Positions 1 through 26,751 of a stretch of DNA of 26,751 nucleotides are shown here, piece after piece. Position numbers and translations under genes: made by a program. Numbering within the stretch: position 1 is the stretch's first letter; the number at the start of each line of letters is the position of its first letter. Location: IMG/VR virus record IMGVR_UViG_2534681936_000019, one strand, 5' to 3'. The notes under the pieces were generated by a model, which searched no databases, was not told the origin of the DNA, and saw only the letters and a program-made list of their open reading frames with translations. The stretch is from a virus. Taxonomy: Duplodnaviria; Heunggongvirae; Uroviricota; Caudoviricetes.

Positions 1-303
1 GTCCTTTTTGTGTTCATCCACACTTTCAGGCCAGCGGATTGCCTCCGTCGCAAAGGTCCCCGACTTGTAATAGGTCAGTACCGTCTCTGTGCCTTCAAGC
101 GGCAGTACCAGTATGCCAACTGCACTACCGGCTTTCTGTCCGTCCCAGACCACCAGTTTCCCGCTGGCTTCATCCAGCATCAGGGGCGTCAGTGCCGGTG
201 TTGCCGAGGAAATCCCGCTGCTGCCTGTGGCGGTATGAGCCGGATCATTACCGGCAAAAATACGTACTTCCGCACGCTGTTCAGTGATGTTTTTCGTTAC
301 CAT
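1..303 (-). CDS. D: Head decoration protein (lambda gpD-like), 3' end runs off the window
   Basis: Minus-strand ATG at 303 gives MVTKNITEQRAEVRIFAGNDPAHTATGSS...LTPLMLDEASGKLVVWDG...YYKSGTF, matching the lambda D protein pattern; no stop before the window edge. Sits directly downstream of the C protease gene. Confidence 0.8.
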   Translation of the reverse strand, partial: MVTKNITEQRAEVRIFAGNDPAHTATGSSGISSATPALTPLMLDEASGKLVVWDGQKAGSAVGILVLPLEGTETVLTYYKSGTFATEAIRWPESVDEHKKD

Positions 304-339
304 ATTGTAAAAACCTCCTGTTGATGGTCAGCACTGACT

Positions 340-1845
340 TCATGGCATGGCCATGAGCATTTTCATGTCCGCATCACCGTCTGCTGACGTCTGTGGCACG
401 CCACCCTGTACCGCAGCCGGTGAATGGTTCGCCATGATGCGTTCAAACAGGGCGGTTGTGGATGCAGAGACCGGTTCTGCCTTACCTGATCCCGCAGCCA
501 GCACAGCCCGGGCGCTCTCCACAGTCATTCCCGGGCAGGCAGCCAGCTGTTCAGCCTGCGCCTCAGCCCCTTTTGCCTCATCCAGTGCCATGATCTGATC
601 ACGGAGTGAGGGTCCGGCATCCGCCTGCGGTGAAGCAGCCAGGATCGGGCGGGCTTTTTCCACCGTCATCTCCGGCATCGCCGCCAGCGTTGCCGCCAGT
701 TGTTCACGACCGTTCGCTTCTTCACACGCCATAATGCGATCGGCTTCACTCTGCGTGGATGCCACCGGCTGCTGCGGTGCCGCCGCGGCCAGAATCGCCC
801 GGGCCTGTTCAACGCTCATGCCCTGTTGTCCTGCCAGCATCGTGGCAAGCTGTTCACGTCCTTTCGCTTCCTGGCATGTCAGGATCCCCATCACTCGCTG
901 GTTCTCCTGCGCGGCGGCTTCCGTTGCAGTTAATTGCGGCATAGTGCCTCCTCTGACATTACTGTTCAGCGCCGTGGCCATCACACTGATGGCATCCGAC
1001 GCATTGATTAATTCATCCGCCAGCCCGGCCTCAATGCCGGACTGACCTTCAAAAACGGCGGCCTCTGTTCCCGTGACGGCATCAACAGACAACCCGGTAT
1101 ACATCGCCACTTTTTCGGCAAACATCCGGCGCGCCGCATCAATCCGCTGCTGCATGTCCTGGCGAACCTCTGCCGGCAACGCTTCAAACTGATTGCCATC
1201 CACCTTGTGCGCCCCTGAGTAAATCAGCGTGATATCCACACCGGCCTGCGCCAGATGACCGGCATAGCTGACATGGCTCATCATCACGCCAATGGAGCCG
1301 ATACGGGATGTCTGGGTAACCAGCCGTCGGGAGCAGGCCGACGCCAGCAGCATGGCTGCAGAACAGGCCGTGTCATTGCACAGTGCCCAGACCGGCTTCT
1401 GCTGACGGAGGCGGTAAATCATGTCAGCGCAGTCAAACGCGCCGGCGGCCTGCCCGCCCGGACTGTCAATGTCCAGCAGTACGCCCCGCACCTGGCTATC
1501 TGCCATTGCCTGCTGAAGACAGGCGACAATGCCGTCATAGCCAGTCATTCCGGAAAATGGCCGCATCCCCCCCAGCCGGTGCACCAGCGTGCCGGTCACC
1601 GGCAGTACAGCAATACCGTTCACCACCCGGTAAACACGGGCCGGTCGTTTACCTCCGGCCATGTACTCGTCCGTTTCAGCCAGCATTCCGGGAGCATCAA
1701 GCTGTACCTGCTGCTGTGGTACCGAAAGACTTGCTGCCCCCATCTCGCGCCCGAGCGCGCAAAAGAAAACCCGCGCATAGGCGGGCTCCAGAAGCAGCGG
1801 TTCATTGAATGCTGCGGCAATAATGTGTGAAAGATTACGTCTCAC
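340..1845 (-). CDS. C: Prohead maturation protease / scaffold (S49 SppA-ClpP-like peptidase, lambda gpC family) with a repeat-containing C-terminal scaffold domain
   Basis: 501-aa ORF in lambda order after the portal gene; protease-like N-terminal two thirds; C-terminal part carries repeated ~36-aa units (IMAxxEAxGREQLAxxLAxxPxMTVExARxILAA). Confidence 0.85.
   Translation of the reverse strand: MRRNLSHIIAAAFNEPLLLEPAYARVFFCALGREMGAASLSVPQQQVQLDAPGMLAETDEYMAGGKRPARVYRVVNGIAVLPVTGTLVHRLGGMRPFSGMTGYDGIVACLQQAMADSQVRGVLLDIDSPGGQAAGAFDCADMIYRLRQQKPVWALCNDTACSAAMLLASACSRRLVTQTSRIGSIGVMMSHVSYAGHLAQAGVDITLIYSGAHKVDGNQFEALPAEVRQDMQQRIDAARRMFAEKVAMYTGLSVDAVTGTEAAVFEGQSGIEAGLADELINASDAISVMATALNSNVRGGTMPQLTATEAAAQENQRVMGILTCQEAKGREQLATMLAGQQGMSVEQARAILAAAAPQQPVASTQSEADRIMACEEANGREQLAATLAAMPEMTVEKARPILAASPQADAGPSLRDQIMALDEAKGAEAQAEQLAACPGMTVESARAVLAAGSGKAEPVSASTTALFERIMANHSPAAVQGGVPQTSADGDADMKMLMAMP
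435..945 (-). repeat. In-frame tandem repeats (three full and one partial ~36-aa unit) inside the C-terminal scaffold region of gene C
   Basis: Protein-level repeats MGILTCQEAKGREQLATMLAG..., IMACEEANGREQLAATLAAMPEMTVEKARPILAA..., IMALDEAKGAEAQAEQLAACPGMTVESARAVLAA..., FERIMANHSP... Confidence 0.5.
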
Positions 1846-3432
1846 GTGGTGTTGTCTCCTCTTCCGGCCTGCGACTCTCCGCTATCTGCTGCTGATACGC
1901 CTGCGCTATCCACACCGGACGTGAGAGTCCGGCTTTTTCCCGCTCTGCAGATTCCCTGACCTGCTGGCGGAAAATGTCCTGATAATCCTCGCCCATCAGC
2001 GCCAGCTCTTTCTCATACGTGCTCAGTCCGGCCTCAATGCGCATCACCGATTCCTGAACCTCCTTGAGCCCGTCAATGGCCATTCTTCCGGCTCCAATCC
2101 ACTCAGCCCGTGACCAGGACTGATCGCGCCTGATAAAAATCAAAACGTTGCCCGTGGCGGACGAATAATCCCCCGAAGAAAGTGCCTCTTCCAGCCAGCA
2201 GGAAAACATCTGCGTGGCCAGCCGGGGACGCAATAAATTTTCGCCGCCCCATAAAATAGCGCCACGACTCATTGGCGGATGCGCGGGCACTTGAATAACT
2301 GACCTTCGAGTAATCACGGGACAACTGTTCGTAGGAAACGCCAAGACCGGCGGCGATATACCGCAGCAGCGCCTGTTCAAGCGCCGAAAATCCATTGTCT
2401 GAATCCTGCGCGGTCTGAAGTTTCAGATCATCACCGGGGAAAGGTGCGGAATTTTGACACCGCCCAGCGTCACGCTATTCGTGTCATACCAGGTGGAGAA
2501 CTTATCCAGAATATTAATAAGCGAATTATCCTTCTGACCCCTGCGGCGCACCGGCGATATATTCAAAGGCCTTTTCGGTATCAAGGTCACTTTCAATCGT
2601 CGCTGCATACATCGCCTTCACTATGGCCGACTGAAGCTGTGTTGCCTGACAGGGAATCGAGCATCTTCAGCCGTTCCATTACGCTGTAAAACTGATTGGC
2701 CCCACGGGTCTGCCCGTCCTCCACCGGCTCGAAAATATGCAGCATGGCCGGACGCCCGGTGGGAAGTTCACGCGGGATCCGTTCCCATCGTCCACTCCCG
2801 GAGCGAGGAAAATCATCCTCACAGATATGGTACGCAACGGCACGACCATATCGATCGACCTCCACACCGGCCCGCAGAAAACGGTTCCCCATACCGTGTC
2901 CTGGCGTGTCCACCCGTTTCGGACTCACGGCTTTAAAACGCGTACGAAACAGTTGCGTGCTCTCCGTATCCCAGACCGGCTGCACAAAGATTTCGCCGTT
3001 AAACGCATGAACGCCCACACCTTCACGAATAAATTCCGTAAACGTGCGTTTTCCTTCCACGTCGATCTCGCCAGACATCCCTTCTGCGTATTCTGACCAG
3101 GCCGCCTCCACCTCATCGACAAAACTTTTTGCCGCGGTCTCCCGCATCCCCAGCCAGCGCCAGTTCGGACGGTAGCTGATCAGAAACATATGCCCGACAA
3201 TATGATCCTTATGCAGGGCCACCGCATTGGCCGCTATCCCGTTATTGCGCACCAGATCATCTGCCCGGGCATTCCCCAGACGCAACGCAGGCAGCAGGGC
3301 TGCATCGGCACTCTGCGCCGGTGGCAACCACTCCGCCATTTGCCCGCCAAATCCTGCACCGCCCCCGTTGTAGCTGAGACTCTCACGAAGCGGAACGCCG
3401 TTCACATCAATCAGGACAGGCGTTCGTTTCAT
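1835..3432 (-). pseudogene. B: Portal protein (lambda gpB family) interrupted by about six frameshifts clustered between ~2100 and ~2660
   Basis: The N-terminal 279 aa (2593..3432) and C-terminal 186 aa (1835..2395) match gpB (GGGAGFGGQ, GNARADDLVRNNG, FEPVEDGQTRGANQFYSVME, ...RMAIDGLKEVQESVMRIEAGLSTYEKE). The gpB-like reading in between switches frame repeatedly (ORFs 2423..2608 and 2103..2324 hold gpB-like pieces VTLGGVKIPHL, VSYSSARASANESWRYFMGRRKFIAS). Confidence 0.8.
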
Positions 3433-3635
3433 AACCTCACTCCCAGCGGACGACGGCGACGCCGGGTTGTCCCCAGTACCGACTCCGCATCATTGATCGC
3501 CCGGTTAAGCTCATCCAGAGAAGCCGCCGTATATTCAATTCTGCGACCATCTTTCTGGACAGACACCACCCGTTTACCGGTTAATAAATCAAGGCGCGCC
3601 TGACGCAGCGCCTGCAGTTCAGCGACTGTAACCAT
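3429..3635 (-). CDS. W: Head-tail joining protein (lambda gpW family)
   Basis: 68-aa ORF with LLTGKRVVSVQKDGRRIEYTAASLDEL and a basic C-terminus, matching lambda W (68 aa); positioned between terminase and portal. Confidence 0.85.
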   Translation of the reverse strand: MVTVAELQALRQARLDLLTGKRVVSVQKDGRRIEYTAASLDELNRAINDAESVLGTTRRRRRPLGVRL

Positions 3636-5547
3636 TCACTCCTCCGGACAGCTTCGCTGCCAGTTCTTTCAGGGTTGGCCGGGTCGTCTCTTCTTCCCGG
3701 GATTTTGCCAGTACAGCCAGATCAAGCTGCCAGCGTTGCACGGACACACGTAATGCCGCGTAGGCATACACCAGGCAGTCCAGCGCTTCGTTACGCCGCT
3801 TTTTGTTATCCCACAGCAGACGCATCTTTCCTTTTTCCCACTTCTCCACAAGCTCTTCCGCTACCAGTTGCTGCGCCTCTGTCTGCGAAAAAATCTCCGG
3901 ATCATCAGGAAAACGGATGGCATACGACGTGGCTTCATCCGCAGGCGTGGGATCGGCTTTCATACGGGCATAGAGAATTTCTTTTGCGGTGTCCGTCCCC
4001 ACTTCACACAGATACACGCCCCGCTGATTGCGGGTTTTCGGCATGGTGATCACCGGCTTGCCATAGACAGACGCGCCCTTTACCGGCAGCACCCGGAAAA
4101 CACCGTGTTTTTTTGATCTCTGATAAACAATTTCACCATCGATCCCCCCGGTGTCCCAGCAGACACGGGAAATAGTCATTTCGGTGCCATCCGCATGGCG
4201 GTATTTTTTGTTGATCGCCGCATCCACACGTAACAGCGTCTCTTCCTCATCAGGACGCCCCATAATGATGATTTTATCCACCAGAAAGGCTTCCTCTCCC
4301 GGAGCCCATCCCCAGACATACATCTCAAAACGGTTTCGCTGCGAGTCAATGCCCGCCGTCAGATAAACCACCCGGGCAGGCACCGCCGCCGTGTAACGCA
4401 CCACCTTATCCATCAGTACCTGGTGATCGAGTTTTTCGCCCACGGCCTCTTCCCAGGTCTCGCCCAGCGTGGTGTTCACAAAGGTTTTCAGGCCGTTGGG
4501 ATCTTTCAGTGCATCCAGCCAGTCATAGACAATCTGTACCCAGGTGGTGAACGGACTGTACGCCGTCCAGATATGGAACGTGATGGAGCGCGGCGGCGGA
4601 ATTTCATCACCCCGGGCGCTGAAAAACGTCAGACCGTCACGGGTCCACATGCCCGTGTTTTCACAGATCCACCGCCCGTTACTCTGGTCAAGCTCAGACT
4701 GATGGATCACACAGCCATGATGCTCACAAAGGTAGAAAACACTTTCTGGCTTATTCTTCTCCCACTTAAGACCGAAAGGCGAGGCATCATCGCCAAATTT
4801 CAGATACTGCTCCTCCCCACAGTGCGGACAGGGCACATAAAAACGCATGAAGTGTGCCGACTCGTTAGCGGCTTTTTCGATCTGGCAGGTGCCTTTGATT
4901 TTAGGCGTCGAGCCGCGAATGGATTTTGGCCACACCGACCCCTCAATACGCTTATCCCCCAGCAGGGTTGGCGAGCCCTCTTTTTCGACATCCGGCTCGA
5001 ACGAGGAAAGTTCGTCATAGCAGACCACGTCCACGGATTTTTCACGGTAGTTTTTGGCGGCAGCGCCGCCCAGGCACCAGAAACCGACGCCCGATGAAAA
5101 GCGTTTCAGCGTGAGAGTATTGTCACGATGTTTACGACCCAGCCATGGGGAAAGGTCTTTCAGGCATGGCACGTTCCGAATCGTCGCCTCCACGTGAGAC
5201 TTCATAAAATCTTCAGCGGCAGAATCCGTGGGCTGAAAAAGCAGACTGTTTCGGGATTTATGCTCAATAAAATACCCGACCACCCCCAGCAACATCTTTG
5301 TATAGCCAACACGGGCAGATTTAATCAGGTTAACCGTGCGAACCTGGTCGTTACCCATACAGTTCATAATGGCGATCTGGAATGGCAGCGTTTTCCATTC
5401 TCCCTCACCATATGAAGATTCTTTAGGCAGATAATAATTTTGATCAGCCCATTCAACTGCCGTCATTGGTACAACCCTGACCAGAGGCTGCAGCGCAACC
5501 GAAACGGCAGCCATCATATTATTCAGTTGTTGCTCTGATATATTCAT
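3619..5547 (-). CDS. A: Terminase large subunit (lambda gpA family)
   Basis: Near-collinear match to lambda gpA from MNISEQQ... (AVEWADQNYYLPKESSYGEGEWKTLPFQ, KNYREKSVDVVCYDELSSF, CPHCGEEQYLKFGD, WDTGGIDGEIVYQRSKKHG). Start set at the internal MNISEQQ ATG (5547), which overlaps the Nu1 stop as in lambda; the ORF track begins 19 codons upstream. Confidence 0.95.
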   Translation of the reverse strand: MNISEQQLNNMMAAVSVALQPLVRVVPMTAVEWADQNYYLPKESSYGEGEWKTLPFQIAIMNCMGNDQVRTVNLIKSARVGYTKMLLGVVGYFIEHKSRNSLLFQPTDSAAEDFMKSHVEATIRNVPCLKDLSPWLGRKHRDNTLTLKRFSSGVGFWCLGGAAAKNYREKSVDVVCYDELSSFEPDVEKEGSPTLLGDKRIEGSVWPKSIRGSTPKIKGTCQIEKAANESAHFMRFYVPCPHCGEEQYLKFGDDASPFGLKWEKNKPESVFYLCEHHGCVIHQSELDQSNGRWICENTGMWTRDGLTFFSARGDEIPPPRSITFHIWTAYSPFTTWVQIVYDWLDALKDPNGLKTFVNTTLGETWEEAVGEKLDHQVLMDKVVRYTAAVPARVVYLTAGIDSQRNRFEMYVWGWAPGEEAFLVDKIIIMGRPDEEETLLRVDAAINKKYRHADGTEMTISRVCWDTGGIDGEIVYQRSKKHGVFRVLPVKGASVYGKPVITMPKTRNQRGVYLCEVGTDTAKEILYARMKADPTPADEATSYAIRFPDDPEIFSQTEAQQLVAEELVEKWEKGKMRLLWDNKKRRNEALDCLVYAYAALRVSVQRWQLDLAVLAKSREEETTRPTLKELAAKLSGGVNGYSR

Positions 5548-6027
5548 CGAGTAAATCCGGTAATTTATCCCCTGCCCGCGCACACTGATTTGCCCCCTTA
5601 GCAATAAGGGTTTTCAGATGGTCAAGATGGCGCGGTGTTAAATCAGGAAACTGTCGCTGCATGGATAAAGGGATGGAATCAAGCGTACTGGATAACGCCA
5701 TTGCCAGCTTACTGAGGGCAAAAATACAGAACCCGGTGTCAATAAGTTTCCTTTTGACACCTCATTTTTTAACTGCTGTGTAACAGCCTGTTCTGCTGTC
5801 AGTTCCCATCTGGCAATAAGCAATTTCTCTTCATAGTCTTCTTTGCTATCGCCATCAGGCACATCGTTTTTACTTCTTCTCAGATACGATATGTAAAAAT
5901 CGCGCCAGGCATCCAGATCCAGTTGCCCTCGCTTATTCGAGATCGGGGCACCCGGTAATTTCTGCAATCTGCGAAGCTGGCGATCGGTCAGACTTAAATG
6001 CCTGGCAACTTCAGTCTGCGTAGCCAC
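5519..6027 (-). pseudogene. nu1: Terminase small subunit (Nu1 / NohA-like) with a single frameshift near 5750-5760
   Basis: N-terminal HTH part (5638..6027, MATQTEVARHLSLTDRQLRRL...) and C-terminal part (5519..5701, ...IPLSMQRQFPDLTPRHLDHLKTLIAKG, like lambda Nu1 LPLSVQRRFPELENRHVDFLK) lie in different frames. The frames join if one base is added in an A4 run (plus-strand T-run at ~5753-5756). Confidence 0.75.
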
Positions 6028-6180
6028 TCCTCACCTCGCAAAAACTCTCACCTCACAATCACAACAAAACCGGTCATGTCCGGTTTACATGTCTGTTTTT
6101 TGTTCATGTCCGGTTCACAGAAGACCTGTTTTTATATTTTTCATATAGTTAACTTGAAGAGAAACCGGACATGGATCCCG

Positions 6181-6250
6181 GAAAATTTTCATAAATAGCG
6201 AAAACCCGCGAGGTCGCCGCCCCGTAACCGGTCGGATCGCCGGAAAGGAC
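6181..6250 (-). other. cos: cos site: cosN core (12-nt cohesive end GGGCGGCGACCT, minus strand, at 6211..6222) with lambda-like flanks
   Basis: The minus strand reads GGGCGGCGACCTCGCGGGTTTTCGCTATTTATGAAAATTTTCC, which is the lambda left-end sequence, immediately upstream of Nu1; the other flank (CCGGTTACG on the minus strand) is lambda right-end-like. Confidence 0.85.
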
Positions 6251-6428
6251 CCACGAAATGATAATAATTATCATCTATATAAGGTTTATCACAACATGTG
6301 TGTACGCCATCAAACCACGAGAAATAATCAATTATGACGCAGGTATCGTATTAATTGATCTGCGTCAAATTAACGTAAAAGCAACTTCAGATAATACAAA
6401 TCAGCAACACTGAATATGGGGAAACATT

Positions 6429-6614
6429 ATGTCATCAAAGAACAGAACCCGCAGAACAACAACCCGCAACATCCGATTTCCAAACCAGATGATTGAACAA
6501 ATTAACATCGCTCTTGATCTGAAAGGTTCAGGAAACTTTTCAGCGTGGGTTATTGAAGCCTGCAGAAGAAGGCTGTCAACAGAGAGTTCGGGTATGAATT
6601 ACATAATTAAGTAA
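6429..6614 (+). CDS. Small ribbon-helix-helix-like protein (YlcI-like / DUF3950 candidate) in the lambda right-end region
   Basis: 61-aa ORF with basic N-terminus and IRFPNQMIEQINIALDLKGSGNFSAWVIEACRRRL; same position relative to cos/Nu1 as ylcI next to nohD in DLP12. Confidence 0.5.
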   Translation: MSSKNRTRRTTTRNIRFPNQMIEQINIALDLKGSGNFSAWVIEACRRRLSTESSGMNYIIK

Positions 6615-6746
6615 CATGGTGTTCACAGAACACGCAGTTACCGGACACATCAGTTTTCCATTCGCTCCCCGGCAGTACAGGCTTCCCCTCTGACGGGATA
6701 GCCTGAAAAAATAACACAGAAAATTATTTGTTATAATTAATATAAC

Positions 6747-6887
6747 TTACTCAAAAAAAAGCGACGAGAAAATCAGCATCAACGAACAATAAGCGCCAAT
6801 ACGTGATAACAAATGGCAGCCATATTTATCTGCAGTATAAGCAATGGACAGGATAACCACACCAGAAACCGTCAGCATAAAATCCAT
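6747..6887 (-). CDS. Candidate 46-aa hydrophobic small protein (absent from the ORF track, below size cut-off)
   Basis: ATG at 6887 with GGGGAAG about 7 nt upstream; translation MDFMLTVSGVVILSIAYTADKYGCHLLSRIGAYCSLMLIFSSLFFE; AT-rich region between Rz and cos. Confidence 0.25.
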   Translation of the reverse strand: MDFMLTVSGVVILSIAYTADKYGCHLLSRIGAYCSLMLIFSSLFFE

Positions 6888-7243
6888 TTGAACTTCCCCG
6901 GACAAAATCGACTCATCTAAAGATTTACAGCTCTTTTTATTATCAATATGTTAAAAGTAAAATAAACAGATGTTCAATAACACGAATACAAAAACGTGCT
7001 GAAATTCAATGAATCCATTTCTGTGTCATCAATTAATAGTGATAAACATCCGGCTTCTTCCACCATCGCACCGGACAGGCGACTATGAGGGGACAACGCC
7101 GCGCTCCGTTAACGCGGTAAACCCCGGTGTGTATCGTTTTTGATTATCCCCGCACACTCGCGCAGAAGAGTCTCCCTGTCGGGCTGCGGTCTCTGTTAAT
7201 GCAGGAATACGGCGACAATACCGCGCATGGATAATAAGGTCGC

Positions 7244-7468
7244 TCAACACACTGGCTGTAATGCAGCGGATACCATGCGGCATTTAGCGGCATTCATCGT
7301 ACACTCCACGGTTAGCTCTTCATTCGTGGCATTCACCTGAAAGGTCCGGGAGTGTAATTGCGTACATTTACCACTGAACGAACCTTCAACAAGAACACGA
7401 CCACGCTGCAAAATACGGAACGGAATTGTTCCCTGAAAAGGTTCTACGGTTACCCGTAATTTCTTCAT
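7244..7468 (-). CDS. Hypothetical 74-aa protein directly downstream of Rz
   Basis: [24 protein letters not shown]... whose start overlaps the Rz stop; no recognisable family. Confidence 0.35.
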
Positions 7469-7959
7469 GTATCCTCCGGATAATAAAAAGCCAGCTTAGT
7501 GCACTGAGTGCGGATATATTCCTGCGCCCCTTCCAGCTGCTTCTGCATTGTCATCAACCGTTCTCTGAGGATGAAATAATCCCGTTCAGCGGTGTCTGCC
7601 AGTCGGGGGCCGGTTGCATTATCCACGCTGGAGGTGCCGGTGGCTTCACGCACGGTACCGGGGCAGGTGGCGTTGACCCGCAGGCGCTTACGACCAGCGG
7701 CAACATCAGCGCGCAGAGTTTCAATTTCAGCTCTCGCATCGGCTAATTCCTTCGTGTATCTGGCATCAAGCGCAGCGACATCTCGCTGGCGCTGCTGCAT
7801 GTCAGTAATAGTGGCATTCGCCAGTTTCAGCTCACTGACTTTTTTATCGCGCTGCGCTTTGTAGGTGATGGCGTTATCGCGGTAATGATTCAGCCCCAGA
7901 CTAAGCACACCACAGGCTACCAGCAGGACAATAATCACCACACACAGAACACGGTTCAT
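7465..7959 (-). CDS. Rz: Rz inner-membrane spanin (i-spanin)
   Basis: From the internal start [40 protein letters not shown]...[25 protein letters not shown], near-collinear with lambda Rz; N-terminal TM helix. Confidence 0.85.
7554..7739 (-). CDS. Rz1: Rz1 outer-membrane lipoprotein spanin (o-spanin), embedded in Rz in the +1 frame
   Basis: [56 protein letters not shown]: lipobox plus proline-rich sequence matching lambda Rz1. Confidence 0.8.
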
Positions 7960-7960
7960 A

Positions 7961-8047
7961 TCACCACCAACGGATTGCCCAGACCAGAACAGCAATGGCC
8001 ACAATACGAATGGCAAATGCCATTGCCCGAATAAGTTCAGCACTCAT
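7961..8047 (-). CDS. Candidate 28-aa hydrophobic peptide immediately upstream of Rz
   Basis: [28 protein letters not shown]; stop adjoins the Rz ATG; sequence resembles the C-terminal segment of the neighbouring small ORF (RALAFAIKWVAVGIAV). Confidence 0.25.
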
Positions 8048-8058
8048 CTTTTTAAAGT

Positions 8059-8309
8059 TCACGATTTCAGCGCAATGACCAGTTTTGCCAGCCCATACAG
8101 CATCGGAGACACAGCAATACCAACAGCCACCCACTTAATAGCAAAAGCCAGCGCTCTGCTGATGTCATCAGTCACTGTCACCCCAGCAGCCCCGACGAAG
8201 ACAACATCACCCAGGCGAGGGACAGAAAAAGAGCAACCAGCATTAGTGAAAATGAAATACCGACAATCACACACAGGACCTTTGCCGGCGTTATGAGTTT
8301 GTCTGACAT
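8059..8309 (-). CDS. Candidate ~83-aa two-TM small membrane protein, frameshifted at a G-run
   Basis: ATG at 8309 with AAGGGG RBS gives MSDKLITPAKVLCVIVGISFSLMLVALFLSLAWVMLSSSG, then continues in another frame as ...GVTVTDDISRALAFAIKWVAVGIAVSPMLYGLAKLVIALKS (ORF 8059..8331). Confidence 0.3.
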
Positions 8310-8311
8310 AG

Positions 8312-8407
8312 CTACCCCTTAATTGCCACAATTAACTGGGATACTACCCATAAAAAAGGGATGCTCCAGACCAGCAAAAATTTCCAGTTTGGTAATTGAC
8401 TAATCAT
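8312..8407 (-). CDS. Candidate 31-aa single-TM peptide downstream of the endolysin
   Basis: Internal ATG at 8407 preceded by GGGAG about 9 nt upstream; MISQLPNWKFLLVWSIPFLWVVSQLIVAIKG. Confidence 0.3.
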   Translation of the reverse strand: MISQLPNWKFLLVWSIPFLWVVSQLIVAIKG

Positions 8408-8474
8408 GAGTCGCAACTCCCTAATCAGTTTGCTAAAATCAATCAAGGCAGCCTCCCATAGCTTACTGCCATAA

Positions 8475-8518
8475 AAACAAAACCCCGCTTGCTGCCAACA
8501 AACGGGGTTTTTACTTTT
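8475..8518. terminator. Intrinsic terminator hairpin downstream of the endolysin gene (T-tracts on both strands)
   Basis: AACCCCG ... CGGGGTT stem with a 15-nt loop, followed by TTTTTACTTTTAT on plus and TTTTGTTTTTAT on minus. Confidence 0.5.
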
Positions 8519-8601
8519 ATTCACTTACGTTTCGCCAGTTCGCAGGATTTCATGTTATCCGCCCGCGTGGCCATGCCTTATTTTTCAGCAAAATATTCTG
8601 C

Positions 8602-17544: not shown

Positions 17545-17823
17545 TTACCTCCAGATGCGTTGCTGGAATGTGCGGGACGGACGCGGTGGGCGCTCGGAGT
17601 ACGGCAGCCTGACGTAGATTATCCAGTGACGATAATCGAGGCTGAGGGCTTTCCTAAACTCATACCCACGTCTGCGGTAGTTCTGAATCAGCCATTCGGC
17701 CTGTTCTTCAGTGCATGGGGCGTGCCGGAACCAGTCAGATTTGAATGCATGAGAACGCCGCCCGTGCCTGCTGGCAAAGACGGCTGAATTATCAGAATTG
17801 TGTAGTCTGGAATTTTGCGCCAT
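17545..17823 (-). CDS. Hypothetical 92-aa protein (Rem-like position)
   Basis: ORF abutting the DUF968 gene; no recognisable motif. Confidence 0.4.
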   Translation of the reverse strand: MAQNSRLHNSDNSAVFASRHGRRSHAFKSDWFRHAPCTEEQAEWLIQNYRRRGYEFRKALSLDYRHWIIYVRLPYSERPPRPSRTFQQRIWR

Positions 17824-17892
17824 CGGCTTTCTCCGGTGGCACAGTGTTACTCAACAGGGGTTCAGCCCTGCGCTGAATTGTAGATGAATTCA

Positions 17893-18198
17893 CTAATCTT
17901 CAAAAGCAGAAAAACCAGCCTTAATCCCAGCTTCTTTCAGAGACGGCAACGATGTGACAAATTCATTTTCACGCAAAATAAAACCATCCGTCACAAGTCC
18001 ATCCACAAAGTAAATTAACGCAGCTCCACTCTTCCTATGTAGAGACTGTAAACATTTAATACGGCAGTGGCTGACAATAGCGCCATTCTCAACGCGCACA
18101 GTATAGAGGCCATCTTCACTAAAAATTTCACGTAATTCTTCGATTTTCATCAACAGAATCCTTCCAGATAAATAGCACTCCCCCTGTTCGGGGTCCAT
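17893..18198 (-). CDS. Hypothetical protein (likely start at internal MKIEELREIF, about 85 aa)
   Basis: ORF only; no recognisable motif. Confidence 0.35.
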   Translation of the reverse strand: MDPEQGECYLSGRILLMKIEELREIFSEDGLYTVRVENGAIVSHCRIKCLQSLHRKSGAALIYFVDGLVTDGFILRENEFVTSLPSLKEAGIKAGFSAFED

Positions 18199-18269
18199 CC
18201 CTCTTCTCCCTGCGCGCTACTTAAGTATTTTTGATTCTATTCTGGCACCGTCCAAAACTTCAAACACGT

Positions 18270-18304
18270 TGAAAATAAAAACAAAAAACCCGCCGAAGCG
18301 GGTA
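18270..18304 (-). terminator. Intrinsic terminator after the HTH-ImmA gene; copy 1 of a duplicated 20-nt hairpin
   Basis: Minus strand ACCCGC TTCG GCGGGT followed by TTTTTTGTTTTTATTTT; plus-strand 20-mer AAAAACCCGCCGAAGCGGGT at 18284-18303 recurs at 20119-20138. Confidence 0.6.
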
Positions 18305-18307
18305 TAC

Positions 18308-19414
18308 TCAAACAATCTGGAAAATATTTCTTGGATTTGTAATAGGTCTGTTGATGGAGAACAACTCACGAATTAAATCTTGGCTCAAGCCAGTTTTCAT
18401 AAGAATTCTTAGCCAGGTTGCATCATCCAGCATTTCAATCGCCTCGGCCAGCATGCCGGGTTCTTCAGGGCGCAAAAGTTCATCACCAGGTTCAACTCTC
18501 GTATACCCTCTGGAATTAAGATGCATATAGCCAGTTCTTGCCTGTTCCTGGGTCAATAAGCCTAATGCGCTGGCTCGATAAATACACATTTTAAGGCTGA
18601 TTTTCCATCTAAGTTTAAATTCAACCAGAGCATTCCAGTCGAATTGCTTACCTCGTATTCGTGGAAATTCTTTAATGAAAGATAACCTGGGAACTAATAA
18701 GGCGCTCGAAAAGTGATCGGCTTGTGATTCCGTAAGTTTATCACCTGTCGTTATGCCCTCATGCATTACTAAATGCCCTAATTCATGACCTAAATCAGAG
18801 CGAAATCTACATATGCTTTTTTTAACATTGTTCCTGATGATAACAGGCCTGTTATTGTGAACAGTAAAAGCATCAACACGATCATCGACTCCCGTAACAT
18901 GCGCAACGATTACCCCTAAACTCTCCGCCAATTTAACCATTGATGATATAGGGCCAAGACCTAAATTCCAGGCACGGCGACAATCTTCTGCCACTCGCTC
19001 AATATCATTCGGAGTAAGTAATTCAGCCCCTGGGTGCTCCGGTATGTTAACGTCAGGAAATTCGATTTCACCTTCAACAGCAGAAATTATAATATTAAGA
19101 ATCTCAGCCCTGGCCAATACACTATTAGTCAGCGTTTGAGTCCTGGACTTCTTACTCCGAAAATGGCAGACATCACTTTCCAGAGCGTATTTTCGTTCAG
19201 TAAAAAGAAAACTGGACTTAATCATAAGCGCTGAAGATATTAACTCAAGACATTGCTCCGATGGCCTGCACCCCTTCTCCAGTTTGCTAACAAATTGCTT
19301 TGTCTTGCCAATTTTTTCGGCTAACTCTTCACAAGAAAGCCCAACAGCCATTCTCGCTAGTTTGAGCTTATCACCCCGATACTCAGTGAAGTTATTCACC
19401 TGATGTTCCATCAC
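18308..19414 (-). CDS. XRE-family HTH fused to ImmA/IrrE-type zinc metallopeptidase (COG2856-like)
   Basis: N-terminal HTH (LKLARMAVGLSCEELAEKIGKTKQFVSKLEKG) and HEXXH motif (SDLGHELGHLVMHEG) plus a ~130-aa C-terminal extension. Confidence 0.85.
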   Translation of the reverse strand: MMEHQVNNFTEYRGDKLKLARMAVGLSCEELAEKIGKTKQFVSKLEKGCRPSEQCLELISSALMIKSSFLFTERKYALESDVCHFRSKKSRTQTLTNSVLARAEILNIIISAVEGEIEFPDVNIPEHPGAELLTPNDIERVAEDCRRAWNLGLGPISSMVKLAESLGVIVAHVTGVDDRVDAFTVHNNRPVIIRNNVKKSICRFRSDLGHELGHLVMHEGITTGDKLTESQADHFSSALLVPRLSFIKEFPRIRGKQFDWNALVEFKLRWKISLKMCIYRASALGLLTQEQARTGYMHLNSRGYTRVEPGDELLRPEEPGMLAEAIEMLDDATWLRILMKTGLSQDLIRELFSINRPITNPRNIFQIV

Positions 19415-20042
19415 TGCTCACATCCAAATCTTTATCCTTCGTACGCCGACGAAGAGGCACCTTATTAATCTCCGCTTCGTCAGGGAGTGTGTTATAATCA
19501 AGAGGCATAAGCGGCATCGATGCTGTAGATTGATGAGAAACTATACTAATCTGAGCACCATAAGTATTAAATCCAACAAGAGCTACCTCCCAACGAGGCA
19601 GTGTGGACTCTAATTCACCATCGCCCTCTTCGGATAAAAAAGGCTCAGCTATGACTCGCCATGTAATATCTTGCTCAGCCTCAACATCACCAAACAATGA
19701 GAGCTGCTCATACTCTACTTTATTTCGACGCAGACGATGTTTCTTTTTGGGGTTATTAATGCAATCTTTGGTAAATTGTAGCGGAACTTTATTTAAAGCA
19801 ACTACATAGTCCAACCCCTTGGAAATCATCTCAAGGCCAGGAATTGCATCTTCATTTTGAATAAGATGATTTCTGACCCAATCATAAGCCCTTACACCTT
19901 CAGACCAGTTGCTGTCTAATGCGTGCTTATGATAGTACAGCTGCTCAAGTACGTTAGCGATCTCCGCCAACAAGTGGCGAACATAGTTTTCAGCAAGATA
20001 AGGTTGAAATTCCCAACAAGGAGCTAACTGATTTTCATTCAT
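19392..20042 (-). CDS. Uncharacterised acidic 216-aa protein, translationally coupled (23-nt overlap) to the downstream HTH-ImmA gene
   Basis: Clean ORF MNENQLAPCWEFQPYLAENYVRHLLAEIANVLEQLYYHKH...; no recognisable domain. Confidence 0.6.
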   Translation of the reverse strand: MNENQLAPCWEFQPYLAENYVRHLLAEIANVLEQLYYHKHALDSNWSEGVRAYDWVRNHLIQNEDAIPGLEMISKGLDYVVALNKVPLQFTKDCINNPKKKHRLRRNKVEYEQLSLFGDVEAEQDITWRVIAEPFLSEEGDGELESTLPRWEVALVGFNTYGAQISIVSHQSTASMPLMPLDYNTLPDEAEINKVPLRRRTKDKDLDVSSDGTSGE

Positions 20043-20114
20043 TTCAAGTTTCGCTTTTTTTAGAATTCGTAAACCACATATTTTCGCATTTTTCTATTTT
20101 TGTCAACCAGACTA

Positions 20115-20140
20115 ATGCAAAAACCCGCCGAAGCGGGTTA
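20115..20140 (-). terminator. Intrinsic terminator after hok; copy 2 of the duplicated 20-nt hairpin
   Basis: Minus strand AACCCGC TTCG GCGGGTT + TTTTGC; shares the 20-mer AAAAACCCGCCGAAGCGGGT with 18284-18303. Confidence 0.6.
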
Positions 20141-20207
20141 AGTGCGGGTGCGTTGAGGATGCCTGGCACATCAGAGGTGGCGGGAGATTACTCCCCCGCC
20201 GGGTCTC

Positions 20208-20363
20208 TTACTCCTCAGGTTCGTAAGCTGTGAAGACAGCGACCTCCGTCTGGCCGGTTCGGATTCGTACCTCGCAGAGGTCTTTCCTCGTTACCAGTGC
20301 CGTCACTATGACGGTTAAACAGATGACGATCAGGGCGATTAACATCGCCTTTTGCTGCTTCAT
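20208..20363 (-). CDS. hok: Hok-family type I toxin (HokD/RelF-like, 51 aa)
   Basis: MKQQKAMLIALIVICLTVIVTALVTRKDLCEVRIRTGQTEVAVFTAYEPEE, a Hok/Gef sequence; below the ORF-track size cut-off. Confidence 0.9.
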   Translation of the reverse strand: MKQQKAMLIALIVICLTVIVTALVTRKDLCEVRIRTGQTEVAVFTAYEPEE

Positions 20364-20421
20364 AGCCTGCTTCTCCTTGACCTTTTGGTCCGTAAGAGGC
20401 TAACCTACATGTGTCTAGCAT
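20215..20421 (-). CDS. mok: mok-like overlapping reading frame (modulation of killing)
   Basis: 68-aa ORF in another frame covering almost all of hok, as in hok/mok/sok loci. Confidence 0.55.
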   Translation of the reverse strand: MLDTCRLASYGPKGQGEAGYEAAKGDVNRPDRHLFNRHSDGTGNEERPLRGTNPNRPDGGRCLHSLRT

Positions 20422-20575
20422 GAAATTGGCCTCAGATTAATGTTAAGCGTCTTGCAGGACGCGTAATGTTAACTGGGGCTTTTCTCTATCTGCCTTTGGT
20501 GTTCATGCCCGAGGCAGATAGCCTCAAGCACCCGCAGCCATTCTACTTAACTACCGTTACCTCGCCAATGTGAAA

Positions 20576-20797
20576 TCAGTCAGAAAGGCGATCCATAAGA
20601 ACAATAGCAAGACAATAAATCGCCATTACAGCCGTAATAGCCAGCGCACATTTGAGAACCAGCACCACACAACCTCCTGTATTGGACGTACACCAGTCCT
20701 GATGAATATGAGGCTGTCTCGTCAGTGATTCAATACAACTATTGGGTATAGTTTCTCTGATTTTTTCTGTGGAAATGGGGCTCAACCCACTAGTCAT
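20576..20797 (-). CDS. Hypothetical ORF; probably only a 29-aa hydrophobic peptide (GTG start, 20576..20665) is real
   Basis: AGGAGG about 7 nt upstream of an internal GTG gives VLVLKCALAITAVMAIYCLAIVLMDRLSD. Confidence 0.25.
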   Translation of the reverse strand: MTSGLSPISTEKIRETIPNSCIESLTRQPHIHQDWCTSNTGGCVVLVLKCALAITAVMAIYCLAIVLMDRLSD

Positions 20798-21117
20798 TTA
20801 ATACGCAAAGTCCGACACAAGCTAACCTTCTAGTCCGCTTTGAGCGAGGAGCGGACCTTGTGTAAAAATCCCCATACCGGTTGATCGCGCTGAATGTTAG
20901 GTTCATAAACGACACAGGGTACATCGTAATGCTGCTCTATTGCTTCGTAAGTGATTCCCAATCGCTGCATCACTCGCTGAGAAGGAGTTCGACAACAGCC
21001 ACTAAATAGTTGTGCATAGAGAACGACTGGAAAAGGCCGTAGGAACTTACAAATCTCAATTCACGGTAGAGTATGATATGGGTATTCAATATAAATACAG
21101 CCCTCAAAGGTTTAAAT

Positions 21118-21473
21118 ATGAACGGAAGTGTTAAAAACAATCTATCGTCAAAAAAGTACAAGCTAAAAGAAAAATTTTGAATTTGAATCGCGAGCTTTCT
21201 AATGGAAAGATCACTCAGGCTGATTATTGTCTATACAAAAAACTGTTTGAAGACTACATTCAGGTATTAACATTTCAACACACAAGAATTTTTGTGGAAA
21301 AAGATTTAATAGAACTATCAAATCATCGAAGTGGAGTATTCATTACAACTCAGCATGATACATTAGTAAATAGACTTGACAAAATTGATTATGAAATTGA
21401 CAGATTAAAAAACTGTTTAAATAAAAAATTATCGATTACACAAAATTCACATCCCTATATTAGGATTTTCTAA
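21118..21473 (+). CDS. Hypothetical AT-rich ORF, possibly frameshifted (ATG at 21118 is in another frame from the 21177..21473 ORF)
   Basis: The 98-aa ORF has no in-frame ATG (TTG start); an ATG with upstream AAAGG lies at 21118 in another frame, and several A-runs sit between them. Confidence 0.3.
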
Positions 21474-21615
21474 GAGTACGACACCGTCACATTTAAATAT
21501 TATCTGTAGAGGTAAAATGACAGCCTGACGGCGGTATTTCATTGCGAAATGCTATTTAAAAGACCGCATTGAGCGGTCTTATGTATCTCACAACATATTA
21601 CAGAATGACTTTAAA

Positions 21616-23069
21616 CTATTGTTTTAATAACATTTCAAAATCCTCATTCCAGTGCGTGTTTTGTGAAATACGGGTATCAATTTCATCAAGCAGCATATCA
21701 TGAGAAAGTATGCTTAAAGGGTCATTCCCATTTTTACCAAAACGCATCGTAGTTTCTGCTATTTCCCAATCTTCTGCGCTGATTGATGGCTGTATTGCAT
21801 GGCAGTAGATAGCCTTCACATCCTTTTCATGACAGTCAAAATTATTGATGCTTTCTGCAATTTTACGAGCTCTTTCAATTTCGACAACTGGACCATGTAA
21901 AGTTTCATATGATATGTGCACAATTGTAGGGGTATTATCTGGAACCTGTCGTACCGCTTTGCTTAAGTGCGTTTTAATATCTTTTGCTTTTTTATTAATC
22001 GATTCCTCTGCTATACATTCCCAACGAGCACAGTAACCAGAGTGTATTCCAGTGCAAAAAATGTTAAGTATATCAACACCGTCGTCCGGACCTACTCGTA
22101 CAAGTCCTTTTGGGGCACAAAGATGAGTGTAATTTTCGCTGCTGCTAAAACTTCCGGCCAACAACGAAACCATCTGTGGAGAGTTCCATTTAACTATGTA
22201 TTTTTCAAAATGCTCATTGATATTTTTCATATCTATTCTATTAATCAGTATTATAATTTCATCATTTTCTATTCTCAGTGACTTTTTCGTCGAGATATTA
22301 GACTTTATTTCATTGAAGATTTTTGCTAAAATATATTCATCTGTATCTTTTACTTCAACCTTGAAAAGCACGTCTAAAAATATATTTTGTCTAGACTGAG
22401 TTAGAATAGGTACTAAATTGAGCCATCTTTGCCTCCATTCTCGACGCTCATTTTCAGAATATTCAGTCACTTTAGATAAACGCTTACATTCCACAAAAAA
22501 GCTTTCTTCACCTTTAGTAACTTTTAAATCAGGAGTTTTATTTAATGCTGTTTCTGGAATAAATTCTACTCTATAACCATTGCGCGCATACATAATCGCA
22601 ACAACTAATTCAAACAATGTTGAATCAGGTTGATTTATTTTACCGTTAAGAAATTCCGAAAGTTTTTCATCAATCCCAACAATTTTTTTTGCAAGCTCAA
22701 TATGTCTTCCAACAGCCGCAAAAAAGGGAAATACTCGGGCTGATTGCGCTAACTCGCTAACTAAAGGCCGTTCATGTAAGCATTCTACAAGAAAAAGATA
22801 CCATGCAACCCAATCCTCATGAAATGCCACCCTATTTTTTGGCTCTTCCATACTCTTCATTGCTTGGTCAAAATTCTTATAGGTGTTATCTTCCTGTTCT
22901 CTGAAGTACTTGACTACATTTTTTTGCGAGTCTCCCAAGTATCCTTTTCCAGATAAGATAAAAACCAGTCCAATGCGATTTTCGTATGATGATGCCAGGG
23001 ACTGGTATCCGTTGCTGCAAAAATCTCTTGTAGTTCTTTTGAATATTCCAATGTCTGTGTGTTAGCCAT
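21616..23069 (-). CDS. PD-(D/E)xK nuclease-like protein (~484 aa if a poly-A frameshift at 22919-22925 is bridged), AT-rich cargo gene
   Basis: Motif block ELVVAIMYARNGYRVEFIPE...TPDLKV...ESFFVECKRLSK (E, PD, ExK). ORF track gives 21616..22938 (TTG start); an ATG at 23069 with GAGGT RBS opens MANTQTLEYSKELQEIFAATDTSPWHHH..., which joins the main frame if the A7 run were A8. Confidence 0.6.
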
Positions 23070-23440
23070 TTTGACCTCATCATTGTTAATTTATGAGATT
23101 TTACAACTTATAATGCATCTTCCAGATCGAGCCTCCAAGTAAGAAATCAGGCTAAATCAGACAGATATGTAATATATCCCTAGTCAATTAGGCAGTCCAC
23201 CCATAAATCCTAACAGTACGAAAATGGTTGGAACGTTATCCTAGGTTACTGCTCATCGTTTCCTTATGACCTCAATATATAAATATCCCAGCTCTTGCGG
23301 TTCGATTGTATGATTGACAGTCCGCTCCTGGCACAAAGCGGACAACCACGCCAGATCTACCCTGTGCCATGAAAAATGAGAATGTCAATTCACTCCTGAA
23401 CTAATGCTTTTTAATCTAGTAACGTCTAAAATACCTAACA

Positions 23441-23842
23441 TTATCCCTGATAAAATGCCAGTATGCGCTGCATAACTTCACTCATCCGGCACTCGCGACA
23501 GATTATGTTTAGGCGACTGTCGTAGCGACGTATTTCTCCATCAGGTAACGACCAGATAAGGTCCGGATCAACCACAGCTGTTTTCTTCACCTTTGCCCTC
23601 GATAGTTTTTTGCGGGCGTTTTGCCAGTCCTTACGCGCCTGTTCAGACGGGAATAACCCGTAGCCGGAGTTGTATACATCGCCACTGGCTACCAGCTCTC
23701 TGGCAAGAACGCTCATCAGATATCTAGTCGCACCTGTTTTAGCTTCCAGTTGCCGTAACGTCTCACGACCGCTCTGGCGCACGAGTTCCACCACCTGCCC
23801 TTTAATTTTTTCCCGCTCTTCTTGTGTAAAAACTTTTGCCAC
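23441..23842 (-). CDS. Hypothetical 133-aa early-region protein
   Basis: ORF MAKVFTQEEREKIKGQVVELVRQSGRETLRQLEAKTGATRYLMSVLARELV... (possible winged-helix); downstream of the replication gene. Confidence 0.45.
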   Translation of the reverse strand: MAKVFTQEEREKIKGQVVELVRQSGRETLRQLEAKTGATRYLMSVLARELVASGDVYNSGYGLFPSEQARKDWQNARKKLSRAKVKKTAVVDPDLIWSLPDGEIRRYDSRLNIICRECRMSEVMQRILAFYQG

Positions 23843-23882
23843 AAGTCCCCCTTAAAATTACCTCATGACCTGAAATCAAAAC

Positions 23883-24902
23883 TTATCCTCTGAAACCAGG
23901 CGGAATTTCTGTATCCGGTTCAGAAATATGATTCACACAACGCTGTACAGGTGAACGTCCCAGGCGGATGACCAGTTCGTCCCATTTTTCGCGGAGTTTT
24001 GACGGGCTCATGATGTTTTTTACCCAGAATGGATCCCGCTGTACCCGACCAAACATTTCGCAAATTTGTCTGTGGCTTCTGCCATCCAGCATCCGCATTG
24101 TGCGCACGTCATTGGCCCAGGCTGTCCAGTTAGGCTCTTTTGGTCGCATGATCTCTCCATCGTCGCTGGCAGCCTGTTCGTAAAGGTTCACGATCCGCCC
24201 CCAAATCCACTGCGCACACGCCAAATCCTCCCTGCTACCCCACTGGCGTTTTTTCACACTAAACACAACCGCGTCGGGGTTCCGGGTTAAAAAATCCTGT
24301 TCAGTCGTCTGCGGGTCCGGTTGCGAAGCTTCCGGACGAAAAGTGTTTTTATTCTCTGTAGTAATCTCTGTTGTATTCTCTGTAAGATCATCAGGCCATT
24401 TTGACCCGATGACATTGGGTCGTTTTGAACCAATGGAGCGTTTCATTTTGACCTCTTCCATCGTGTCATTTTGACCTGATGTAGCGGCGCATTTTGAATC
24501 GATGGATTCGTTCAATTTGCCACCATCTAAAAGCTCGCTCCCATAGTTGATCGTGTAGAAATTGGTCATATCGCGCTTTGATTTATTGAGCTTTTCACAA
24601 CGCAAAAGCCCCAGCGTTTTCAGACTTGCAAACGCGCGCTTTAACGTTGACTCTGACCAGAATGGGAACTGTTCCAGCCATTGTTCCGTTGTGTTATAAA
24701 TCCAGCGAACACCATCACATTCCATACCGGAGTTGGTATCTCTCAACCAGTAGTGCAGTTGTTGCAAAACAATGGCTTCGTTTAAGCCGATTTTCATTGC
24801 CAGCTGCGTGTTTATAACCAGTGGGCGTTCAGCAAAAAGAAGACTCATAATTCCATCCAGCTTTTTGTTGGTATTGCTGTCGATACGCAAGCTTGAAAGC
24901 AA
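23883..24902 (-). CDS. Putative phage replication initiator / replisome-organiser protein
   Basis: 339-aa ORF in the position of lambda O; N-terminal HTH-like segment (LVINTQLAMKIGLNEAIVLQQLHYWL), acidic linker with TEN repeats, conserved C-terminal domain. Confidence 0.5.
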   Translation of the reverse strand: MLSSLRIDSNTNKKLDGIMSLLFAERPLVINTQLAMKIGLNEAIVLQQLHYWLRDTNSGMECDGVRWIYNTTEQWLEQFPFWSESTLKRAFASLKTLGLLRCEKLNKSKRDMTNFYTINYGSELLDGGKLNESIDSKCAATSGQNDTMEEVKMKRSIGSKRPNVIGSKWPDDLTENTTEITTENKNTFRPEASQPDPQTTEQDFLTRNPDAVVFSVKKRQWGSREDLACAQWIWGRIVNLYEQAASDDGEIMRPKEPNWTAWANDVRTMRMLDGRSHRQICEMFGRVQRDPFWVKNIMSPSKLREKWDELVIRLGRSPVQRCVNHISEPDTEIPPGFRG

Positions 24903-25350
24903 TTGCTTTTTCTATAAGTTCGTCAGTTTCACGATCTACAACGGCAGGATCTGCAAAAAGCAGTCCAGATTCCACCACATCGCCATATTCTTTATTTAAC
25001 CCGGCGATCATGTACGTAATACTTTTTCCATCACTGATCTCACGATACAACCTGAAATCACTAATCCGGATAGCCTCCATAATTGCAGGCACTAGCGCTG
25101 TGAACTTTTCACGCTTATCCCTGGTGTCGATAGCCTTCCAGCGTTCGAATATCTTCACTCGATTAACGCTAAGCGCTCGCTGATCAACCGCGCCACCTTC
25201 ATATGTGACACGCTGAACATCGATGTTCGGGCGCTCTTTCAAAGCCCAGAATGCTTCAGTGATTAATATCGTCGCCTGCTCCTGTGTCATTCCTGGTCGA
25301 CATATCCAGGCATCCAGAGCCTCACGAGCCTGTTCAGGAGTGATTTTCAT
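24829..25350 (-). CDS. Hypothetical early protein downstream of cro/dicC (YdaT/cII-like position)
   Basis: 173-aa ORF overlapping the dicC-like stop; no motif I can name. Confidence 0.4.
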   Translation of the reverse strand: MKITPEQAREALDAWICRPGMTQEQATILITEAFWALKERPNIDVQRVTYEGGAVDQRALSVNRVKIFERWKAIDTRDKREKFTALVPAIMEAIRISDFRLYREISDGKSITYMIAGLNKEYGDVVESGLLFADPAVVDRETDELIEKAIAFKLAYRQQYQQKAGWNYESSFC

Positions 25351-25564
25351 TGTTCAACCGCCCCGCCCGCTTCGTCTTACGATATTCGTCATAAACTTTG
25401 GGATCATACTGAAGCTCCCCGCCAGATGCCTCCTGTAGACGCATCGCGCGACCTTCAGGAACCAGTATCCCCCAAGCAGCAACACTTGCCAGTCTCACTC
25501 CTGCGGCATTGGCAAGCTTTGTTTTGCTGCCAAAAAAAGTAATTGCGTCAACTTTAAGCATCAA
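25334..25564 (-). CDS. dicC: Cro/DicC-like small regulator
   Basis: 76-aa ORF divergent from the DicA-like repressor; LKVDAITFFGSKTKLANAAGVRLASVAAW...AMRLQEASGGELQYDPKVYDEY. Confidence 0.7.
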   Translation of the reverse strand: MMLKVDAITFFGSKTKLANAAGVRLASVAAWGILVPEGRAMRLQEASGGELQYDPKVYDEYRKTKRAGRLNNENHS

Positions 25565-25641
25565 AGCCCCCTCTTGTTAGATTTTTCTAACATTATTGTG
25601 CGCGGGATACCTAAGTCAAGAAAAATTAGAATTACCTAACT

Positions 25642-26049
25642 ATGGATACAAGAACCTTAGGCCAGCGAGTTCTGGCGCGACGAAAAGAATTACGCTTAAC
25701 ACAACGAGAAGCTGCGCGCCTCGCTGGAGTTGCTCACGTCACAATTTCACAATGGGAAAGAGACGAAACCCAGCCAGTCGGAAAACGATTGTTTGCTTTA
25801 GCGGATGCTCTGAAGTGCTCACCTACATGGCTAATGTTTGGTGACGAAGACAAGGCACCAGTGCCTGCACAAGAACTTCATGTGGAAACAGAGCTAACTC
25901 CCAACCACAAAGAATTGATCGAATTATTCGATGCTCTTCCATCTTCCGAGCAGGAAGCCTTGCTGTCTGAAATGCGCGCAAGAGTAGAAAACTTCAACAA
26001 ACTCTTCGAAGAAATGCTTAAAGCGCGTAAAAATAAATCAATAAAATAA
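25642..26049 (+). CDS. dicA: DicA-like XRE-family repressor (no peptidase domain)
   Basis: 135 aa; HTH LTQREAARLAGVAHVTISQWERDETQPVGKRLFALADALKCSPTWLMFGDED and C-terminus LSEMRARVENFNKLFEEMLKARKNK, near-collinear with E. coli DicA. Confidence 0.85.
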   Translation: MDTRTLGQRVLARRKELRLTQREAARLAGVAHVTISQWERDETQPVGKRLFALADALKCSPTWLMFGDEDKAPVPAQELHVETELTPNHKELIELFDALPSSEQEALLSEMRARVENFNKLFEEMLKARKNKSIK

Positions 26050-26217
26050 CATTCTTTTCAAGTGATTAGTTGCGCCCACTCTTTTTGTTAGACCAATCTA
26101 ACAAAAAACACTTGTCTCTCATGTTAGGTTATTCTAAATTACTTTCCATCAAGACACCGCACGGTGTTCTCAGCAAACAGTTCCGCTACCCCGGCGTTAA
26201 GGGGAAATGAGGTCAGC

Positions 26218-26373
26218 ATGGATACTATCGATCTTGGCAACAACGAATCTCTGGTGTACGGCGTGTTTCCAAACCAGGACGGCACGTTCACCGCAATGAC
26301 GTATACCAAAAGCAAAACGTTTAAAACCGAATCTGGAGCGCGTCGCTGGCTGGAAAGAAATTCAGGTGGGTGA
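26218..26373 (+). CDS. Small protein, YdfA-like (51 aa from internal ATG)
   Basis: GGGGAAATGAGG RBS then ATG; MDTIDLGNNESLVYGVFPNQDGTFTAMTYTK...; position matches ydfA after dicA in Qin. Confidence 0.5.
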   Translation: MDTIDLGNNESLVYGVFPNQDGTFTAMTYTKSKTFKTESGARRWLERNSGG

Positions 26374-26374
26374 T

Positions 26375-26503
26375 ATGGATTTCGACACAATCATGGAAAA
26401 GGCTTACGAAGAATACTTCGAAGGCCTTGCCGAAGGCGAAGAAGCTCACAGCTTCAACGAATTTAAACAGGCGCTTTCCAGTTCGGCAAAATCTAATGGC
26501 TGA
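26375..26503 (+). CDS. Small acidic protein, YdfB-like (42 aa; below ORF-track cut-off)
   Basis: MDFDTIMEKAYEEYFEGLAEGEEAHSFNEFKQALSSSAKSNG; tightly packed after the previous ORF. Confidence 0.45.
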   Translation: MDFDTIMEKAYEEYFEGLAEGEEAHSFNEFKQALSSSAKSNG

Positions 26504-26532
26504 TAAGCGAAACAGCACCGCGAGGAATCAGT

Positions 26533-26751
26533 ATGCAGAAACGAGAACCCGTCATCATCGCGCCAGACTATACCAATGATGAACTTTATGAGTGGATGCA
26601 CCAGAAAATTAATGCAGCGCAGGATCTGAAATGGGCTAATGAAGTCAGGGCTAAGCAGGCTGAAAATCTGTCCTCTCTGGAGCAGGATATCACCAATCTG
26701 GAAAAAGCAGCGGCATTAACCATTGCCAGAATGATTACATACCCGCGTTAA
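26533..26751 (+). CDS. Small protein, YdfC-like (72 aa)
   Basis: Complete ORF ending in TAA at the window edge; position and size match ydfC. Confidence 0.5.
   Translation: MQKREPVIIAPDYTNDELYEWMHQKINAAQDLKWANEVRAKQAENLSSLEQDITNLEKAAALTIARMITYPR

What the first reader, a model, noticed from the sequence alone, without database searches (positions are those of the whole stretch)
2100..2660. About six frameshifts clustered in a 550-bp stretch of the portal gene
The gpB-like reading requires about six frame switches between ~2100 and ~2660, whereas the rest of the portal gene and the adjacent 2-kb terminase and 1.5-kb protease genes are intact. At least two switches are at G-runs (GGGG near 2555, GG versus GGG near 2430) and some lie at GATC or CCTGG sequences. 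Either the prophage is defective (a portal-null prophage cannot package DNA) or this is a localised low-quality or modification-affected stretch of an assembly.
Basis: seen in the sequence. Interest (0 to 1): 0.55.

Follow-up and report, generated by a model that had tools for sequence, protein, structure and literature searches.

The report
Sequencing-error cluster in draft portal gene
The broken prophage portal gene is almost certainly a patch of sequencing errors in a 2012 draft assembly of E. coli DEC5A, because the closed genome of the same strain has the gene intact at the same place.

Summary
The lambda/phage-21-type portal gene (minus strand, 3432..1835) carries seven single-base indels: six insertions at 2119, 2149, 2181, 2227, 2537 and 2649, and one deletion after 2442. 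It also has one substitution at 2524. All eight lie within 531 nt, and the other ~1070 nt match the reference exactly.

The window is bases 1-26751 of draft contig AIFQ01000018.1 of E. coli O55:H7 DEC5A. The closed DEC5A genome (PacBio plus Illumina) has an intact 1593-nt portal at the syntenic site. It has an identical copy in a second prophage.

Removing the indels restores that protein except for P303S. None of about 3000 copies in 1861 complete E. coli genomes matches the stretch better than DEC5A's own intact copy does.

The indel-to-substitution ratio is 7:1, against 0:169 for natural variation in this gene. The patch lies in an exact two-copy repeat, 2 kb from a contig end. The draft also undercalls homopolymers elsewhere, and a sister draft shows the same pathology.

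Verdict: a sequencing or assembly artefact, not a defective prophage and not a DNA-modification effect. Interest is low.

The parts
1835..3432 (-). Lambda-family portal gene (phage 21 gene 4 / lambda gpB type). It reads as eight out-of-frame segments in this draft.
   Evidence: It is 99.5% identical to the intact 1593-nt portal WP_000831776.1. Pfam PF05136 matches the intact protein at E=3e-101, and residues 29-263 of the 279-aa N-terminal fragment at E=4e-60.
2119..2649 (.). The 531-nt error patch: six 1-nt insertions, one 1-nt deletion and one substitution.
   Evidence: Deleting the six inserted bases and restoring the lost one gives a 530-aa ORF identical to the DEC5A closed-genome portal except P303S.
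2119..2119 (+). Inserted A between G and C (CCAGG^CTGATC). It is not in a homopolymer and is the only indel next to Dcm and Dam sites.
2149..2149 (+). Inserted T (T to TT).
2181..2181 (+). Inserted A (AA to AAA).
2227..2227 (+). Inserted G (GGG to GGGG).
2439..2442 (+). One A missing (AAAA to AAA).
   Evidence: A sister draft (L008 position 9578) has a 2-nt loss at the homologous spot.
2524..2524 (+). G to A substitution, giving Pro303Ser in the repaired protein.
   Evidence: All four intact relatives carry the reference base.
2537..2537 (+). Inserted A between G and C (TCTG^CCCC).
2649..2649 (+). Inserted A between G and C. It disrupts the reference CCTGCAGG.
1..5994 (.). The part of the contig that is an exact two-copy repeat in the closed DEC5A genome. 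It covers the head and packaging genes shared by two lambdoid prophages. The contig starts at base 1, inside the repeat.
   Evidence: Apart from the draft-private differences, window 3-5994 is identical to both L004 and L007. Window coordinates equal contig coordinates of AIFQ01000018.1.
5519..6027 (-). Small terminase subunit gene, split by a 1-nt deletion at 5749 (TTTT to TTT on the + strand).
340..1845 (-). S49 head protease/scaffold gene. Intact, 501 aa.
3429..3635 (-). gpW-like head-tail joining gene. Intact, 68 aa.
3619..5547 (-). Large terminase subunit gene. Intact, 642 aa.

Best explanation
The seven frameshifts are errors in the consensus of a 2012 draft assembly (E. coli DEC5A, contig AIFQ01000018.1), not mutations in the bacterium. 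The patch lies 2.1-2.65 kb from a contig end. It sits inside head genes that occur as an exact repeat of at least 7.8 kb in two prophages of this strain. Draft assemblers place few or ambiguous reads in such regions.

The most likely immediate cause is inferred, not shown. About 530 nt of consensus probably rested on one or very few low-quality flow-based (pyrosequencing-type) reads, so the raw-read error profile was written into the contig. That profile is roughly 1-1.5% error, with insertions commoner than deletions and both far commoner than substitutions, getting worse along the read. The real gene encodes an intact 530-aa lambda-family portal.
For: Shown:
1. The exact 279-aa N-terminal fragment is on record on one contig only, AIFQ01000018.1 of GCA_000249495.2. 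It is named EHV24489.1 [Escherichia coli DEC5A].
2. The closed DEC5A chromosome NZ_CP038394.1 is syntenic with the whole window. It was made from PacBio RS II with Illumina/Pilon polishing (PMC9413875). It differs at only 25 alignment columns, and its portal is intact there.
3. A second prophage in the same closed genome carries a copy that is 100% identical over window 3-5994.
4. FDAARGOS_946 has the same ST and matches window 13001-26751 at 100.0% (rounded). It also has intact portals at both loci.
5. The repaired ORF equals WP_000831776.1 apart from P303S.
6. The best match to the 591-nt stretch among 3025 places in 1861 complete E. coli genomes is 98.6% over a 586-nt span. That is what an intact copy lacking all eight private changes gives.
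7. The spectrum is 7 indels to 1 substitution. Among intact relatives of the same gene it is 0 indel columns to 169 substitutions (Fisher P=8e-12).
8. Outside the patch, the draft's isolated differences from both closed genomes are all single-base homopolymer undercalls: T4 to T3, A9 to A8, A8 to A7 and T8 to T7.
9. Another draft from the same protein-name series (AIGY01000004.1) has 9 indel columns against 2 substitutions across the small terminase, large terminase and portal genes, measured against its closest closed genome. Its portal is split into four ORFs.

Consistent with the inferred cause:
- Published 454 Titanium raw-read errors are 1.07% in total: insertions 0.54%, deletions 0.36%, mismatches 0.09%. 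Reads are 500-592 nt and insertion errors rise along the read (PMC3116506).
- Here there are 8 errors in 531 nt (1.5%): 6 insertions, 1 deletion, 1 mismatch. Four of the eight lie in the last 110 nt when read in the gene's direction.
Against: - I could not see reads, quality values or the assembly's platform record. That the DEC drafts were 454-based rests on my memory of Hazen et al. 2012 (J Bacteriol 194:3026), which could not be opened.
- The two portal copies are identical in the closed genome. Short-read polishing there could in principle have overwritten a truly damaged copy using reads from the intact one.
- FDAARGOS_946 carries a ~5% divergent 4-kb patch at the syntenic site. The exact allele at this locus is therefore not equally certain in all assemblies.
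- A collapsed two-copy repeat should have higher read depth, not lower. Why this particular 531 nt was thinly supported is unexplained.
- Three of the insertions share one context, an A inserted between G and C on the + strand. That looks systematic rather than random.
Confidence: 0.93

Rival explanations
1. The frameshifts are real. The DEC5A stock sequenced for the draft carries a portal pseudogene at this prophage, so the prophage cannot package DNA. The closed genome either came from a different stock or had this copy 'repaired' by polishing with reads from the identical second copy.
For: The two copies are identical over at least 6 kb in the closed assembly, which is the situation in which Pilon can homogenise repeats. 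This prophage has other annotated pseudogenes in the closed genome: a frameshifted TrmB-family gene and a partial YdfR gene.
Against: - Seven indels with only one substitution in 531 nt, and no change in the other ~1070 nt of the gene. Natural variation in this gene shows no indels among 169 substitutions.
- No complete genome matches the stretch better than an intact copy lacking all eight changes would.
- The rest of the window differs from the closed genome essentially only by homopolymer undercalls.
- A sister draft shows the same indel-rich pattern in the same genes.
- No known mutational process in E. coli gives a 0.5-kb patch of mostly +1 insertions, three of them outside any homopolymer.
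Confidence: 0.04
2. The consensus is a chimera of reads from diverged paralogous prophage copies. Where two copies differ by a SNP, the multiple alignment keeps both alleles and creates a spurious 1-nt insertion.
For: The patch lies in a multi-copy prophage module. At 2537 the window reads TCTG-A-CCCC. The closed DEC5A genome has TCTGCCCC there and the divergent FDAARGOS_946 allele has TCTGACCC, so 'both alleles kept' fits that one site. The draft also differs structurally from both closed genomes at 10626-10818, which hints at paralogue mixing elsewhere.
Against: Only 1 of 7 indels coincides with a SNP between the known alleles, and none of the other 36 SNP positions of that allele in 2090-2553 shows up in the window. 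In the closed DEC5A genome the two copies are identical here, so there is nothing to mix.
Confidence: 0.03
3. Base-calling errors are caused by DNA methylation (Dam GATC, Dcm CCWGG or a phage methylase) on a single-molecule sequencing platform.
For: The insertion at 2119 lies between a CCAGG and a GATC. The insertion at 2649 disrupts a CTGCAG present in the reference.
Against: The GATC at 2426 and the CCWGG at 2489 are unaffected, and six of the seven indels are not at such sites. Methylation motifs occur throughout the 26.7-kb window without errors. The draft's other errors are long-homopolymer undercalls. From my own knowledge, the accession dates to about 2012, when amplification-based platforms that erase modifications were standard.
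Confidence: 0.01

Closest known systems
Phage 21 gene 4 / lambda gpB portal protein (Pfam PF05136, Phage_portal_2)
   Same: The underlying gene is 96% identical in DNA to the phage 21 portal. It sits in the canonical order: small terminase, large terminase, gpW, portal, S49 protease/scaffold, decoration protein.
   Different: Nothing biological. The window's copy only looks disrupted because of seven single-base indels private to this draft.
Indel-rich consensus errors of flow-based (454-type) or unpolished long-read draft assemblies in repeated prophage regions
   Same: Indels far outnumber substitutions, with homopolymer undercalls elsewhere in the contig. The patch is in an exact repeat next to a contig end. 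The same pattern occurs in a sister draft (L008) and in a long-read-only assembly (L009) (error rates from PMC3116506).
   Different: Three of the seven indels are non-homopolymer insertions sharing one context, G^C. The platform of this draft was not verified here.
Genuine prophage pseudogenes (cryptic lambdoid prophages such as Qin or Rac)
   Same: A structural gene is interrupted by frameshifts in an integrated lambdoid prophage.
   Different: Genuine decay accumulates substitutions, deletions and IS insertions, and is shared by related strains. Here the changes are private to one assembly, are almost all +1 or -1 indels, and are absent from the closed genome of the same strain.

Membership tests
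Lambda-family phage portal protein (PF05136) | Significant full-length match to the family profile | tested here: met
   The intact syntenic copy scores 339.5 bits (cut-off 32.9) over profile positions 2-354 of 354. The window's 279-aa fragment covers profile positions 2-227.
Lambda-family phage portal protein (PF05136) | Position in a lambda/phage-21-type head module, between gpW and the S49 protease/scaffold and downstream of the terminase genes | tested here: met
Lambda-family phage portal protein (PF05136) | A single uninterrupted reading frame in this sequence | tested here: not met
   There are seven frame switches in 2119-2649. The frame is restored by reversing the seven indels, and it is uninterrupted in the closed genome of the same strain.
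Sequencing/assembly artefact | Absent from an independent high-accuracy assembly of the same strain | tested here: met
   The closed DEC5A genome NZ_CP038394.1 has an intact portal at the syntenic site and in the second copy. Strain identity comes from EHV24489.1 [Escherichia coli DEC5A].
Sequencing/assembly artefact | Error spectrum unlike natural variation and like a known platform error profile | tested here: met
   The spectrum is 7 indels to 1 substitution, against 0 to 169 in natural variation. Homopolymer undercalls occur elsewhere. The profile agrees with 454 Titanium raw-read errors.
Sequencing/assembly artefact | Low read depth or low quality at the site in the original data | not testable with these tools
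   Reads and quality values are not available here.
Genuine prophage pseudogene | Disruptions shared by related genomes or confirmed by independent sequencing | tested here: not met
   The best match to the stretch among 3025 copies in 1861 complete E. coli genomes is 98.6% over 586 nt. That is what an intact copy without any of the eight changes gives. The fragment protein is on record on one contig only.

The most novel reading that the evidence does not exclude
The DEC5A stock used for the 2012 draft really carries a 0.5-kb patch of seven +1/-1 frameshifts in one of its two portal copies. That would point to a localised, indel-biased mutational event, such as an error-prone repair tract, which the closed assembly then masked by repeat homogenisation.
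Probability: 0.03. Interest if true: 0.5.

Novelty: not a real feature. Interest (0 to 1): 0.04.

Why it matters
It matters only as a caution. Frameshift clusters in repeated prophage genes of older draft assemblies should not be read as prophage inactivation. Annotation built on this contig already carries the result: GenBank protein EHV24489.1 is the truncated 279-aa 'portal', and EHV24493.1 is the truncated 129-aa small terminase. A survey of 'defective prophages' that included such drafts would overcount pseudogenes. There is no new biology.

Tried and rejected
1. 'Both alleles kept' chimera model. I compared each indel with SNPs between the two known portal alleles. Only the site at 2537 fits, so I rejected it as the general cause.
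2. Methylation-motif model. I counted GATC, CCWGG and CTGCAG sites in 2100-2660 and found no consistent association.
3. Looking for the indels in other genomes. No complete E. coli genome or phage record shares them.
4. Verifying the draft's sequencing platform. Hazen et al. 2012 (PMC3370608) is not held, and searches for the accession prefix found nothing relevant.
5. Inversion hypothesis. I first thought FDAARGOS_946 differed from DEC5A by an inter-prophage inversion swapping the head modules. I rejected this. The two portal genes are in direct orientation, and the difference is a 4.1-kb internal patch at window 1847-5995.
6. DUF1327/YdfR gene. I first thought it was intact in the draft but truncated in the closed genome. 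The DNA is identical there, so this is only a difference in gene calling.

Full report
**What is in the sequence**

The minus strand of window 3432..1835 holds a lambda/phage-21-type portal gene. It is flanked by a gpW-like gene (3429..3635), the large terminase gene (3619..5547) and the S49 protease/scaffold gene (340..1845).

A megablast search found 1881 complete E. coli records and 20 phage records with this gene. The reference length is always 1593 nt, against 1598 nt here.

I aligned the window copy with the intact copies of FDAARGOS_946, closed DEC5A, phage 21 and PhiR12_1. The window differs from the closest ones at exactly eight places:
- Six 1-nt insertions, at + strand positions 2119 A, 2149 T, 2181 A, 2227 G, 2537 A and 2649 A.
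- One 1-nt deletion, AAAA to AAA after 2442.
- One substitution, G to A at 2524.

There is no difference in the remaining ~1070 nt of the gene. A frame walk shows eight segments and seven frame switches. Reversing the seven indels gives a 530-aa ORF identical to WP_000831776.1 except for P303S.

**Is it more than chance?**

Across the whole 26.7-kb window, the draft differs from the closed DEC5A genome by 25 alignment columns:
- the eight changes above;
- four isolated homopolymer deletions at 5749, 6760, 15696 and 22925;
- a rearranged intergenic stretch at 10626-10818.

Seven of the 11 isolated indels fall within 531 nt. The binomial P is 4e-10, and the indel rate there is about 86 times the rate in the rest of the window.

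The mutation spectrum is also unnatural. The patch has 7 indels and 1 substitution. Three intact relatives of the same gene differ from the reference by 169 substitutions and no indel columns (Fisher P=8e-12).

**Where the window comes from**

The exact 279-aa N-terminal portal fragment (2593..3432) is on record on a single contig. That contig is AIFQ01000018.1 of GCA_000249495.2, and contig coordinates equal window coordinates, so the window starts at base 1 of the contig. GenBank names the fragment EHV24489.1, 'phage portal protein, lambda family [Escherichia coli DEC5A]'.

The closed DEC5A chromosome, NZ_CP038394.1, was made from PacBio RS II reads polished with Illumina reads using Pilon (PMC9413875). 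It is syntenic with the whole window and has an intact portal at the same locus.

FDAARGOS_946 has the same sequence type and matches window 13001-26751 at 100.0% (rounded). It also has intact portals at both of its loci.

The best match to the 591-nt stretch among 3025 places in 1861 complete E. coli genomes is 98.6% over 586 nt. That is what an intact copy lacking all eight changes gives.

**Why here**

The closed DEC5A genome has a second lambdoid prophage at 2.55-2.59 Mb whose head proteins carry the same accessions. At the DNA level the two copies are 100% identical over window 3-5994 and continue to match beyond the contig start. This makes an exact repeat of at least 7.8 kb.

The error patch therefore lies inside a long exact repeat, 2.1-2.65 kb from the end of a draft contig. 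Draft assemblers place few or ambiguous reads in such regions.

The draft's other isolated differences are all homopolymer undercalls: T4 to T3, A9 to A8, A8 to A7 and T8 to T7. That is the signature of flow-based sequencing.

A second draft carrying the same DEC-type protein names, AIGY01000004.1, shows the same pathology. It has 9 indel columns against 2 substitutions across the small terminase, large terminase and portal genes, measured against its closest closed genome. Its portal is called as four ORFs.

**Likely immediate cause (inferred)**

The patch has 8 errors in 531 nt, or 1.5%: 6 insertions, 1 deletion and 1 mismatch. Published raw-read errors for 454 Titanium total 1.07%, made up of insertions 0.54%, deletions 0.36% and mismatches 0.09%. 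Those reads are 500-592 nt long and their insertion errors rise along the read (PMC3116506).

Read in the gene's direction, four of the eight errors fall in the last 110 nt. A consensus resting on one or very few such reads would look exactly like this.

I could not verify the platform. That the DEC drafts were 454-based comes from my memory of Hazen et al. 2012, which is not held in the library.

**Rivals**

1. *A real pseudogene, masked in the closed genome by repeat homogenisation during polishing.* This is possible in principle because the two copies are identical. It is contradicted by the mutation spectrum, the privacy of the changes to one assembly, the same pattern in the sister draft, and the lack of any known process that produces such a patch.
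2. *A chimeric consensus of diverged paralogues.* Only the site at 2537 fits a 'both alleles kept' model.
3. *Methylation-induced miscalls.* Only one indel adjoins Dam or Dcm sites, and the other GATC and CCWGG sites in the stretch are clean.

**Comparison with what is known**

The gene is an ordinary member of the lambda portal family, PF05136. The apparent disruption belongs with the known indel-rich consensus errors of older draft assemblies in repeated prophage DNA. Nothing here is new biology. I rate the novelty category 'not a real feature' and interest about 0.04.

The residual novel reading is a genuine localised indel-hypermutation tract in one stock of DEC5A. I give it about 3%.

Noticed in passing
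window 5749 (small terminase gene, 5519..6027, minus strand): A 1-nt deletion (TTTT to TTT on the + strand) splits the small terminase into 129-aa and ~47-aa ORFs. The same A4-to-A3 change at the homologous site appears in two other draft contigs (L008 and L010; protein named for DEC12A and DEC11D) and in a long-read assembly (UARW01000010.1). No complete E. coli genome matches window 5600-5900 at 100%; the best is 99.7%. It is probably an error, but its recurrence at one short run is odd.
   Followed up: partly
window 10626-10818: The intergenic stretch between the SASA-esterase gene and the holin gene differs from both closed genomes (DEC5A and FDAARGOS_946). The draft has ~140 extra nt (10641-10780) and a different terminator-like hairpin. 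The best full-length match to window 10450-10950 in any complete genome is 98.8%. This may be a chimeric join with a paralogous prophage in the draft.
   Followed up: partly
L005 (FDAARGOS_946) 3880-8068, equivalent to window 1847-5995: FDAARGOS_946 is otherwise identical to DEC5A in this prophage. At the syntenic locus it carries a ~4.1-kb patch covering the portal, gpW and both terminase genes that is about 5% divergent (~200 SNPs). Its gpW is annotated with an internal stop. In closed DEC5A the same patch is identical to the second prophage. Either a gene conversion occurred between prophages in one lineage, or one assembly homogenised the repeat.
   Followed up: partly
window 6760, 15696, 22925: Single-base undercalls of long homopolymers (A9 to A8, A8 to A7, T8 to T7) relative to both closed genomes. 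This is typical flow-based sequencing error.
   Followed up: yes
L009 (GCA_900448305.1, UARW01000010.1) 3500-12390: This long-read assembly of another E. coli strain has about 19 homopolymer-type indel columns across the same prophage head module. They split the large terminase into four ORFs and the portal into two. It is another example of assembly-made 'pseudogenes'.
   Followed up: partly
window ~11600-11900 (equivalent to L004 14935-15184): The closed DEC5A genome annotates a prophage-borne tRNA cluster (Ile, Arg, Arg) upstream of the SASA-esterase gene, as in Stx-type lambdoid phages. I did not examine it.
   Followed up: no

What the first reader, a model, noticed from the sequence alone, without database searches (positions are those of the whole stretch)
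7961..8407. String of small hydrophobic ORFs between endolysin and Rz, two of them related to each other
In lambda and phage 21 the endolysin is followed directly by Rz. Here about 560 bp intervene, containing a bidirectional terminator hairpin and three short minus-strand ORFs with good RBSs that encode hydrophobic peptides (31 aa; ~83 aa with two TM segments, frameshifted; 28 aa). The 28-aa peptide ([17 protein letters not shown]) resembles the C-terminal TM segment of the 83-aa ORF (RALAFAIKWVAVGIAVS), suggesting an internal duplication. These could be extra holin or antiholin-like lysis regulators, small membrane toxins, or remnants of a decayed membrane-protein gene.
Basis: seen in the sequence. 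Interest (0 to 1): 0.5.

Follow-up and report, generated by a model that had tools for sequence, protein, structure and literature searches.

The report
Tiny membrane-protein genes between endolysin and Rz
The gap between the endolysin and spanin genes of this Shiga-toxin-type E. coli prophage holds four real, conserved but uncharacterised genes for very small membrane proteins, placed behind a transcription terminator, that probably act at the membrane late in infection.

Summary
The R-Rz interval is 642 bp. It holds a junction motif, a strong intrinsic terminator (8479-8511) and four tightly packed minus-strand genes.

- F3: 44 aa from TTG 8446.
- F2: 43 aa.
- F1a: 40 aa. Its GTG overlaps the F2 stop (GTGA).
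- F1b: 28 aa. Its stop lies 1 nt before the Rz ATG.

There is no frameshifted 83-aa gene. F2 keeps the same stop in every cassette type, and fused forms are singletons. F1b is a true paralogue of F1a.

All families show synonymous excess. They recur in Escherichia, Salmonella, Citrobacter, Cronobacter and Providencia; F3 also in Pantoea, Yersinia and Pseudomonas. They have no Pfam, NCBIfam or PADLOC match. F2 precedes Rz in 933W-type Stx phages. An unannotated F3 sits between R and Rz in H-19B.

The unit "terminator + leader + small gene" follows at least five unrelated endolysin types. F3 also sits between baseplate genes V and J, so the link to lysis is not exclusive.

Best reading: late-expressed accessory membrane peptides, probably lysis modulators. 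Function is untested.

The parts
8602..9135 (-). SAR-type endolysin R (177 aa), upstream neighbour of the insert
   Evidence: Pfam Phage_lysozyme, 1.4e-24. Annotated as lysozyme in CB9615.
8580..8601 (-). Junction motif GCAGAATATTTTGCTGAAAAAT immediately after the R stop. It marks the left end of the insert.
   Evidence: Unique in the window, with 0 matches expected by chance. Present in 166 of 257 fetched loci. It follows a different endolysin in Providencia and a small lipoprotein gene in L246. No covariation supports an RNA structure.
8469..8516 (-). Intrinsic terminator: A-tract, 15-pair stem-loop 8511-8479, T-tract. Potentially bidirectional.
   Evidence: Terminator scan. An equivalent hairpin precedes the small genes in Salmonella, Providencia, Pantoea, Yersinia, Sodalis and Pseudomonas phage loci. 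The arm sequences differ, but each folds into a terminator-like hairpin.
8312..8446 (-). F3: 44-aa tail-anchored membrane peptide. TTG start 8446, SD GGGAGG 8457-8452.
   Evidence: phrog_6632. Homologues keep IDFSKLIRELRLM. Across the 13 extra codons, window versus Providencia shows the start-codon change plus 3 synonymous and no other non-synonymous differences. pS 0.47 against pN 0.11, p=4e-5. Uncharged run of 20 aa.
8178..8309 (-). F2: 43-aa single-TM peptide. ATG lies 2 nt after the F3 stop; SD AAGGGG.
   Evidence: phrog_4906, 4.5e-21. 211 database proteins, mostly listed at 43-49 aa. tblastn hits in 276 phage records, including 933W-type Stx phages, where it lies between ant and Rz. dN/dS 0.25-0.4.
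8059..8181 (-). F1a: 40-aa single-TM peptide. GTG 8181 overlaps the F2 stop as GTGA (alternative GTG 8175). It is an N-terminally short copy of the 48/60-aa family.
   Evidence: phrog_3246, phrog_1115 and phrog_4493. Homologues. The same GTG-overlap ORF occurs in the type C cassette. Core against the full-length paralogue: Sd 6/28.5 versus Nd 1/79.5, p=0.0012. Full-length 48-codon E. coli/Salmonella alleles give dN/dS 0.06-0.14.
7961..8047 (-). F1b: 28-aa paralogue of F1a ending in RWW. Its stop lies 1 nt before the Rz ATG, and its last codons form the Rz Shine-Dalgarno (GGTGGTGA).
   Evidence: phrog_4493, 3.8e-6. BLASTP to F1 forms. Divergent allele MSTDFIRATAFAIRLVAIAVLIWAVRWW has the same length, with pS 0.37 against pN 0.12, p=0.014. 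Annotated WP_032140280.
7465..7959 (-). Rz i-spanin (164 aa) with embedded Rz1 (7554-7739). Downstream neighbour, translationally abutted to F1b.
   Evidence: Pfam Phage_lysis, 7.4e-51. ORF list.

Best explanation
What it is (high confidence, about 0.9). A 642-bp accessory insert sits in the late lysis cassette of a lambdoid, Stx-phage-like E. coli prophage. It consists of a junction motif, a strong intrinsic terminator, and four head-to-tail genes for 28-44-aa single-helix inner-membrane peptides. The peptides belong to three families: F3, F2, and the tandem paralogues F1a and F1b. The genes are separated by 2, -4, 11 and 1 nt and run straight into Rz/Rz1.

How it most likely works (inferred, about 0.4).
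- Only about 12-25 nt separate the terminator's T-tract from the first Shine-Dalgarno, and no promoter-like site was found on that strand. The genes can therefore be transcribed only by polymerase that reads through the terminator.
- That means the Q-antiterminated late transcript that also makes holin, endolysin and spanin. In the lysogen the terminator keeps them silent.
- They are then translated as a coupled string with Rz and insert into the inner membrane. Each has a short cytoplasmic N-terminus and a C-terminal anchor.
- There they act as accessory, dispensable modulators of the late membrane events of infection. The most probable role is tuning when or how completely the pinholin, SAR-endolysin and spanin pathway fires.
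- F3 and the full-length 60-aa F1a found in other cassettes keep an internal SD plus ATG 13 codons (F3) or 12 codons (F1a) into the gene. This could give long and short products, as in holin/antiholin pairs. The window's own 40-aa F1a copy lacks that N-terminal region.

Shown: gene reality, conservation, architecture and cassette modularity. Inferred: late-only expression, membrane insertion, and any effect on lysis.
For: Anatomy and coupling.

Terminator and promoters: the scan found the terminator, and the only promoter-like site in 7400-9300 lies on the opposite strand.

Identical 661 bp occurs in complete E. coli genomes. 2076 of 5426 genomes match at least part and 578 match 80% or more. 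RefSeq annotates hypothetical proteins there.

Families: PHROG families of unknown function. No Pfam, NCBIfam or PADLOC family.

Cassette types show the genes as shuffled modules with fixed ends:
- A: F1a-F2-Rz
- B: the window
- C: F1a-F2-F1a40-F1b-Rz
- D: ant-like-F3-F2-F1a-F1b-Rz

Purifying selection.

The same unit follows unrelated endolysins:
- P21-type lysozyme (window)
- GH108
- GH19
- Peptidase_M15_4
- CHAP-like, in Providencia

The unit lies directly upstream of Rz in H-19B, SPN3UB, 933W-type phages, Citrobacter and a Salmonella remnant.

Conserved terminator plus leader. Conserved internal SD and Met14. Hydrophobicity.

Intra-operon terminators in lambdoid late operons have been noted, with the suggested role of stopping transcription that lacks antitermination (PMC8022706).
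Against: - There is no experimental or expression evidence, and nothing was found in the literature.
- F3 with its terminator and leader also sits between baseplate genes V and J in Pantoea, and between large ORFs in the same order and sizes in Yersinia (no Pfam hit there) and in SEN34 (by its annotation). It also sits among tail genes of a Pseudomonas phage. F1 occurs in a structural module in L087. The link to lysis is therefore positional and not exclusive.
- Those phage types are not known to use Q-type antitermination, so read-through logic may not explain the terminator there.
- The peptides lack the charged C-terminal tail typical of holins and hit no holin family.
- The R-Rz junction also accepts an unrelated antirepressor gene, so it may simply be a permissive insertion site.
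- GC content is 46% in the insert (38.5% in F3), against about 54% in R and Rz. This fits foreign accessory DNA.
- The leader hairpin that would mask the SD is no more stable than shuffled sequence.
Confidence: 0.42

Rival explanations
1. Accessory 'moron'-type cargo unrelated to lysis. The small membrane peptides would benefit phage or host in another way: exclusion of superinfecting phage DNA, interference with a membrane-bound host defence, or altered envelope properties. They would sit at R-Rz only because gene junctions in late operons tolerate insertions.
For: - The F3 unit lies between baseplate V and J genes and among tail genes. F1 lies in a structural module.
- The same junction holds an antirepressor gene in 933W-type phages.
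- The insert has lower GC than its flanks.
- A Salmonella prophage remnant keeps an intact F1-Rz pair next to core genes in a very large number of assemblies (listed in 1647 blocks of the collection).
- Small inner-membrane morons with exclusion activity are established, for example HK97 gp15 (own knowledge; review PMC3594210, seen in the hit list but not read).
Against: - Classical morons carry their own promoter upstream and terminator downstream and are expressed in the lysogen. Here the terminator is upstream, only about 12-25 nt precede the SD, and no promoter-like site lies on the coding strand.
- The genes are translationally chained to Rz.
- There is no PADLOC hit.
Confidence: 0.33
2. 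Mobile micro-cassettes kept mainly by their own spread. The conserved 5' end (A-tract, hairpin, leader and the first 14 codons) and the conserved 3' end (RWW-stop or KG-stop) would act as recombination handles. These would move variable TM-coding cores between late operons, with peptide function secondary.
For: - The 5' unit is nearly identical from E. coli to Pseudomonas phage, while the TM-coding part is replaced.
- Several codons of the first 14 do not vary even at third positions, including the rare CGA.
- The RWW-stop ending is shared by F3b, F1b and an F1a variant.
- Insertion sites are diverse.
Against: - The peptide cores are themselves under purifying selection.
- No recombinase or target duplication was seen.
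- Homologous recombination between related phages plus selection at gene boundaries explains such mosaics without dedicated mobility.
Confidence: 0.12
3. Type I toxin-antitoxin-like loci. The small hydrophobic peptides would be toxins held in check by an antisense RNA made from the plus strand and ended by the bidirectional terminator.
For: - The peptides have the size and hydrophobicity of type I toxins.
- A plus-strand promoter-like site at 8303-8332 would give an RNA of about 175 nt antisense to the F3 start, ending at the hairpin.
- The same window carries a hok/sok-type locus elsewhere.
Against: - Only one promoter-like site was found, where 2.1 are expected by chance.
- Its hexamers lie in F2 and F3 codons and are absent where F2 is absent, as in Providencia and H-19B.
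- There is no Rfam match above noise.
- Four tandem coupled genes running into Rz do not fit a stand-alone TA unit.
Confidence: 0.06
4. Decayed remnants of a larger membrane-protein gene (frameshifted pseudogene), or chance hydrophobic frames in a spacer.
For: - F2 and F1a frames overlap, and rare 79-83-aa fused proteins exist in databases.
- RefSeq gives F1a an odd 51-aa model with a non-standard CTG start (read from the sequence at the coordinates).
Against: - There is no indel among 68 copies.
- F2 has the same stop in all cassette types, and F1a exists alone elsewhere.
- Fused forms are singletons.
- Synonymous excess is significant in every family.
- Variable sites are most frequent at third codon positions in every family (chi-square p<0.01 for F1a, F3 and F4, 0.054 for F2, not significant for F1b).
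Confidence: 0.03

Closest known systems
Holin/antiholin pairs with dual starts (lambda S107/S105; phage 21 S21-71/S21-68)
   Same: Small membrane proteins encoded in the lysis cassette and made only from the Q-dependent late transcript. F3, and the 60-aa F1a found in other cassettes, keep an internal SD plus Met a few codons into the gene. The longer form adds charged residues.
   Different: One short helix instead of two or three TMDs. No charged C-terminal tail. No match to any holin family in Pfam or PHROGs. The cassette already has its own P21-type holin. F3 also occurs outside lysis cassettes.
Accessory lysis genes placed between endolysin and spanin genes (P2 lysA, between K and lysB/lysC)
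   Same: Non-essential membrane-protein gene in the same position of the cassette. It is thought to affect lysis timing (own knowledge).
   Different: LysA is a much larger multi-TMD protein with no sequence relation. The P2 cassette has no guarding terminator, as far as I know.
XhlA of Bacillus PBSX-type lysis modules (Pfam PF10779)
   Same: A short cytoplasmic helical N-terminus plus a single C-terminal membrane anchor, encoded beside holin and endolysin (own knowledge).
   Different: Gram-positive, about 90 aa, and no sequence match.
Morons encoding small inner-membrane proteins in late operons (e.g. HK97 gp15; Pseudomonas phage morons)
   Same: Extra DNA between genes that are adjacent in relatives. 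Deviant GC. Small membrane products. Occurrence between tail or baseplate genes.
   Different: The moron definition expects promoter-gene-terminator and lysogenic expression. Here the order is terminator-gene with no promoter room.
Type I toxins (hok, ldr, ibs, tisB)
   Same: Hydrophobic peptides of 28-44 aa. Expression is heavily restrained.
   Different: No antitoxin RNA or own promoter was detected. The genes are polycistronic with Rz.

Membership tests
Holin / antiholin | Encoded in the lysis cassette beside the endolysin | tested here: met
   Lies between R and Rz in the window. It follows five unrelated endolysin types elsewhere. However, F3 and F1 also occur in baseplate or structural modules.
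Holin / antiholin | Sequence membership in a described holin family | tested here: not met
   No holin family in Pfam or NCBIfam. The PHROG hits are all 'unknown function'.
Holin / antiholin | At least one TMD plus a hydrophilic, charged C-terminal domain | tested here: not met
   One hydrophobic helix each, but the C-termini are only 0-3 residues past it (KG, RWW) or 8 with two Lys.
Holin / antiholin | Dual-start motif giving two products | tested here: inconclusive
   In F3, Met14 and an upstream (A/C)GG-GAG are conserved in nearly all alleles. An equivalent GAGG-N6-ATG occurs in the 60-aa F1a of other cassettes. No translation data exist.
Holin / antiholin | Lethal, timed membrane permeabilisation, or inhibition of it | not testable with these tools
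   Needs induction and expression experiments.
Moron (independent accessory transcription unit) | Extra DNA between genes that are adjacent in related phages | tested here: met
   R and Rz overlap by 4 nt in K-12 Qin. The insert is 642 bp here.
Moron (independent accessory transcription unit) | Own promoter upstream and terminator downstream; expressed in the lysogen | tested here: not met
   The terminator is upstream. About 12-25 nt lie between the T-tract and the SD. No promoter-like site lies on the coding strand. Expression itself was not testable.
Moron (independent accessory transcription unit) | Base composition unlike the flanking genes | tested here: met
   Insert 46.1% GC (F3 38.5%), against R 54.7% and Rz 54.1%.
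Type I toxin-antitoxin | Small hydrophobic toxin peptide | tested here: met
   28-44 aa, with best KD windows of 1.9-2.8. Toxicity was not tested.
Type I toxin-antitoxin | Cognate antisense or divergent antitoxin RNA with its own promoter | tested here: not met
   There is one non-conserved promoter-like site, with 2.1 expected by chance. Nothing in Rfam is above noise.
Two-component spanin (Rz/Rz1-like) | i-spanin: N-terminal TMD plus a long periplasmic coiled coil. o-spanin: lipobox. | tested here: not met
   At most about 10 residues lie beyond the helix, and there is no lipobox. The genuine Rz/Rz1 follow at 7465-7959.
Frameshifted pseudogene of an ~83-aa membrane protein | An intact full-length family exists, and the window copy differs from it by an indel | tested here: not met
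   Fused forms are singletons. There is no indel in 68 copies. F2 and F1a occur separately.

The most novel reading that the evidence does not exclude
The unit 'bidirectional terminator + conserved leader + dual-start tail-anchored micro-protein' may be a distinct, widely exchanged class of late-operon cassette in phages of Enterobacterales and Pseudomonas. Its peptides would be potent membrane effectors (lysis-timing or PMF-modulating factors) that must be kept silent by a terminator until antiterminated or high-level late transcription begins. In Stx phages they would co-determine the timing of lysis and hence of toxin release.
Probability: 0.22. Interest if true: 0.7.

Novelty: new variant of a known kind. 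Interest (0 to 1): 0.5.

Why it matters
Lysis cassettes of lambdoid phages are textbook material: holin, endolysin, spanin. Stx-phage lysis also controls Shiga-toxin release.

Most Stx-phage cassettes examined here carry one to four conserved genes for tiny membrane peptides between R and Rz. Some are unannotated, as in H-19B and SPN3UB. All are uncharacterised.

If they tune lysis timing, they add a regulatory layer to a model system and to toxin release. If they do something else, such as exclusion or counter-defence, they form a compact and easily testable set of phage micro-proteins. Their terminator-first gene organisation is unusual.

Tried and rejected
- **Known RNA families.** The gathering scan found nothing at the site. 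The permissive scan gave only sub-threshold terminator-shaped hits such as ohsC at 20 bits against a cut-off of 50.
- **Protein family libraries.** Pfam, NCBIfam and PADLOC gave no family for any peptide.
- **Literature.** Searches for peptide strings, WP_/YP_ accessions, ECs_5707 and 'antispanin' found nothing relevant. A Stx-phage lysis-cassette survey (PMC8136144) showed no mention of these ORFs in the passages examined.
- **Exhaustive profile search for F1.** It found only 14 clusters at 50% identity, so no distant informative relatives.
- **Antisense-RNA (type I TA) idea.** The single plus-strand promoter-like site lies in coding codons and is not conserved.
- **Structured RNA in the 80 nt after R.** RNAalifold pairs the junction motif with a downstream segment. 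The pairs are invariant and the energy is -2.9 kcal/mol.
- **SD-masking leader hairpin.** It is predicted in most alleles, but z-scores are -1.6 to +0.7 against shuffles. An automatic consensus fold was misled by the terminator arm.
- **dN/dS within the window-type cassette.** The small-gene block is almost invariant among 21 haplotypes, so divergent cassette types were needed.
- **Structure prediction.** Not attempted. Single 28-44-aa helices would not be informative.

Full report
**Setting.** The window is the late region of a lambdoid, Stx-phage-like E. coli prophage, read on the minus strand.
- The order is: P21-type holin (10172-10447), a 329-aa DUF1327-containing ORF (9178-10167), a SAR-type lysozyme R (8602-9135), the region in question, then Rz (7465-7959) with embedded Rz1 (7554-7739).
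- The 661 bp around the finding are 100% identical in complete genomes such as O55:H7 CB9615 and O103:H2 12009.
- 2076 of 5426 complete E. coli genomes match at least part of it, and 578 match 80% or more.
- RefSeq annotates three hypothetical proteins there, of 28, 51 and 43 aa.

**Anatomy**.
- The R stop is followed by the motif GCAGAATATTTTGCTGAAAAAT (8601-8580) and about 70 nt of allele-variable sequence.
- Next comes a 15-pair hairpin (8511-8479), flanked by an A-tract and a T-tract.
- About 12 nt after the T-run lies GGGAGG (8457-8452), then TTG at 8446. This opens a 44-aa frame (F3) ending at 8312.
- F2 (43 aa, 8309-8178) starts 2 nt after the F3 stop.
- The F2 stop overlaps a GTG (GGGGTGA). 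That GTG opens F1a (40 aa, 8181-8059).
- Eleven nt later F1b starts (28 aa, 8047-7961). Its stop lies one base before the Rz ATG.
- The last F1b codons (CGT TGG TGG TGA) supply the Rz Shine-Dalgarno.
- The interval is 642 bp, not about 560, and holds four genes.

**No frameshifted 83-aa gene.**
- Among 68 full-length copies of this cassette from IMG/VR and GenBank (21 haplotypes) there is no indel. The small-gene block is almost invariant.
- Other cassette types show the same genes as separable modules:
  - Type A (about 65 loci): F1a, F2, Rz.
  - Type C: F1a, F2, short F1a (the same GTGA overlap), F1b, Rz.
  - Type D: an ant-like gene, an F3 variant, F2, F1a, F1b, Rz.
  - A Salmonella type: F1a, Rz.
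- F2 ends at the same stop everywhere. That includes 933W-type Stx phages, where the order is S, R, terminator, ant, F2 (44-48 aa), Rz, bor. In Sakai this gene is ECs_5707.
- The 79-83-aa 'fused' proteins in the databases are single-member clusters.

**The duplication.**
- F1b is related to F1a: BLASTP E=2e-4 to the window copy and 8e-7 to the 38-aa form P0082.
- Both share PHROG families.
- Intermediates such as P0224 carry an F1a-like body ending in RWW.
- The window thus carries a tandem pair of paralogous genes, not an internal repeat in one ORF.

**Are they genes?** None matches Pfam, NCBIfam or PADLOC. All match PHROG families of unknown function. Homologues keep length and frame.
- F2: 211 proteins, most listed at 43-49 aa, from Escherichia, Shigella, Citrobacter and Cronobacter.
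- F1: a narrow family, with 14 clusters at 50% identity in an exhaustive search.
- F3: Escherichia, Salmonella, Providencia, Cronobacter, Citrobacter, Pantoea, Brenneria, Sodalis, Yersinia and Pseudomonas.

Synonymous differences exceed non-synonymous ones in every family.
- F1a full-length alleles: dN/dS 0.06-0.14 at dS 0.26-1.3.
- The window's short F1a against the full-length paralogue: Sd 6/28.5 versus Nd 1/79.5 (p=0.0012).
- F2: dN/dS 0.25-0.4.
- F3, window versus Providencia: pS 0.47 versus pN 0.11 (p=4e-5).
- F1b versus a divergent allele of equal length: p=0.014.

The peptide IDFSKLIRELRLM is kept as far as Pseudomonas phages. Each product has one hydrophobic helix, far above the background of other short ORFs in the window.

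**Context elsewhere.** The recurring unit is terminator, about 35-nt leader, then F3 or full-length F1a.

It follows five unrelated endolysin types:

| Endolysin type | Where |
|---|---|
| P21-type lysozyme | window |
| GH108 | LT-II-toxin prophages and others |
| GH19 | Citrobacter |
| Peptidase_M15_4 | L088 |
| CHAP-like | Providencia |

- It usually precedes an i-spanin directly.
- H-19B carries a single unannotated F3-type gene between R and Rz.
- In GH108 and M15 cassettes, where no Rz/Rz1 is called, the small genes are followed by a 60-aa lipoprotein (phrog_7528).
- The same F3 unit also lies between baseplate genes V and J in Pantoea, and in the matching position in Yersinia and Salmonella phage SEN34. 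It lies among tail genes of Pseudomonas phage YMC11/02/R656 as well.
- F1 occurs in a structural module in L087.
- The association with lysis is therefore strong but not exclusive.

**Mechanism.**
- There is no promoter-like site on the coding strand, and no room for one between terminator and SD. The block should therefore be transcribed only by read-through.
- In this prophage that means the Q-modified late transcript, and then translation in a coupled chain with Rz.
- A published analysis of phage L notes that intra-operon terminators occur in lambdoid late operons. Their roles are unknown, and one suggestion is that they stop transcription lacking antitermination (PMC8022706).
- A terminator guarding small membrane peptides suggests that leaky expression is harmful.
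- F3 and the 60-aa F1a of other cassettes keep an internal SD and Met, which allows long and short products.
- I therefore favour late-expressed accessory membrane peptides that modulate the terminal membrane events of infection, probably lysis timing or completeness. I put this at about 0.4.
- A moron-type role unrelated to lysis is nearly as likely, at about 0.33. The low GC of the insert, the baseplate contexts and the ant gene at the same junction all fit it.
- Type I toxin-antitoxin and pseudogene readings are unlikely.

**Novelty and interest.**
- The families exist in PHROGs and partly in RefSeq as hypothetical proteins. I found no functional study.
- The kind (small membrane proteins riding in phage late operons or lysis cassettes) is known.
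- Three things are new as a variant: the terminator-first, promoter-less organisation; the modular shuffling of three families; and the near-universal presence of at least one such gene between R and Rz in the Stx-phage cassettes examined here.
- Interest is moderate (0.5). It is easily testable and relevant to Stx release, but function is entirely inferred.

Noticed in passing
window 9178-10167 (-): An intact 329-aa ORF lies between holin and endolysin. Its first 100 aa are DUF1327/YdfR, and its whole length matches phrog_1085 (E=2.5e-180). RefSeq CB9615 annotates only an 'incomplete YdfR family' pseudogene over part of it.
   Followed up: partly
window 8580-8601 (-); L254 419-438; L246 3474-3493: The 22-nt junction motif GCAGAATATTTTGCTGAAAAAT marks module boundaries in many cassettes. 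It follows different endolysins and, in GH108 cassettes, the small lipoprotein gene. It looks like a recombination linker. A predicted long-range pairing has no covariation support.
   Followed up: partly
L246 3279-3461; L086 2809-2991; L088 2656-2838: A conserved 60-aa lipoprotein (lipobox LVGC, phrog_7528, no Pfam) follows the small TM genes in GH108 and Peptidase_M15 lysis cassettes. No Rz/Rz1 pair is called in those cassettes. Its role (o-spanin-like, or exclusion lipoprotein) is unknown.
   Followed up: partly
L246 2855-3004; L087 2682-2831: A fourth small TM family, F4 (49 aa, MIKAETTPQGADDAAK...), is joined to F1 by an ATGA overlap. It shows strong synonymous excess (pS 0.54 against pN 0.09, p=4e-8) and no PHROG or Pfam hit.
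   Followed up: partly
L084 2172-2276; L260 (SPN3UB) about 1734-1845: Salmonella cassettes carry yet another hydrophobic ORF of about 34-36 aa (...GWGWFLLVGLIVM) overlapping the endolysin stop, just upstream of the junction motif.
   Followed up: no
window 8407-8446 and homologous loci: In the first 14 F3 codons, several (GAT, AGC, CGA; GAG in all intact alleles) do not vary at nucleotide level from E. coli to Pseudomonas phage, including the rare CGA and an (A/C)GG-GAG that doubles as an internal SD before Met14. This suggests constraint beyond the protein: a dual start or an RNA element.
   Followed up: partly
L255-L257 3001-3601: A Salmonella chromosomal prophage remnant next to ypfH keeps an intact F1 (49 aa, ending RWW) abutting Rz. 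It is listed in 1647 blocks of the assembly collection. The remnant boundary cuts inside the long-form N-terminus, leaving only the internal start.
   Followed up: partly
window 7244-7468 (-): The 74-aa ORF just after Rz matches only positions 100-172 of the 291-position phrog_2571. It is probably a gene fragment.
   Followed up: no
window 20361-20533 (-), 12899-13089 (-), 13169-13415 (-): A sok antitoxin RNA (110 bits), the STnc100 sRNA (138 bits) and three tRNA genes lie elsewhere in the prophage.
   Followed up: no
L258 (H-19B) 675-812 (-); L260 (SPN3UB) 2001-2138: Published phage records lack an annotation for the F3-type gene between R and Rz. The listed H-19B Rz CDS (573 nt, 190 aa) starts at the normal Rz ATG and runs about 26 codons past the point where the window's Rz ends.
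   Followed up: yes

Follow-up and report, generated by a model that had tools for sequence, protein, structure and literature searches.

The locus under study lies in a window of 26,751 nucleotides, which is part of a lambdoid prophage adjoining tRNA-Ser/mtfA and is a near-exact match to E. coli FDAARGOS_946. Between hokD and a rem-like gene, two overlapping minus-strand genes form a cassette that is flanked on both sides by a copy of the same 20-nt hairpin sequence (Table 1). This two-gene architecture agrees with an initial annotation of the DNA, and both repeat copies scored as minus-strand terminator-like hairpins, as that annotation had proposed. The hokD gene and sok adjoin the cassette on its transcriptional upstream side. 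An overlap of 23 nt between the two genes had also been described; this figure holds for an open reading frame of the second gene that begins with GTG (18308-19414(-), 368 aa). The ATG at 19411, which is preferred on the basis of RefSeq annotation of identical DNA and of an alignment of homologues, gives a protein of 367 aa and an overlap of 20 nt instead.

Table 1. Features of the two-gene cassette and its flanks, listed in the direction of transcription; positions are counted from the first letter of the window.
Feature	Position	Strand	Description and basis
sok antisense region (flank)	20361-20533	-	Full-length match to Rfam RF01794, 110 bits
hokD toxin gene (flank)	20208-20363	-	HokD protein identical to WP_000813254.1
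Upstream hairpin copy	20119-20138	-	Exact repeat; intrinsic terminator that ends the hokD transcript at its 3' side; 7 pairs, UUCG loop
Promoter and leader	20043-20118	-	TTGACA and two tandem bipartite motifs (candidate RmrA operators)
rmrT, putative toxin/effector, 216 aa	19392-20042	-	PADLOC RmrT PDLC03929; WP_001004956.1 'hypothetical protein'
rmrA, putative antitoxin/regulator, 367 aa	18308-19411	-	PADLOC RmrA PDLC03943, Pfam; WP_000401168.1
Downstream hairpin copy	18284-18303	-	Intrinsic terminator of the cassette itself, followed by a long T tract
rem-like gene (flank, downstream of cassette)	17893-18153	-	Aligns with the start of K-12 rem; phrog_340; WP_077629088.1

Comparison of the two proteins with the PADLOC profile models placed the cassette in a family that already has a name. 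The 216-aa protein matched the RmrT model PDLC03929 (E = 4.6e-25, residues 7-209 against profile positions 5-195 of 198), and distant members of its family matched the same model. The 368-aa form of the second protein matched the RmrA model PDLC03943 over nearly its full length (E = 6e-105) and, after it, 13 more RmrA models; its matches to capP (E = 1.6e-14) and capH (E = 1.5e-4) were weaker. Because both proteins match RosmerTA models, we assign the cassette as a RosmerTA module and refer to its genes as rmrT and rmrA. By these profile matches, the module belongs to RosmerTA, a family that had been named before and that public models detect, and because the models already exist, standard defence finders should label the locus. 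The matches to PDLC03929 and PDLC03943 are at odds with the view, taken in the initial annotation, that this was an unnamed kind of module whose upstream partner had no nameable family. Membership of the RosmerTA family does make the suggested defence or toxin-antitoxin role the best reading. A literature search for WP_001004956.1 and WP_000401168.1 found no paper mentioning either accession.

The RosmerTA family was described in Millman 2022; the system verified there defends against phages, and a deletion of its rmrA could not be transformed (Millman 2022). The source of that system is E. coli OLC-716, and its sequences are given in the supplement of 10.1101/2022.05.11.491447. The OLC-716 system and our cassette share the order of toxin gene then antitoxin gene, an RmrA of ~370 aa whose N-terminal XRE HTH is joined to an M78 peptidase with the HEXXH motif, and a toxin of ~200-240 aa that has no known domain. 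Their RmrA proteins are 29% identical over 300 aa (E = 2e-35) and fall into different subtypes (PDLC03949 for OLC-716, PDLC03943 here). In contrast, the two RmrT proteins are unrelated (BLASTP E = 7; hhalign probability 0.5%), which rules out homology of our RmrT to the verified one. By model assignment, the toxin subtype of our cassette, PDLC03929, is catalogued, whereas the experimentally verified RmrT belongs to another model, PDLC03935. Of the features that define RosmerTA, we therefore found an XRE HTH-M78 fusion with an intact HEXXH motif, an adjacent co-oriented partner and membership of that partner in a catalogued RmrT family, and we did not find homology of the toxin to an experimentally verified RmrT. 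This last point does not exclude the cassette from the family, since RmrT toxins are explicitly described as heterogeneous (PMC10440598), the ImmA-type antitoxin being a hub that is partnered with many unrelated toxins (PMC10440598).

Pfam identified HTH_3 (residues 17-63) and Peptidase_M78 (residues 177-282) in RmrA, and the HELGH motif of the peptidase is encoded at 18773-18787(-). Together with the PADLOC matches, this confirms the XRE-HTH/ImmA-IrrE fusion noted at the outset, which is of the antitoxin-like COG2856 type. Across nine aligned RmrA sequences, among them the verified one, the HEXXH residues (H210, E211 and H214), H218 and E229 do not vary. A CHFRS motif in the linker is likewise invariant and may be a site at which RmrA is cleaved. 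RmrA also matched the NCBIfam 'spr1629 family repressor/antitoxin' with E = 1.5e-45, below the family cut-off. The HTH and ImmA architecture of the antitoxin is shared with RipAB (Spr1630/Spr1629) of S. pneumoniae and with other Xre-COG2856 toxin-antitoxin pairs, although RipAB is chromosomal and Gram-positive. RipA has the DnaN sliding clamp as its target and depends on ClpX (PMC12795458); no sequence link between RipA and our RmrT was detected. An M78 zinc peptidase and an XRE HTH are also common to the cassette and to ImmR/ImmA of ICEBs1, IrrE/DdrO of Deinococcus and CapH/CapP of CBASS, and the likely logic of signal-activated proteolysis would be common to them as well. Those systems divide the HTH repressor and the protease between two proteins, which control an adjacent operon, whereas in the cassette the HTH and the peptidase are fused and are co-transcribed with a toxin-like gene. 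The cassette, which encodes the HTH and the peptidase as one polypeptide, lies between rem and hokD with no effector operon beside it.

RmrT had no match in Pfam or NCBIfam; it matched phrog_5786 with E = 8e-85. It is a soluble, acidic protein without a hydrophobic segment (pI 4.9, maximum 19-aa hydropathy 0.84), its acidity having already been pointed out in the initial annotation. The family comprises 21 clusters at 90% identity in a collection of 5.8 billion proteins, all named ones being from Enterobacterales, and 37 representatives among 1.84 billion clusters at 50% identity, mostly of ~190-225 aa with a few shorter fragments. An AlphaFold2 model based on a 35-sequence family alignment (pLDDT 80, pTM 0.71) shows two long helices and a three-stranded meander, followed by two short helices and another three strands; its C-terminal tail is disordered. 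Foldseek found no significant structural match to this model in PDB and BFVD, and the family profile had no sequence match in PDB. The near-invariant residues of the family alignment (D43, P98, E110, W128 and G157) form no PD-(D/E)xK motif, and the candidate residue D78 is not conserved. In view of the missing fold match and PD-(D/E)xK motif, a nuclease-like fold for RmrT is a weak lead, and a nucleic-acid target would be a weak guess. Taken together, the profile, Foldseek and PDB searches revealed no catalytic motif or confident fold match that would explain toxicity. The RosmerTA system of Gordonia phage Kita is likewise phage-borne and pairs an ImmA-type antitoxin with a toxin of unknown family. 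The RmrT of Kita localises to the membrane, which it depolarises (Ernits et al. 2023, PMC10440598), in contrast to the soluble protein described here. An RmrT subtype with a soluble toxin would offer a convenient model native to E. coli for how RmrA senses infection and for what the toxin targets.

We compared the cassette with ten other loci, from Xenorhabdus, Serratia, Enterobacter, Buttiauxella and further genomes and metagenomes, in which RmrT identity falls to as low as 21%. In all ten, the next gene after that for the RmrT homologue, in the same orientation, encodes an HTH and M78 protein. The two genes overlap in nine; at the tenth (L010), a shorter gene is called, and its start lies 70 nt downstream. 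The pair does travel together, which supports the initial reading. It is found between replication genes and the nin/Q region, between the Q gene and the holin gene, and between lysis genes and the terminase gene of different prophages, and these differing positions show that the module is mobile as a unit. Sequence divergence of the two proteins runs in parallel, with RmrA/RmrT identities of 92/84, 86/76, 73/65, 64/54, 56/40, 41/28 and 38/21%. Purifying selection on both genes is strong: dN/dS is 0.07 for rmrT and 0.02 for rmrA, and synonymous sites are saturated.

A perfect -35 element (TTGACA, 20101-20106) lies in the 76 nt that separate the rmrT ATG from the hokD terminator, together with two tandem copies of a bipartite motif, GGTTKAC-N14-GCGAAA (20082-20108 and 20049-20075), which recur with a period of 33 nt. 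The -10 element is weak (AAATAT, 17-nt spacing), and a promoter scanner made no call here. The pair of motifs is equally placed in the Enterobacter, Buttiauxella, Serratia and L012 cassettes, one copy is present in Xenorhabdus, and the motif is absent from 126 other loci that we compared. The 75 nt 5' of rmrT in E. coli are 81-83% identical to the corresponding stretches in Enterobacter and Serratia, and the coding DNA, in which synonymous sites are saturated, is 64-81% identical. That this upstream stretch is conserved despite saturation at synonymous sites suggests that it is a constrained regulatory element. The tandem motif is probably the RmrA operator, and it provides a concrete candidate for binding experiments.

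Among complete E. coli genomes, the cassette is carried by 237 of 5426 (~4%), with at least 99% identity in 224 records; carriers include O55:H7 strains, 042, ABU 83972 and VR50. In 232 genomes, one match spans at least 80% of a 3-kb query (17640-20640) that covers the cassette and both flanks, which places the cassette in the same neighbourhood there. In the Qin prophage of K-12 MC1061, the flanks are contiguous over 165 bp, with one copy of the hairpin between rem and hokD, and the same single-hairpin empty junction is present in thousands of other E. coli genomes. The contiguous flanks with one hairpin define the cassette as an 1835-bp indel between hokD and rem, bounded by a 20-nt direct repeat. 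These empty sites support the earlier statements that rem and hokD are adjacent in Qin and that the module is present or absent at the hokD terminator. The further suggestion that it takes the place of relBE fails: Qin relBE lies upstream of hokD and the cassette downstream, so that a substitution is ruled out by the opposite sides of hokD that they occupy. A megablast search of deposited phage genomes (INPHARED) found no match to the cassette. At the site of the cassette, another strain carries a RelE/ParE-HTH pair, and strain 1506D011 carries a different cassette, a split HTH and ImmA pair that is bracketed by the same pair of hairpins. With a single-hairpin empty site, a conserved promoter region and a terminator of its own, the cassette is an ordinary lambdoid-prophage moron, a self-contained unit of promoter, genes and terminator. 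It resembles in this the lambdoid-phage morons of Hendrix and colleagues, in which a promoter, genes and a terminator lie between genes that are adjacent in related phages; the sole oddity here is that the cassette terminator is identical to the neighbouring hokD terminator. The cassette would add one prophage-borne defence or toxin-antitoxin module to the E. coli pangenome, an addition that would not surprise a specialist.

We propose, with a probability of roughly 0.75, that the cassette is a RosmerTA-type toxin-antitoxin module, most likely for abortive-infection phage defence, carried as a lambdoid-prophage moron. With family membership as the guide, we infer its toxicity, neutralisation, operator binding, trigger and defence phenotype as follows. 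In the lysogen, the hokD terminator would insulate the cassette, which would be transcribed from its own promoter. The XRE HTH of RmrA would bind the tandem GGTTKAC-N14-GCGAAA sites and autorepress the operon, and RmrA would also keep RmrT harmless. Neutralisation in other Rosmer systems depends on ClpX or ClpP, which are essential alongside those of E. coli E101, S. pneumoniae (RipAB; PMC12795458) and three Pectobacteriaceae (PMC13566846). In the three Pectobacteriaceae, rmrA is an essential gene as well, and the essentiality of clpX is confined to strains with a Rosmer system (PMC13566846). Dependence of Rosmer systems on ClpX or ClpP predicts strain-specific synthetic lethality. Phage infection, or another proteotoxic or DNA signal, would then alter RmrA; the zinc peptidase activity of RmrA would probably be involved, as the analogy with ImmA, IrrE and CapP suggests. 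Freed RmrT, soluble and cytoplasmic, would arrest the cell and so block phage production. A tentative extension of this proposal, which we think rather doubtful as a whole, holds that RmrT is a soluble toxin with a new fold or target, kept in check by RmrA and ClpXP, and separately that the site downstream of hokD is a hotspot at which toxin-antitoxin-like cassettes are swapped by recombination between copies of a single hairpin terminator.

We considered whether the module might serve addiction alone, stabilising the prophage or itself with no role in phage defence. Its type II toxin-antitoxin architecture would suit such a role, as would its position beside another post-segregational killer, hok/sok, and the RelE/ParE-HTH pair found at the same site in another strain. 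RipAB is itself a Rosmer system and has been linked to competence rather than defence (PMC12795458). However, protection against phages is known from two Rosmer systems that are unrelated (Millman 2022; the Kita system, PMC10440598), and the module occupies classical moron positions in several prophages, which leads us to regard a purely addictive function as unlikely. A related question is which of the two proteins does the harm. The Xre-peptidase fusion PD-lambda-2B is toxic by itself, and the gene upstream of it relieves this toxicity (PMC9519451), so that the roles could be reversed here, with RmrA harmful and the 216-aa protein neutralising or sensing it, as in PD-lambda-2 A/B; the lack of a recognisable toxic domain in the 216-aa protein would fit this arrangement. 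The inability to obtain an rmrA deletion in the verified RosmerTA system (Millman 2022) and the essentiality of rmrA in the three Pectobacteriaceae (PMC13566846) point the other way, and RmrA matches RmrA models, not those of PD-lambda-2. A reversal is therefore very improbable.

An interpretation of another kind would make the HTH-peptidase a stress-sensing derepressor of prophage or host genes, similar to ImmR/ImmA or CapH/CapP, and the 216-aa protein an accessory rather than a toxin. The fusion of HTH and peptidase in RmrA argues against this, and its full-length RmrA matches are ~90 orders of magnitude stronger than the capP (E = 1.6e-14) and capH (E = 1.5e-4) matches that, with the shared M78 peptidase and XRE HTH, might suggest such a switch. 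The split HTH and ImmA pair at the same site in strain 1506D011 would also favour it. However, a cI/cro-like immunity region is present elsewhere in the prophage, and the cassette has neither a CBASS operon nor any other effector operon beside it; in addition, otherwise syntenic prophages do without the cassette, and the 216-aa partner is strictly co-inherited. We consider a regulatory switch of this kind extremely improbable, and RosmerTA-type defence remains our preferred reading.

The 20-nt repeat AAAAACCCGCCGAAGCGGGT occurs exactly twice in the window, at the two positions listed in Table 1, and had no match in 100 shuffles; these are also the only two copies within the 40-kb prophage. The copies fold at -15.1 kcal/mol (20119-20138) and -10.9 kcal/mol. 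The repeat had been taken as the mark of an insertion that duplicated the hok terminator. In a scan of species-representative genomes, however, the 20-mer proved to be a generic UUCG-tetraloop terminator, present at at least 120 loci in Pseudomonas, Serratia, Dyella, Nitrosospira, a Bacillota genome and others. Being found at so many unrelated places, as the initial annotation had recognised would count against its own interpretation, the repeat is uninformative about the mechanism of insertion. The Buttiauxella cassette ends in the identical 20 nt, with no hok nearby and no upstream copy, and the Enterobacter and L012 cassettes end in the same stem with other loops. These cassette ends show that the downstream copy is the cassette's own terminator and that the upstream copy belongs to hokD. 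None of the open reading frames of the cassette encodes a transposase or integrase. A target-site duplication or transposon origin is ruled out by the generic nature of the 20-mer, the ending of the Buttiauxella cassette and the lack of a mobility gene. The identity of the two terminators could have guided recombination, in the direction of gain or of loss alike. A two-copy arrangement of the hairpin was also observed at two other loci (L100 and L074), in unrelated Pseudomonas-type contexts.

The site downstream of hokD, which in the window holds the RosmerTA-type cassette of rmrT and rmrA, carries other genes in other E. coli strains. In strain 1506D011 (L135, NZ_CP149559.1), from which rem is absent at this site, we found a cassette unlike that of the window, and two copies of the hairpin (CAAAACCCGCCGAAGCGGGT) flank it as they do in the window. 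In O178:H19 strain 2012C-4431 (L136), a RelE/ParE and HTH gene pair lies at the site on the opposite strand, together with one hairpin copy. The hokD-downstream site resembles a hotspot at which TA-like cargo is carried.

Outside this setting, the 19–20-nt hairpin occurs twice on the same strand, at a spacing of 150–1500 bp, in genomes unrelated to one another, among them Serratia and Stutzerimonas (L019, L074, L100 and L103). The genes between the copies in L074 and L100 are unrelated to the RosmerTA cassette. There the hairpin possibly belongs to a repeated extragenic element.

The promoter of the window cassette contains GGTTKAC-N14-GCGAAA motifs in tandem, which across genera are better conserved than the coding sequence. 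They are a candidate operator for the HTH domain of RmrA, the putative antitoxin. In the linker of RmrA, F85 and R86 do not vary among the nine sequences aligned, one of which is the verified E. coli OLC-716 protein. ImmR and DdrO are cleaved, and by analogy this stretch of the linker could serve self-processing or regulation. Among homologues of RmrT, the putative toxin, P0013 (Salmonella), P0014 and P0016 (Plesiomonas) have a divergent, apparently frameshifted C-terminal third, and the N terminus of P0016 is extended by 56 aa. The three may represent copies in decay or errors of annotation.

Features discussed in the text and their positions
Feature	Position	Strand	Details
tRNA cluster and SASA-family esterase region	window 13444-14157 and about 13100-13400; L002 13966-14215
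RmrA linker CHFRSKKSRT	residues 83-92; window about 19139-19168	-	joins HTH to peptidase
Cassette promoter	window 20043-20118	-	tandem motifs
Low-GC gene upstream of hok/sok	window 21616-23070	-	29-39% GC; frameshift near 22919
1506D011 cassette	L135 863-2231; cf. window 18284-20138
1506D011 ORF			HTH protein, 119 aa
1506D011 ORF			ImmA/IrrE peptidase with HELGH, 158 aa
1506D011 ORF			Cys-rich, 60 aa

The low-GC gene is disrupted in the window, where a T8 run is one base short (T7); its counterpart in FDAARGOS_946, an almost exactly matching E. coli genome, encodes 484 aa (WP_115203268.1). The product matched phrog_37220 and only marginally a PADLOC model, with no match in Pfam. It is possibly a further cargo or defence gene that has been inactivated or is phase-variable. 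According to the RefSeq annotation of the matching genome, the sole source for this feature, the prophage carries the esterase and a cluster of tRNA genes (Arg, Arg, Ile) upstream of its lysis genes, an arrangement typical of O157/O55-type lambdoid prophages.

What the first reader, a model, noticed from the sequence alone, without database searches (positions are those of the whole stretch)
21616..23069. AT-rich cargo gene encoding a PD-(D/E)xK nuclease-like protein with a large unknown C-terminal domain
The protein carries a textbook restriction-endonuclease-fold motif block (E...PD...ExK: ELVVAIMYARNGYRVEFIPE / TPDLKV / FFVECK) in its N-terminal third, followed by about 300 residues without recognisable motifs. 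The gene sits in a visibly AT-rich island between the replication genes and hok, unlike the flanking phage backbone. Single-gene nuclease effectors of this architecture are typical of anti-phage defence genes on prophages. The reading frame is also split at an A7 run (22919-22925): the ATG with a good RBS is at 23069 and the body is in the +1 frame.
Basis: partly seen in the sequence, partly recalled or inferred. Interest (0 to 1): 0.7.

Follow-up and report, generated by a model that had tools for sequence, protein, structure and literature searches.

The report
Orphan prophage nuclease, likely anti-phage defence
An AT-rich cargo gene in an E. coli prophage encodes an uncharacterised three-domain protein with a restriction-enzyme-type nuclease core. 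It sits where phages usually keep anti-phage defence genes, and its broken reading frame is most likely a one-base sequencing error.

Summary
A minus-strand gene at 21616-23069 is split at an A7 run (22919-22925), carries an E...PD...ExK block, and lies in a 35.6% GC island with flanks near 47%.

The split is most likely an artefact. The finished genome of E. coli O55:H7 DEC5A, apparently the same strain, has A8 and an intact 484-aa protein (WP_115203268.1). FDAARGOS_946 and more than 300 other contigs also carry intact alleles. A7 does recur in two other assemblies.

The family has about 1000 clusters at 50% identity. It has no Pfam, NCBIfam or PADLOC model, and its PHROG is 'unknown function'. 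The gene is always solitary and is found in lambdoid and P2-like prophage cargo slots, conjugative plasmids and defence islands.

In E. coli the same DUF977-hokD slot is empty in one strain and holds the defence candidate PDC-S33 in another. A Rosmer system lies about 1.5 kb away in this window.

Best reading: an undescribed single-gene anti-phage nuclease. The defence function is inferred from context and has not been tested.

The parts
21616..23069 (-). Whole gene. It encodes a 484-aa protein when the A-run is A8; in this window it is split by a 1-nt deletion.
   Evidence: The repaired translation is identical to WP_115203268.1, annotated in NZ_CP065607.1 and NZ_CP038394.1.
22914..23069 (-). 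N-terminal 51-aa ORF (ATG 23069), ending at a premature TAG created by the missing A. It contains the family-conserved W35, F36, W45 and R48.
   Evidence: The same 51-aa product is called in two other assemblies.
21616..22938 (-). Body ORF (440 aa from a mechanical TTG start), in the -1 frame relative to the N-terminal ORF.
   Evidence: The exact 440-aa and 414-aa products are on record only from a 315,330-nt contig; the 414-aa one is named as E. coli DEC5A ECDEC5A_2415.
22919..22925 (-). A7 homopolymer, the frameshift site. It is A8 in all 4 complete E. coli genomes read here, including the finished DEC5A genome.
22683..22690 (-). Second homopolymer (A8 here). It is contracted to A7 in strain JNE21-003, where it splits the gene at a different point.
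   Evidence: The resulting 333-aa product is seen on 3 contigs.
23075..23078 (-). Shine-Dalgarno GAGG, 5 nt upstream of the ATG.
   Evidence: Read directly from the sequence.
22636..23069 (-). N-terminal all-helical domain (residues 1-145), with conserved aromatic and basic residues (W45, R48, D86, W90, Y91, Q109, R112). Function unknown; proposed regulatory or sensor role.
   Evidence: Secondary structure and pLDDT; conservation.
22351..22635 (-). PD-(D/E)xK nuclease core (residues 146-240). Catalytic codons: E154 = 22609-22611, D181 = 22528-22530, E194 = 22489-22491, K196 = 22483-22485.
21619..22350 (-). C-terminal alpha/beta domain(s), residues 241-484. Invariant residues are K361, A362, A372, Q375, H385, E389, G393, E397, R400, K403, E439, T440; near-invariant are H424, Q427, H473, W474, D477. 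No convincing structural neighbour.
21557..21580 (-). Terminator-like hairpin (AAGACCGC-tcaat-GCGGTCTT plus TTT), 36 nt after the stop codon.
   Evidence: Sequence. RNAfold gives -15.1 kcal/mol for a 46-nt stretch containing the hairpin. It did not pass the strict consensus terminator scan.
23070..23319 (-). AT-rich 5' intergenic region of the cargo, with weak sigma-70-like hexamers (for example 23199-23171). A possible own promoter.
   Evidence: the promoter-like count is not above the shuffled expectation, so this is inference only. IS2 is inserted in this region in strain 201609.
20857..23319 (.). Cargo island (35.6% GC) that fills the DUF977-hokD slot of the prophage.
   Evidence: Homology to other E. 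coli prophages stops at about 20860 and about 23304.
20833..20856 (.). 24-nt hairpin-forming repeat at the hok-side edge of the slot (GTCCGC-12 nt-GCGGAC). It is an inverted copy of the one at 23320-23343.
   Evidence: 24 nt, 92% complementary. It also flanks the alternative PDC-S33 cargo in strain CH4793, where the sequences diverge immediately after it.
23320..23343 (.). 24-nt hairpin-forming repeat at the DUF977-side edge of the slot.

Best explanation
The gene encodes a solitary, horizontally mobile 484-aa enzyme with three conserved domains: an N-terminal helical domain, a central Mrr/Hjc-type PD-(D/E)xK metal-dependent nuclease (E154, D181, E194, K196), and an orphan-fold C-terminal domain.

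It is a prophage 'moron' cassette (RBS, gene, hairpin terminator) sitting in an exchangeable cargo slot between the replication genes and hokD. I infer that it protects the lysogen against other phages. Its intact form is the real one: the A7 run in this window is most likely an under-called A8.

Proposed mechanism (inferred, not shown): the nuclease is kept harmless in uninfected cells because no immunity or methylase partner exists. The flanking N- and C-terminal domains would do this, either by gating the active site or by restricting substrate choice. Infection, through a phage protein or a phage-specific nucleic-acid feature, would then license DNA cleavage. That would stop phage replication directly or by arresting the cell, as in other single-protein PD-(D/E)xK defences such as GAPS1.

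Shown: the fold, the invariant catalytic residues, solitary gene status, mobile-element and defence-hotspot contexts, and the intact allele in relatives.

Inferred: nuclease activity, defence function, autoinhibition and the trigger.
For: Fold and active site:
- AF2 model has pLDDT 89.1 and pTM 0.89.
- E154, D181, E194-C-K196-R197 are invariant in 47 sequences from Gammaproteobacteria to Bacteroidota.
- Mrr_cat aligns to this segment at E 0.098, 0.0025 and 0.0034 in three members.

Accessory and mobile character:
- 11 of 5426 complete E. coli genomes carry it, one copy each.
- It is AT-poor relative to its flanks in E. coli, Pantoea, Aeromonas, Marinobacterium and Pseudomonas.
- No conserved neighbour in 24 loci.

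Defence context:
- The same DUF977-hokD slot is empty in K207-3, holds PADLOC candidate PDC-S33 (RelA/SpoT, E 5e-119) in CH4793, and holds other single genes elsewhere.
- In this window a Rosmer system (RmrA E 6e-105, RmrT E 4.6e-25) lies on the other side of hok/sok.
- The Pantoea homolog (72% identity) sits between gpA and portal gpQ, the P2 hotspot defined by Rousset et al. (PMC9122126), next to PDC-M02A/B.
- Phage 899 and GMG73 carry a homolog between tail-fibre assembly and sheath genes.
- 16 of 29 IMG/VR loci are P2-like; in the one I read in full (L055) the gene lies at the prophage end beside int and CI.
- Neighbours elsewhere include GajA (3 loci), AAA_15/AriA-like proteins, HamA, AbiTii, OLD-TOPRIM, HipA and Prok-E2/JAB.
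- Six of eight randomly chosen unknown genes from P4 hotspots proved defensive in PMC13586616.

Intact allele:
- A8 and a 484-aa CDS are found in the finished DEC5A genome, FDAARGOS_946, EC93 and others.
- Over about 16 kb the window differs from finished DEC5A only by two 7-versus-8 homopolymer calls.
Against: - No experiment links any family member to phage resistance.
- No PADLOC, Pfam or NCBIfam model matches at threshold, and the only PHROG match (phrog_37220) is annotated 'unknown function'.
- The defence argument is guilt by association.
- Sequence-level similarity to solved nucleases is absent. Foldseek against the PDB gives nothing below E 0.1.
- I could not inspect coordinates to confirm that D181, E194 and K196 superpose on a known active site.
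- The C-terminal domain has no informative neighbour, so the sensor role is conjecture.
- Some contexts are ambiguous: a plasmid region rich in antirestriction and orphan methyltransferase genes, and a dnd cluster.
- A7 alleles exist in two other assemblies, so a true mutation in this isolate is not excluded.
Confidence: 0.5

Rival explanations
1. Direct restriction enzyme of Type IV or 'orphan' kind. The protein would be constitutively active but cut only DNA carrying a feature the host lacks, such as a modified base, phosphorothioate status or an unusual structure. The C-terminal and/or N-terminal domain would read that feature. This is still defence, but without a trigger or abortive infection.
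For: - The gene is solitary with no methylase or immunity partner in 24 loci, as is typical of Mrr-type enzymes.
- One distant homolog (29% identity) directly follows a DGQHR_dnd_1 gene beside dndBCD on a Rhizobium plasmid.
Against: - The dnd linkage was seen once only.
- Mrr_cat scores are below the gathering threshold in every member tested.
Confidence: 0.2
2. A mobile-element utility nuclease, not a defence gene. It would serve the element that carries it, for example by degrading host or competitor DNA, acting in cassette or element mobility (a transposase or homing-like enzyme), or acting as an addiction toxin.
For: - NCBI names the alphaproteobacterial homologs 'transposase'.
- The gene is found on 66 plasmids, 54 of them conjugative, including a region with antirestriction and orphan methyltransferase genes.
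- It often lies next to integrases.
- The cargo slot is bounded by inverted 24-nt hairpins.
Against: - The 'transposase' name has no HMM support: no NCBIfam hit for five such proteins and no Pfam domain on record for the branch's proteins.
- There is one copy per genome in all 368 matching E. coli genomes.
- The same hairpins flank an unrelated cargo (PDC-S33), so they belong to the slot and not to this gene.
- No antitoxin-like partner is conserved.
- The gene is absent from the great majority of related prophages, so it is not needed for the phage life cycle.
Confidence: 0.12
3. The A7 run is real in this isolate. The gene would then be an inactivated pseudogene, or a phase-variable (ON/OFF) locus switched by slipped-strand mispairing at poly-A tracts, reflecting a fitness cost of the nuclease.
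For: - A7 at the same tract occurs on a different allele background in GCA_002417555.1 and in a Logan assembly of SRR28227355.
- A second A8 tract is contracted in JNE21-003 and two further assemblies.
- A Psychrobacter homolog is split at an A-run that reads A6 where an extra A would restore the frame.
- IS2 sits in the upstream region in strain 201609.
Against: - The exact truncated products of this allele are on record only from a single 315,330-nt contig, and the 414-aa one is named as DEC5A. The finished DEC5A genome has A8. Closed O55:H7 genomes of that study were PacBio assemblies polished with Illumina reads (PMC9413875), though I did not verify that DEC5A itself was one of the strains sequenced there.
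- The only other difference across 16 kb is another 7-versus-8 homopolymer, in non-coding DNA.
- Intact alleles outnumber frameshifted ones roughly 315 to 14 contigs, far from the mixed populations expected of fast phase variation.
- The A8 tract is not conserved in Serratia or other homologs.
Confidence: 0.25

Closest known systems
GAPS1 (Vibrio parahaemolyticus GMT-island single-protein defence; Mahata et al., bioRxiv 10.1101/2023.03.28.534373)
   Same: Both are single proteins with no partner gene, are carried on mobile elements and have a PD-(D/E)xK active site embedded between non-catalytic regions. In GAPS1 the D and K residues are 15 residues apart (D313, K328), the same spacing as D181 and K196 here. 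In GAPS1 the D/K residues are required for defence, and a phage capsid protein triggers growth arrest. This is the best working model for how the present protein may act.
   Different: GAPS1 homologs are about 532 aa with the motif at about 60% of the length. Here the motif is at 38-40% of 484 aa and is followed by a 288-aa conserved region. The E. coli accessions of this family were not found in the held, truncated part of the paper's homolog table. GAPS1 homologs are concentrated in Klebsiella pneumoniae; among the chromosomal homologs listed here none is from Klebsiella, and only distant copies (about 29% identity) occur on Klebsiella plasmids. No sequence comparison was possible.
Mrr-type / AF1548-type restriction endonuclease domain (Pfam PF04471 Mrr_cat; PDB 1y88)
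   Different: Scores are below Pfam's gathering threshold (13.2, 18.4 and 17.9 bits against 21). There is no Mrr-like N-terminal winged-helix DNA-binding domain. Instead the core is flanked by two family-specific domains.
Nuclease effectors of multi-gene defence systems: HamA (Hachiman), NucC (CBASS/type III CRISPR), Can2/Card1, Shedu SduA
   Different: Those effectors depend on a helicase partner, a cyclic-nucleotide signal or defined sensor domains (CARF, DUF4263). This gene has no conserved partner and matches no PADLOC model.
Other cargo of the same prophage slots: PDC-S33 (RelA/SpoT) in the DUF977-hokD slot; old/tin and PDC-M02 in the P2 gpA-gpQ hotspot
   Same: They occupy the same genomic position and follow the same cassette logic: one or two genes, low GC, exchanged between otherwise near-identical prophages.
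   Different: The proteins are unrelated and the biochemistry differs.

Membership tests
PD-(D/E)xK (restriction-endonuclease-like) nuclease superfamily | Core alpha-beta-beta-beta-alpha-beta fold | tested here: met
PD-(D/E)xK (restriction-endonuclease-like) nuclease superfamily | Conserved acidic and lysine residues in the canonical places (E on helix 1, D at the start of strand 2, (D/E)xK on strand 3) | tested here: met
   E154, D181, E194 and K196 are invariant in 47 homologs. Their positions match the predicted secondary structure. Superposition on a solved active site was not inspected.
PD-(D/E)xK (restriction-endonuclease-like) nuclease superfamily | Metal-dependent phosphodiester cleavage | not testable with these tools
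   This needs purified protein and D181A/E194A/K196A controls.
Pfam Mrr_cat (PF04471) | Score at or above the gathering threshold (21 bits) | tested here: not met
   13.2 bits for the E. coli protein; 18.4 and 17.9 bits for two distant members; eight others give no hit.
Known or candidate defence systems in PADLOC-DB v2.0.0 | Significant match to any of 5027 models | tested here: not met
   Only noise-level hits (GajB, E 0.015; AbiEi, E 0.019) for the E. coli protein. No hits for nine distant members or the phage 899 homolog.
GAPS1 | Domain architecture: about 530 aa with the PD-(D/E)xK site toward the C-terminus (D313, K328) | tested here: not met
   Here the protein is 484 aa with the site at D181/K196, followed by 288 conserved residues.
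GAPS1 | Sequence homology to WP_005477165.1 and its homologs | tested here: inconclusive
WP_115203268, WP_032341362 and WP_097467093 are absent from the paper's held supplement text, but that table was cut when stored.
Type IV (modification-dependent) restriction enzymes | A recognisable modified-DNA reader domain (SRA-like, winged helix, etc.) fused to the nuclease | tested here: not met
Type IV (modification-dependent) restriction enzymes | Cleavage only of modified DNA | not testable with these tools
   This needs in vitro assays on hmC, ghmC, 6mA and PT DNA.
Transposase (the name NCBI gives to the alphaproteobacterial homologs) | Support from a curated transposase model; multiple copies per genome | tested here: not met
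   No NCBIfam hit for five proteins of the alphaproteobacterial branch, four of them named 'transposase', and no Pfam domain on record for that branch. There is one place per genome in all 368 E. coli genomes with a match. The hairpins at the island edges also flank unrelated cargo.
Programmed frameshift / transcriptional-slippage gene | The frameshift site is conserved and required in relatives | tested here: not met
   Relatives have A8 and a single continuous ORF. Serratia has no A-run at this site and is also in frame.

The most novel reading that the evidence does not exclude
This is the E. coli representative of an undescribed family of solitary three-domain nucleases, with about 1000 clusters at 50% identity across Proteobacteria and Bacteroidota. 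The family would constitute a new single-gene anti-phage system. Its orphan-fold C-terminal domain, which carries invariant His, Glu, Arg and Lys residues, would be a new kind of infection sensor or a second catalytic site. The gene would travel as a cassette between hairpin-bounded slots of lambdoid and P2-like prophages. Its poly-A tracts would act as mutational switches that turn off a costly gene.
Probability: 0.4. Interest if true: 0.6.

Novelty: new variant of a known kind. Interest (0 to 1): 0.5.

Why it matters
If the gene is defensive, it adds a broadly distributed, compact (1.45 kb) single-protein immune system that current annotation tools (PADLOC v2.0.0, Pfam, NCBIfam, PHROGs) miss.

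Its two domains have no structural precedent, and they could reveal a new way of sensing infection or of gating a nuclease.

It also marks the DUF977-hokD interval of Rac/Qin-type lambdoid prophages as an exchangeable cargo slot bounded by 24-nt hairpins. That gives a handle for mining further candidates.

On the practical side, the case shows how a single homopolymer under-call in a draft genome turns an intact gene into an apparent frameshifted one.

Tried and rejected
- Foldseek against AFDB50 was unavailable.
- Foldseek against the PDB gave nothing below E 0.1.
- Profile searches of PDB sequences returned only chance-level hits, both with the whole family and with the nuclease sub-alignment.
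- A conserved partner gene was searched for by all-against-all BLAST of neighbours in 24 loci. None was found.
- The 98-aa plus-strand ORF in the AT-rich tail (21177-21473) has no Pfam or PADLOC match.
- Programmed frameshifting was rejected because relatives are in frame.
- Annotated homologs of 404-414 aa looked like further frameshifts. The Serratia one proved to be a mis-called start on an intact ORF, so such lengths were not counted. Three other truncated homologs had no DNA on record.
- The 'transposase' label of alphaproteobacterial homologs was checked and found unsupported.
- GAPS1 membership could not be tested by sequence, and the architecture disagrees.
- Literature searches for the protein accessions found nothing. 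The supplements of the DefensePredictor preprint are not held.
- The consensus promoter and terminator scan was uninformative.
Full report
**What is in the window**

On the minus strand an ATG at 23069, preceded by GAGG with a 5-nt spacer, opens a 51-aa ORF that ends at 22914. A 440-aa ORF (21616-22938) overlaps it in another frame. The two frames meet in a run of seven A at 22919-22925.

Adding one A yields a continuous 484-aa protein.

The gene has 35.9% GC and 28.3% GC3. The surrounding 2.46-kb island has 35.6% GC, against about 47% in both flanks, and the adjacent replication genes have GC3 near 51%.

RefSeq annotation of identical DNA and Rfam place the gene in a Rac/Qin-like lambdoid prophage.

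**The frameshift**

The region is found in only 11 of 5426 complete E. coli genomes. All four complete genomes I read carry A8 at the first tract. Three of them have an intact 484-aa CDS: FDAARGOS_946, DEC5A and EC93. The fourth, JNE21-003, is split at the second A tract.

The exact truncated products of this window (440 aa and 414 aa) are on record only from a 315,330-nt contig; the 414-aa one is named as E. coli DEC5A, ECDEC5A_2415. The finished DEC5A chromosome (NZ_CP038394.1) encodes the intact protein WP_115203268.1.

From window position 10820 to 26751, the only differences from that finished genome are two single-base homopolymer differences of 7 versus 8. One is this tract; the other is in non-coding DNA at 15690. 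Closed O55:H7 genomes of that study were PacBio assemblies polished with Illumina reads (PMC9413875); I did not verify that DEC5A was among the strains newly sequenced there.

The simplest reading is an under-called homopolymer in a draft assembly. I put this at about 75%.

It is not certain, for four reasons:
- The same A7 occurs on a different allele background in GCA_002417555.1 and in a Logan assembly.
- The second A8 tract (22683-22690) is contracted in JNE21-003 and two other assemblies.
- A Psychrobacter homolog is split at another A-run.
- Even so, intact alleles outnumber frameshifted ones by roughly 315 to 14 contigs.

The tract is not conserved: Serratia has AAG GAA AAT at the site and is in frame. 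Programmed frameshifting is therefore rejected. A truncated product would lack the invariant W45 and R48.

**The protein**

A word-indexed search found 87 clusters (90% identity), all 'hypothetical', in Gammaproteobacteria, Desulfuromonadales and Bacteroidota. A profile search of 1.84 billion representatives found 1009 clusters at E <= 1e-3 and 237 at E <= 1e-30. Most of those listed are 430-470 aa and match over their full length. This is a sizeable family with a fixed architecture.

It has no Pfam, NCBIfam or PADLOC model. Its only PHROG (37220) is 'unknown function'.

The 47-sequence alignment shows invariant residues in both halves:
- Nuclease region: N146, P148, D149, E154, E173, D181 and E194-C-K196-R197.
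- C-terminal region: K361, A362, Q375, H385, E389, G393, E397, R400, K403, E439 and T440. H424, Q427, H473, W474 and D477 are near-invariant.

AlphaFold2 gives a confident compact model (pLDDT 89.1, pTM 0.89). It has a helical N-terminal domain (about residues 10-145), an alpha-beta-beta-beta-alpha-beta core (146-240) and a further alpha/beta region.

- numerous type II restriction enzymes

Sub-threshold Mrr_cat alignments fall on the same segment in three members. The nuclease fold and an intact catalytic constellation are thus well supported. Catalysis itself is untested.

**Context**

All-against-all comparison of neighbours in 24 loci found no gene that travels with it. Neighbours within about 2.5 kb include the following:
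- GajA, in 3 loci
- other AAA_15/AriA-like ATPases
- HamA
- AbiTii
- OLD-type TOPRIM
- PIN
- integrases
- a Tn3 transposase

Four kinds of temperate-phage cargo position hold family members:

1. The lambdoid replication-to-hok/nin slot. This covers the present window and two IMG/VR phages with a 43%-identical copy.
2. The P2 gpA-gpQ interval. In Pantoea the 72%-identical copy sits there beside PDC-M02A/B, and a further IMG/VR locus (L071) has the gene beside portal and terminase genes. Rousset et al. defined this interval as a defence hotspot that holds old and tin in P2 (PMC9122126).
3. The interval between tail-fibre assembly and sheath genes in phage 899 and Yersinia phage GMG73. From my own knowledge, this is where P2 carries Z/fun.
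4. The prophage end. In the one such locus read in full (L055) the gene is convergent with int and CI. 16 of 29 IMG/VR loci have a P2-type gpA nearby.

The family is also found elsewhere:
- on 66 plasmids, 54 of them conjugative
- in a small integrase island in Aeromonas
- in a Bradyrhizobium island with HipA and Prok-E2/JAB genes
- once directly after a DGQHR_dnd_1 gene beside dndBCD

**The slot in E. coli**

Homology between this prophage and thousands of hokD-bearing prophages stops at about 20860 and about 23304. Other strains fill the same slot differently:
- K207-3: DUF977 abuts hokD, so the slot is empty.
- CH4793: a 341-aa RelA/SpoT protein that matches PADLOC candidate PDC-S33 at E 5e-119.
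- WCHEC035148 and O157:H7 NE92: other single genes.

The slot is bracketed by inverted copies of a 24-nt hairpin-forming sequence, GTCCGC-N12-GCGGAC, at 20833-20856 and 23320-23343. The same pair flanks the PDC-S33 cargo, and the sequences diverge immediately after the hairpin.

In this window the two genes beyond hok/sok are a Rosmer system: RmrA at E 6e-105 and RmrT at E 4.6e-25.

The gene has its own Shine-Dalgarno sequence and a hairpin followed by a short T-run, within a 46-nt stretch that folds at -15.1 kcal/mol, 36 nt after the stop. This gives it the layout of a phage moron. A promoter is not demonstrated.

**Interpretation**

The most likely reading is a single-gene anti-phage nuclease. 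A non-specific nuclease without an immunity or methylase partner must be restrained. So either the flanking domains gate the active site until infection is sensed, or they restrict it to non-self DNA.

For the first option, the best functional analogue is GAPS1. It is a single PD-(D/E)xK protein whose D and K residues are required for defence and which a phage capsid protein activates (bioRxiv 10.1101/2023.03.28.534373). The second option is a Type IV-like enzyme. I favour the first (0.5) over the second (0.2), because no known DNA-modification reader fold is present. The data do not decide between them.

A mobile-element utility role (0.12) is weakly suggested by the 'transposase' label on alphaproteobacterial homologs and by some plasmid contexts. 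However, the label has no model support and the gene is single-copy.

Membership of GAPS1 is not supported by architecture: that protein is about 532 aa with the site at D313/K328, against 484 aa with D181/K196 here. It could not be tested by sequence.

**Novelty and interest**

The effector fold and the 'solitary nuclease in a prophage hotspot' pattern are familiar. Vassallo et al. noted PD-(D/E)xK-like motifs in 11 of 21 new E. coli systems (PMC9519451). What is new is the family itself, which is absent from the libraries I could search, and its two orphan domains.

I rate it a new variant of a known kind. It is a good candidate for experimental testing but not a surprise to a specialist. 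The frameshift, which gave the finding part of its appeal, is probably an artefact.

Noticed in passing
window 18308-20042 (- strand): This is a complete Rosmer anti-phage system. The 368-aa HTH plus M78-peptidase protein matches RmrA (PADLOC E 6e-105) and the 216-aa protein matches RmrT (E 4.6e-25). With hok/sok and the nuclease gene, it forms a defence mini-island in the early-right region of the prophage.
   Followed up: partly
window 20833-20856 and 23320-23343; also L041 5726 and 7419, L042 5726/7956/9897/9939: Inverted 24-nt hairpin-forming repeats (GTCCGC-N12-GCGGAC) sit exactly at the borders of the exchangeable cargo. They recur at the borders of unrelated cargo in other E. coli prophages, and additional copies lie between successive genes in strain WCHEC035148. 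They may be recombination anchors for cassette exchange, or terminators that bracket morons.
   Followed up: partly
window 15690: A second 7-versus-8 homopolymer difference from the finished DEC5A genome lies in the intergenic region between the CPBP-family gene and Q. It supports homopolymer under-calling in the source assembly.
   Followed up: yes
window 10626-10820: The window carries about 137 nt (10641-10777) that are absent from the finished DEC5A genome, next to a poorly aligning stretch (10780-10819) just downstream of the 616-aa SASA-family esterase gene. This is a possible local mis-assembly or repeat difference.
   Followed up: no
window 14778-15602 (- strand): A CPBP/Rce1-like (Abi-type) intramembrane protease gene sits in another low-GC patch (about 39% GC) between Q and the tRNA cluster. 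It is another probable moron. It has no PADLOC match.
   Followed up: partly
L047 3228-6368 (Rhizobium leguminosarum plasmid NZ_CP007048.1): A 29%-identical family member, annotated 'transposase', starts 27 nt after a DGQHR_dnd_1 gene (TIGR04172, E 9e-140). It lies next to dndBCD, a possible link of one branch of the family to phosphorothioate-based self/non-self discrimination. This arrangement was seen only once.
   Followed up: partly
L045 (E. coli 201609, NZ_CP048107.1) 3442-4670; L003 1159-2372: Insertion sequences lie next to the gene in two of the 11 complete genomes. IS2 is about 170 nt upstream of the ATG in strain 201609. An IS3-family element lies downstream in JNE21-003, which also has the second-tract frameshift.
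   Followed up: no
L018 about 7861-9377 (Psychrobacter glacincola): The homolog is split in its N-terminal domain at an A-run (ATATAAAAAAGCTC) where one more A would restore the frame. This is an independent homopolymer frameshift in another genus.
   Followed up: partly
window 21177-21473 (+ strand) and the AT-rich tail 20857-21615: About 750 nt of 34% GC DNA between the gene's terminator and the hok-side hairpin contain only a 98-aa TTG-start ORF with no Pfam or PADLOC match. This tail is absent downstream of the Pantoea homolog. It is possibly a remnant of earlier cargo.
   Followed up: partly
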